Positions 1-64,000 are shown, counted from the stretch's first letter. The stretch: DNA of 64,000 nucleotides from Macrostomum lignano (GCA_002269645.1 NIVC01000276.1:124001-188000); one strand, 5' to 3'. The notes: generated by a model not told the origin, from the sequence alone. A program made the numbers and translations.

Positions 1-250
1 GATTCCGTGTAGGAAAATGTTGAGTCGTCGGCTGAAAACTCCATGGTGACATGCGTGTTTTGGCTGGTGAGCAGAGAGTCCGAGCTGAAGTTGTTTACAG
101 GCTCTGGTTGCAACGACGTCTCTTGATGGCTGTGAAGCTTCCGACGCTGCTGACTCGGCGAATGAGTGGCGCCAAAGTGAGACGACAGGCTGGAGCAGCG
201 CCTGGAATGGCATTGACATTTGCTAGAGGGAACTATGGAGTCGCGACCTT
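1..250 (-). CDS. Candidate second exon of the divergent gene (runs off window edge)
   Basis: ttag|AA GGT CGC GAC... stop-free to position 1 (EGRDSIVPSSKCQCHSRR...EFSADDSTFSYTE); needs a phase-1 donor whereas the long upstream ORF gives phase 2. Confidence 0.35.
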
Positions 251-337
251 CTAAAGCGTCTCCTAAAAACTTGGCCACGTTTCAGCGTTGATTTGACTGG
301 TTGTAAAATTTTGTAAAGCCCAGGTGAAATTTTTTAC

Positions 338-1014
338 CTGGTTTCCGCCTGCTGCTGCCATTGCACTGCAGTCGTTGCTCTGACGGCACTTTGCGGCACA
401 AAGAGTCGCGCTGAGAAGTCCGACTGCCACGGGGATGACGAAGATAGCTCTTCCGGATGAGCGACCAGACATCCGGGAGGATTCATCCGGGCAGGTGGCG
501 GCGGGTACCGACTCCTACAGCAGGCCTGCCTGTCGACATCCTGCGACAACGTTGACGAATCTGGCTCCTCCTCAGTCGGCGCTGCCATCGACGTTGGTGA
601 CAGACGCGCCGCTTTCATGGAGTGGCGCCTCCTTTGCGCGTCGCGGCGCTCTACGCTGCGGCGGAAGCGGCCAACCACAGTCTGCAGCCGGCGATAGGCC
701 AGGCTGGCCCGACGCAGCGCGCTGACCTGCTGTCGGTAGTAGGCTGCCGAAGGTGACGGCTTCGGACCTACTCGCCCGTCCGGTTTTGGCCACAAAGGAA
801 GTTGAACCTGTGGATTTTCAAATTTCTCATGGAGAGGCTTGGAGTGCACGTCATATCGTTGCGGCTGGCCCCGACGGCTGTTGTTCCCGTTGCAGTCGAG
901 CAGTGACTCCCAGAGTTGTTTGTCGAAGGCGTTTAGCGTCACCGGGCCGAGGCAGGGTAAGTCGTCCAGCCACTTGCAGGTGACATCGCTGTGGCTGGCA
1001 TCGCAGGCGCTCAT
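338..1014 (-). CDS. Candidate first coding exon of a divergent gene of unknown function
   Basis: GC-rich ORF, first ATG at 1014 (MSACDASHSDVTCKWLDDLP...), ends at CAG|gtaaaa donor (337-336). No recognisable family. Confidence 0.45.
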
Positions 1015-1993
1015 GGCATGGCTTGGTGAATGGCTGGGTATGACGCCAGCAAAGCACAAAGGAGCTGATTCCTTCCACTAGCGCTGAATTAATTTTCCAA
1101 CTTTTTTGTTGTCCGTCGAATCAACAACTGAGCCACCAAAACAGCAAACTGCAGCAAATTATGTTTTATTATAAATATTCATGTTACTAAATTTAGCTTA
1201 CTCTATTTTTGCTCGATTGTATGAAAACATAGTTTTACCATAGATTTAAGATCGAGATTTACAAAATAAGGATTGATCAACCTCCGATTTTTTATCAAGA
1301 CAGCAATGCTCTATAGCAGATGACATATCATAAACATAATATGCATTCTTAGTCGAAATTTTAGTGTATAGGAAGAACTTGTTTTTAAATTTTTAAAGTA
1401 TACTGTATAAGCCAAAAATTTTTAGCTAGTCCTAACTACCACATCTCATCCACTTTCATTCGAGTCGAGTCTTGTCTATAACAAATATCGTTGATATAGC
1501 TAGGTGAGTAAAAGCCCTTATATATTTAATTTCAGAAGATAAACTGAAGAAATCATAGCTTCAATCTCTGAGTCGATTTCATTGCATTTATAAATACAAT
1601 TTAGAATATAGGATTTATTCTTTAGATTTTTAGAAAGTAAGATTATTCAGCATAATTAATGAAATAATCGTTGTAACTGATATGGTTTCAGTCAAAAGTT
1701 ATTTTTGCAATATTTAATTGGTATCCAAAACTTATATGGTCGTCAAATAATGGCTAAAATAAAATTTAATGTAACAAACTTTAACGGCATGGAGCGAGTA
1801 CGCCGTGACGCGGCGAAAACTAATATTAATACGGTTTTCAAATCAATGTTTTTTTCGAAGAAAAAAGTTGAAATTCTAGTCAATTGTACACCGAGACAAT
1901 TTTTTTACAAACATGGTGTGACTGTAAGCTGGACTGTATTTTTTAGAAAATAGTCTCCGTAGATGGTAATTATTTATTTATAACCAGTGTCAA

Positions 1994-2021
1994 ATGACAA
2001 TGACAACGAGAGCACAAAACT
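1994..2021 (+). CDS. unc-79: unc-79 exon 1 (MTMTTRAQN-F; start at ATG 1994 or 2000)
   Basis: ATG ACA ATG ACA ACG AGA GCA CAA AAC T|gtaagt; phase 1 joins exon 2 to give MTTRAQNFAAKIK, like the UNC79 N-terminus (MSTKAEQFASKIR, from recall). Confidence 0.8.
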
Positions 2022-5000
2022 GTAAGTAGATGTGTCCAATGTGCAATGTATTGTTTTCTGTTTTTATCCAGTTGTTATATTATTGCAATTGCAATGAATG
2101 AAAAAATTAAACCGTTGTAATTCAATAGGTTTGGATTCTAATTTACCTCAGTATTTGTATTTTTCTGGTATCTTTATTAGTTGATTATATCTAATCTGTT
2201 TTCATGAAAATATCCCCAAGACTCTCTGTGGCGCACCCTCTCTGTACAGGGTATAATAGAATTTAAATTAGCTTCTATTGCATATGAATTAGATTTTTTG
2301 ATAGCTGGATAAGTTATGGAAGTTTTACTTAGCTTCTAATTATGTAATTGACTATTTTAAAGTATTTTATATGCTTATAGATTGTATATTTAATTTAATA
2401 TAGAAAAAAATATTGTTTATCTGATAGACTAGTGCATTGCTTGGTTGAAAAAAAACATTACCTATACTGGGCAATTTCCTTCTTGAATTTATAAATTTAA
2501 CTAATATAATAAAACTCATTGTAGAAAAATGCATACCTTATTAGTAGTTCAATCTACTTTCAATAATTATTTATCTATTTATAATTCTTATTAATATTAT
2601 GCTATTTTTGGTCTATAGTATATACCAGCAATCTAGTGCCACCCTTTGGGGTGCCCAATAAGCAAGGAGCAAAAATATTCATGCAAATTCATTAAAAAAC
2701 ACATCTTCCTAAAAACCTATTACTTCTTCAATTTTATAAATCACCTTATTTGAGTAAAATTGTCATAGACAAAAATGTTTATTATAAATCTCTTTTTTTC
2801 TAAGAGTAAAAAAGACAACAAAATAAAGCCTTCACAAAGATATTAGACATTCCCCCTAAATAGAGAAAATACCCTAGATAGCAACCATTCCCCAAATAGA
2901 AAGCAACCTAAATAGCAAGCACTCCCTAAGAGCAAGCATCCCTAGATAGCAACGATCCCTAAATAGTAAGCATACCTGGATAGAAAGAATCTCTTAGATA
3001 GCTAGAGATATCTAATATCAACCCTTTCTTTCTATTGTATTTTTATTCATAGCCTTAACTAATGTCTCTCGGGGGTTGATCCATAGGAGGCAAAGTGGCC
3101 ACGCCTCCCTTAGTTGTGGCCAAACAATTGAGCTATCATTTTTTGTTAGCCTATTACAATTGCTTAGTATAGCTTGCCTTTCCCCCTTCAAAAATTATAT
3201 CTATGAAATTAATGCAATAAAGAAACTTGATTTGGTATAGATTTTAGCTTTTTATTTTTATGGACATAATAAATTAACTTGTAACTCAATTCAAAATTAA
3301 TTATATATTGACTCTTCTTTGTTCTTTGATATAAAAACAAATCTTTTTTTTCATAGCATTCAAAATTTGTTGCTTTGAAATTTCAAGAAGAGTATAAAAA
3401 TATGCAGATTAATGTACTTTTAATTTAAATTTAGCAACTACTTTTAGTAATTGAATACACTCGTACATCTATTTTATAAATTATAATTTTAATCAAATTT
3501 GTTATATACCTTTTTACCTCCTATTTTAAACAAAGTCTTATTAAAAAAACAAGCAGAAATTCAATTCAAACACTTTAAGAAATGCCAGTGCTTGCAATAA
3601 AACAGTTTATATATAGTAAAAAAGGTTTATATTTATAAATATGTTGTGTCTTAAGCCAACAAATAAAAGGTAGAGTTTTAGTAGAAAAATGCAGCCGATT
3701 TTGGTCTGCCTATAGCCTTAGCTCTGGCTATTCTCTTTTTTGTTCCTTTATTTCCCATAGGGTTTTTTCCTCACATCCCTTCTGGGGGCCTGTACCCAGC
3801 TGCATATACAAGTCTAGCTACATAAGCACATGTGCAAAGCATAAGCAAATAGCAGAGCTTGTCCACAATGAAAAAGTTAATATCTTTATGCTTTATAAAT
3901 AAAATTGAAGATTTTTTAAACATATATTTGCATAGTAAATGTCAGACTTTGAAGATTTACCTACTTTTTTTAACTATGTTAAATATGATAGATCTTTGCT
4001 AGTTCTGATTATTGTATGCTTTTTGATAAAGATAAAGCAAGTTATAAATTTGTTAAATGTGGCAGTTTTTTTTAATTATAAAATCATGTTATTATCTATG
4101 GTAACAATATCAGCACTCCCATTTAACTGTTCTTGTAGTTGCTGCCAAGATAAAGATTTTAAGAGACTACCAGGCCAAGCTCAGCAATGCAGTCAGCCCA
4201 CCACCACCTGGCAGCGACATTGCCAACACCCTGAAGAACTTCAGCCAAACCCTGCTTGGGTAAGATGCCTTGAACTACAAGCGTTGGGGTATTAAATTTT
4301 TACTACTTCTGGCTGAAGAATAGCCGATCCTTCAGTAAGCTGTTACCCCTCCCTGATCCTTCAGTAAGCTGTTACCCCTCACTGATCCTTCAGTAAGCTG
4401 TTACCCCTCACTGATCCTTCAGTAAGCTGTTACCCCTCACTGATCCTTCAGTAAGCTGTTACCCCTCACTGATCCTTCAGTAAGCTGTTACCCCTCCCTT
4501 ATCCTTCAGCAAGCTTCTACCCACTCCTTGATCCTTCAGTAAGCTTCTACCCCTCCCTGATCCTTCAGTGAGCTGCTACCCCCTCCCTGATCCTCAGTAA
4601 GCTTCTACCCCTCCCTGATCCTTCAGTAAGCTTCTACCCCTCCCTGATCCTTCAGTGAGCTTCTACCCCCTCCCTGATCCTTCAGTAAGCTTCTACCCCT
4701 CCCTGATCCTTCAGTAAGCTTCTACCCCTCCCTGATCCTTCAGTGAGCTGCTACCCCCTCCCTGATCCTCAGTAAGCTTCTACCCCTCCCTGATCCTTCA
4801 GTAAGCTGCTACCCCCTCCCTGATCCTTCAGTAAGCTGCTACCCTCTCCCTGATCCTTCAATAAGCTGCTACCCCCTCCCTGATCCTTCAGTAAGCTGCT
4901 ACCCTCTCCCTGATCCTTCAATAAGCTGCTACCCCTCCCTGATCCTTCAGTGAGCTGCTACCCCCTCACTGATCCTTCAGTGAGCTGCTACCCCCTCCCT

Positions 5001-8000
5001 GATCCTTCAGTGAGCTGCTACCCCTCCCTGATCCTTCAGTGAGCTGCTACCCCCTCCCTGATCCTTCAGTGAGCTGCTACCCCCTCCCTGATCCTTCAGT
5101 GAGCTGCTACCCCTCCCTGATCCTTCAGTGAGCTGCTACCCCCTCCCTGATGCTTCAGTGAGCTGCTACCCCTCCCTGATCCTTCAGTGAGCTGCTACCC
5201 CCTCCCTGATGCTTCAGTGAGCTGCTACCCCTCACTGATCCTTCAGTGAGCTGCTACCCCTCCCTGATGCTTCAGTGAGCTGCTACCCCTCCCTGATCCT
5301 TCAGTGAGCTGCTACCCCTCCCTGATCCTTCAGTGAGCTGCTACCCCCTCCCTGATCCTTCAGTGAGCTGCTACCCCCTCCCTGATCCTTCAGTGAGCTG
5401 CTACCCCTCCCTGATCCTTCAGTGAGCTGCTACCCCCTCCCTGATGCTTCAGTGAGCTGCTACCCCCTCCCTGATCCTTCAGTGAGCTGCTACCCCTCCC
5501 TGATCCTTCAGTGAGCTGCTACCCCCTCCCTGATCCTTCAGTGAGCTGCTACCCCTCCCTGATCCTTCAGTGAGCTGCTACCCCCTCCCTGATGCTTCAG
5601 TGAGCTGCTACCCCCTCCCTGATCCTTCAGTGAGCTGCTACCCCCTCCCTGATCCTTCAGTGAGCTGCTACCCCTCCCTGATCCTTCAGTGAGCTGCTAC
5701 CCCTCACTGATCCTTCAGTGAGCTGCTACCCCCTCCCTGATGCTTCAGTGAGCTGCTACCCCCTCCCTGATCCTTCAGTGAGCTGCTACCCCCTCCCTGA
5801 TCCTTCAGTGAGCTTCTACCCCTCCCTGATGCTTCAGTGAGCTGCTACCCCCTCCCTGATGCTTCAGTGAGCTGCTACCCCTCCCTGATCCTTCAGTGAG
5901 CTGCTACCCCTCCCTGATCCTTCAGTGAGCTGCTACCCCCTGAAACTCCGCCCCATTTGATAATTTTTTTGGATTCGAACTCGCGACTCATCATAGCCAG
6001 CCGCTCTCCCCGTCGCCTGCTCAGCTTCCTAAAAGACTGTCCGGCCCTCGATCCCGAGAGCCTGGGCGGCCGATCGAAAGAGTTCAGCCGATTGCACAAC
6101 ACGTTTCCGAACCTGTGCTACTCGGAGCTCTACTATGCCGTCATCTACCTGCTGGACGTGATGCACAATGTCCAGTCTGGGCAGGCCGCAGCCTACGAGG
6201 CCATTCTCACCATCTTGGCCCAGCTGATTCCTTTTCTTGAGGTTGAGATCCTCGAGACCATGCCCTACACTGTGGCCTGCATGCTGCCGTTCCTGCCGCA
6301 GCAGCTGTGCAGAACTCTGGTCGACTGTCTCACCAATGTCATGTTCCCGCTTATCCTGCGTGAGTGACTGGGCTGTCTCACCAATGTCATGTTCCCGCTT
6401 ATCCTGCGTGAGTATCGGGGCTTAGGCACCTGGGCTAGGGACCGAGAGACGAGCTGAGGACAGGTCGCGATGGACGAGGGGAGTTTGTTAAAGACAGACC
6501 GCGCGCGCGATGGACAAGAGAAGTTTGAGAACAGATCCTGATGTACAAGGGGAGTTTGAGAACAGATCCTGATGTACAAGGGGAGTTTGAGAACAGATCT
6601 TGATGTACAAGGGGAGTTTGAGAACAGATCTTGATGTACAAGGGGAGTTTGAAGTCAGACCGTAATGGACAAGATGAGTTTGAAGACAGACCGTAATGGA
6701 CAAGATGAGTTTGAAGACAGACCGTAATGGACAAGATGAGTTTGAAGACACGCAGTGATGGACAAGATGAGTTTGAAGACAGGCAGTGATGGACAAGATG
6801 AGTTTGAAGACAGGCAGTGATGTACAAGGGGAGTTTGAAGTCAGACCGTAATGGACAAGATGAGTTTGAAGGCAGGCAGTAATGGACAAGATGAGTTTGA
6901 AGACAGACCGTAATGGACAAGATGAGTTTGAAGGCAGGCAGTAATGGACAAGATGAGTTTGAAGTCAGACCGTAATGGACAAGATGAGTTTGAAGGCAGG
7001 CAGTAATGGACAAGATGAGTTTGAAGTCAGACCGTAATGGACAAGATGAGTTTGAAGGCAGGCAGTAATGGACAAGATGAGTTTGAAGGCAGGCAGTGAT
7101 GGACAAGATGAGTTTGAAGGCAGGCAGTAATGGACAAGATGAGTTTGAAGACAGGCAGTGATGGACAAGATGAGTTTGAAGGCAGGCAGTAATGGACAAG
7201 ATGAGTTTGAAGTCAGACCGTTATGGACAAGATGAGTTTGAAGGCAGGCAGTAATGGACAAGATGAGTTTGAAGTCAGACCGTAATGGACAAGATGAGTT
7301 TGAAGGCAGGCAGTAATGGACAAGATGAGTTTGAAGACAGACCGTAATGGACAAAATGAGTTTGAAGACAGACCGTAATGGACAAGATGAGTTTGAAGAC
7401 AGGCAGTAATGGACAAGATGAGTTTGAAGACAGGCAGTGATGGACAAGATGAGTTTGAAGACAGGCAGTGATGGACAAGATGAGTTTGAAGGCAGGCAGT
7501 GATGGACAAGATGAGTTTGAAGACAGACCGTAATGGACAAGATGAGTTTGAAGACAGGCAGTGATGGACAAGATGAGTTTGAAGGCAGGCAGTGATGGAC
7601 AAGTTGAGTTTGAAGACAGACCGTGATTGACAAGATGACTTTGAAGACAGGCAGTGATGGACAAGATGAGTTTGAAGACAGGCAGTGATGGACAAGATGA
7701 GTTTGAAGACAGACCGTAATGGACAAGATGAGTTTGAAGACAGGCAGTAATGGACAAGATGAGTTTGAAGACAGACCGTGATTGACAAGATGACTTTGAA
7801 GACAGGCAGTGATGGACAAGATGAGTTTGAAGACAGGCAGTGATGGACAAGATGAGTTTGAAGACAGACCGTAATGGACAAGATGAGTTTGAAGACAGGC
7901 AGTAATGGACAAGATGAGTTTGAAGACAGGCAGTGATGGACAAGATGAGTTTGAAGGCAGGCAGTGATGGACAAGATGAGTTTGAAGACAGACCGTGATT

Positions 8001-11000
8001 GACAAGATGACTTTGAAGACAGGCAGTGATGGACAAGATGAGTTTGAAGACAGGCAGTGATGGACAAGATGAGTTTGAAGACAGACCGTAATGGACAAGA
8101 TGAGTTTGAAGACAGGCAGTAATGGACAAGATGAGTTTGAAGACAGGCAGTGATGGACAAGATGAGTTTGAAGGCAGGCAGTGATGGACAAGATGAGTTT
8201 GAAGACAGACCGTGATTGACAAGATGACTTTGAAGACAGGCAGTGATGGACAAGATGAGTTTGAAGACAGGCAGTGATGGACAAGATGAGTTTGAAGACA
8301 GACCGTAATGGACAAGATGAGTTTGAAGACAGGCAGTAATGGACAAGATGAGTTTGAAGACAGGCAGTGATGGACAAGATGAGTTTGAAGACAGGCAGTG
8401 ATGGACAAGATGAGTTTGAAGGCAGGCAGTGATGGACAAGATGAGTTTGAAGACAGACCGTGATTGACAAGATGACTTTGAAGACAGGCAGTGATGGACA
8501 AGATGAGTTTGAAGACAGACCGTAATGGACAAGATGAGTTTGAAGACAGGCAGTAATGGACAAGATGAGTTTGAAGACAGGCAGTGATGGACAAGATGAG
8601 TTTGAAGACAGGCAGTGATGGACAAGATGAGTTTGAAGACAGACCGTAATGGACAAGATGAGTTTGAAGACAGGCAGTAATGGACAAGATGAGTTTGAAG
8701 ACAGACCGTAATGGACAAGATGAGTTTGAAGACAGGCAGTAATGGACAAGATGAGTTTGAAGACAGGCAGTGATGGACAAGATGAGTTTGAAGGCAGGCA
8801 GTGATGGACAAGATGAGTTTGAAGACAGACCGTGATTGACAAGGTGACTTTGAAGACAGGCAGTAATGGACAAGATGAGTTTGAAGACAGGCAGTGATGG
8901 ACAAGATGAGTTTGAAGACAGACCGTAATGGACAAGATGAGTTTGAAGACAGGCAGTAATGGACAAGATGAGTTTGAAGACAGGCAGTGATGGACAAGAT
9001 GAGTTTGAAGGCAGGCAGTGATGGACAAGATGAGTTTGAAGACAGACCGTGATTGACAAGATGACTTTGAAGACAGGCAGTGATGGACAAGATGAGTTTG
9101 AAGACAGGCAGTGATGGACAAGATGAGTTTGAAGACAGACCGTAATGGACAAGATGAGTTTGAAGACAGGCAGTAATGGACAAGATGAGTTTGAAGACAG
9201 GCAGTGATGGACAAGATGAGTTTGAAGACAGGCAGTGATGGACAAGATGAGTTTGAAGACAGGCAGTGATGGACAAGATGAGTTTGAAGACATTCAGTAA
9301 TGGACAAGATGAGTTTGAAGACAGGCAGTGATGGACAAGATGAGTTTGAAGACAGGCAGTGATGGACAAGATGAGTTTGAAGACAGACCGTGATGGACAA
9401 GAGGGGTTTAAAGACAGGCAGTGATAGACAGAGAAACGAGGACAGGGAATGAGACCGGGTTGAGTCTTGACACAGCAGTTCAATAAGAAGATAGCAGAAC
9501 AATACAAAGGGTAGGGAGAGAAGATAGGTCAAAGCAGACAGGGAGCGAGGGTTCCCTTGATTCGATGACAGCTCGACAGGACTCAGCCCAATTCGTCCGC
9601 CCATTTACTCCAGGCTGGAGCGAGGAGTTGGAATCGTACGCCACGGAGTCGCTGCCGGCCATTCTCACTATGGTGTTTCAGTATGTTGAGAAGCCGGGTG
9701 AGTAGCTGCCGATGCGCTGTGCATTTGGCCAGTCAGTCGCTTAGATATAGCAGCTAGCCATGCCGTTGCAGAGCTGCACAGTCAAGTAGTCGAGTGCCTG
9801 ATGGGCCTGAAGCGCGACCTGTCACGCGATTTGGCCTTCGTTGCTGCTCACGGGCCCACCGAGACCCGCCTGCCCGCCGTGACGATGCTGTTCCACTACT
9901 GGCCCGAGCTGTTGCCGCAGAACGCCAACATCCTGCAGGCGCTGCGGCTGTCCAAGTACAAACACGAGCCCTGGCAGGCCATCGTGTGCGAGAGGCCCGA
10001 GTGCCCGAATAAGAACAACAAGGCCAGCCGGAGTGCCGCCAAGATGACCATCTCGCCCAAGCTGTGCCTGGTCAAGGAGAACAAGAGCCCGCCATTCTAC
10101 CTGTGCCTGGACTGCGCAGATGCTTTGGCTAAGCACGACCGGGCGCTGCTCATTGACGTGCTGGGGCCCATGAAGGCAAGCTGAATGATGTACCTGATAC
10201 TGCTGCACTGGTAGGTGTGCGGGCATGGAAACTTAGGCAGTCGACGAAGCGCCCAGTGCACACATTTTCCTCGCCGTTTGGGATTTGTGGGCAGTACGAA
10301 GGATGCTGAGGCTAAATGTTGATGAAGGATGCTGAGGCTAAATGTTGATGGAGTATGCTGAGACTAAATATTGATGAAGGATGCTGAGGCTAAATGTTGA
10401 TGAAGGATGCTGAGGCTAAATGTTGATGAAGGATGCTGAGACTAAATATTGATGAAGGATGCTGAGACTAAATGTTGATGAAGGATGCTGAGGCTAAATG
10501 TTGATGAAGTATGCTGATGCTAAATGTTGATGAAGGATGCTGAGGCTAAATGTTGATGAAGTATGCTGAGGCTAAATGTTGATAAATGATGCTGAGGCTA
10601 AATATTGATGAAGGATGCTGAGACTAAATGTTGATGAAGGATGCTGAGGCTAAATGTTGATGAGGGATGCTGGGGCTTAATGATGGTAAAGGATGGTTAG
10701 CTACAGTTTGATTTGATGAGGCTACAGCCTGATAGATGAAGCTACAGCTTGATGGATGAGGCTACAGCTTGATAGATGAGGCTACAGCCTGATAGATGAG
10801 GCTACAGCCTGATAGATGAGGCTACAGCTTGATGGATGAGGCTAAAGCCTGATAGATGAGGCTACAGCTTGATAGATGAGGCTACAGCCTGATAGATGAG
10901 GCTACAGCCTGATAGATGAGGCTACGAGTACAGCTTGATAGATGAGGCTACAGCTTGATGGATGAGGCTACAGCTTGATGGATGAGGCTACAGCTTGATG

Positions 11001-14000
11001 GATGAGGCTACAGCCTGATAGATGAGGCTACAGCCTGATAGATGAGGCTACAGCTTGATGGATGAGGCTACAGCTTAATAGATGAGGCTACAGCCTGATA
11101 GATGAAGCTACAGCCTGATAGATGAGGCTACAGCCTGATAGATGAGGCTACAGCTTGATGGATGAAGCTACAGCCTGATAGATGAGGCTACAGCCTGATA
11201 GATGAGGCTACAGCTTGATGGATGAGGCTACAGCTTGATAGATGAGGCTACAGCCTGATAGATGAAGCTACAGCCTGATAGATGAGGCTACAGCTTGATA
11301 GATGAGGCTACAGCTTGATAGATGAGGCTACAGCCTGATAGATGAGGCTACAGTTTGATGGATGAGGCTACAGCTTGATGGATGAGGCTAAAGCCTGATA
11401 GATGAGGCTACAGCTTGATAGATGAGGCTACAGCCTGATAGATGAGGCTACAGCCTGATAGATGAGGCTACGAGTACAGCTTGATAGATGAGGCTACAGC
11501 TTGATGGATAAGGCTACAGCTTGATGGATGAGGCTACAGCTTGATGGATGAGGCTACAGCCTGATAGATGAGGCTACAGCCTGATAGATGAGGCTACAGC
11601 TTGATGGATGAGGCTACAGCTTAATAGATGAGGCTACAGCCTGATAGATGAAGCTACAGCCTGATAGATGAGGCTACAGCCTGATAGATGAGGCTACAGC
11701 TTGATGGATGAAGCTACAGCCTGATAGATGAGGCTACAGCCTGATAGATGAGGCTACAGCTTGATGGATGAGGCTACAGCTTGATAGATGAGGCTACAGC
11801 CTGATAGATGAAGCTACAGCCTGATAGATGAGGCTACAGCCTGATAGATGAGGCTACAGCTTGATGGATGAGGCTAAAGCCTGATAGATGAGGCTACAGC
11901 TTGATGGATGAAGCTACAGCTTGATAGATGAGGCTACAGTTTGATAGATGAGGCTACAGTTTGATAGATGAGGCTACAGCTTGATGGATGAGGCTAAAGC
12001 CTGATAGATGAGGCTACAGCTTGATGGATGAAGCTACAGCTTGATAGATGAGGCTACAGTTTGATAGATGAGGCTACAGTTTGATAGATGAGGCTACAGC
12101 TTGATGGATGAAGCTACAGCTTGATGTATGAGGCTACAGCCTGATAGATGAGGCTACAGTTTGATAGATGAGGCTACAGCTTGATGGATGAAGCTACAGC
12201 TTGATAGATGAGGCTACAGTTTGATAGATGAGGCTACAGCTTGATGGATGAGGCTACAGCCTGATAGATGAGGCTACAGCCTGATAGATGAGGCTACGAG
12301 TACAGCTTGATAGATGAGGCTACGAGTACAGCTTGATAGATGAGGCTACAGCCTGATAGATGAGGCTACAGCTTGATAGATGAGGCTACAGCTTGATAGA
12401 TGAGGCTACAGCTTGATAGATGAGGCTACAGCTTGATAGATGAGGCTACAGTTTGATAGATGAGGCTACAGCTTGATGAATGAGGCTGCAGTCTGATAGA
12501 TGAGGCTACAACTGTCTACCCAAACTCAGGCCCTGCCGCTGGCCTGCGAGTCGAAAACCTGCCGCAGCGGGGGGCCCGGCAGCCGGGTGCACTCCACCTG
12601 TTTCAGCGCCGAGTGCGCCCACCTCAGCGGCGGCCGCCCTATCCGCCTCTGCGAAGAGTGCCACGGGCACCGGCACAGCCACGCTGGCAGGCAGCACGTG
12701 ACCCAGACTCCGCTGCCGGACATTTGGGACTGTCCAGTTGAACTGCAGCAGTACATGCTGGAGAGCATTGTCAGCCTCATACTGGAGGCCCAGGTGCCCA
12801 AGGTTAAGACCTACAGCAAGGAGAAGGGAGATGAGGATAATTGGTACTGTCTACCTGAGGACGCCTACCCTGACAACCTGAGCGACAAGGACAGGAAGAT
12901 TCTCTCCATCTATGGTGTCATTCTCATTGTTGAGAAGTGCAAACCCAGAGAGACAGTCAGTATTGTGAGTGTCTCACGGTGTCTGTGTATCTATCTCACA
13001 GTGTCTGTGCATCTATCTCACAGTGTCTGTGTATCTATCTCACAGTGTCTGTGCATCTATCTCACAGTGTCTGTGCATCCATCTCACAGTGTCTGTGCAT
13101 CTATCTCACAGTGTCTGTGCATCTATCTCACAGTGTCTGTGCATCTATCTCACAGTGTCTGTGCATCTATCTCACAGTGTCTGTACATCTATCTCACAGT
13201 GTCTGTACATCTATCTCACAGTGTCTGTCTGTGCATCTATCACAGAGTGTCTGTGTATCTATCTCACAGTGTCTGTGCATCTATCTCACAGTGTCTGTAC
13301 ATCTATCTCACGGTGTCTGTACATCTATCTCACAGTGTCTGTGCATCTATCACAGAGTGTCTGTGTATCTATCTCACAGTGTCTGTCTGTGCATCTATCA
13401 CAGAGTGTCTGTGTATCTATCTCACAGTGTCTGTCTGTGCATCTATCACAGAGTGTCTGTGTATCTATCTCACAGTGTCTGTCTGTGCATCTATCACAGA
13501 GTGTCTGTGTATCTATCTCACAGTGTTTGCAATCTCACCTATTCTGCAGGAGATCCTGGGCCGCATCCTGGCCGCTCTGTTCCTGTGGTTCGACAACACC
13601 AAACTAGCGGAGGACTCCAAAGGTGAGGTCACCGTTTCCTAGTAGGGTCAATCCCCGCCTGAGTAAGACTCAGAAGGCAGGGTGCGCTGTTCTTATGAAT
13701 CCTAGTTTTCCCAATACGTTTTATCAACTGTGGCTGAAAGTGCGAATTGAATCGAGAATTTGCACTGCGCACAGCTGAATATATAACGGATTTGATTTTC
13801 AGAGCGCCAGGAGTGCTCTGTTTTATTGGGAACAGAATCATTTAATATGTTTTTTAATTGTAAAGAACTACCCAACTTTTTGTTTTAACATTCGTCCTCC
13901 TTATCCCGTGAAGCGGCCACAGATCGAAGAAAGTACTTATGTACTTTTATATCAACCTTTTGCGCTTGATTTCATTTAATTTAAGTGTGTTAAACTATCA

Positions 14001-17000
14001 TCTGTGTCTTTTCCTCCATCGCTTTTCTTAATTGAAATTTCTTACCTGCCTATCAGAACCCCTGCCCCAATCAGAACCCCTGCCCCAATCAGAACCCCTG
14101 CCCCAATCAGAACCCCTGCCCCAATCAGAACCCCTGCCCCAATCAGAACCCCTGCCCCAATCAGAACCCCTGCCCAATCAGAACCCCTGCCCCATTCAGA
14201 ACCCCTGCCCCAATCAGAACCCCTGCCCCAATCAGAACCCCTGCCCCAATCAGAACCCCTGCCCCAATCAGAACCCCTGCCCCAATCAGAACCCCTGCCC
14301 CAATCAGAACCCCTGCCCCTATCAGAACCCCTGCCCCAATCAGAACCCCTGCCCCAATCAGAACCCCTGCCCCAATCAGAACCCCTGCCCCAATCAGCAC
14401 TCCTGCCCCAATCAGAACCCCTGCCCCAATCAGCACTCCTGCCCCAATCAGAACCCCTGCCCCAATCAGAACCTCTGCTCCAATCAGAACCCCTGCTCCA
14501 ATCAGAACCCCTGCTCCAATCAGAACCCCTGCTCCAATCAGAACCCCTGCCCCAATCAGAACCCCTTCCCCAATCAGAACCCCTTCCCCAATCAGAACCC
14601 CTGCTCCAATCAGAACCCCTGCCCCAATCAGAACCCCTGCCCCAATCAGAACCCCTGCCCCAATCAAAACCCGCTTGCATCAATCAATTCAACTTTGTGT
14701 TTCTTATTAATATCAGGAAATGAAGTAGGTCTAATAAACAGCTGCTCGAAATGAAAAAAGTGCATTACGAGCTACTTAAGGCAGATTTTGTTATGAATGT
14801 TTCGTTGTACCGCATACTTTAAGTTCTTCGCTGATTAGTACTAATGCAGCTTCCCATGGTATTCAGCCAGTGATTAAAGTTTATTTTGTTTGTAGATTAA
14901 ACCCTGTGATGATCAAGTCAAGATCCATTTGGGATTTTTGGTTTCGTTTTTCCTCTAAACATAGCATTCACCCCTGCATATGTACAGTAATTATCCTTCA
15001 ATTATTCATATTTAGCATATAGTAAGTAAAAAATAGTTTTAACGAATACTTCATTGAAAAAATTTTCGTCCCTGAAAATGGGTAGCTTTTTCCAACACTG
15101 CTTATGAATTAGAATTAGTAGGAGTTCCTTGTGCTACCCAAAGCCAAAGTGTTATACTAAGCAATTGTAGCACTGGTTGATCAAGAATTACACATAAAAA
15201 TAAACCTTTTATATCACTGTAACCTACGTATGTATTGCAATCCTAGATAAAATCTTTTGCTTGACTTTGTAGTAATAGTTATATTGCTTTGATACACGAT
15301 TTGTGAATTACTTACAAAGCGTCACGTGATGTTCAACAGAAACTATCGGACTTATCTGTCGATATAGTGATTTTGGTAACCTTTTTCATTCCTTTCTCTT
15401 CTTATCTTGTGGTAACACCATGGCAAATCAGCGCTGTACATTGTGTCCTCGCGGCCCCACCCCTCATATTTCATTTCTCTCTTATCTACGGTCACACCCA
15501 ATGCCCTGGCAAATCAGGGTGTACATTGTGTCCTCGCGGCCCCACCCCTCTTATTTCATTTCTCTCTTATCTACGGTCACACCCAATGCCCTGGCAAATC
15601 AGGGTGTACATTGTGTCCTCGCGGCCCCACCCCTCTTATTTCATTTCTCTCTTATCTACGGTCACACCCAATGCCCTGGCAAATCAGGGTGTACATTGTG
15701 TCCTCGCGGCCCCACCCCTCATATTTCATTTCTCTCTTATCTACGGTCACACCCAATGCCCTGGCAAATCAGCGGTGTACATTGTGTCCTCGCGGCCCCA
15801 CCCCTCTTATTTCATTTCTCTCTTATCTACGGTCACACCCAATGCCCTGGCAAATCAGCAGTGTGCATTGTATTTCTTGTGGTTGTGTCCCTTCTTTGGT
15901 TATCGAATTATTAATTCGTGAACATCGCTGTGCGTTTTGCATAAATTCAGTTTTATATCTCATATAGGGCTCACTAGTTTTTATGTACAAGAATTGTTCG
16001 TTATGTAGGAGGCTGAATTGCCAATGCTATTTTTGGCCTGAGTGGCAATGCTTTAAAATAAATTAATTAGTAACAATGCGCGAATTAAATCCCAATAATT
16101 ATTCGCTTCATATTGGTCTAAAGTAGCTAATTTCTGCTAATTTCCTCAACGCCCTCGCTTCCAGTGACCGGCAATACAAAATCTGCCTTATCGTTGCAAG
16201 AAAAATGTAATTTAAACCCGCAAAGCGTGTTATGCAAATCGCATAGCCATTTTGTTTATACTCATATTTATTATGCCGATTCGCCAATATTGTTTTAAAA
16301 AATCCGTTACGTTATTTATTTTTCACGTCTCTGCAATCATATTAATTATAATAAATTGTGTTTTGCCTATTAAATTTTGTCCACTCATTTTGGCCAACTG
16401 GTATATTGGATATATATTTAATATACGATATTTGTGTGTAATCCACAGTCAGACAAGTGTATGTGCTTTTTTTAATCAAATGCCTAGTAATATCCATACG
16501 TGTCCAATCGCCACTGCTTTAGTCACTAAAATAGTACTGTCAATACAAACAAGATAACCGCTTCTGTAACTGGTGCTGTTTGTACTGTAGGCTTCTGTTT
16601 CTATCTAGCTCTCTCTATCTCTCCCTCTTTCTCTCTCTCTGCCTCTCGTTAAATACCCAGTCTTTCTCTATTTATACCTCTATTTATTGAGAATTTTCTG
16701 TAAACTTCCACATCCAATGAACAAAAACCCACGAAAAAAACTATGCACACAATGTACACACACACTTATAGTCCGAATCCCACCCCGGTGTATGCTTGAA
16801 CACAACTCCACCCACCCCAATGTACACCCAAACATTACTCACCCCAATGTACACTCAAACATTACTTACCCCAATGTACACCCAAACACTACTTACCCCA
16901 ATGTACACTCAAACATAGCCCCACCCCAATGTGCATACAAACAGCCCCACCCTATTGTGCACATTAAACCCACCTCAATGTACGCCCAAACAAACCCTAC

Positions 17001-20000
17001 TATAATTTTCACAACCCTTAAAAGACCCATAGAAATTGCCAATTCCCCGGCAAATCAATCCATATTAGAAGTACGCATTGCTCCTTTTCAATTTTTCTTA
17101 CCTATCTCTCTAAGATTAGCTAGATTTTGCATAATCATCAAATTATAATTCGTGCTTTGCTTCTGGCTCTTTTTGTGTGATGAATTACCACTTGCGTACT
17201 AGATAGGTATATCAAAGGTCAGAAAATTAGTTTAATGATAATTAGTTCTACTTACTAAATGAAACAAAGCATGCCAAGTTTAATAGGTTCACAGCTACTA
17301 ATAAAACTTTCCTTGTGAAGCCAATAACCGGTCTGGCAATCAATTTTAATCAGTCCGAATAACTTTTCAAACTTAAATGCTAACAACCTGATCTAAATTT
17401 ATTAGATATTTTAATAAAACTTTGATAAGTTATTTACTATAGCTCTAACTATTTTACTATAAATGGCTATACCAGCAACAACTGTCTATACACGAAGCTT
17501 AAGCTCTCCACGGCACCGCGTTATGAACCTACTCAGCACAGCTTTTTCAACCATCTCCCACTCGGACTTCAGTTTTTCCCCATGCATTTTTTTCAGGAAT
17601 TTGTCCGAATGACATGCTCTTGTGTGTGGAAGCTTATTGTAGAGTTTGTGCAGCAATTTAACAAACACCCATCAGTAGGCCTGTGCCAAACAAACAGGAG
17701 CATGCTTTATCAATGACTATTTTTCTGCCGGCATTGTCAGCAGTTCTCGTGGCTAATTTCAGAACAAACCACTAACCAAATAGCGATTTCGATCTTTTGT
17801 ACAATCGGTCGTATTTATAACTGCGTTATCGTGAAGACATTTTTTCGCATGCTAAATTCTTTTGTGTCGATCATCGTCTCTGGGCCATAATAAATTTTAT
17901 TACCTGTGCCATTCATGCAACGCTGGCTACTTTGTGTCACTCGTGTCCCGGGGTCGAATACGCCTAATTATTGTGATTAGCCACTATATTACTGCTGTGT
18001 TAGTTAAACTTGTATGTATACATGACTGTCTAATTTTTCACTTGTTTCACTTGTGAGCTAATGTGAGTAACTCGTCTTAACCTGAACAGAACGGCCACTC
18101 GTTATGCAAACCCTTTAGTAAAATTGGTGAAATATCCCACGAATTATTTATGAAAATCGCTTTTAAGTGTAATCTCTCGCCTGATGGAAGCTAAAACCAT
18201 ATAAAAATCTCTTACGCAAAGTCACAGTTTGTTTTGATTGACAAACCAAAAAATACCGGTTAATGATTGCACACAATCGTAAGAAGCATAAAATATTCTC
18301 TCGCTAACGTCTGAGCGGTGAGACGTGAGCGTGAGCGGTTGAAATGAGAGGGCTAAAATCGATTTTATCGCTTATCGGCTCCTCAAACCCCCAGTGAAGC
18401 CCTCTTCCTAATAATTAAATGATCGGTGTCAGTGCTAGTGGCCTGGGTGAAAGTTATCGATTTTTCTGGTTTCCTATCTCTGCTTACTAGCGCATTGGAA
18501 TCGAATTTTATCGATTTTCTGCCCTCAACCCCACCCCTCTCCCTCAATCCTTTCTCTAGTAGCCCAAGTCTTTAGTCTATTAGCGCATTGGCTCTCCTGT
18601 TCATAGCGTGTGTGGTGGGTGAAGTTTATCGATTTTCTGCCCTTGACCCTACCCGCCCCACTGAATCCTATCTCTTTTAGGCCCAAACTCTTACTAGCAT
18701 GGTGTACGAGCGTAAAGCTTGTGAGGCAGGCTGTGTTATTGATTTTCTCAACGCCCCAACCTCCCAGTTCTTTCCTACTGGTGTACATGATAATAACTCC
18801 ACTGAAGTCGAAACTCTGCCCCTTATGTGCATTAGCTTTTCTTCTATGCTCTGACCCAGCCTTTCACATGGAATCATGGATGTCAGAGTTTTGCAAGAAG
18901 AAAATATATTGTGCGATCGATCGGTGATGGCATTGCGACTTGCAATTGTGTGCAACATATTGTTTTTAACTGTTTATTACGAACTTTAACCAATGTGGAA
19001 ATAATTTTACAGTTTTAGCTTCCTTCCTGTCAAAAATGTTGTCAGTATTGATTCCATTCCGAACGCACCGCTATCGATCATAATTGCGTTTCCCCCCCGC
19101 ACACAAGTTTTGCACACTCTATCCCCGCCGACATTCTCCCTCCGCACATTTCGCAGGCGTAGTGCCAATTATTTCTGGCGCGTCTTTAGACTTCGACCCG
19201 CCACCCCAGCCTTCTCCGAAGAAGGCAACTGGTAAGCGCCAGAGAGCAGAGATGAAGCAGCACAAGTTGAAGACGCGCTTTTGGAAATTGCTGCCTGTTT
19301 CTCTTTTAAAGCAAAAAATGTCATCATGTTGGCTCTCAGACTGAAACTGCTCCCAAATGAACCAACTTTGCCGCCAATTGTTTGTTGCTGTGTGCCGCCG
19401 CCATTTTCTTAACAGCTTTGTGACCTTCTTTCTTGCTGCATTTTTCTCACTACTGTATGGCTGCGCCTGCTGGCACTAAACAACGCTTTCATTCCAGCCT
19501 TTGCATTTGTGTGTTTGCAGTTCGAATAAAATCCAGGGCTTCCAGGCTGCTGTTCTATGTTTAGGAATTGTTCTCTACTGACTGAAGTTATTCTCTTCCT
19601 GTGTCATATCTACGTCTTTTTCTCAAGTCTTCATCTTTATATCTCAGTTTCCCGGTCTCTTGTTTCTCACTGAGTCACTTCTTGCCGTTTTATCCTTCTC
19701 AAGTTCTTTTTTAGCTTTGTAGCTTCCGCACTCTCGCGGTCATAGTTTTAATCAAAATTCACAATTGGTTTCTATTTCATTAACTTAGAGACTATTTGTA
19801 AATAAAAACCTCACCTTCACCTCACTTTTTAACGCTTGACTTGTTCGACTTTGGTGCTTTCCACAGAGGACGGTCGGGGTAGATTTTTTGTCAGCTTTCA
19901 GTCGCTCAACGATGCTCACAAAGTCACAAAGTGCTCGGTTAGTTGGGTCTCCGTTCGCCTGATTGATACTCGTGTTTTATAAAAGCCCAATCTAAGTCAA

Positions 20001-23000
20001 TTAATAGAACTTGTTTTAACTTGTGTGCCAACCTGCTTGAAATGTTAACTTTATTGCTGATAATGATGTTGATAGGTTAATGAAAGCGCTTGAACATGCA
20101 TCTTGTCTCGGGTTTGATCAGCTTGCATACCTATTTGACTGACAATTGCACGCAGGGTTTCGAGATTATAACTTCTTTTTGGAAACGCAATCTTTGATCT
20201 CGTATGAGCGTGCAGTGTATAAAATCGCATGTTCGGTTGGTATTTGAATATTCTGATTATAATCAAATGTCTGTATTCAATGGCGCATGGCTTTTTACTA
20301 CAGGAGACCGGAATGCGCATGCAGGAGGCGCAGGAAGGGTCAAAGTTTGCGAAGAATACTCGTGATTAAGTGAAAAATTAGATGGCAGTCTATATCAGGC
20401 TGGATGGCATAGTCCATGTCAAGCTGGATGCATAGTCCATGTCAAGCTGGATGCATAGTCCATGTCAAGCTGGATGCATAGTCCATGTCAAGCTGGATGC
20501 ATAGTCCATGTCAGGCTGGATGGCATAGTCCATATCAAGCTGAATGGCATAGTCTATGTCAGGCTGGATGGCATAGTCCATGTCAGGCTGGGTGGCATAG
20601 TCCATGTCAGGCTGGATGGCATAGTCTATGTCAGGCTGGATGGCATAGTCCATATCAGGCTGGATGGCATAGTCTATGTCAGGCTGGATGGCATAGTCTA
20701 TGTCAGGCTGGGTGGCATAGTCCATGTCAAGCTGGATGCATAGTCCATGTCAAGCTGGATGCATAGTCCATGTCAGGCTGGATGGCATAGTCCATGTCAG
20801 GCTGGGTGGCATAGTCCATGTCAGGCTGGATGGCATACCGGTAGTCTATGGTCTAAACGAATTGGAATTACAGCTAAAAATGGGCTAAATCAAAGGCAGA
20901 ATGCTGTACAAAGTAGAGATATTGCTTGGTCATTTATAACATTTAGCCCAGCAAACACGGTTTAACCTCCTTGCCCCCTCCTGTTCTGCTCGTTTGTTTT
21001 TTCTGTTCCAGTGCACAGCCTGCTTCGGGGCAGCTGGATGCGCGAAGGCATTGTTAAAGTTTGCTTTGCCGGCGTGTCGACATCCGGCACAAGTTTGTTC
21101 CCTATATTTTCTGATTTGCCTTTCCGTCCCATTTCCCCTCTAATCGAAGAAAGTTCGCCTTTCTGTTACGTTGAGTTTTGTTCAGCGTGCCTTATTTTGT
21201 GTGCTTTTATAGTTTTCAAAATTTCACAGCTTTCTGGAATTATTCTTCTGAGCACTATGCTTCTTTGTGTCTCTGCAGCCACGCTCTTTTTCTCTTCCGA
21301 CTCATCTGTACAATCTTTTCTGGCTTATCTGGAGCCACCTATCTTTTTTCCTACATTTGTCACTCACCTGATGTGCAAATCGCACCGTTTTACTAGACCC
21401 ATTTGAAGTGGAGAATTGCTTTTGTAAAAGTTTAACAAGTCACAACAGTTGTTTTTAATAATGGGCAGTAGAGCAAAGCTTAACTGTCAGTCACATCTGA
21501 CTTGTTATTTCAATTGTGCTGTCAAGTAGTTGCGTATTATCGCGTTTATAGTTACAAAAATTGTAAACTTCACACAGATTTTAAGACACACACTTTGTTA
21601 AATCATACATACAGAATCTAAAGCAGATTTACAGACTGCAGGACAGAGTCACTCAGATTGCAGAGCAGAGTCACTCAGATTGCAGAGCAGAGTCACTCAG
21701 ATTGCAGAGCAGAGTCACTCAGATTGTAGAGCAGAGTCACTCAGATTGCAGAGCAGAGTCACTCAGATTGCAGAGCAGAGTCACTCAGATTGCAGAGCTA
21801 AGTCACTCAGATTGCAGAGCTAAGTCACTCAGATTGTAGAGCAGAGTCACTCAGATTGCAGAGCAGAGTCACTCAGATTGCAGAGCTAAGTCACTCAGAT
21901 TGCAGAGCAGATTGTAAGCTTTCTTAACCTGTGGTCGCGCATCGGCAGCAGAGGCAAGTTCCCCTGATCCGCTTTGTACAAACCTTGCAGCAAGAATTGA
22001 CAAGCGCCAATAAGCCAATAATATAGTTGCTGTGCACCAAGAAATGGGCCGCGCCGTTGCCAATTAACTACAAGAGTCGCCTAAATGTGTTTGCTTTGTA
22101 CTAGTGAATTAAAAAATCATATTATGCAACTAATACGTTTGTTTTTTGTACTCTGTATGCGATATTTTTGTATACGGTTTACACCAGAGCAACTACTGAC
22201 ATTGCTGAGGTAGAAAAATCAGTTTTTTAAATTTGAATACCGATATTATTTGACGCAAAGTTGCAACCGTATGACTGCGAGATGCTGCCGGCTGAGAGTT
22301 TGTTTAATCCCGATCCGTGTTCTTTCCCACTGGCTTCACATGCAAGCAAATAACCCCAATTGCTTTTTAATCAGCATATCGCGAAGCTGCATACACACCG
22401 CTTACTGGCATCATCAGGCTATTGTGCGCGTTCAGACTATTTTGTCAGCTTCTGGCCTTACGTTAATAATCATTGTATCATACATGTAAGCTAAAATATT
22501 TTTGCAGCAACAGATCTCTAGTTACCAACTTGTTCGCAGTTTTCATAGACCAGTTCAAGCCGAGCTTTGCTACTTAATTGTGCGCAACATTGCCACAGAA
22601 CTGTGCTTCAGCAATTTCTTACAAGTTTACCGAGCTGCGACATCAGTGCGCCCTAACACTCTTATCCTTTTTAAACGTTTTTCAGACCGGCTGCAGGACA
22701 CGCTTGAGAGCATCAAGAGCGAGGTGGGTCTTCATTTGACCGTCCTTGCGTGTCGCAGTGACTTCCTAGGGTGTCATAGTGACTTCCTAGGGTGCCACAG
22801 TGACTTCCTAGGGTGTCATAGTGACTTCCTATAGAATCAGTGACTTCCTAGGGTATCAGTACTTTCCTGGGGTATCAGTGCCCTTCCTAGAGAATCAGTG
22901 CCTTCCTGGGGTATCAGTAATTTCCTGGGTTATCAGTGCCTTCCTAGAGAATCAGTGCCTTCCTAGAGAATCAGTGCCTTCCTAGAGAATCAGTGCCTTC

Positions 23001-26000
23001 CTAGAGAATCAGTGCCTTCCTAGAGAATCAGTGCCTTCCTAGAGAATCAGTGCCTTCCTGGGGTATCAGTAATTTCCTGGGGTATCAGTGCCTTCCTAGA
23101 GAATCAGTGCCTTCCTGGGGTATCAGTAATTTCCTGGGGTATCAGTGCCTTCCTAGAGAATCAGTGCCTTCCTGGGGTATCAGTAATTTCCTGGGGTATC
23201 AGTGCCTTCCTAGAGAATCAGTGCCTTCCTGGGGTATCAGTAATTTCCTGGGGTATCAGTGCCTTCCTAGAGAATCAGTGCCTTCCTGGGGTATCAGTAA
23301 TTTCCTGGGGTATCAGTGCCTTCCTAGAGAATCAGTGCCTTCCTGGGGTATCAGTAATTTCCTGGGGTATCAGTGCCTTCCTAGAGAATCAGTGCCTTCC
23401 TGGCGTATCAGTAATTTCCTGGGGTATCAGTGCCTTCCTAGAGAATCAGTGCCTTCCTGGCGTATCAGTAATTTCCTGGGGTATCAGTGCCTTCCTAGAG
23501 AATCAGTGCCTTCCTGGGGTATCAGTAATTTCCTGGGGTATCAGTGCCTTCCTAGAGAATCAGTGCCTTCCTATGGTGTATCAGTGCCTTCCTGTGAGGT
23601 GTCAGTGCCTTCCTAGAGAATCAGTGCCTTCCTATGGTGTATCAGTGCCTTCCTGTGAGGTGTCAGTGCCTTCCTAGAGAATCAGTGCCTTCCTATGGTG
23701 TATCAGTGCCTTCCTGTGAGGTGTCAGTGCCTTCTTAGAGTTTCCCTGAAGTGAGATATGTGTGTCCGTAAACGGCAGAATAACTACTTTAGCTATAGTT
23801 AAATCGAACGCAAAAATCCATTTTTAAACTCCGTACAAAAAGTTTTCTTCGCAAGCAAGGCAGGTCATTTTTATCCTCTTTCAGTACGTCACCAAGTGGC
23901 TCAATGAGGTGTACCGTCTGCACCTGGAGATTGTACTGTCGGTACTACTGCCTCATCCGCCAGATTATGCCAGAGTTGGAGGCTACTGGTGGGTTTGGGT
24001 CTGTAATTACTGTTTCCTATTGCTGTAAGAACCCACTCCACTTCTATGCGCTCAACCCACCTCCATGCAGCCACCCCACCTCCATGCAGCCACCCCACCT
24101 CCATGCAGCCACCCCACCTCCATGCAGCCACCCCACCTCCATGCAGCCACCCCACCTCCATACAGCCACCCACCTCCATGCAGCCACCCCACCTCCATGC
24201 AGCCACCCCACCTCCATGCAGCCACCCCACCTCCATGCAGCCACCCACCTCCATGCAGCCACCCCACCTCCATGCAGCCACCCCACCTCCATGCAGCCAC
24301 CCCACCTCCATGCAGCCACCCCACCTCCATGCAGCCACCCCACCTCCATGCAGCCACCCCACCTCCATGCAGCCACCCCACCTCCATGCAGCCACCCCAC
24401 CTCCATGCAGCTCAGATAGAAGTAAAGATGCAGAGGCGTATCTGAGCTTACCACAAGCACTTTTCGAGCCATTTTGAGCTTCTTTTGAGACGCAGCTGTA
24501 TCTCCCGAGTCTTTTGGATTGTCGAGTGTCTCATAAAGCTGCTCACGAGTCAAGTCTCCCGTTACTATCAAGCCGTCACGCCGCCTTTCAGGAACCTGAG
24601 CAGCAGCCGCACCGACATCATCCAGGAGGGCCTCGGCCGGCTGCTCAGCCTGGTTCAATACGATTGCATCATCACTTTCGATGTGTGGAACTACACAATG
24701 CCGTTCTGGCTCGAGGCCATTCGCACCGAAGTGCCGCCCGAAGAGCTGCCCCGCCTCAGCATGGTGATGCGCAAGCTGTACGACCTGCACAGCGGCCCGT
24801 TCCCCTGCATGGCCTCCAAGCTGTTCAACTTTGCGGCCGAGCGGTTCGATCAGACCACCGTGGCGGTGCAAGATCAGGTGCGAATCTTAGCTGCTAGTGC
24901 TCTATTCCCCGTTTGCGATCCCAATTAGACATCCTGATCCCAAATCCCATCGGACATCCTGATCCCGAATCTCCATCGACATCCTGATCCCAAATCCCAT
25001 CGGACATCCTGATCCCGAATCTCCATCGGACATCCTGATCCCAAATCCCATCGGACATCCTGATCCCGAATCTCCATCGGACATCCTGATCCCAAATCCC
25101 ATCGGACATCCTGATCCCGAATCCCATCGGACATCCTGATCCCAAATCCCATCGGACATCCTGATCCCGAATCCCATCGGACATCCTGATCCCAAATCCC
25201 ATCGGACATCCTGATCCCGAATCCCATCGGACATCCTGATCCCAAATCCCATCGGACATCCTGATCCCGAATCCCATCGGACATCCTGATCCCAAATCCC
25301 TTCGGACATCCTGATCCCAAAACCCATCGGACATCCTGATCCCAAATCCCATCGGACATCCTGATCCCGAATCTCTATCGGACATCCTGATCCCGAATCT
25401 CTATCGGACATCCTGATCCCGAATCTCTATCGGACATCCTGATCCCGAATCCCTTCGGACATCCTGATCCCAAATCCCTTAGGACATCCTGATCCCGAAT
25501 CTCCATCGGACATCCTGATCCCGAATCTCCATCGGACATCCTGACCCCGAATCTCCATCGGACATCCTGATCCCGAATCTCCATCGGACATCCTGATCCC
25601 GAATCTCCATCGACATCCTGATCCCGAATCTCCATCGGACATCCTGATCCCGAATCTCCATCGGACATCCTGATCCCGAATCTCCATCGGACATCCTGAT
25701 CCCAAATCCCATCGTACATCCTGATCCCAAATCCCAGCAAAGTCATAATTTCATTCTTCATCTCTGCCTCTGCCTCTCAGGTGCTCTCCTGGCTGCGCAT
25801 CCTGACGGACCTTCGCGTCCCGATCCAAATCTTGGAGCTGTTGCCGATGTTCCGCAAGGGAGTCGAGTCTCTACTGAATCCTGGCGCCGCTGCCGCTGCC
25901 GCTGTTGCGGCCGCCGCCGAGCTGGACGAAGATCGCGACGTGAACACCCGGCCGGATGATGCGGCGGCCGGCGCGACCGGCGGCAGCGCCAGCAGCCAGA

Positions 26001-29000
26001 CCTCAGCGCCACTCCCCGGCCGCCACCGCCTCGGCCTCCTCGGCCGGCTACGCGGCTCTGCCGTGCTTCATCGAGATGCTGCGAATCAGCCTTCAGCACC
26101 TGGTCGACGAGCGCGACTTGCCAACCGTGCTCGAGTGCCCGCCGTCGCGCGGCTGGGATCTCAATAACGAGACCTCCAAGCAGTTGATGGGCTGCTGCTA
26201 CTGATGCTGAGCGGAGTCTGGACGGAAAGCACAGCTGCGGAACGACTCCGCCGCTGTGGACTGCCAGTTCTGCCGCGAGTGCCGCCAGTGGCACCAGTAT
26301 GCCGCCTGCGTGCTGAAGTTCATCGCTCCGGCCAAGCCCAAGCGGCTGCCCGTGAAGGACCTGCCCGAGGTGACGCCACAGCAGCCGCCGACGTCGCAGG
26401 CGTCGGGTACGTCGGACGATCGACGCTCGTCGAAAACTTCGCAGTCGCAGGCGCCGGCCGAGACAGCTGTTGAAGCCTCAGTGACAGTGCTGACATCGGC
26501 GTCGGCGCCTGGCGGAGCTTCTGGTAGCGGCGGCGCCGCCGCATCGACGTCGGCAGCTTCGACTTCCGCCGGCAGCGGCCGGGGAGCCGGCAGCGGCGGG
26601 GCGGCCCCACCTAGCTGGGAGGCCTTCCCTATGGACGAGAACTGCCTGCCGGAGGAGGACGAAACCAAGGCCGACGATGAGCCATCGGGCTCGGCCGATG
26701 ACCAGCAGGAGCCCGCGTTTGCTGATGCTCATCTGGCTGTGCACCTGCGTCTGGTTCGGGCTCTGCTCAAGGTGAGCTGCCTGGCTGCAAATTTATATAT
26801 AGTCGTTGGGAATTGAGGTCAGCTATCGTCATAGATTGAGGTTAACTAAGGTCAGGGAATCGAGGTCAACCAAGGTCGTTAATCAACTTTAACTACGGTC
26901 ACGAATCGGGGTCCAAATTGGCCGTGCGAATTTTATAAAACAGAAAGTATCTGACACTGGTTTTTGAACTGCTAAATTCAGGAACTCGAGTCGCACACGG
27001 ACATGGAGGTGACGCTGAGTATTCTGTCCTCTCTCAGCTACCTCTGTCTTCACTGCCACGCGCTCTACAAAGCTCAAGAGGAGAACAAAGACTTCGTGCA
27101 GTTTGTATTGAAGTACCAGTTTATTCCCACGTGAGTATATCCGTAATTTTTATTGATTATTATTATGGACAAAGTGCAATTGGTTCCCGACTGAACCTGC
27201 CCTCCCCCGGGTGCCAACACAGGCTGTGGAAGCTGCTGAAGGCGGAGAACTCGGCGCTGGCTGGCGGTCTGGTGTCGCTGCTGCTTCACTGCCTGGCGCT
27301 GCACTCTGGCGCCGAGGTGTTCTGGTCCATCCTTGAGCGGGAGTTCACCAGCGACAGCTGGCGCACCCGCTTTGATGCGGTCGAGAAGGTGCCTGATGCT
27401 CTCTCGCTGGATATTGGGATTGGGTTGATATTTGACTGGTTGCTTGGTGCTTTTAGGGCAGGAAAATTCGTGATAATCTGAATTTTTATGCAAATTCACG
27501 ATTGCTTTTTTTCTCAATCTGATCTCTCCCTCATTCTCTGACCTGTGCCTCTCTGATCTGTGCCTCTCTGATCTGTGCCTCTCTGATCTGTGCCTCTCTG
27601 ATCTGTGCCTCTCTGATCTGTGCCTCTCTGATCTGTGCCTCTCTGATCTGTGCCTCTCTGATCTGTGCCTCTCTGATCTGTGCCTCTCTGATCTGTGCCT
27701 CTCTGATCTGTGCCTCTCTGATCTGTGCCTCTCTGATCTGTGCCTCTCTGATCTGTGCCTCTCTGATCTGTGCCTCTCTGATCTGTGCCTCTCTGATCTG
27801 TGCCTCTCTGATCTGTGCCTCTCTGATCATCTGTGCCTCTCTGATCTGTGCCTCTCTGATCTGTGCCTCTCTGATCATCTGTGCCTCTCTGATCTGTGCC
27901 TCTCTGATCTGTGCCTCTCTGATCTGTGCCTCTCTGATCTGTGCCTCTCTGATCATCTGTGCCTCTCTGATCTGTGCCTCTCTGATCTGTGCCTCTCTGA
28001 TCTGTGCCTCTCTGATCTGTGCCTCTCTGATCTGTGCCTCTCTGATCTGTGCCTCTCTGATCTGTGCCTCTCTGATCATCTGTGCCTCTCTGATCTGTGC
28101 CTCTCTGATCATCTGTGCCTCTCTGATCTGTGCCTCTCTGATCTGTGCCTCTTTGATCTGTGCCTCTCTGATCATCTGTGCCTCTCTGATCTGTGCCTCT
28201 CTGATCTGTGCCTCTCTGATCATCTGTGCCTCTCTGATCTGTGCCTCTCTGACCTGTGCCTCTCTGATCTGTGCCTCTCTGATCTGTGCCTCTCTGATCT
28301 GTGCCTCTCTGATCTGTGCCTCTCTGATTTCTTTTGCCTTGATCTTTAAGTGTAAATGCAGAAATGTTCAATATCCACATTTCTTAGACCAAGTCTTTAC
28401 TATCACCTACCCTACACGTATCCGTATAAACATAAATAATAGTTCAAACCTGTTCAATCGCTTATTGCACTCAAATCTCGCATCCCAGGTGACCGTGATC
28501 TGCCGGGAGATGTCGTCGGATTGCCCGAAGGCCTCCTACATAGTCGTGACGTCGCTGGCCCACGCGTTCAGCAATCTGATCGGCTCTCTTGATGNNNNNN
28601 NNNNNNNNNNNNNNNNNNNNNNNNNNNNNNNNNNNNNNNNNNNNNNNNNNNNNNNNNNNNNNNNNNNNNNNNNNNNNNNNNNNNNNNNNNNNNNNNNNNN
28701 NNNNNNNNNNNNNNNNNNNNNNNNNNNNNNNNNNNNNNNNNNNNNNNNNNNNNNNNNNNNNNNNNNNNNNNNNNNNNNNNNNNNNNNNNNNNNNNNNNNN
28801 NNNNNNNNNNNNNNNNNNNNNNNNNNNNNNNNNNNNNNNNNNNNNNNNNNNNNNNNNNNNNNNNNNNNNNNNNNNNNNNNNNNNNNNNNNNNNNNNNNNN
28901 NNNNNNNNNNNNNNNNNNNNNNNNNNNNNNNNNNNNNNNNNNNNNNNNNNNNNNNNNNNNNNNNNNNNNNNNNNNNNNNNNNNNNNNNNNNNNNNNNNNN

Positions 29001-32000
29001 NNNNNNNNNNNNNNNNNNNNNNNNNNNNNNNNNNNNNNNNNNNNNNNNNNNNNNNNNNNNNNNNNNNNNNNNNNNNNNNNNNNNNNNNNNNNNNNNNNNN
29101 NNNNNNNNNNNNNNNNNNNNNNNNNNNNNNNNNNNNNNNNNNNNNNNNNNNNNNNNNNNNNNNNNNNNNNNNNNNNNNNNNNNNNNNNNNNNNNNNNNNN
29201 NNNNNNNNNNNNNNNNNNNNNNNNNNNNNNNNNNNNNNNNNNNNNNNNNNNNNNNNNNNNNNNNNNNNNNNNNNNNNNNNNNNNNNNNNNNNNNNNNNNN
29301 NNNNNNNNNNNNNNNNNNNNNNNNNNNNNNNNNNNNNNNNNNNNNNNNNNNNNNNNNNNNNNNNNNNNNNNNNNNNNNNNNNNNNNNNNNNNNNNNNNNN
29401 NNNNNNNNNNNNNNNNNNNNNNNNNNNNNNNNNNNNNNNNNNNNNNNNNNNNNNNNNNNNNNNNNNNNNNNNNNNNNNNNNNNNNNNNNNNNNNNNNNNN
29501 NNNNNNNNNNNNNNNNNNNNNNNNNNNNNNNNNNNNNNNNNNNNNNNNNNNNNNNNNNNNNNNNNNNNNNNNNNNNNNNNNNNNNNNNNNNNNNTGGGGT
29601 ATCAGTAATTTCCTGGGGTATCAGTGCCTTCCTAGAGAATCAGTGCCTTCCTGGGTATCAGTAATTTCCTGGGGTATCAGTGCCTTCCTAGAGAATCAGT
29701 GCCTTCCTGGGTATCAGTAATTTCCTGGGGTATCAGTGCCCTTCTAGAGAATCAGTGCCTTCCTGTGAGGTGTCAGTGCCTTCTTAGAGTTTCCCTGAAG
29801 TGAGATATGTGTGTCCGTAAACGGCAGAATAACTACTTTAGCTATAGTTAAATCGAACGCAAAAATCCATTTTTAAACTCCGTACAAAAAGTTTTCTTCG
29901 CAAGCAAGGCAGGTCATTTTTATCCTCTTTCAGTACGTCACCAAGTGGCTCAATGAGGTGTACCGTCTGCACCTGGAGATTGTACTGTCGGTACTACTGC
30001 CTCATCCGCCAGATTATGCCAGAGTTGGAGGCTACTGGTGGGTTTGGGTCTGTAATTACTGTTTCCTATTGCTGTAAGAACCACTCCACTTCTATGCGCT
30101 CAATTCACCTCCATGCAGCCACCCCACCTCCATGCAGCCACCCCACCTCCATGCAGCCACCCCACCTCCATGCAGCCACCCCACCTCCATGCAGCCACCC
30201 CACCTCCATGCAGCCACCCACCTCCATGCAGCCACCCCACCTCCATGCAGCCACCCCACCTCCATGCAGCCACCCCACCTCTATGCAGCCACCCCACCTC
30301 CATGCAGCCACCCCACCTCCATGCAGCCACCCCACCTCCATGCAGCTCAGATGGAAGTAAAAGTCTGGCAGATTAAAGTATGCTGACTTAAGCCGTATCT
30401 GATCTTACCACAAGCACTTTTCGAGCCATTTTGAGCTTCTTTTGAGACGCAGCTGTATCTCCCGAGTCTTTTGGATTGTCGAGTGTCTCAAAAAGCTGCT
30501 CACGAGTCAAGTCTGTTACTATCAAGCCGTCACGCCACCTTTCAGGAACCTAAGCAGCAGCCGCACCGACATCATCCAGGAGGGCCTCGGCCGGCTGCTC
30601 AGCCTGGTTCAATACGATTGCATCATCACTTTCGATGTGTGGAACTACACAATGCCGTTCTGGCTCGAGGCCATTCGCACCGAAGTGCCGCCCGAAGAGC
30701 TGCCCCGCCTCAGCATGGTGATGCGCAAGCTGTACGACCTGCACAGCGGCCCGTTCCCCTGCATGGCCTCCAAGCTGTTCAACTTTGCGGCCGAGCGGTT
30801 CGATCAGACCACCGTGGCGGTGCAAGATCAGGTGCGAATCTTAGGCTGCTAGTGCTCTATTCCCCGTTTGCGATCCCAATCTCCATCGACATCCTGATCC
30901 CAAATCCCATCGGACATCCTGATCCCGAATCTCCATCGGACATCCTGATCCCAAATCCCATCGGACATCCTGATCCCGAATCCCATCGGACATCCTGATC
31001 CCGAATCCCATCGGACATCCTGATCCCAATCCATCGACATCCTGATCCGAATCCCATCGGACATCCTGATCCAAATCCATCGACATCCTGATCCCGAATC
31101 CCATCGGACATCCTGATCCCAAATCCTTCGGACATCCTGATCCCAAAACCCATCGGACATCCTGATCCCAAATCCCATCGGACATCCTGATCCCGAATCT
31201 CTATCGGACATCCTGATCCCGAATCTCTATCGGAATCCTGATCCGAATCTCTATCGGACATCCTGATCCGAATCCCTCGGACATCCTGATCCAAATCCCT
31301 TAGGACATCCTGATCCCGAATCTCCATCGACATCCTGATCCGAATCTCCATCGGACATCCTGACCGAATCTCCATCGGACATCCTGATCCCGAATCTCCA
31401 TCGGACATCCTGATCCCGAATCTCCATCGGACATCCTGATCCCGAATCTCCATCGGACATCCTGATCCCGAATCTCCATCGGACATCCTGATCCCAAATC
31501 CCATCGTACATCCTGATCCCAAATCCCAGCAAAGTCATAATTTCATTCTTCATCTCTGCCTCTGCTCTCAGGTGCTCTCCTGGCTGCGCATCCTGACGGA
31601 CCTTCGCGTCCCGATCCAAATCTTGGAGCTGTTGCCGATGTTCCGCAAGGGAGTCGAGTCTCTACTGAATCCTGGCGCCGCTGCCGCTGCCGCTGTTGCG
31701 GCCGCCGCCGAGCTGGACGAAGATCGCGACGTGAACACCCGGCCGGATGATGCGGCGGCCGGCGCGACCGGCGGCAGCGCCAGCAGCCAGACCTCAGCGC
31801 CACTCCCCGGCGCCGCCACCGCCTCGGCCTCCTCGGCCGGCTACCGGGCTCTGCGTGCTTCATCGAGATGCTGCGAATCAGCCTTCAGCACCTGGTCGAC
31901 GAGCGCGACTTGCCAACCGTGCTCGAGTGCCCGCCGTCGCGCGGCTGGGATCTCAATAACGAGACCTCCAAGCAGTTGATGGGGCTGCTGCTACTGATGC

Positions 32001-35000
32001 TGAGCGGAGTCTGGGACGGAAAGCACAGCTGCCGGAACGACTCCGCCGCTGTGGACTGCCAGTTCTGCCGCGAGTGCCGCCAGTGGCACCAGTATGCCGC
32101 CTGCGTGCTGAAGTTCATCGCTCCGGCCAAGCCCAAGCGGCTGCCCGTGAAGGACCTGCCCGAGGTGACGCCACAGCAGCCGCCGACGTCGCAGGCGTCG
32201 GGTACGTCGGACGATCGACGCTCGTCGAAAACTTCGCAGTCGCAGGCGCCGGCCGAGACAGCTGTTGAAGCCTCAGTGACAGTGCTGACATCGGCGTCGG
32301 CGCCTGGCGGAGCTTCTGGTAGCGGCGGCGCCGCCGCATCGACGTCGGCAGCTTCGACTTCCGCCGGCAGCGGCCGGGGAGCCGGCAGCGGCGGGGCGGC
32401 CCCCCTAGCTGGGAGGCCTTCCCTATGGACGAGAACTGCCTGCCGGAGGAGGACGAAACCAAGGCCGACGATGAGCCATCGGGCTCGGCCGATGACCAGC
32501 AGGAGCCCGCGTTTGCTGATGCTCATCTGGCTGTGCACCTGCGTCTGGTTCGGGCTCTGCTCAAGGTGAGCTGCCTGGCTGCAAATTTATATATAGTCGT
32601 TGGGAATTGAGGTCAGCTATCGTCATAGATTGAGGTTAACTAAGGTCAGGGAATCGAGGTCAACCAAGGTCGTTAATCAAGTTTAACTACGGTCACGAAT
32701 CGGGTTCCAAATTGGCCGTGCGAATTTTATAAAACAAAAAGTATCTGACACTGGTTTCTGAACTGCTAAATTCAGGAACTCGAGTCGCACACGGACATGG
32801 AGGTGACGCTGAGTATTCTGTCCTCTCTCAGCTACCTCTGTCTTCACTGCCACGCGCTCTACAAAGCTCAAGAGGAGAACAAAGACTTCGTGCAGTTTGT
32901 ATTGAAGTACCAGTTTATTCCCACGTGAGTATATCCGTAATTTTTATTGATTATTATTATGGACAAAGAGCAATTGGTTCCCGACTGAACCTGCCCTCCC
33001 CCGGGTGCCAACACAGGCTGTGGAAGCTGCTGAAGGCGGAGAACTCGGCGCTGGCTGGCGGTCTGGTGTCGCTGCTGCTGCACTGCCTGGCGCTGCACTC
33101 TGGCGCCGAGGTGTTCTGGTCCATCCTGGAGCGGGAGTTCACCAGCGACAGCTGGCGCACCCGCTTTGATGCGGTTGAGAAGGTGCCTGATGCTCTCTCG
33201 CTGGATATTGGGATGGGGTTGATGTTTGACTGGTTGCTTGGTGCTTTTAGGGCAGGAAAATTCGTGATAATTTTTATGCAAAATCACGATTGCTTTTTTT
33301 CTCAATCTGATCTCTCCCTCATTCTCTGACCTGTGCCTCTCTGATCTGTGCCTCTCTGATCATCTGTGCCTCTCTGATCTGTGCCTCTCTGATCTGTGCC
33401 TCTCTGATCATCTGTGCCTCTCTGACCTGTGCCTCTCTGATCTGTGCCTCTCTGATCTGTGCCTCTGATCTGTGCCTCTCTGATCTGTGCCTCTCTGATC
33501 ATCTGTGCCTCTCTGATCTGTGCCTCTCTGATCTGTGCCTCTCTGATCATCTGTGCCTCTCTGATCTGTGCCTCTCTGATCTGTGCCTCTGATCTGTGCC
33601 TCTCTGACCTGTGCCTCTCTGACCTGTGCCTCTCTGATCTGTGCCTCTCTGATCTGTGCCTCTGATCTGTGCCTCTCTGATCTGTGCCTCTCTGATCATC
33701 TGTGCCTCTCTGATCTGTGCCTCTCTGATCTGTGCCTCTGATCTGTGCCTCTCTGACCTGTGCCTCTCTGATCTGTGCCTCTCTGATCTGTGCCTCTGAT
33801 CTGTGCCTCTCTGATCTGTGCCTCTCTGATCTGTGCCTCTCTGATCTGTGCCTCTCTGATCTGTGCCTCTCTGACCTGTGCCTCTATGATCTGTACCTCT
33901 CTGATCTGAGCCTCTCTGATCTGTGCCTCTATGATCTGTGCCTCTATGATCTGTGCCTCTCTGATCTGTGCCTCTCTGATCTGTGCCTCTCTGATCTGTG
34001 CCTCTCTGATCTGTGCCTCTTTGATTTCTTTTGCCTTGATCTTCAAGTGTAAATGTAGAAATGTTCAATATTCACATTTCTTATACCAAGTCTTTACTAT
34101 CACCTACCCTACACGTATCCGTATAAACATAAATAATAGTTCAAACCTGTTCAATCGCTTATTGCACTCAAATCTCGCATCCCAGGTGACCGTGATCTGC
34201 CGGGAGATGTCATCGGATTGCCCGAAGGCCTCCTACATAGTCGTGACGTCGCTGGCCCACGCGTTCAGCAATCTGATCGGCTCTCTTGATGACATTAATA
34301 CAGCCGTGGCGCAGCGAGCGCAGCTTTACCTGGAGACCGTGAAGCAGAGCTCGCTCAGGTGTATGATCCAGTGTTTGGAGGCCCAGTTCGACTCCGTTAT
34401 TAACGATCGCACACTGATACTGCAGCGAATATACCAACTGAGCTGCGCTTTGAAGGACGCTCCGGTCTTGACTTGGGATTTTTTCATGGCGCGATTTGAC
34501 GCCCTGTCGCTGGAGGCCCAGCTCGACTTGGAGAGCCGGGGCGATATCACCTGCGCTACTGGTGAGGGCTGGAGGTGGAGGGTATCAGGGTAGGTGAAGG
34601 GAGGGTAGAGGTGAAGGGAGGGTAGAGGTGAAGGGAGGGTAGAGGTGAAGGGAGTGTAGAGGTGAAGGGAGTGTAGAGGTGAAGGGAGGGTAGAGGTGAA
34701 GGGAGTGTAGAGGTGAAGGGAGGGTAGAGGTGAAGGGAGTGTAGAGGTGAAGGGAGGGTAGAGGTGAAGGGAGGTAGAGGTGAAGGGAGGGTAGAGGTGA
34801 AGGGAGTATAGAGTGAGGAGAGTTGAGCTGTGCGGACAGAGAGCCTCCCCCGCCCGCAGACATATCAGGCAACAGCAACCGGGACTCGGAGGCGTTCATG
34901 CGCAAGTACAACCGGGCCAGATTCGCCGTGGCACGCACTGACAGCGTCCGTTCTGTGAGCTCCTCGGCATTCGTGAAGCCGCCCTACAGACGCGCCTGCT

Positions 35001-38000
35001 CAGTGCCGATGCACCTGCTCAGCCGGCCAGGCAAAGCAACCGCCGCAGGGCACAAAGGTGAGGAGAGCACTGGTTGCGGGGGTGGGGGCTCTGATAACCT
35101 GACGACTTATCTAGCATATTTGCGTTTCTGTTGCCGGTGAATGGACTGCTTCTGTTTATTTTTAATTATTTGTTTATTATTATTACTATTATGAGACATA
35201 CTTTCTAATGTTGCATCTGTTCATCCTACTACTATACGTGCCTGCGAATCAGTCCGTCTGTTCTGCACAAGTCTTTGTCCTGTCCTGTCCTTGGGAATTG
35301 CACGCGGGCTTCGAAGCTTTGGTTTTTTAAAAATCGTCTAGTTAGACTGCTGGACCTAGTTGAACCAAGGATTTCGTGACTGTTTTTGTTACTCTAAGTT
35401 CTCGAAAAATCCGCTTCAATAGTGAGTGGGCTGACTGGGAGAGCACACTTGGCTGAAGCAGCGAACCCGCTTGTTTTCAACATGTTGTACAACAAGTCTT
35501 GTTTTTAATTTTATTTGTAACTGTTATCCGTTTTCACAAAGAGGATTGAGTTTTTCGTTTTCAGTTTCTTCACAGTTGCAGCGAAACTCACTACAGTAGC
35601 CATTCTTCAATAAATTCATTGCCAGTTTAAGCAGGGAGTCCCAAGGACTGGAGCGGCAGGCCCACTTTGCTAAATTCTCCAACAGACACACGTCCACGCA
35701 GGGTGTACAGCGGCCCGGAATTCCTTATCTTCAGACAGCACACAACAAGGCCTTTCGCGTAATAGAAGCATAAGCTCCGCTCCCCCATTTCCACGGTCTA
35801 GAGTGTTGGTCTACGTCTCTGACCGTTCACGGATAGAAGTCTGATGCGATTGAATACAATAAAAATTGCTACACTATTATCGCAGAGGAAAATTTCGATC
35901 AGGAACCGCAGCAGCAGCATCAGCAGCAGGACCGGCAGGAGCACCTGCTGATGACGCTAGTCGATGAGGCTGCAGCCGCAGCAGCCGCAGCAGCGGTTGG
36001 CTGCGTTACTCAGCAACCACCAGCCGTGATGAGGCGCTGTTTCACGGCCAGCCACCTTAGACCCATTAGTAATTAAATGCTAAAAGTCCTCAATGGGATA
36101 TAAATTTGTCCGTAGAGAATTCAAGCGTTAGCCGCACAACGTGGTTGGCTGGCCAAGCTCCTATGTCTAAGTAATAAGGCGTGCACCTGTGTTGCCTCAC
36201 GGGACCCGCTGCCGCACACACACACACACCTGCTATTCGCTACCGTGCACTCCACTCCGCCATTTGCACACACGAGTTCGATCTTGACAGTTTTGCACGC
36301 GTGTGCTTTTTTAGCTACAGAGTCTTACGCAAGCGTGATTGTCTCGGTTCCACAGTCTGATCGTAGGTCTTTGTGCCTCTGTCCCGGGGTTTAAACTGTA
36401 AGCTTTCTCTACCTCGCTCTCTCTCAATTGCTGGCAAAATTTCTGTTGTATTTGCCGCACTGTGTGCCGATTTGCCCGTTGTTTCTCAAACAGCAGCTGG
36501 CAGCTCTCTTTGTTCTGAAACGATTGTCAGCTGCGGAGGGTTGGCTTGTACATACTAACAGTACACGGCATTGTTGTTTATCTAATATTACATGCGATAG
36601 TGAAGCATACAATAAACAGTTACACTACGTCATATGGCACAGTCCACAGGTAATTTTTATATCATAGTTTACATGTCCCGTGAGTCTCTTTGTGAATCGT
36701 ACTCGACACATCTGCTGCAAGCTTCAAGTCACGAAGAAGTGCAGCAGTAGAAAAAGTTCCTGGGGCGCTTTTGACAGTTGTACTGTCAAATTTATGCAGT
36801 TCTGTTTTTAAAAGTAATCGTAAACTTCAGTGTCTACAGGCAATTAATTGATTGATCTCACCTGCAAGTAGCAGCATATGACTGAAAATCTCACAATGAA
36901 ATGAATAGAAATTCCAAAATTGGAGCCGCAACCGACGGCCTAAGTTTGTTCAGCGCGTGGCTTGCATTTGAGATCATGCTCAGCCATTGGTATTCGGCCA
37001 CTTGTGGCACTTTCTTATTAATTCAACTGCGTGCTAGTTTTCATTAATTTAAAATCGCTATTTTTGCTTAATCAGTTGCACGACTCGCGTTCGATATATA
37101 TAAAGGATTATAATTGGAGACAAGCCTGCTCTATATGCCTCTTTGTTACACTCTGCTTCCCCTGCTCATGAATGCAGACTCAATTCAGACAAAGCAGCTG
37201 CTGCTGCCGCTGTGGCCCCACGTGTGTAAGTCCTCCGCCGCATTGCATGGCTTCGTATTCTCTTCTTTCTATTTTTTTTGGCTCGCATGGCCGCTCAGAC
37301 CGCCGTCCGCCGCCATCCCGCACAAACACCAATCCCGAACCCGAATTTCCAAAACCGCCACTGCGGGAAAGAGAAAGCGGCTGATCGGTTCTTTATTATT
37401 GACAGCCTCGCCTATACTCCGTGTGCAGATTTATTATCAATATTTTTATCAACTTTTTGGTTCCACTCGGTTTCATCCTTCGTCTAAAATAGTGCTCACG
37501 AATTCGAATAATGGCTCGGCTTATTTATTTCTCTGTTTGTCATTTTATGTTCTATATGCAAAAACAGCAGGGTTTCATTTTTGATTACTGGTAAATTGAA
37601 GCTGGTAGAATTTTGATATGGATATAAAAATTAGCATTCAACGAGTACCGTCATTGTCGCATGATTGTCGTCGAGATATTTTTTGAGTTTAGAAATTTTT
37701 GATAACGATCTCAAACTATGAATAATTTCAAAAAGCGAAAGCACACTGTTTCATTGTTTCGAGTCGCCTGGGACTAAGGCTAAATATGTACGGCTCTCTG
37801 GAGCTGGAGTCCATACGATATGATTATAGATTTGATCCCAACTCGATTTTCCCACACAATATGTTTGAAGTGCTCAGAATTTATACTGCTCTTGTATTTG
37901 CGTGATGTTTTAGAATCGAATTATTATTTTAAGTTTCCCTTGCTTGACAGCGTACTATTGTGTACTTCGCTATATATTTAGGCTATAGTCCGATCAGGAG

Positions 38001-41000
38001 TGTGCATAAAACATACAAACGATTTATAGATTTGATAGAAAGTCTGCAGACCTTTCGAACCTTTCGAAATGTACACTAAGGCAGAAAAAGAGCAGAAAGG
38101 CTAAGGCGTGAGGTTGGTGTATATACATGTAGGGGTAGGATCGGAGAGAGAAGTGACCCAGACTGCTGATAAGGAAACCTTAAAATGTACACTAGGGCAG
38201 AAGGGCAAGGCGTGAGGTTAGTGTACATATGGATAGGATTAAGAGAGAAGTGGCCCAGACTGCTGATAAGGAAACCTTAAAATGTACACTAGGGCAGAAG
38301 GGCAAGGCGTGAGGTTAGTGTACATATGGATAGGATTGAGAGAGAAGTGGCCCAGACTGCTGATAAGGAAACCTTAAAATGTACACTAGGGCAGAAGGGC
38401 AAGGCGTGAGGTTAGTGTACATATGGATAGGATTGAGAGAGAAGTGGCCCAGACTGCTGATAAGGAAACCTTAAAATGTACACTAGGGCAGAAGGGCAAG
38501 GCGTGAGGTTAGTGTACATATGGATAGGATTGAGAGAGAAGTGGCCCAGACTGCTGATAAGGAAACCTTAAAATGTACACTAGGGCAGAAGGGCAAGGCG
38601 TGAGGTTAGTGTACATATGGATAGAATTGAGAGAGAAGTGGCCCAGACTGCTGATAAGGAAACTTTAAAAATGTGCAGAAATAGGGCAGACAGAGCGGAA
38701 GGGCAAGGCAAGTGTACTGAGAAGGCTAGAATTGGAGAGAAATTGCCGCGCATGTATGAATAAATGTACATTATTAAATAATTTTCACTCTCGATGGGCC
38801 AGAAAGGCAAGGCGGAGGTGGGTTGTCCAAAACATCTTGAGGAATCCTTAGATAACTCTCGGACTCTCGTAGACAATGTCAAGGCGGTCTTCCCACAAGA
38901 GGCAGACAAGGCATACTAGTCAAAGTCTGGTTTACAATCTTATACACCTGAAATATTGCTTTGAAAATTTGGCAAAATAATTAATAAGACGAAGAGTATG
39001 CTACCGAGTAACCGTTTTATCCAGAGAGGCCACTTTTTTACCATCGACCTGACCAGCCCACATCCATCCAGTTAGTTGGCGGCGCCTCGGGAGAGTTTTA
39101 CAGTAGCTATCTTGCCCGATAAGCATTAAAAGCGCGCGTGTGCACCGCACCTCCCTCCTCTACTCCCCTCGCGCGCCTGTTTCACTCCTACCTACCCCTC
39201 CGTCCTTGAACTTAGCAGCTTTTTTTCGGGCTAATCTCTGTTTTTGTTTGAGAGCTCTCCAATTTTCTTTTTTACGAGTAGTTGTCTATACAAGAAAATT
39301 TCATTAATTAGGAATACCTTTGAATCCATAGACTTAGCTACTAGTTTAATTTAGACGAACGTGACCCGCACTTTAAAACTGATTGCGTCAACTTTGACTG
39401 CATTGCGCGCAAAAAATGCCATGTTGCATCTGCAATATTGCTGGAAATGTTGGTTTGACCAGCTGGGAAAGGCACAGCGGGTTGGTCGTTCCAAATCATT
39501 AAGCAGAGCCCTGGAGGCTAATTGAGGCAACGATTTCATAAATCTTCGATTTTACATCGGTAAATTAAATAAAGCCGAGCCTGTAATTTTTTTATTTTAC
39601 AGCTTTTTGTATGTAGCTCATTTTTGCATGATGATAGCTACTCGTACTCTCTTATCAGTTCAAGTGAATGTGAATTGATTTATTTATCGAATTACTATAT
39701 GCTCGTATTTGTAGGAAATTTTTCTTAAATGTTCTAGCTGGCTTCACAGAACATTGCTCGTATTTTTGGTTCCGCTTTAAAAAGACACCCGCTTCTCTCA
39801 CTTTTGTTTTTATTCCAAACGTCTCGTCGGACTCTCTAGCAGGTACGCCAGCTGGTCCTTTTTCTCCATAATTTATTACTATGATTATATTCAATATTCA
39901 GCTTTTCTTTACCAGACGCTTTTTAATTAACTTTTTTACTTGACAGAATATTTAATCTCAGCTTCCGTGTCGCTTCCTCTTATTGTCGGTGTACTTTTGT
40001 TGCTGCTTATTAATTATTCCGCTTGACCGGCTGTCCATCTCTATCTGTCTTTCTCCATCTTGTTCTATCCACCTGTATCTCAACTTAATTATGTTAGCAT
40101 AGCTCCCAGCCATTTGGAATTTACATGCAGTGTCAAAATTAGGCCTTCGATCTGATTTCAATTGTAGCAGCAGAGTGAAAGACTATCAAAATTCATAGCG
40201 CAATGCATTTGAATATTATTTGTCAGTTATTCCCCGAACTGTGCTTTAAACTGCAGACATAGAAATAGACCATTGTTTCTTTGCTATTATTAGTAATAGC
40301 AAAATGTTCGGAGCAGTCTTGCTAACTTTCCCTGTACAGCCTATTTAGCACAATATTTAGTATATTTAGATTCATACTTAGCTAACTATTATGGCATGTG
40401 GTCAGCGTTATTTCAACTTACTATGCCTATTATTATTATTATACTAATAATCTGCTTGTAAATGAAAAGAAATTTAACTGAAAAATGGCAAACAAGTTTT
40501 CCTAATTACTTTATTAATTCCATTGGTTCTAACGATAACTAGCTTCTTTTGACATGTGTTTATACTTGCGTCTGTAAACAGAGACAATATTCTGGCAGGG
40601 GTTAAATTTGAATTTGATTATTAATCTACACAAGCTGGCTTTTCCCAAGCCATGCGAAACTAATTGATCCAAATGAATGAAGACTCGGGCATTCCATATA
40701 ACATTAGTGTCCTGGTCGCTCGGCGTGCTGCCAAATCCATCTGAGCTCATCATGAACTCATCCGAGCTGCCGCCTCGCAGCAGGCTGAGCAGGCAAATGC
40801 CGCTCATGGCCTACAACCGGCTGCTGCTTGCCAGCCTGCAGCAGCAACACCCGGAGCAACCGCATCAGTCAAGCTCCTGCGATTTGCCCAGCGAAGTCGG
40901 AGGTTTCTGGAAGCCTGCCCCCCATCATTTGCATCTGCATCCCCCGCCTCCATCGATTTGTTTGTTTGTTTGTTTTTGGTTTGACTTTTGCTCCTTGATT

Positions 41001-44000
41001 TGGTTTCTGATATGCAGTGCTCAGCTAATCCACCGGTTGGCCGGAACGAATTCTCATTTACAAGAAATCCCCGATTATTTAAGCATTCGTACGAGTATTT
41101 GTTATTGTTTTTAATACTGAGTGACCCTCAAACCCTGAATACCAGAGTGAGAAAACCTCTATTAACACTTGGAGAGGCCTTGAATTTCAGTTTTTATCAG
41201 CATTATACACGAACTCTCGTGAGTCATCATGGAACCGAATGCGAAACCGCCCTCTTTCAGAGAGGCGCCCCCCTCCCGTTTGAAGTTATCAACCCCGTGC
41301 TGGCATCAGACTGCGTGTGCTACAGCCCGTTATTTTTCCACGTCGTTTGCAGGAACTTTATGAGTGTATTTTAGTGCGAACTCGCCCGTAAATTTGATTG
41401 GAAACCTAAGCGGGGATCTCGGAGCGGCTCGTCTCTCTTCCCGCCCCGCCTCCCCACCTCTCCTCCGGTCTCCCGGTCTTCCCAGGTCGCGCTGTGAGGC
41501 TCGCTCGAGCAGCTCAGCTCAGCTGCCTCGCCTTTTCCCTTCCCCTTCCATCCCATTCCGCCTCCTCTCCCAAGCCGCGCTATCTCAACCCTTCCCAAAT
41601 CCCCCATGTTGAGTAGGACTGCGGGGAGCGGGATTAGAATCGGGTTGTACTTTTATTATCCTCCCGGTGTGACACTTCCTTGATGCAGAATTTTTTTCGT
41701 AAGGAGGGCAAGGGAGAAACGCTTTTTTATTTTATCAGTTGGAGAAAAATTCTGCCCTATCCACGGTATGTCCCAACTTGACTACTCATGACAATCTGAT
41801 GGGACATATTATCTACTTTATATGCATAGTGCACTGAAATTCACTCATGCCACAGCAATCAAGATATTATGAAATATTATCGACAGGACTTATCAAATGT
41901 TTAATTAAGGTATTAATGACATTGCACAGTGTATAGCGCTAGCGTAAGGTAGTTTAGCTGTTGAAATTAAAACAAGAAACAATTATTTGTTAAACTGATT
42001 CGAACTGTGACTAACCGATTGAATTTCGCGCCTCGCGCCCGCCTGCAGACGTGCCAAAGGACAAGCAGTACTCCAGGCAGGCGTCGGCGCCTTTGTTCTC
42101 CGTTGGCCGGCGAAAATCAAAGAACGCCCTGGGCGCAATTAGCAGCTTCGTGCTGTCCGGTGAGTCCGCCCTGCTCAGCTCACCATGTCAGGTTTTGGGC
42201 TGCCCTGCGCTGTACGCGTGTGCTCAGTTATTGTGGCCGATCTGTGGAGCTGGCCATTGTTTGCTGGTCTCTGGTTGTTATTGGTCATTGATTCTCGTTC
42301 ATTGCTCATTGATTCTCGTTCACCGGTCATTGATTCTCGTTTATCGGTCATTGATTCTCGTTCACTGCTCATTGATTCTCGTTCATTGCTCATTGATTCT
42401 CGTTCATCGGTCATTGATTCTCGTTCACTGCTCATTGATTCTCGTTCATTGCTCATTGATTCTCGTTCATCGGTCATTGATTATCGTTCACTGCTCATTG
42501 ATTCTCGTTCATTGCTCATTGATTCTCGTTCACTGCTCATTGATTATCGTTCACTGCTCATTGATTCTCGTTCATTGCTCATTGATTCTCGTTCACTGCT
42601 CATTGATTCTCGTTCACTGCTCATTGATTCTCGTTCATTGCTCATTGATTCTCGTTCATCGGTCATTGATTCTCGTTCATTGGTCATTAATTCTCGTTCA
42701 TTGGTCATTGACTCTCGTTCATTGGTCATTGATTCTCGTTCACTGCTCATTGATTCTCGTTCATTGCTCATTGATTCTCGTTCATCGGTCATTGATTCTC
42801 GTTCATTGGTCATTAATTCTCGTTCATTGGTCATTGACTCTCGTTCATTGCTCATTGATTCTCGTTCATTGGTCATTGATTCTCGTTCATTGCTCATTGA
42901 TTCTCGTTCATTGGTCATTGATTCTCGTTCATTGCTCATTGATTCTCGTTCATTGCTCATTGATTCTCGTTCATCGGTCATTGATTCTCCTTCATTGCTC
43001 ATTGATTCTTATTTATTGGTTATCGAATCTTGTTTTTTAGTCATATGTAATTGCTTCTTGGTCATTGGTCATTGTTCATTCAATCTTTATTTTTTAAAGT
43101 AAATTCTTTGTCATAAGTTTTCAGTAATTAGTCATTGATCACTGCTTCTTGGTCATTGGTCCTCTGTCTGTATTCTTTAAGTGTATCGAGCAGTCAATCA
43201 CCGCATTCACGCATTGTGTTGATATTTGTCCATAACTGCCATCAGATTTGCGCAGCCATATGATGCAATCAACATTACGCTTTATATTCCCAATGTTTTT
43301 TTCGCGATAGTTCGGCGTTAAAATTCGCTGTCAGAGTTTTGGTGTAACTAACAAATGCCTGTTGTTAATTGCCAGTAATTAATGATTTAATATCTCATTT
43401 TCCCCCGGTCGAACCCAGAGCCTGGCAGGCCGCAAGGCGCCAACAAGCAGCAGGGTAAATGCAGGCGGCGGGCCGCGCTTCTCTTCTTTGTTTTTTTACA
43501 CCTGTTCTCCACTTTAGAGAGAAAATGCTCAGTGCATTTCGATTTGCCGCGCGCGGCTGAGAGAGGCGGTTAGCATTGGATAGAAATTGATTTAGCCAAT
43601 TATTGCTATTTAGCGCCGCAGATGCTGATGTTGCTACTGTCAGTAAGGCAAACTGGCAAAAGTTTGCTCTAAAAATGAGTTGCTATTTTTTAAACTTGTG
43701 TCATTAATTTTTAGTTTACATCACAGAATACACCAGAATGCTCAATCAGCTTCCAAATCGAAAGCCAAAATATAAAACCATAGACACTACTCCTGAGGTG
43801 AAGAAGCGATAAGTAGTACTGAAATTTGAGAAGTAGTCACCTTTTTGTACGTCCATTCGAGGGGGAATATTTTATGGACAGAAGGTCCCGATTGTATATT
43901 TGCAGCTGTAGCGACATGAAAATGTAGATATTAATTGTGAACATTAAAAGCAAACTAGAACAGTTTAAAAACAGCAGTATGAGCAGCAGTTTAGGCAATT

Positions 44001-47000
44001 GGGTACGTGATATAGCCGTATATGAAAATTGAGCCTTGAGTTTCTGCCTTAGCTGCAGCATGGTCGCAACTCTTCGACCGGTAGGCTTGGGTAAGGGCAC
44101 AGTAATCGGCGGAGCGTCCTTTCTCGGAGACATGTCTAAAGGTTCACCTCGGACAGTCGGAGATGGCAACAGTTGATAGTCGGCAACTAAGCTGAGTTAT
44201 TGTACACTAGGCATCCAATAGATAGGATAGATGGACAGAAAGACAAGCGAAAAACATCGTCTATGGCAAAATCGATCTTAATACACTAGGTTGATGAAGA
44301 AAGCCAGCACTACTCACGAATCACTTCACCTTAGAAGTAGCGTAGCTAGCAAATAGTTTTTGCCTCAACTTTTTTTCGCAGGGAGCTTGATTGAGCATTC
44401 TGGTGTATTCTGTGGTTTACATGTTTCTTTAGTTTTTTAGTGAGCTGTTGCTGAATTCCTGTGGTCGGTTTGAAAACTGCTGGTTAGGGTGGTTAGGCTT
44501 TGCGTACTTTAACTCGAAAGCAAGCTATAATTATTATTCTAGTGAGGTATGAAAACCGAGTCAGAAGTCGCAACTGCGCGCGCATTGAGTTTCTTTTTTA
44601 TTAATAAACATTATTTTGCTATAGCACCTGTCTGTATTAATTTATTGTATTAGGTGGAGGGAAACTTTCGAACATGTACTTTTGCCTTCTATTTCTTACT
44701 CTTTAATTCTCCTGTATCACAACTAGTGTCCCTCTAGCATATCACGAATCGAATGCTATCATTTTATTTCTAATCAATATTGGCTGCTGCAGGTACAATG
44801 ATTTAGCCAGAAAATTTCTCAAGCAAAAGCATCAGCTCATTGGCTAGTATTTATCACTGCCTCTTGAAATTATAATTTTCCTATTCAGCTGTAATATGTT
44901 CTGTCTCTGCACTATGCATTAATCCTGTCCACTACTTGGCTAACTGCAGTTTTTCTACACTGGTTTCTGAGAACGTTTCGCAAGAATTCTAATTATACCT
45001 CTGATCCGGGGAATTACGTAGCTCGGGATTCTCGGTCTCGGAAAATGCCCCCTAACGCGGGGGGGGGAATTCCCACTGGTGCAGATTTGAATTGTGTACA
45101 ATTTTCCGAATTGGAACGCAGGCGGCCAATTCCGCGAGTTCACTGATGAAGAGAGCAACTTCGCGGCGCAGCTGCAGCGGGCCCTGGACCTCGAGGGCGG
45201 CGACCGGGAAACCCTGCACCAGCTGGTGGCGCTGCTGCTGCACTTCATGGCCAACCTGGACCTCGCCACTCAGAGCGACGACAGGCAGAACACGAAGACT
45301 CAGAGCTTGGTGCTGCGGCACCTCAACACGCTGCTGGGGTACAACCAGGCTGACAAGACGTTTAGCGTGCCGCCCTACAAGCTTAGGTGCGTGAAAGCTT
45401 TGTGCACGGCCTAGATGACAATCGCCCCTGAACCGCCCTAGATGACAATCGCCCCTGAACCGCCCTAGATGACAATCGCCCCTGAACCGCCCTAGATGAC
45501 AATCGCCCCTGAACCACCCTAGATGACAATCGTCCCTGAACCACCCTAGATTGCAATCGCCCCTGAACCACCCTAGATGGCAATCGCCCCTGAACCACCC
45601 TAGATGGCAATCGCCCCTGAACCACCCTAGATTGCAATCGCCCCTGAACCACCCTAGATTGCAATCGCCCCTGAACCACCCTAGATGGCAATCGCCCCTG
45701 AACCACCCTAGATTGCAATCGCCCCTGAACCACCCTAGATTGCAATCGCCCCTGAACCGCCCTAAATGGCAATCGCCCCTGAACCACCCTAGATGGCAAT
45801 CGCCCCTGAACCACCCTAGATTGCAATCGCCCCTGAACCGCCCTAAATGGCAATCGCCCCTGAACCACCCTAGATGACAATCGCCCCTGAACCACCCTAG
45901 ATGAGAATCGCCCCTGAACCGCCCTAAATGAACAGTCATCCCTGAACCGCCCTAGATGACAATCGCCCCTGAACCACCCTAAATGAACAGTCATCCCTGA
46001 ACCGCCCTAGATGGCAATCGCCCCTGAACCACCCTAGATGACAATCGCCTCTGAACCACCCTAGATGGCAATCGCCTCTGAACCACCCTAAATGAACAGT
46101 CATCCCTGAACCGCCCTAGATGAAAATCATCACTTAAGCTCAAAAACTATTTTCTCGCATCCCAACTCAAGGAGCCTGACGGTATTCCACGCATTCATTG
46201 GCGGCATTTCGCCCGTGCTAGACTGCAACTTTGAGGTTGGCAACAATGTACTTCACGTGGCCCTGGCAGTGCTGCAGTACGCTCCGTCGCCTCAGCGATA
46301 TGCCAGCGACAACCAACCACCAGACTACAGCCTCTGCCTGCTGGAGCCCTACACTAGGAACCACTGGCTGAATGCCCTGCTCATCATTCTCTATAAGGTA
46401 GGCTTTGAGATTTGCTACAACTTTTAGACTGCGGCGAGGGCTGACTGGCAAACTGAGGGAAATTGCGGGCGGAGGTTGACCCTTTAAATAAAGGCAGAAT
46501 TGCTTTCACGCTTTGCCAGTTTGCCCGCAACTCGTACGATTATTTATGAATGAGTGGTGACTAGTATTGTTGTCTCAACTCACTCGCCCACCCCGCTCTG
46601 GCCGCCGCAGTACCAGTACAACTCGCCCAACTTCGCGTCCATCATGGAGGTGCTCGTGAAGATCGCAATCAACACGATAGACGCTCAGGTTCACGTGTGC
46701 AAGGAGAACGCTGAGGAGGCCTTCGAACCTCCGGCTTCGCATTCGCACAGGCCACGGGGTGAGTTTGCGCTACCACCGGGGGAGAAAGGTGTTCTGAGTT
46801 GCTTTTTTCAGTTTTTTTGTCCTTGCTGATCGATTTTTTCTTGCCGAAGGAATTCAAATTTTTGTAAAGCCACCATTTTGCAGTACCATTGAGGCACAGT
46901 TGCGGTTATGTGAGGCTTTTAGAGTAGCTCTTGTAGGGTAGGGGTTGTAGCCTAGTGGTTAGAGCGTCGGACTCTACCGAAAGTTCGGGGTTCGATTCTC

Positions 47001-50000
47001 GACCCATTCGAAACAATTTTTGTCAAACTGCATTGCTTCAGTTCACCCAGCTGTAAATACCAGCATTAGCTGGGGTAATTGAGGGTGTGCGTGGCGACTC
47101 CCCAGTCCTTAAACTGAACAGCCTTCAGATGTGCCGCCCAATAGCTGCGGCTGAGCTGTCGGTTTCCCATCTCCCCATTCCATTAGAGCAGGTGTAATCA
47201 GTTAAGTTATTGTTATTATCTGGGGTAGGGTTTTGTGGGGTAGGTTTTGTGGGGTGGGGTTGTTGGGGTAGGTTTTGTGGGGTAGGTTTTGTGGGGTGGG
47301 GTTGGTGGGGTAGGGTTTGGGGGTTGGGGTTTGTGGGGTAGGGTTGGTGGGTAGGGTTGGTGGGGTAGGGTTGGTGGGGTAGGGTTTGGGGGTTGGGGTT
47401 TGTGGGGTAGGGTTGGTGGGGTAGGGTTGGTGGGGTAGGGTTGGTGGGGTAGGGTTGGTGGGGTAGGGTTTGGGGGTTGGGGTTTGTGGGGTAGGGTTGG
47501 TGGGGTAGGGTTGGTGGGGTAGGGTTGGTGGGGTAGGGTTGGTGGGGTAGGGTTGGTGGGTAGGGTTGGTGGGGTAGGGTTGGTGGGGTGGGGTTTGTGG
47601 GATAGGATTGGTGGGGTAGGGTTTGGGGGTGGGGTTTGTGGGTAGGGTTGGTGGGGTAGGGTTTGGGGGTGGGGTTTGTGGGGCATTATGGCTCCATTAT
47701 GGATGTGGTTGGGGTTTATGTTAAAAATTTTAATGCGATGATAAAGTTGATTTTTTGTTTTACGTAATGTCTACAAATGTTTATTGGCTGGACCAGTTGG
47801 CAATCATTTTAAATATTACTCTTAGTAACACGCATTGATTATCATAACATGAAATATTGTTTTAAAGAGTAGATACAAAACGAAACAGAAAAGAGAGTTT
47901 AGACACCCATGCCAACAACTGCATGCTGGATAAAGCCGGCCTGTGTTGCTTTTACTAATGTACTTTTCGGCTCCCTACATTTCCGCACTCTACGTATTTT
48001 GTGCTGCTAGACTTTAATTTGGCACCTTTAAACGTATTTGTAATTTTATTCACTTAAAAAAAGATTTTTCGTCCTGAAAATTAAAATGCTTTGATAGAGT
48101 GATAGTTGATAGCTGTTTAAATTTATGTGCTTCTTATTTTTAGTAGATTACTATTGAATTCAACGCAATTTTTTAAAGCTTTGCTCCAATCTTTTCTCCC
48201 ACTACACTCAACAATATCTGCTGGCACGCGTTCCTTCAGTTTTCTTACAGCTGACATGCCTAGACTGTGCATTAATGCCGTCTTTATGCCAACTAACACT
48301 CGCTTTTTTAGGCTCGGAGAAGCTGGATAAACCCAAAGGTTGGTACAGCACTCCGCTCTGTGCTCCACCGATCCGAGTTGTCTGCACCAACTTGCCTTAT
48401 TTGGCAGTTTTTTATGTCCCCTTTGTAGGCTGTTTTATATGAGCATCTTGAAAACCAATAGTCTGGCGTGCTGTGTGTTCCGGGCTGCATTCAGCTAGTA
48501 AAACTAATTCTATTTGCACTAGTCTTTATGATCCTGCTTAGTTTAATGATAAATTTTAAGTAACAAGTATCATTCCTCTTTTTTTAATCTTAAGATAATT
48601 AACTGCGAGACAATAACAATTTATCATGTCACAAACTGGGTGGTCTTCGTCTGGGTTAGATGTACATGTTTCTCTACCTCCCCTCTCCTCGCTTTGTGCT
48701 GATTTTCTACCCTTATCAGTTATCACTCCCCCTGGGGGGTCCAATGTACACTATTGTCTAAACCCAACCCCCACGTCACGTGCCCTTAGCCTTCTCTCTT
48801 CGTGGGTCGTTCCTTTCCATGCTCGTTCTAACTTCGTGTGTTATTATTCCCAGTCTCAACAACAGAGCATTGCAACGGACTAGATAGGCATTCCACTAAC
48901 ACGTACGAGTACTAAAGAAAAAAACACTGGTCTACTCTGAAGTCTGAATCGGTCCTGCACTCCTGTAGTGATCCTAGAATATTCTAGAATAAATGTAGAA
49001 CAAACTGCTTCCCTATATTTTTATCGATGCATATAGGCTTCGGGAAACAGATGCTGTCGTTTGCTTCCTTTAGTTTATTAGAAAAATTTATTCTTTGTTA
49101 TATTAATTAATTTGGCAGACGCCTCCGATGGCAAGACAACAACCCTCCCTTGTACCCTGTGGATGTGGAGTGTGGACCCGCACTAGATCGTGGGTCCATG
49201 GTTAATTTTCTTTTAGTTGGAACTTGGAATCCCTTATCTAGTCTGCGCCCCTTGAGTGATTTAAGGTCTGTTTATCTATTTTAGCCAGTGCTACACCACC
49301 GAATGTACCATCTACCATGTTATCTCTCTCCAGCTTCTATCCAGCCCTGAATTGATTTATAGAAGCCGCTCCCCTGGCTCAACATTTTATAATAAAATAG
49401 TGGGGTGGGAATCATTAAATTCTGGTGCCTGAATAAAAGCATGTAAGAAATAAATAGGACTTCTTGAAACCTCGTTTCTTAATACATTTTTTTCTTAATA
49501 CAAAATATTTTCTTACAAACCAGGTCTTCCATCCTTTAGATTAAGTTGGCCTTGTAATGATTGACTTCAAGTGTATTCTGCAGTCTGTGGAGTCTCCCTC
49601 TTTCTCTCTGTCCTATGATGAATATAACAAAACATTAAATGAACACTGTAACACCTTTGTTTATTTAGAGACTAAAATAACTAACTTTCTTTACCTTTTT
49701 TCTTTACTTAGCAAACGCAATGTATTTTATTCATATCATTGATAATACGTTACCGTGATTTAGTTTGTTAAATTAACAATGCAATGTCAGAGACATATTG
49801 CATGCATCTTCATTTCTTCTGGTCCTCTTAATTTGAGATTTTCTTTACTACTTTAGCCGGTAGTATGTATGTGCATTGTGCATTGCATTATGTTGAATAG
49901 ATCAGATGAAGAGTCGTGTTGTGCGACTAGCACAGAATCCCGAGCTATTTTGAACTGGCTTTAGTGTCTGTATTATTTAGCTGTTTTTTTTCGAAACGAT

Positions 50001-53000
50001 GTATGTAATATTATTTTAGAGTAGAATTCTACTTAAATTGCTGTTGGATTTGACCAGAATCAAATTGTTTTACGTCCAACGTGTGCTACTGCTCGTATAG
50101 CTTGCAAGTAGTAGTGTCTGCACATGCACATCTCCGCAACGACAGTTAGTGCGCAGCAGATTTTGCACCAAAGCCAAAACCAAAAATTTCGCACCAAATT
50201 CGATCTGTTCCCCCACTTGCAGCCAGAACTCTGTTTGTCGGTCTGGAGTCAGGTTTGTCCCATTGGAAGGCACCTGGTTCAGGGCTCCGATCAGCATTAT
50301 CGATTGAAATTTTAGCCTATTCGCTTCCATCGAACTGTTATTTAAAGAAAATGAGTTATTGCACTCGCTTTCGGGGAGATTCTCCCGGTTACGGGTGGAG
50401 ATTTTCACTATTCCCAATAAATTGATCAAATGAACTCCTTCTCAACTATCTGAACAGTTGATTCACTTTTGCAGTGCTTTTTAATATTTATAATCAATTT
50501 ATCAAATTCATATACCGAAATCTGCAATTACGGCACACAGGTTTATTGATTAGTTCGGAAATTGAATTTCGATTTGCACTTTTGCTTTAACTCGAACTTG
50601 TCATAAAAAGTTCGATTGGGCCTGGGCGAGCGATGGTGAACGAAAGCCACGGGGCTCTGCGCTTGTAGGATTCGCTTGTTGATTTTTTAAATTTCTCATC
50701 GCTTACTGAGGTTGCCCAGTAACCGGCTTCTTCATTCATCTATCATAGAAAGCTGTGGTTGACAAAGCTGAAGAATCCAAACGTGTAACTGATTGCACAA
50801 CTGTCCTGCAGACGCCAGCACAGTGTCCATCGGCGACATCGACACCATCCAGGAGAACGAGAGCCCGACGCTGTCGCCGCTCACCGAGGCTCCCACCTTT
50901 GCTGCCGCCTCGTCTTCGAGATCTTCGAGGCCGCCTTTCTACAAGGTGCGAATTCTTTATAGCAACCAACTAGCCATAGCAACCAACTAGCCATAGCAAC
51001 CAACTAGCCATAGCAACCAACTAGCCATAGCAACCAACTAGCCATAGCAACCAACTGCCCATAGCAACCTACTGCCCATAGCAGCCTACCACCCAAAGTG
51101 ACCCATTCCCCATAGCAACCTTAGCAACTCATTCCCCATCGCAACTCATTCCCCATGGCAACTCATCCCCCATGGCAACTCATTACCCATAGCAACTAAT
51201 TTCCCATAACTGATTTGCCATAGCAAAAAATATTTTCTAGCCGATTTCTTGCATCAAATATTATAACCCCACATAACTGAATGCCCTGGCAACCCGATTG
51301 AACTCCCCGCACCCCGCTAATGCTCTATTCTTCCGCTCGCCAGCCGAGAACGAAACCGGACGCCGACGGTTCCGATTTGAAATTCGCCTCGCCGGTCACC
51401 CGGATGCGAAATCGCAACAAGTCCGGCGGCCGGCCGCTGTTCGACATTCAGGGCTCCGGCGGCAGCGGGTCCGAGGATGCCGGCCTGCACAGCCCCGGCG
51501 ACCAGGTGCTGGCCTCGGTTACCGTTGGCGACGCCGATGCCAGGGTGAGGGGCGCGCTTCGCTCCGGGTGGGGTGGGTGGGGCTTACAGTGTGGGGTGGG
51601 TGGGGCTTACAGTGTGGGGTGGGTGGGGCTTACAGTGTGGGGTGGGTGGGGCTTACAGTGTGGGGTGGGTGAGGCTGATAGTGTGGGGTGGGTGAGGCTG
51701 ATAGTGTGGGGTGGGTGGGGCTTACAGTGTGGGGTGGGTGAGGCTGATAGTGTGGGGTGGGTGAGGCTGATAGTGTGGGGTGGGTGGGGCTTACAGTGTG
51801 GGGTGGGTGGGCTTACAATGTGGGGTGGGTGGGCTTACAGTGTGGGGTGGGTGGGCTTACAGTGTGGGGTGGGTGGGGCTTACAGTGTGGGGTGGGTGAG
51901 GCTGATAGTGTGAGGTGGGTGAGGCTGATAGTGTGGGGTGGGTGGGGCTTACAGTGTGGGGTGGGTGGGGCTTATAGTGTGGGGTGGGTGGGGCTTACAG
52001 TGTGGGGTGGGTGTGGTGATAGTGTGGGGTGGGTGGGGCTGATAGTATGGGGTGGGTGGGGCTGACAGTGTTGGCTGGGTGGGTCTGATAGTGTGGGGTG
52101 GGTGGTGCTGAAAGTGTGGGTGGGTGGTGCTGAAAGTGTGGGGTGGGTGGTGCTGAAAGTGTGGGTGGGTGGGGCTGATTGTGGAGTGGGTGGGTGGTGC
52201 TGAAAGTGTGGGGTGGGTGGTGCTGAAAGTGTGGGTGGGTGGGGCTGATTGTGGAGTGGGTGGGTGGTGCTGAAAGTGTGGGGTGGGTGGTGCTGAAAGT
52301 GTGGGTGGGTGGGGCTGATAGTGTGGGGTGGGTGAGGCTGATAGTGTGGGGTGGGTGGGGCTTACAGTGTGGGGTGGGTGGGGCTTACAGTGTGGGGTGG
52401 GTGGGGCTTACAGTGTGGGGTGGGTGGGGCTGATAGTGTGGGGTGGGTGGGGCTTACAGTGTGGGGTGGGTGAGGCTGATAGTGTGGGGTGGGTGAGGCT
52501 GATAGTGTGGGGTGGGTGGGGCTTACAGTGTGGGGTGGGTGAGGCTGATAGTGTGGGGTGGGTGAGGCTTATAGTGTGGGGTGGGTGGGCTTACAGTGTG
52601 GGGTGGGTGGGCTTACAGTGTGGGGTGGGTGGGGCTTACAGTGTGGGGTGGGTGGGCTTACAATGTGGGGTGGGTGAGGCTGATAGTGTGAGGTGGGTGA
52701 GGCTGATAGTGTGGGGTGGGTGGGGCTTACAGTGTGGGGTGGGTGGGGCTTATAGTGTGGGGTGGGTGGGGCTTACAGTGTGGGGTGGGTGTGGTGATAG
52801 TGTGGGGTGGGTGGGGCTGATAGTATGGGGTGGGTGGGGCTGACAGTGTTGGCTGGGTGGGTCTGATAGTGTGGGGTGGGTGGTGCTGAAAGTGTGGGTG
52901 GGTGGTGCTGAAAGTGTGGGGTGGGTGGTGCTGAAAGTGTGGGTGGGTGGGGCTGATTGTGGAGTGGGTGGGTGGTGCTGAAAGTGTGGGGTGGGTGGTG

Positions 53001-54297
53001 CTGAAAGTGTGGGTGGGTGGGGCTGATAGTGTGGGGCATTTATTAGCTGATTTCATCTGCGCCAGCAAGCCACAGGCAGCACTCCGTCCTCCTTCCTCTG
53101 TGCCGCAGGAGCAGCTGGAGATGTCGGTGTTCTCCAACCGGCCCTCGAGTCGCACCGGCTCAATTTCGGAGACCGCCATTGGCGGCGCTGGCGGCGGCGG
53201 CAGCAGCGGTGCCGGTGCGGGCACGGAGGCCCGGCGGCCCGGTGATCCGCTGCTGTTTGTCAGCCACGGCGGCGGCGACGCGCTGACAAGCAGCGGCTTC
53301 GGCGGCGTCAGCGGCAACGGCGCGATGGCGTCTTCGGGTGGGCGCCCGCTGTCCACCAACGTGGAGCTGAAGATGCAGGAGGAGCTGCGCGCCTTCTCTG
53401 AAAGCAACGGAGGCGGCAGCAGCGGTGGCGGGCTGCCCCTGGCGCCGCCGCAGAAGCCGGAAAAGACGATCAGCTTCAGCACCGACTTGCCCGCGGTCGG
53501 CTCGATGACCAGCGGCGCCTTGGCCGCTGCTGGCGGAGGCGGCAGCGGCGGCGACTCGCCAGGCGGCTCCAGCGACAACGGCGAGGCGGGCAGTCAGCAG
53601 AGCGACGAAGGTCCCCGCCGGCTGGACCCGCGCCAGGTGAGCCTGGAGGCGCTGGCGGCCGATCCCGACTCCGGCGAGGCTGGCGGCGGCGCGGTGGGGG
53701 GCTACGGCGACGCCCGGCCGCAGTTCCGGCAGAAGAAGGCCAGGAAGACAGGGCTGAGCACCATCGAGATGCAGAAGCTCATCAGCCACCGGGAGGACAC
53801 CGGCAGGAGGTGAGTCAAGTCTGTCACAGGGTTTTGGAGACTTCCAGGGTGTTTCCGGTTCATTTTCGAGTACTTTTGCGTTGATGTTTTTTCACAGATA
53901 ACATTTCTAATTTTTCTGACAGTGGGTTGCAAGTTGACTGATTGATTGTGCATGCCTGTTTGCCTGTGACCTGATGTTTCATGGCTTTTTTACACTTAGA
54001 TCGCTGTGGCGCCAGTTTGCTCCATCTGAGAGCAAAGCTTTGCGCGAACCTTTTCTAACTTGTTTTCCATATTAAAAGCTGCTCATTCACTGAAGCCTAT
54101 TGATGAATTGGCAGTCAGTGAATCAATTGTTCATTTTCCCACACATACCTAACCAATCAATAAATCAGTCAGTCAACAATCATCAACCAGTCAATCAATC
54201 AATCAATCAGTCAACCAACCAGCCAATCAATCAATCAATCAATTAATCAATCAATCTATCTATCAATTTATCAGTCAATCAGTCAACTAGTCAGTCC

Positions 54298-54389
<92 letters not shown>

Positions 54390-54470
54390 ATCTATCTATC
54401 TATCTATCTATCTATCTATTAGTCAATCTATCAGTCAATCAATCAATCAATCAATCTATCTATCTATCAG

Positions 54471-54507
<37 letters not shown>

Positions 54508-54508
54508 T

Positions 54509-54560
<52 letters not shown>

Positions 54561-54600
54561 TATTTATCAGTCAATCAATCAGTCAATCAATCAATCAATT

Positions 54601-54632
<32 letters not shown>

Positions 54633-57600
54633 TATTTATCAGTCAATCAATCAGTCAATCAATCAATCAATCAATCAATCGGTGAATGAAGCCCCCGCTC
54701 GCTGGCCGACCAACCGACAGCTGCGAGTACGGCATCGCCGCCCTGCTCAACGGCCTGGAGATTCTCTCAGTCTGCGAAGGCGTCTCCAGCCGGAAGAGAC
54801 GCCGGAAAAGGTTCTCGAGTTCCACCAAGTCATTAATAAATTTTTATAGTTTCTCCGGAACTTTATGAGCGACAGCTATACTGAGGACTGTAGCTTGTAC
54901 CGGTTCCTTAGAGCCAGATGAACCTTTACATACTTTATAGTCTGCTTGAGTTCTATTATTGTGCAGTTAATAATACCTGATATTTAATAGTCTGCTTAAA
55001 CTTCAATGCAACTTGATGGGGTCTGACAGGGATTCTAAGCTAGACTGGTCAGATTCAGATTCAGTAGCCAGTAACGAAAAGTAGGACACATGTAGGTAAC
55101 AGGTAATATTAACCTCTGGCATTTAGTGCAGCATCTGAACTGTGGATTCGGTCTTTAAAAGGGCCATTTATCAACTGCAATCTGTCCATGGCCAGCCAAA
55201 ACCCATTATCTAGTGCAACCTCAGCTCCCAAAGTGCCAGACAGTTTTGTCAATTATTAATTTTTTGTACAACCCAGTAACCGCCGCAAGTCTTGCTTGAT
55301 TCTGCAAAAGCAAGCAACAATTTCTTCAATTTGTATTGCTCTCCTTGGTTCGCTGAACCCGACCCAGTATGTCAAGCTGCCTTTTCTGTCGGTACACAGT
55401 GTACTAAAGTGCTTTTATTATAGTTCAATTGAGATGCCGGCGCTCTTTGATGTCGCGGTTCTGAGGGGAGGCTGCATGCTTGCCTATCCACTTGTTTATA
55501 GCATTGAAGAGAACTCGCCTGCTGCACGCTGTTCCCCAGTGTCTGAATTATTACGGATTGAATTCAAATGCAAATATAAAACTTCATAGCAACCGTTGCT
55601 ATTGTGCTGCCACTAGTTTTATCTACGAACGTTGCTTAGCTGTGGTTGCTTTAGAAAATTTATGGCAACTGATGCTATAGAAAGAGCTTAGCAACGGTTG
55701 CTGCAGAAACAGCTTAGCAACTGTTGCTATAGCAACGACTCAACAACAGTTGCCATGGAACCGGCTTAGCAACGGTTGCTATAGAACAGGCTTAGCAACA
55801 GTTCCTATAGAATCGTCTTAGCAACGGTTGCTTTATAAACGGCATAGCAACGGTTGCTAAAGAAACAGCTTAGAAACGGTTGCTATAGAAACGACTTAGA
55901 AACGGTTGCTATGGGGAGGAACGTAGCAACGGTTGCTATATTGAATAGAAAAGACTTAGCAACGGTTGCTATATAACCGGCTTAGCAACGGTTGCTATAA
56001 ATATGGCCTAGCAACGGTTGCTATATAACCGGCATAGCAACGGTTGCTATAAAAACGACTTAGCAACGGTTGCTATAGAAACAACTTAGCAACGATTGCT
56101 ATATAACCGGCATAGCAACGGTTGCTATAAAAACGACTTAGCAACGGTTGCTATAGAAACAACTTAGCAACGGTTGCTATAGAAACGACTTAGAAACGGT
56201 TGCTATGGGGAGGAACGTAGCAACGGTTGCTATATAACCGGCTTAGCAACGGTTGCTGTAGAAACGACTTAGCAACGGTTGCTATATAACCTGCTTAGCA
56301 ACGGTTGCTATGGGGAGGAACGTAGCAACTGCAATGTAGAAATTGCGTCGAAAAAACTGCTATCGGAAACTGTCTAGCAACTGTTACGAAACATTTGAAT
56401 AATTTTTAATAGAAACCGTTGTTATAGAAACAGCGTGCGTCCCAAAGTGTCCCCACGTAACCTGTTCCCGCCGCCGTACGATCCCCAGGCGTCCCAGGCG
56501 GGCAGACACTCTGTCGAAGTTGCAGTCGGGCGGCAGCGCCAGCGGCGGAGCTGGCAAGAAGCCGTCATTCAAGAAGGTGATCGAGCCGTTCATGCTGAAC
56601 AGGTGCCAATTCTGTAACGCCATCATTGAGCAGTACGATGAGGACACAATCTCGCTGGCTATCGTGTGTCTGGGAGCATTCGTCCACCGCGAGCCCGTGA
56701 TGGCCGCCCCCATGCTGATGAGCATGTTCTCAGCCGTGTCCAAGATCGTACTGCACAATGCCTACTCGTGGAAGGCCAACCAGCCTAACGTGATTGCGCC
56801 GGGCAATATGAACAGCGTTGCTAAGCAGTTTCTGAGATGCTCGTTTCACCAGCTGGCGCCCAATGGCCTGTTTGTGCAGCTGTTCCAGACCAAGATTGAG
56901 TGTGAGTATCTGCTAATAACAGACTTTGCTGAGGTCTCTTAGCTCTGTCAGTGACCCTCTCTCAACCTCCTTACATTTTTAGACGAAGGCTTCTTCAAGT
57001 GCATGGTGGCCGTGCTGGTGGATTTCCAGGAAATGAACTGCTTCCGCCCGTTGGAAATGTTGCTCGAGGCGCTTAACGAGCGAAAGAGCCTGCCTCAGGT
57101 GAGAGGAGTCGCAGTTAGGAGCTAGGTATGGGCCTCTTTACTCGGTGGGTGACTTGTACGTCACCCAGAGAATACGAGGGTCAGTCAAAAAGTAATGATA
57201 ATTTTGTTGTACCGCCTAAAATATCAGAGTTATTGAACTGCAACTGGTTTCATTTGAAAAAACATCTTTTGATCTTTATTTGACAGAGTTTTGGTTCTTC
57301 TAAAGTGATCGATGCTTGCATGGTGACACTCTAATCACAGTATATCCTTTAAGCAATGGAAAATTCAAAAATCGAAGCTCGTACTAACGTGAAATTTCTT
57401 GTATAGCTTGGTTGGAAGCCAGCCGAAATCATTGACGCTTTGAAGAAGGTCTATGGGGACATTGCTCCACTAGATCCAACCATTTACTGCTGGATTCAGG
57501 CTTTTAAGGAAGGCCGAGAGTCCACGGAAGACGCCCAGCGGTCGGGAAGGCCCACAACATCGCGCACAGGGGAAAATGTGGCAGCTGTGCAGCCAGTGAT

Positions 57601-60600
57601 TGAGCTGGATCGGCGCGTGACCATAGACAATATTGCTGAAAAAGTGGGCATTGCTCATGGCAGTGCTCACTCCATTGTGATGGACTATCTTGGTCTGAGC
57701 AAGCTGAGTGCTTGCTGGGTCCCGCGGCTGTTGCGGCCTGAACACCGGGTTCAATGCACTGAGTGCGCCATCAACCTGCTGAACCGCTTGGACGCTGATT
57801 CAGAAAAAAGTTACCAGCGCTTAGTGACCGGGGATGAAACATGAATATTTCAATACAATCCCGAGTCCAAGGTCCAATCCAAGGAGTGGCTGCCACGAGA
57901 TTCAGCAGGCCCCAAGAAGTTCCATTCGGAACGGTCTGCAGCGAAGGTCTTGGCGACAATTCTCTGGGATGTTGAGGGAGTGGTGACGGTGGACTTCTTG
58001 GAAAGCCAGAAGACCATCAATGCCACCTATTATGAGTCGCTTCTGTAAAAGCTCCGCACCGAACTGGCCAAAAAGCAACATGGCAAGTTGCACCTTGGGA
58101 TTCTCTTTCACCACGACAAAGCACCAGCTCACACTTCTCGGCTCTGCCATGAAGCCCTGCGAGATTTCTGCTGGGAAATCCTCCAGCATCTTCCATATAG
58201 CCCTGGTTTGGCTCTTTCGGACTTTTTTTGCTTCCCAAGCTGAAGGAAGCAATCAAAGGAGTCCAAGATGAGGACAAAGAGGCTGCCAAAAAGGCTACTG
58301 TACAGTGGCTTGCATCACAGCCTCCTGAGTTCTACGCAAACGGCCTGGAGAGATGGCGACACTGCATGGAGAAGTGCCTGACCCTGGAGGGGGACTATGT
58401 TGAAAAGTAGATTTCCATTTAAAGTTTGAGACTCGTGAGAACAAAATTATCATTACTTTTTGACTGACCCTCGTACACAGGGCCTGCAGCAGTGCATAGT
58501 TTGGCTTGCAAAATTGTTCTCAAAACCTGTTGAAACCAGCTCATAGGCTATCAATCGGAATGAGACCACCCTCGTAACCCGCAGCCGGACTCACTGGCCC
58601 AGCTGATGGAGAACGTCAGCGCCTACCTGGAGTGCCTGCCCACCGAGCCGGCCGCCTCGGCCTCCTGGTCCACCCTGCTGGAGCGGGTCGACATCTTCCT
58701 GCGCCGCCTGGCTCCCTGTCTGCCGGTGTCCAGCGCCCAGTTCAACCACGAGTGTGTGTTCCGCATTCTGCACTGCCTGTTCCGCTCGCCCGTGATTAAC
58801 AATCACAAAACTGTGCTGGAGCCAGTTGGCAGGGTGCTGGAATTCTTACTGTGCAACTGCGTCGTGTCCCTGTCTAGCCTGGTTGAGCTCTGCTCAGCCT
58901 GCAATCGGGTCTTCACCAAGGAGCGGGACAAGCAGCACGTGACTAGGACCGCTATTATGCTGCTGGTGCAGGTGAGAGAATTTAAAGAATGTCAAATTCT
59001 ACCCAAATCCACATCCTATGTACTAAAAATAGTTTGTCTCTATCTATCTAGTATGTTCTAAAACTCTGACCCCACTATACGCGCTCCAGATAGCTAAGCC
59101 TCTATCTCCAATGTACACTCTCGATGAACTTCTACCTCATCAATGTACACTCGTTGAAATTCTACCCTCCTTCAATGTACTCTCGTTGAAATTCTACCCT
59201 CTCAATGCACACTATCGATCGATGAACTTCTACCCCTCAATGTACATTCTTGTTAAACTTCTACCCCCTCAATGTACACTCTCGATGAACTTCCATCCCC
59301 TCAATGTACACACTCTCGGCAATCTGCTATGCCTACCCTGCACTACACTCAAAGCTACGCATCCAGCTGCAAACCTTACTGATCAAAATGCCTTTATCAG
59401 GCCCTGAAGTTTCGCTGCAGTCTACCGGACGAGAACTTCCTGCTGCTGGTCCAGCTGGTGCTCATCGACGCTGGCGGCTGCGTCGAGCCCAGCCTCCTAG
59501 CGGAGAGCCTCGGCCAGCAGCTCACCGGCTGCCAGTCGGTCAACACGGGCGCCGCTGAGCTGATGCGATCCAGCCTCACCGACTGCGTCGCCTTCATCGC
59601 CGACCTGCACACGGTGCACAAGCTGAAGTCGCTGAAGACCGGCTTGTCTCTGCACGAGGACACGCTGGGCGCGCACCTGAAAAGCGCCGTCTCGCAGTAC
59701 GCCGTCATTGAATTCGCCCAGGCCCGCATTGGCGAGGGCGGCCGGCAGTGGGCCATCAATAAGTACCTGTCCTGGCTACGGCACCCGCCCGCCACTGTGC
59801 AGCAGGGGTGAGCAATTAGCGCTTTCAGCCTCGCCTAGCTGTCTGATTGGCAATAGTTCACGCCTAGGAGCTAGGCGACAACCAAACAGCAGAAGCCAAT
59901 CACCGCCAACCAATTGAAGAGTTCGCTTTAGCACACTACAGAGAGAGGGAAAGAGAGAGAGAAAGAGAAGGGAGAGAGAGAGAATTAAGTCTAGTGCCTA
60001 AACGCACGAACTCCCACTCCCAGACCTTAAGTCTGGGAACAAAATTCAGTGATCACTTACTGGTACGGGCTCCTCTTCTTTGTCGGGCAGGTTCTCCGAG
60101 CTCGTTTCTTCAAGGCTTCAAAGTCAACTCTATAACAATAACGAGGTCCTCCAGAAAGGGCGTCTTCTTCTAGAAATAACGGAATCAGAGTCTTGTGCCC
60201 CTATCGGTTACTCTAGGGTATCAAAATCAATCAAATCACTAATCCTCTAAGAGTATCGGAATCGGTCCGCAGATCCTATCCAATCCCTTAGGAATAGGGA
60301 GGCCTCAAATTCAATAAACACAGTAATTCAACTGACCAGTAACGGCCGGCAATAACACAGCTCTCAATAATCAAGACTCGAACAAAGGCTTACCGAACGG
60401 TATTTATTTCCCTCAGAGATTTAGCCTCGTTTAGCTGCTCAAGCAAGCTCAAGATCCTTCGAGGCGGCTCCGAGTCTGAGGTTTCAGTTCGGATTTTTCA
60501 CTCGTATTTATACGCAATTTTTGCGAGCCATAAATAGTAACATGACTCATATTTTCGTTATAAATAGTAACATGATTCATTCTCTCGTTATAAATAGTAA

Positions 60601-60926
60601 CATGATTAATAGTTTAAGTTTTGCTGCGCATGTGTGCATTGTTCTACTTACAGTAGCATTCTATAAACCTCTACACAATCACCGCCCACCAATCACCGCC
60701 AACCCCCAGGCCGCGTGAATTCCTGGAATGTCTTGAGCACATCCGCCTGCTCTCCTGGCTGCTCATCGGCGCCATGATGCACACGGCGGTGACGGCCGCC
60801 AACGATTCCAGCGACTCCGGCGGCAGCCTCTGCCAGCCAATCCCGCTGGACGCCAGCACCTACGTGGCTGAGCACGTCATGGTGATCATGACAGGCTACG
60901 CTGAGCACTCTAAAGGCAGCACCCAC
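1994..60926 (+). CDS. unc-79: Multi-exon gene for protein unc-79 homolog (NALCN channel complex scaffold); 27 core exons, ~2,373 codons, 3' end outside window
   Basis: Spliced translation carries motifs I recall from UNC79: DIANTLKxFSQTLL, MLFHYWP, RVGGYW, WLEAIRTEVP, WRTRFDAVEKV, LSLEAQL, AKQFLRCxFHQLAPNG, FTKERDK, HEDTxGxHLK, HIRLLSWLL. All exon phases chain without conflict when the exon 11 consensus of the two copies is used. Confidence 0.95.
2868..3005. repeat. Degenerate ~20-nt tandem repeat (ccctagatagcaagca-like)
   Basis: About 7 diverged units in intron 1. Confidence 0.6.
4139..4259 (+). CDS. unc-79: unc-79 exon 2
   Basis: tgtag|TT...CTT GG|gtaaga; AAKIKILRDYQAKLSNAVSPPPPGSDIANTLKNFSQTLLG. 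Confidence 0.9.
4326..5940. repeat. 29-30-nt minisatellite gatccttcagt(a/g)agctgctacccctccct, ~55 copies
   Basis: Direct inspection; fills intron 2. Confidence 0.97.
6025..6359 (+). CDS. unc-79: unc-79 exon 3
   Basis: ctcag|C...CTG C|gtgagt; FLKDCPALD...FPNLCYSELYYAVIYLLD...LPFLPQQLCRTLVDCLTNVMFPLIL. Confidence 0.9.
6325..6413 (+). repeat. Duplication of the exon 3 end plus donor (41 nt, 48-nt period)
   Basis: ctgtctcaccaatgtcatgttcccgcttatcctgcgtgagt at 6325-6365 and 6373-6413. Confidence 0.95.
6470..9425. repeat. 31-nt minisatellite gatggacaagatgagtttgaagacaggcagt, ~95 copies
   Basis: Direct inspection; source of the 670-880 aa - strand ORFs. Confidence 0.97.
9614..9697 (+). CDS. unc-79: unc-79 exon 4
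   Basis: ccag|GC...CCG G|gtgagt; WSEELESYATESLPAILTMVFQYVEKP. Confidence 0.85.
9772..10175 (+). CDS. unc-79: unc-79 exon 5 (ends at a GC donor)
   Basis: tgcag|AG...ATG AAG|gcaagc; LHSQVVECLMGLKRDL...PAVTMLFHYWP...PPFYLCLDC...LIDVLGPMK. Confidence 0.9.
10298..10680. repeat. 26-nt minisatellite gatgaaggatgctgaggctaaatgtt
   Basis: About 14 copies. Confidence 0.95.
10705..12510. repeat. 20-nt minisatellite gatagatgaggctacagc(c/t)t with a 546-bp higher-order duplication
   Basis: About 90 copies; rare variants recur 546 bp apart. Confidence 0.97.
12530..12964 (+). CDS. unc-79: unc-79 exon 6
   Basis: ctcag|GCC...AGT ATT|gtgagt; ALPLACESKTC...TCFSAECAHLSGGRPIRLCEECH...ESIVSLILEA...EKCKPRETVSI; 435 nt, phase 0-0. 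Confidence 0.9.
12965..13527. repeat. 22-nt minisatellite gtgtctgtgcatctatctcaca
   Basis: Starts at the exon 6 donor and fills intron 6. Confidence 0.95.
13550..13622 (+). CDS. unc-79: unc-79 exon 7
   Basis: ctgcag|GAG...AAA G|gtgagg; EILGRILAALFLWFDNTKLAEDSK. Confidence 0.88.
14051..14667. repeat. 18-nt minisatellite atcagaacccctgcccca
   Basis: About 34 copies. Confidence 0.97.
15420..15860. repeat. 85-nt tandem repeat, ~5 copies
   Basis: ggcaaatcag recurs at 15508, 15593, 15678 (85-nt period). Confidence 0.95.
16800..16990. repeat. Degenerate ~30-nt repeat (ccccaatgtacac core)
   Basis: About 6 diverged units. Confidence 0.7.
19157..19231 (+). CDS. Candidate unc-79 cassette exon (75 nt, or 42 nt from acceptor 19189), phase 1-1
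   Basis: Pyrimidine-rich ...ctccctccgcacatttcgcag| and CTG|gtaagc; GVVPIISGASLDFDPPPQPSPKKAT; phase matches host intron 7. Confidence 0.5.
20392..20838. repeat. 23-24-nt minisatellite catagtccatgtcaggctggatgg
   Basis: About 19 copies. Confidence 0.95.
21637..21911. repeat. 22-nt minisatellite gcagagcagagtcactcagatt
   Basis: About 12 copies. Confidence 0.95.
22686..22723 (+). CDS. unc-79: unc-79 exon 8 (38 nt)
   Basis: ttttcag|AC...GAG|gtgggt; DRLQDTLESIKSE; supplies the required phase 1 to phase 0 link. Confidence 0.8.
22755..23740. repeat. 19-nt minisatellite family (tcagtgccttcctagagaa and variants) with 57-nt higher-order unit; copy B at 29595-29790
   Basis: Direct inspection. Confidence 0.95.
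23885..23988 (+). CDS. unc-79: unc-79 exon 9, copy A
   Basis: tttcag|TAC...TG|gtgggt; YVTKWLNEVYRLHLEIVLSVLLPHPPDYARVGGYW. Confidence 0.88.
24056..24412. repeat. 19-nt minisatellite cctccatgcagccacccca; shorter copy B at 30105-30348
   Basis: Direct inspection. Confidence 0.95.
24592..24877 (+). CDS. unc-79: unc-79 exon 10, copy A
   Basis: tttcag|G...CAG|gtgcga; NLSSSRTDIIQEGLGRLL...WLEAIRTEVP...AERFDQTTVAVQDQ. Confidence 0.9.
24925..25735. repeat. 26-27-nt minisatellite catcggacatcctgatcccgaatctc; copy B at 30878-31525
   Basis: Direct inspection. Confidence 0.95.
25781..26771 (+). CDS. unc-79: unc-79 exon 11, copy A (991 nt; 5 nt short of a 996-nt consensus, apparent frameshifts)
   Basis: ctcag|GTG...AAG|gtgagc; VLSWLRILTDL...LPCFIEMLRISLQHL...CQFCRECRQW...HLRLVRALLK, reading frame broken by small deletions relative to copy B. 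Confidence 0.85.
26982..27130 (+). CDS. unc-79: unc-79 exon 12, copy A
   Basis: ttcag|GAA...AC|gtgagt; ELESHTDMEVTLSILSSLSYLCLHCHALYKAQEENKDFVQFVLKYQFIPT. Confidence 0.88.
27223..27388 (+). CDS. unc-79: unc-79 exon 13, copy A
   Basis: acag|G...AAG|gtgcct; LWKLLKAENSALAGGLVSLLLHCLALHSGAEVFW...SWRTRFDAVEK. Confidence 0.9.
27518..28330. repeat. 15-nt minisatellite tctctgatctgtgcc; copy B at 33305-34025
   Basis: Direct inspection. Confidence 0.95.
28489..28594 (+). CDS. unc-79: unc-79 exon 14, copy A (truncated by gap)
   Basis: cccag|GTG ACC GTG ATC TGC...CTT GAT G then N run. Confidence 0.85.
28595..29594. other. Assembly gap (1,000 N)
   Basis: Exactly 1,000 N; round number suggests a nominal scaffold spacer. 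Confidence 0.99.
29934..30037 (+). CDS. unc-79: unc-79 exon 9, copy B
   Basis: Same 104-nt exon and splice sites as 23885-23988. Confidence 0.88.
30546..30831 (+). CDS. unc-79: unc-79 exon 10, copy B
   Basis: 286 nt; differs from copy A by synonymous CTG/CTA. Confidence 0.9.
31572..32565 (+). CDS. unc-79: unc-79 exon 11, copy B (994 nt; 2 nt short of consensus)
   Basis: Two single-base deletions at positions different from those in copy A; the merged consensus is 996 nt and open. Confidence 0.85.
32776..32924 (+). CDS. unc-79: unc-79 exon 12, copy B
   Basis: 149 nt, same splice sites as copy A. Confidence 0.88.
33017..33182 (+). CDS. unc-79: unc-79 exon 13, copy B
   Basis: 166 nt; three synonymous differences from copy A. 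Confidence 0.9.
34186..34561 (+). CDS. unc-79: unc-79 exon 14, copy B (complete)
   Basis: cccag|GTG...ACT G|gtgagg; VTVICRE...SLAHAFSNLIGSLDDINTAVAQRA...LTWDFFMARFDALSLEAQLDL. Confidence 0.92.
34592..34810. repeat. 17-nt purine-rich minisatellite gaagggagggtagaggt
   Basis: About 13 copies in intron 14. Confidence 0.95.
34860..35057 (+). CDS. unc-79: unc-79 exon 15
   Basis: cgcag|AC...AAA G|gtgagg; ISGNSNRDSEAFMRKYNRARFAVARTDSVRS...RRACSVPMHLL. Confidence 0.88.
35886..36068 (+). CDS. Candidate unc-79 cassette exon (183 nt, Q/A-rich), phase 1-1
   Basis: tcgcag|AG...ATT A|gtaatt, stop-free: ENFDQEPQQQHQQQDRQEHLLMTLVDEAAAAAAAAAVGC...RCFTASHLRPI. Confidence 0.5.
37178..37225 (+). CDS. Candidate unc-79 cassette exon (48 nt), phase 1-1
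   Basis: ctctgcttcccctgctcatgaatgcag|AC...GTG T|gtaagt; DSIQTKQLLLPLWPHV. Confidence 0.5.
38080..38705. repeat. 97-nt tandem repeat, ~6 copies
   Basis: ccttaaaatg recurs at 38178, 38275, 38372, 38469, 38566. Confidence 0.95.
40708..40902 (+). CDS. Candidate unc-79 cassette exon (195 nt), phase 1-1
   Basis: GC-rich stop-free island; weak sites acattag| and GGA G|gtttct; VSWSLGVLPNPSELIM...LLASLQQQHPEQPHQ...SEVG. Confidence 0.33.
42049..42159 (+). CDS. unc-79: unc-79 exon 16 (111 nt, symmetric phase 1-1, possibly cassette)
   Basis: Branch-like gactaac at ~42009, ctgcag|AC...TCC G|gtgagt; VPKDKQYSRQASAPLFSVGRRKSKNALGAISSFVLS; SRQxSAP resembles a UNC79 loop motif (recall). Confidence 0.72.
42284..43010. 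repeat. 21-nt minisatellite attgattctcgttcattgctc
   Basis: About 35 copies. Confidence 0.95.
43419..43454 (+). CDS. Candidate unc-79 microexon (36 nt), phase 1-1
   Basis: tctcattttcccccggtcgaacccag|AG...CAG G|gtaaat; EPGRPQGANKQQ. Confidence 0.5.
43722..44414. mobile_element. Non-autonomous TIR DNA element (693 bp) with 8-bp TSD; P or hAT superfamily candidate
   Basis: Perfect 27-bp TIR cacagaatacaccagaatgctcaatca (43722-43748; 44388-44414) flanked by direct repeat gtttacat (43714-43721; 44415-44422). Confidence 0.85.
45122..45386 (+). CDS. unc-79: unc-79 exon 17
   Basis: cgcag|GC...CTT AG|gtgcgt; GQFREFTDEES...DRETLHQLVALLLHFMA...RHLNTLLGYNQADKTFSVPPYKLR. Confidence 0.9.
45410..46125. repeat. 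27-nt minisatellite ctagatgacaatcgcccctgaaccgcc
   Basis: About 26 copies; fills intron 17. Confidence 0.95.
46172..46397 (+). CDS. unc-79: unc-79 exon 18
   Basis: ctcaag|G...AAG|gtaggc; SLTVFHAFIGGISPVLDCNF...HWLNALLIILYK. Confidence 0.9.
46611..46758 (+). CDS. unc-79: unc-79 exon 19
   Basis: cgcag|TAC...CGG G|gtgagt; YQYNSPNFASIMEVLVKIAINTIDAQVHVCKE. Confidence 0.88.
46941..47175 (+). mobile_element. tRNA-derived SINE-like element
   Basis: ggggttgtagcctagtggttagagcgtcggactc (A box tagcctagtgg) and B box ggttcgattc (46989-46998); anticodon/variable region shortened; followed by ttcacccagctgtaaat, resembling conserved metazoan SINE central domains (recall). Confidence 0.5.
47220..47685. repeat. 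G-rich ~15-nt minisatellite (tggggtagggttgg)
   Basis: Dense G3-G5 runs on the + strand. Confidence 0.92.
48312..48338 (+). CDS. Candidate unc-79 microexon (27 nt), phase 1-1
   Basis: Branch point actaac, then actcgcttttttag|GC TCG GAG AAG CTG GAT AAA CCC AAA G|gttggt; GSEKLDKPK. Confidence 0.55.
50812..50945 (+). CDS. unc-79: unc-79 exon 20
   Basis: ctgcag|AC...AAG|gtgcga; ASTVSIGDIDTIQENESPTLSPLTEAPTF...PPFYK; a second in-phase acceptor 12 nt downstream is possible. Confidence 0.75.
50960..51230. repeat. 17-nt repeat agcaaccaactagccat decaying into ccatagcaac/ccatggcaac units
   Basis: Direct inspection; intron 20. Confidence 0.88.
51344..51544 (+). CDS. unc-79: unc-79 exon 21 (disordered region)
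   Basis: cgccag|CCG...AGG|gtgagg; PRTKPDADGSDLKFASPVTRMRNRNKSGGRPLFDIQ...; phase 0-0 fits neighbours. Confidence 0.72.
51566..53035. repeat. G-rich 24-25-nt minisatellite gggtgggtggggcttacagtgtgg with a 778-bp higher-order duplication
   Basis: Rare variants recur 778 bp apart (52063 and 52841). Confidence 0.95.
53109..53809 (+). CDS. unc-79: unc-79 exon 22 (Gly/Ser-rich disordered region)
   Basis: cgcag|GAG...AG|gtgagt; ends PQFRQKKARKTGLSTIEMQKL, similar to the UNC79 PRQRKQRKIAVSAIQ motif (recall). Confidence 0.82.
54160..54680. repeat. (AATC)n/(ATCT)n compound microsatellite
   Basis: Direct inspection. Confidence 0.97.
54721..54810 (+). CDS. Candidate unc-79 cassette exon (90 nt), phase 2-2
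   Basis: GC-rich island after the AATC microsatellite; gacag|C...AAA AG|gttctc; SCEYGIAALLNGLEILSVCEGVSSRKRRRKR; phase matches host intron 22; donor weak. Confidence 0.35.
55660..56330. repeat. ~26-nt palindromic minisatellite (tagcaacggttgcta core) containing X-box-like motifs
   Basis: 7-1-7 inverted repeat per unit; GTTGCTATAGCAAC at 55723 and GTTGCTATARAAAC at 55879, 56043, 56069, 56121, 56147, 56173. Confidence 0.9.
56489..56901 (+). CDS. unc-79: unc-79 exon 23
   Basis: cccag|G...GAG T|gtgagt; RCQFCNAIIEQYDEDTISLAIVCL...VAKQFLRCSFHQLAPNGLFVQLFQTKIE. Confidence 0.92.
56983..57098 (+). CDS. unc-79: unc-79 exon 24
   Basis: ttttag|AC...CAG|gtgaga; YEGFFKCMVAVLVDFQEMNCFRPLEMLLEALNERKSLPQ. 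Confidence 0.88.
57175..58473 (+). mobile_element. Full-length Tc1/mariner (mariner-type) DNA transposon, 1,299 bp
   Basis: Perfect 34-bp TIRs cgagggtcagtcaaaaagtaatgataattttgtt (57175-57208; 58440-58473) flanked by TA on both sides. Confidence 0.95.
57356..58410 (+). pseudogene. Inactivated mariner transposase
   Basis: MENSKIEARTNVKFLV*... with HTH region, WVPRLL, TGDET*, HHDKAPAH, YSPGLALSDF motifs; three in-frame stops and a frameshift near 58230. Confidence 0.92.
58585..58971 (+). CDS. unc-79: unc-79 exon 25
   Basis: cgcag|CCG...CAG|gtgaga; LMENVSAYLECLP...LVELCSACNRVFTKERDK...LLVQ. Confidence 0.92.
59110..59310. repeat. Degenerate ~31-nt repeat aatgtacactctcgatgaacttctacccctc
   Basis: About 6 units in intron 25. 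Confidence 0.8.
59401..59807 (+). CDS. unc-79: unc-79 exon 26
   Basis: atcag|GCC...GG|gtgagc; ALKFRCSLPDENFLLLVQ...ADLHTVHKLKS...HEDTLGAHLK...YLSWLRHPPATVQQG. Confidence 0.92.
59960..60652 (-). mobile_element. LTR-like fragment (possible solo LTR)
   Basis: On the - strand begins TGTAAG (60652), has TATAAATA (60512-60505) then AATAAA (60408-60403); left boundary and TSD not established. Confidence 0.28.
60710..60926 (+). CDS. unc-79: unc-79 exon 27 (last core exon in window)
   Basis: cccag|G...CAC|gtgagt; PREFLECLEHIRLLSWLLIG...PIPLDASTYVAEHVMVIMTGYAEHSK. Confidence 0.9.
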
Positions 60927-61344
60927 GTGAGTCCCGGGCTCGCTTCTTTTGATGCCCTAAAACTTCAGTATTTTCAAACATCGGATGTTTCCGCATGCAG
61001 CTGCCTTCCCCTGTAGTCCTCTTCCTCCTGACTACCCCCTTTGTGTGGGAAGTTTATCCCACAATCGAATTTTAATACAAGTATGTAGAGAAGTGTGATA
61101 AATTATTTTGTACAAAACTTATTTCATAAATTAATTTTAGCGAACCCACAGAACTGTGTTTGCTTTCTGCAGATTGCCACTCCCAATAGAACTCCAGTAG
61201 CCTCCTTTGGCACTGTTCCTTTATTTCACCTGCTGTCGTTTTACTATGAAGGCGCACCTTTGAGGATATTTTTGTTCACCTTTTCCGAGGTACGTGTACC
61301 TGTACTGGGAATCAGCTGAAGAAGCAAACGATTGGGATGATTCT

Positions 61345-62272
61345 GTATCCCATCCGGTATCCCATCCGGTATCCCATCCGGTATCCCATCCGGTATCCCA
61401 TCCGGTATCCCATCCGGTATCCCATCCGGTATCCCATCCGGTATCCCATCCGGTATCCCATCCGGTATCCCATCCGGTATCCCATCCGGTATCCCATCCG
61501 GTATCCCATCCGGTATCCCATCCGGTATCCCATCCGGTATCCCATCCGGTATCCCATCCGGTATCCCATCCGGTATCCCATCCGGTATCCCATCCGGTAT
61601 CCCATCCGGTATCCCATCCGGTATCCCATCCGGTATCCCATCCGGTATCCCATCCGGTATCCCATCCGGTATCCCATCCGGTATCCCATCCGGTATCCCA
61701 TCCGGTATCCCATCCGGTATCCCATCCGGTATCCCATCCGGTATCCCATCCGGTATCCCATCCGGTATCCCATCCGGTATCCCATCCGGTATCCCATCCG
61801 GTATCCCATCCGGTATCCCATCCGGTATCCCATCCGGTATCCCATCCGGTATCCCATCCGGTATCCCATCCGGTATCCCATCCGGTATCCCATCCGGTAT
61901 CCCATCCGGTATCCCATCCGGTATCCCATCCGGTATCCCATCCGGTATCCCATCCGGTATCCCATCCGGTATCCCATCCGGTATCCCATCCGGTATCCCA
62001 TCCGGTATCCCATCCGGTATCCCATCCGGTATCCCATCCGGTATCCCATCCGGTATCCCATCCGGTATCCCATCCGGTATCCCATCCGGTATCCCATCCG
62101 GTATCCCATCCGGTATCCCATCCGGTATCCCATCCGGTATCCCATCCGGTATCCCATCCGGTATCCCATCCGGTATCCCATCCGGTATCCCATCCGGTAT
62201 CCCATCCGGTATCCCATCCGGTATCCCATCCGGTATTTCATCCGGTATCCCATCCGGTATCCCATCCGGTAT
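61345..62272. repeat. Near-perfect 12-nt satellite gtatcccatccg, ~77 copies
   Basis: Only one variant unit (62233-62244). Confidence 0.99.
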
Positions 62273-63719
62273 AATTTTCAATTGCTGGTTGTGTTCTAAT
62301 TTTCGCACTCAATTTTTCATTGGCAAGATTTAATTTATATAAATTTAACAAATGTGCAAATAACCTACAACTTTGCCCCGTACATGTATATAATGTTATA
62401 ATTTTACTCTTTAATTAGCCACAATGCTGTTAATTAAATTTTATTTTGCTTTCCCATATCGAATGCTAGTTTTTGCATTGAATAAAATAGCTTTTATATT
62501 TATTAATTGTACTTTAATAAAAATTTCCGTGCCGTCCTTGAGCCGCTACTCTGCCTACTCATCTGCTCAGCAGCGGGTAAATCCTGTTCAGGGTTCGTCT
62601 CCCGTGTTTGGCCACGTCAATTTGTGGCTTGACATGCAATTTTTGCCGATTCGTGCCAGCCCAGAGGGTGTACATGCCTGACGACTGGGAGGAAGTCGGG
62701 GCCGCTGTGCATCCTCAGGCTGCTTGCCTTCACGCTGGCTGCGTGTGACTGTTGCCTCAGTTTGCGAGAGTTGCCCGCGGGACAACTGTTGTTGCTGAGC
62801 AATGAGTAGCCAAATAATCCAGCTGTAGATCAGCCTGACACCTTCGCATCCTCGCTCACCGTTAATTGCATTGTCCCCCCCCCGACCGAATCCGCCGCTG
62901 TTGCTGTGCGTTTTTTTAGATCCACCTGGCGCACAGCCACAGCCCGCACCTGCCCAACCATCACCACTCTAGCAAGAAGGACAAGTCCCTCGCCAATAAC
63001 ATTGTGCGCTGCCGCAGCTGCCTTTTCCGTTTAAATTTTTTATTTATTTTAGTTCTTCGGTTTTTAACACCTGAAACGTGTGCCTATTTATTAGAACTTC
63101 ATTCGTCAGAAAATTACTTCTCACCGTTTGTGTCTTCTTTCTGATTAAGTTTATCTATTATTATAATTCTCACACTCTGACTGCAGATGCTAAAATACCT
63201 GGATACGGGTATAGACTGTATAGCTTACTCCGTTTATATGCTATTAGGCTACTTTTGATTCAGTAGTATTATTTTCTTATTTAAACCGCGGGGAAAGTAA
63301 CGAGGCAAGACAAGGGATGGCGCGAAACGGAACCTCCGCAGGTCGAAAAACAAAGGCAGCCGATGAATTATTTATTTCTTGCGAAAGATTTAATAGCCGA
63401 ATGAGAAAAAAAAGCTAAAAAAATCTGAGCAAACACGAACGCACGGCGAACAAGCGGAGGACCGGACTAAATAGAAATCAAGCTAGCACCCCCGCGACCC
63501 CCCGCCCCCCGCAGCACACGCCACCCCGCACGCACCCGCCCCAGCCAAGCGAGCCCCTCCCCCCGCAGTTTAAACGCCCTTACCACCAACACAGTGGCAA
63601 GGGTAACAAAATTTCTTATAACGCTCTTATTATCTTGCCGCTTCTCTGGGAGGGGTTAAGTCACCATGTACACCGTCTGCCTTGTCAGCAAGTGTACATT
63701 ATTCCGGCACTGATAACTG

Positions 63720-64000
63720 TATTTCTTTACTGGGTCACGTGATTCATTCTGGCACTCCAGTCTGTGCAGCCACTTTATGAGGGGGTAATGAATTCATTTG
63801 ATAAGTTCTTTACTGGGTCACGTGATTCATTCTGGCACTCCAGTCTGTGCAGCCACTTTATGAGGGGGTAATGAATTCATTTGATAAGTTCTTTACTGGG
63901 TCACGTGATTCATTCTGGCACTCCAGTCTGTGCAGCCACTTTATGAGGGGGTAATGAATTAATTTGATAAGTTCTTTACTGGGTCACGTGATTCATTCTA
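63720..64000. repeat. 83-nt tandem repeat (each unit contains tcacgtga), runs off window
   Basis: ctgggtcacg recurs at 63730, 63813, 63896. Confidence 0.95.

What the first reader, a model, noticed from the sequence alone, without database searches (positions are those of the whole stretch)
35058..45121. Hidden cluster of five frame-preserving phase 1-1 cassette exons in the unc-79 variable loop
Seen: between exons 15 and 17, five GC-rich islands (35886-36068, 37178-37225, 40708-40902, 42049-42159, 43419-43454; 183, 48, 195, 111, 36 nt) each have AG/GT ends, a length divisible by 3, no stop, and phase 1-1 matching the flanking exons. Known: runs of symmetric exons are the signature of modular alternative splicing, and UNC79 (NALCN-FAM155-UNC79-UNC80 channelosome) has a variable loop here in vertebrates (recall). 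Inference: up to 32 combinatorial isoforms could tune the leak-channel scaffold. Most are invisible or misassigned in the ORF track. Caveat: I searched for phase-matched candidates, so some could be chance.
Basis: partly seen in the sequence, partly recalled or inferred. Interest (0 to 1): 0.72.

Follow-up and report, generated by a model that had tools for sequence, protein, structure and literature searches.

The report
Phase-1 exon string in UNC79 linker
One long intron of the UNC79 gene (a sodium-leak-channel subunit) holds one certain, anciently conserved small exon, two probable very short exons and two doubtful ones; this is ordinary gene structure, and the claim of 32 combinatorial isoforms is unproven.

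Summary
The window carries an animal UNC79 gene on the + strand.

Those bare criteria are worthless alone. 416 phase 1-1 pairs in this intron meet them, with no excess over other phases.

- **c4 (42049-42159):** a real exon. It has the best local splice sites. Its boundaries and phase match exons in two related metagenome contigs, and its RQxSAP motif recurs in four relatives. Its likely mammalian counterpart is a 22-residue insert, which I infer to be a 66-nt phase 1-1 exon. The mouse UNC79 used for cryo-EM has it; the two human UNC79 sequences in the PDB lack it.
- **c2 (37178-37225) and c5 (43419-43454):** probable short exons. They are the only + strand loci in the interval to pass a generic splice-plus-coding filter. 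About 0.06 phase 1-1 hits were expected.
- **c1 and c3:** GC-rich, coding-like islands with poor splice sites and no detectable homologue. Unproven.

The related contigs carry three conserved phase 1-1 exons at the same place, so the architecture is old. Alternative use in this species could not be tested. A c2-to-c5 junction makes a TAG stop, so not all 32 combinations are open.

The parts
34860..35057 (+). Encodes DISGNSNRDSEAFMRKYNRARFAVARTDSVRSVSSSAFVKPPYRRACSVPMHLLSRPGKATAAGHK and ends in phase 1 (AAA G|gtgagg). Carries an RACSVP (RxxSxP) motif.
   Evidence: Homology to mouse and human UNC79. 67-69% identical to L001, L004 and L005. The end ...AAA G|gt is the same in L001 and L004.
35886..36068 (+). 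c1: a 183-nt GC-rich island rich in poly-Q and poly-A, open in phase 1-1. The acceptor is acceptable (tcgcag|AG). The donor is very weak (TTA|gtaatt). The frame runs into TAA at 36074-36076, inside an ATTAAA. Status: doubtful as an internal cassette exon.
   Evidence: Codon score 0.30 bits per codon and GC3 0.62, both below every known exon. No homologue in relatives.
37178..37225 (+). c2: a 48-nt candidate short exon encoding SIQTKQLLLPLWPHV. It has a pyrimidine tract plus tgcag acceptor and a GTAAGT donor. Status: probable exon.
   Evidence: GC3 0.80; 0.82 bits per codon; one of only two + strand loci passing the generic filter, phase (1,1). The resemblance to 27-nt exon B of the relatives (KPQTLLLP) is not significant (p 0.07).
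40708..40902 (+). c3: a 195-nt GC-rich island with exon-like codon usage (GC3 0.77; 0.47 bits per codon). The acceptor is poor (cattag, no pyrimidine tract) and so is the donor (GAG|gtttct). Status: unproven.
   Evidence: No homologue in relatives. An exhaustive HMMER search gave only spurious hits to bacterial repeat proteins. No Pfam match.
42049..42159 (+). c4: a genuine, anciently conserved 111-nt phase 1-1 exon encoding VPKDKQYSRQASAPLFSVGRRKSKNALGAISSFVLS. Contains RQASAP (RxxSxP) and RRKS motifs.
   Evidence: Best acceptor (11.0) and best donor (6.6) of its island, both phase 1. tblastn to L001 2451-2558 at E 7e-5, in the right order and strand. Exon starts AC and ends G|gt exactly as in L001 and L004. 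Shuffle p <= 0.003 against L001, L004, L007 and P0002. Linked to the mouse 22-residue insert through the QSAP motif.
43419..43454 (+). c5: a 36-nt candidate short exon encoding PGRPQGANKQQ. Good pyrimidine tract plus cccag acceptor; AGG|gtaaat donor. Status: probable exon.
   Evidence: acceptor in the top 3%, donor in the top 6% of all sites in the intron. It survives both filters in phase (1,1). Too short for a codon test (p 0.12). No counterpart in relatives.
45122..45386 (+). Starts in phase 1 (cag|GC GGC) and encodes GQFREFTDEESNFAAQLQRALDLEGGDRETLHQLV...
   Evidence: 74-80% identical to L001 and L004 over the first 40-47 residues. The start is the same in L004.

Best explanation
The 10-kb interval between two phase-1 boundaries of an animal UNC79 gene encodes a low-complexity linker rich in Ser, Arg, Gln and Pro. 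By analogy with the unmodelled parts of the mammalian protein, this linker is probably disordered.

The linker is built from a string of short symmetric (phase 1-1) exons, and this layout predates the split between this lineage and mammals.
- c4 is a real exon. It is the probable counterpart of the 66-nt phase 1-1 exon that I infer underlies the 22-residue difference between the mouse and human UNC79 sequences in the PDB.
- c2 and c5 are probably real short exons.
- c1 and c3 are GC-rich islands with coding-like composition but poor splice sites. They are more likely non-exonic, or only weakly or conditionally used.

Because every unit is phase 1-1, any of them can be skipped or included without a frameshift. 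This changes linker length and the number of basophilic-kinase / 14-3-3-type RxxSxP sites.

**Shown:** gene identity, exon anatomy, conservation of c4, and conservation of the phase-1 architecture.
**Inferred:** that c2 and c5 are spliced in, that any exon here is alternative in this species, and any functional effect.
For: - **Gene identity:** PDB UNC79 hits at E 2e-60; Pfam UNC-79.
- **c4:** best local splice sites, both phase 1. Boundaries and phase identical to exons in L001 and L004. Significant similarity to L001, L004, L007 and P0002.
- **Architecture:** L001 and L004 share only three alignable blocks between the flanking exons. All three are AG/GT-bounded, divisible by 3 and phase 1-1 (66/90, 27/27 and 108/105 nt). 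They have in-frame indels, and 8 of 12 substitutions in exon A fall at third codon positions.
- **Mammals:** 7w7g (mouse) has SKI-PVRLTRHEQSAPALGGTPEQTPG-QQSP where 7sx3 and 7wji (human) have SKI-R-QQSP. Only a phase-1 66-nt cassette gives Pro...Gly on inclusion and Arg on skipping.
- **c2 and c5:** the only + strand loci in the interval to pass a generic filter (pyrimidine tract, YAG, donor consensus, codon score), both (1,1). There were 3 loci of any phase in about 50 kb of controls, so about 0.06 (1,1) loci were expected. c5 also passes the matrix filter.
- **Islands overall:** the five islands are the five top-scoring loci of the intron and the top + strand codon-score islands. A control 10-kb intron has only two weak islands.
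Against: - No transcript data and no close relative could be obtained, so inclusion of c1, c2, c3 and c5 in mRNA is untested.
- c2, c5, c1 and c3 have no detectable counterpart in the distant relatives.
- The filter thresholds were set after the candidates had been seen. The splice matrices rest on only 13 donors and 11 acceptors.
- c5 is too short for a codon test (p 0.12).
- Control islands picked by codon score reach shuffle p-values similar to those of c1 and c2.
- The mouse/human difference comes from clones of two species. Alternative splicing within one species is inferred, not shown.
Confidence: 0.7

Rival explanations
1. One reading: all five islands are genuine cassette exons, used combinatorially to give up to 32 UNC79 isoforms.
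For: - All five are open in phase 1-1 with AG/GT ends.
- They are the five best-scoring loci in the intron.
- c3 has exon-like codon usage (GC3 0.77; shuffle p 0.001).
- Alternative exons often have weak splice sites (general knowledge).
- The position is probably alternatively spliced in mammals.
Against: - c1's donor TTA|GTAATT lacks both -1G and +5G.
- c3 has a pyrimidine at donor position +3 and no pyrimidine tract at its acceptor.
- c1's codon score is below every known exon.
- Neither has a homologue.
- 416 chance pairs meet the stated criteria.
- The c2-to-c5 junction gives TAG, so at most 30 of 32 combinations are open.
- There is no evidence of any skipping in this species.
Confidence: 0.07
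2. Only c4 is an exon: a constitutive 'exon 16'. The other four islands are chance phase matches in non-coding GC-rich sequence, such as regulatory elements or decayed repeats.
For: - Only c4 is conserved in any relative.
- A further GC-rich island at 41410-41600 is plainly non-coding CT-rich sequence, so GC islands here need not be exons.
- Control islands reach shuffle p-values like those of c1 and c2.
Against: - c2 and c5 combine a good pyrimidine tract, a YAG acceptor, an acceptable donor, GC3 of 0.80-0.82 and the correct phase. About 0.06 such phase 1-1 loci were expected and two were seen.
- Relatives have two extra conserved phase 1-1 exons (A and B) in the same interval, so more than one exon here is the norm.
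Confidence: 0.2
3. c1 is not a cassette but an alternative terminal exon. Splicing from exon 15 into 35886 would read 62 codons to TAA at 36074-36076, which lies inside ATTAAA (a common poly(A)-signal variant). The product would be a truncated UNC79.
For: - The acceptor is acceptable (score 3.8, top 6%) while no usable donor exists in or after the island.
- The stop codon and the ATTAAA coincide with the end of the island.
Against: - A stop soon after a GC island is expected in AT-rich intron sequence.
- ATTAAA is frequent by chance.
- The codon score of c1 is low.
- There is no conservation and no transcript evidence.
Confidence: 0.05

Closest known systems
The 22-residue insert that distinguishes mouse UNC79 (PDB 7w7g) from human UNC79 (PDB 7sx3, 7wji), inferred to be a 66-nt cassette exon
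   Same: - It lies at the same place in the protein, between the ...RxxS[LV]P...L(T/L)S(K/R) end of the upstream exon and the ...D(H/R)(Q/E)T(V/L)HQL helix.
- It is phase 1-1 by the Pro...Gly versus Arg junction logic, and its length is divisible by 3.
- It shares the (R)xxQSAPxxG motif with the c4 family.
   Different: - 66 nt against 111 nt.
- Direct similarity between c4 and the mouse insert is not significant alone (p 0.33). The link runs through L007 (p 0.003) and L001 (p 0.011).
- The mammalian evidence is a difference between clones of two species.
- Alternative use of c4 itself is untested.
Exons A, B and the c4-like exon of the UNC79 genes on metagenome contigs L001 (ENA ERZ23486763 scaffold_956) and L004 (JAAUXT010023365.1)
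   Same: A string of AG/GT-bounded, phase 1-1 exons divisible by 3, lying between the same two flanking exons. The c4-like exon has identical boundaries (starts AC, ends G|gt).
   Different: - Three exons there (66/90, 27 and 108/105 nt) against one certain plus two to four candidates here.
- Exon A (…LKPFFEHLIHK) has no counterpart in the window, and c1, c3 and c5 have none there.
- The introns there are 0.1-1.5 kb, against 10 kb in total here.
Neuronal short cassette exons (microexons) in disordered linkers of neuronal proteins
   Same: c2 (48 nt) and c5 (36 nt) are short, symmetric, and sit in a low-complexity linker of a neuronal channel scaffold. This comparison rests on general knowledge of the class, not on a test.
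   Different: They are longer than the strict 3-27 nt definition. Neural-specific inclusion and dependence on a regulator could not be tested.

Membership tests
UNC79 (NALCN channelosome subunit) | Sequence homology to UNC79 across several exons | tested here: met
   phmmer against the PDB: 7w7g_A at E 2e-60, 7wji_B and 7sx3_D at about 1e-58, over 374 of 377 query residues. Pfam PF14776 UNC-79 at E 5.9e-24 for the exon at 9819-10175.
Cassette (skipped) exon | AG/GT boundaries, length divisible by 3, frame open in the phase of the neighbouring exons | tested here: met
   True for all five. But 416 chance pairs in the same intron also meet this, so the feature does not discriminate.
Cassette (skipped) exon | Splice sites of usable strength | tested here: inconclusive
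   Met for c4 (11.0 / 6.6), c5 (6.6 / 4.2) and c2 (pyrimidine tract 11/12, GTAAGT). Not met for c1 (donor -5.9) or c3 (acceptor -8.2, donor -0.6, pyrimidine at +3).
Cassette (skipped) exon | Transcripts with and without the exon both exist | not testable with these tools
   No RNA data for this species. The protein collection holds no close relative. The only indirect evidence is the mouse versus human difference in the PDB.
Cassette (skipped) exon | Conservation of the exon, its splice sites and its length class in other species | tested here: inconclusive
   Met for c4. No counterpart for c1, c2, c3 or c5 in L001, L004, L005, L006 or L007. These relatives are only 62-80% identical even in the conserved exons, so absence is weak evidence.
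Mutually exclusive duplicated-exon cluster (Dscam-type) | Tandem exons of similar length and related sequence | tested here: not met
   Lengths are 183, 48, 195, 111 and 36 nt. No pair among c1-c5 is significantly similar (all shuffle p >= 0.07).
Recursive splice sites (ratchet points) in long introns | Pyrimidine tract followed by a juxtaposed AG|GTRAGT | tested here: not met
   The pattern YYYYNCAGGTRAGT with up to 1 mismatch has 0 matches in the window.
14-3-3 mode-I-type / basophilic kinase site (RxxSxP) | Sequence motif R-x-x-S-x-P | tested here: met
   RACSVP in exon 15 and RQASAP in c4. Equivalents are RAASVP and RQQSAP in L001 and L004, RTISAP and RQQSAP in L007, RAASAP and RQTSAP in P0002, and RALSLP and (R)HEQSAP in mouse.
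14-3-3 mode-I-type / basophilic kinase site (RxxSxP) | The serine is phosphorylated and binds 14-3-3 | not testable with these tools
   The only paper in the held library that mentions both UNC79 and 14-3-3 is unrelated.

The most novel reading that the evidence does not exclude
The UNC79 linker is an ancient alternative-splicing hotspot, shared by mammals and this invertebrate lineage. Phase 1-1 exons add or remove a second conserved RxxSxP site (in c4 and in the mammalian 66-nt cassette) next to a constitutive one at the end of the upstream exon. This would switch the linker between one and two phospho-dependent docking sites, for example for a 14-3-3 dimer, and so tune assembly, trafficking or activity of the NALCN channel complex. 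c2 and c5 would adjust the spacing between the sites.
Probability: 0.12. Interest if true: 0.55.

Novelty: new member of a known kind. Interest (0 to 1): 0.3.

Why it matters
- **Annotation.** ORF-based tracks miss or misassign a real, deeply conserved 111-nt UNC79 exon and probably two short ones. A correct gene model needs them.
- **Biology.** UNC79 is needed for NALCN sodium-leak currents, yet about 40% of the protein is unmodelled in cryo-EM and its linkers have no assigned function. This linker is built from frame-neutral exons in distant animals. Its conserved core is an RxxSxP motif that differs between the mammalian clones used for structures. That gives a concrete, testable handle on regulation of the channel complex.
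- **Limits.** Cassette exons in disordered linkers of neuronal genes are commonplace, and nothing here shows combinatorial use.

Tried and rejected
1. **Close relatives or transcript-derived proteins.** Two word-index protein searches found only one exon-17 fragment (P0001) and three distant homologues (P0002-P0004), with no close relative. Poly-Q and poly-A in the first query probably swamped its candidate list.
2. The representative search does not accept sequences that are not contiguous in the window.
3. **First metagenome scan** with a single protein found nothing. The second, with an alignment, gave L004-L007.
4. **Exhaustive HMMER search with the c3 peptide.** The two hits (P0005, P0006) are bacterial surface proteins with Rib-type repeats. 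A short GV(V/L)PNP(A/S)E match was summed over 8 repeats, so I rejected them as spurious.
5. **Homology of c2 to exon B and of c1 to exon A of the relatives.** Suggestive by eye (QT..LLLP; F..HL), but shuffle p is 0.07-0.09, so I rejected both as evidence.
6. **Nested gene, transposon or known RNA in the islands.** No Pfam hit for ten ORFs on both strands. No credible Rfam hit: the best, isrG, scored 22 bits against a cut-off of 100.
7. **Recursive splice sites:** none.
8. **Duplicated or mutually exclusive exon cluster:** no similarity among c1-c5.
9. **Alternative boundaries for c1 and c3.** The better acceptors (35976, 40781) are in phase 0 or 2, and no good donor exists, so no frame-consistent rescue was found.
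10. **Literature.** No paper in the held library describes UNC79 splicing in this loop or links UNC79 to 14-3-3.


Full report
**What the window is**

The + strand carries an animal UNC79 gene. A query spliced from five homology-supported exons matches mouse and human UNC79 in the PDB at E 2e-60 to 1e-58 over 374 of 377 residues. The exon at 9819-10175 matches Pfam PF14776 (UNC-79) at E 5.9e-24.

Exons are GC-rich: 0.63 overall and GC3 0.82 over 5.1 kb of homology-supported coding sequence. Introns are about 0.43 GC and full of minisatellites.

The stretch 23.8-28.6 kb is duplicated at 29.85-34.3 kb, at 93-99% identity, around a 1000-N gap.

**The observation**

Every mechanical statement is correct. 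The five segments have the stated coordinates and lengths, AG before and GT after, length divisible by 3, no stop at offset 2, and GC of 0.58-0.69.

The upstream exon (34860-35057) ends AAA G|gtgagg and the downstream exon (45122-45386) starts cag|GC GGC. Both boundaries are phase 1.

**Is it more than chance?**

The stated criteria alone are not. The intron contains 584 AG and 562 GT. It holds 4000 open AG..GT pairs of 30-300 nt. Of these, 416 are phase 1-1, against 393-508 in each other phase class.

I therefore built three measures:
- a codon log-likelihood, trained on 17 homology-supported exons against the intron background;
- splice matrices from 13 donors and 11 acceptors of this gene;
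- a rule-based filter that does not depend on that small training set.

Ranking all pairs by acceptor + donor + codon score, the five best non-overlapping loci are exactly the five islands. At four of them the best pair is not the 1-1 variant. The islands are also the top + strand codon-score islands of the intron. A 10-kb control intron (13.7-24 kb) has only two weak non-repeat islands. So the islands are real outliers. Whether each is an exon has to be judged one by one.

**c4 (42049-42159) is a real exon**

- Its acceptor (cgcctgcag|AC, score 11.0) and donor (CCG|gtgagt, 6.6) are the best of its island, and both are phase 1.
- A relative's scaffold (L001, reached through P0001) has exon 15 at 678-833, a c4-like exon at 2451-2558 (tblastn E 7e-5) and exon 17 from 2950. 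Order and strand are the same.
- In L001 and in a second relative, L004 (found by the second metagenome scan), the c4-like exon begins AC after AG and ends G|gt, as here. It is 108 and 105 nt long.
- The peptide is significantly similar to the equivalents in L001, L004, L007 and the unspliced ORF P0002 (shuffle p <= 0.003). The shared core is R-Q-x-S-A-P.

**The phase-1 architecture is conserved**

Between exon 15 and exon 17, L001 and L004 align by blastn only at three blocks:
- exon A: 66 and 90 nt, encoding KG...LKPF(F/L)EHLIH(K/R);
- exon B: 27 nt, encoding KPQTL(L/Q)LP;
- the c4-like exon.

All three are AG/GT-bounded, divisible by 3 and phase 1-1. Their indels are in frame. In exon A, 8 of 12 substitutions fall at third codon positions. 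A run of symmetric phase-1 exons is therefore the normal state of this part of UNC79.

**Mammals**

Mouse UNC79 in 7w7g (the paper states that mouse cDNA was used) reads ...LTSKI-PVRLTRHEQSAPALGGTPEQTPG-QQSPEND... The two human UNC79 sequences in the PDB (7sx3/7sx4 and 7wji) read ...LTSKI-R-QQSPEND..., and the flanks are otherwise identical.

Twenty-three residues replace one. Pro...Gly on inclusion and Arg on skipping are explained only by a 66-nt exon in phase 1-1 (C|CN ... G|GN against C|GN). That step is my inference from the genetic code.

The insert contains QSAPxxG and is linked to the c4 family through L007 (p 0.003) and L001 (p 0.011). It is not linked directly to the window's c4 (p 0.33).

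It sits exactly here, and it probably concerns the counterpart of c4. Alternative splicing within one species remains an inference.

**c2 and c5 are probable short exons**

- c2 has a pyrimidine tract (ctctgcttcccctgctc), a tgcag acceptor, a GTAAGT donor, GC3 of 0.80 and 0.82 bits per codon.
- c5 has ttttcccccggtcgaacccag|, AGG|gtaaat and GC3 of 0.82. Its sites rank in the top 3% (acceptor) and top 6% (donor) of the intron.
- Under stringent matrix thresholds, only c4 and c5 survive on the + strand, both (1,1). The control intron gives 0 on both strands.
- Under the generic filter, only c2 and c5 survive, both (1,1). There were 3 loci of any phase in about 50 kb of controls. That predicts about 0.6 loci per 10 kb and about 0.06 in class (1,1). 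Two observed gives a Poisson p of about 0.002.

Caveats: the thresholds were chosen after I had seen the candidates. c5 is too short for a codon test. Neither exon has a counterpart in the distant relatives.

**c1 and c3 are unproven**

- c1's only phase-compatible donor is TTA|GTAATT (score -5.9, with no -1G and no +5G). Its codon score (0.30 bits per codon) and GC3 (0.62) are below all 17 known exons.
- c3 has exon-like codon usage (0.47 bits per codon, GC3 0.77, shuffle p 0.001). But its acceptor is a TAG without a pyrimidine tract (-8.2) and its donor is GAG|GTTTCT.
- The better acceptors inside both islands are in the wrong phase, and no good donor exists.
- Neither has a homologue. tblastn of all intron ORF pieces against five related loci finds only c4.
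- An exhaustive HMMER search with c3 found only bacterial Rib-repeat proteins through a short repeated motif.
- There is no Pfam or credible Rfam match.
- c1's frame ends in a TAA inside ATTAAA right after the island, which allows an alternative-terminal-exon reading at low probability.

**The '32 isoforms' claim**

Nothing shows skipping of any exon in this species. c2 ends in T and c5 begins with AG, so a direct c2-to-c5 junction is a TAG stop. At most 30 of the 32 combinations are open. The five are unrelated to each other, so this is not a duplicated or mutually exclusive exon cluster. There are no recursive splice sites.

**How it probably works**

The exons encode a Ser/Arg/Gln/Pro/Ala-rich linker between helical repeat blocks. 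In the mouse structure only 1528 of 2654 UNC79 residues could be modelled, and the authors regard the rest as disordered. Whether this particular loop is among the unmodelled parts I could not check.

Exon 15 ends with PYRRACSVP. c4 carries SRQASAP and RRKS. The two RxxSxP motifs recur in L001, L004, L007, P0002 and mouse.

From general knowledge, RxxSxP is the loose mode-I 14-3-3 consensus and a basophilic-kinase site. Inclusion or skipping of a c4-type exon would therefore change the number of such sites, and the short exons would change their spacing. This is a hypothesis. I found no paper that connects UNC79 with 14-3-3.

**Verdict**

| Candidate | My estimate that it is an exon |
|---|---|
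| c4 | about 0.97 |
| c5 | about 0.65 |
| c2 | about 0.6 |
| c3 | about 0.25 |
| c1 | about 0.15-0.2 as an internal exon |

These probabilities are my judgement from the evidence above, not computed values.

This is a useful correction to a gene model, and a neat example of an old frame-neutral exon string. It is an ordinary kind of feature: a new member of a known kind, with interest about 0.3.

Noticed in passing
window 23800-28594 and 29849-34291, gap 28595-29594: Two copies, 93-99% identical, of a block of about 4.5 kb carrying several UNC79 exons flank a 1000-N gap. This is most likely an uncollapsed haplotype or assembly duplication. Copy 1 has a frameshift near 26192 that copy 2 lacks. 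Exon counts for this gene are inflated by it.
   Followed up: partly
window 41410-41600: A sixth GC-rich island in the same intron is a CT-rich low-complexity stretch (ctcttcccgccccgcctccccacctctcctcc...). It scores as 'coding' only on the minus strand, where one (1,0) AG..GT locus at 41458-41618 passes the splice filters. It has no Pfam match. Its function is unknown; it could be a regulatory element or an antisense exon.
   Followed up: partly
window 57440-58400: A decayed mariner/Tc1-type transposase sits in a UNC79 intron, with Pfam Transposase_1 at E 1.2e-12 and an HTH_32 domain, split over frames.
   Followed up: partly
window 10173-10181: The open frame of the exon ending near 10175 has no GT donor in range. 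The sequence ATGAAG|GCAAGC suggests a GC-AG intron.
   Followed up: no
window 37225 / 43419: c2 ends in T and c5 starts with AG, so a direct c2-to-c5 splice would create an in-frame TAG. If both are real, c3 or c4 must be included between them, or the product is a premature-stop (likely nonsense-mediated decay) isoform.
   Followed up: yes
window 36069-36077: Read past its weak donor, c1's frame ends at TAA 36074-36076, within ATTAAA (36072-36077). This is a possible intronic polyadenylation site or terminal exon.
   Followed up: partly
window 35000-35016 and 42076-42120; L001 about 800-830 and about 2470-2500: Two RxxSxP motifs (RACSVP at the end of exon 15, RQASAP in c4) plus RRKS are conserved in all relatives found, and in mouse (RALSLP, HEQSAP). 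They are candidate phospho or 14-3-3 sites in the UNC79 linker.
   Followed up: partly
window 22685-22726: A short island (DRLQDTLESIKSEV; the filtered locus is 22686-22723, 38 nt) in the 13.7-24 kb intron passes the generic splice and coding filter. It may be an unannotated small UNC79 exon rather than a false positive.
   Followed up: no
window 38136-38670 and 42280-43009 (and most other introns): Minisatellites (97 bp x 5.5; 21 bp x 35) stay open in several frames. They produce long spurious ORFs that extend real exons in an ORF track; for example, ORF 42051-43040 starts within c4, two bases after its first nucleotide.
   Followed up: yes
window 334-1059, minus strand: A GC-rich ORF of 241 codons with a high codon score lies on the minus strand upstream of UNC79. 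It has no Pfam match and is probably part of a neighbouring gene.
   Followed up: partly
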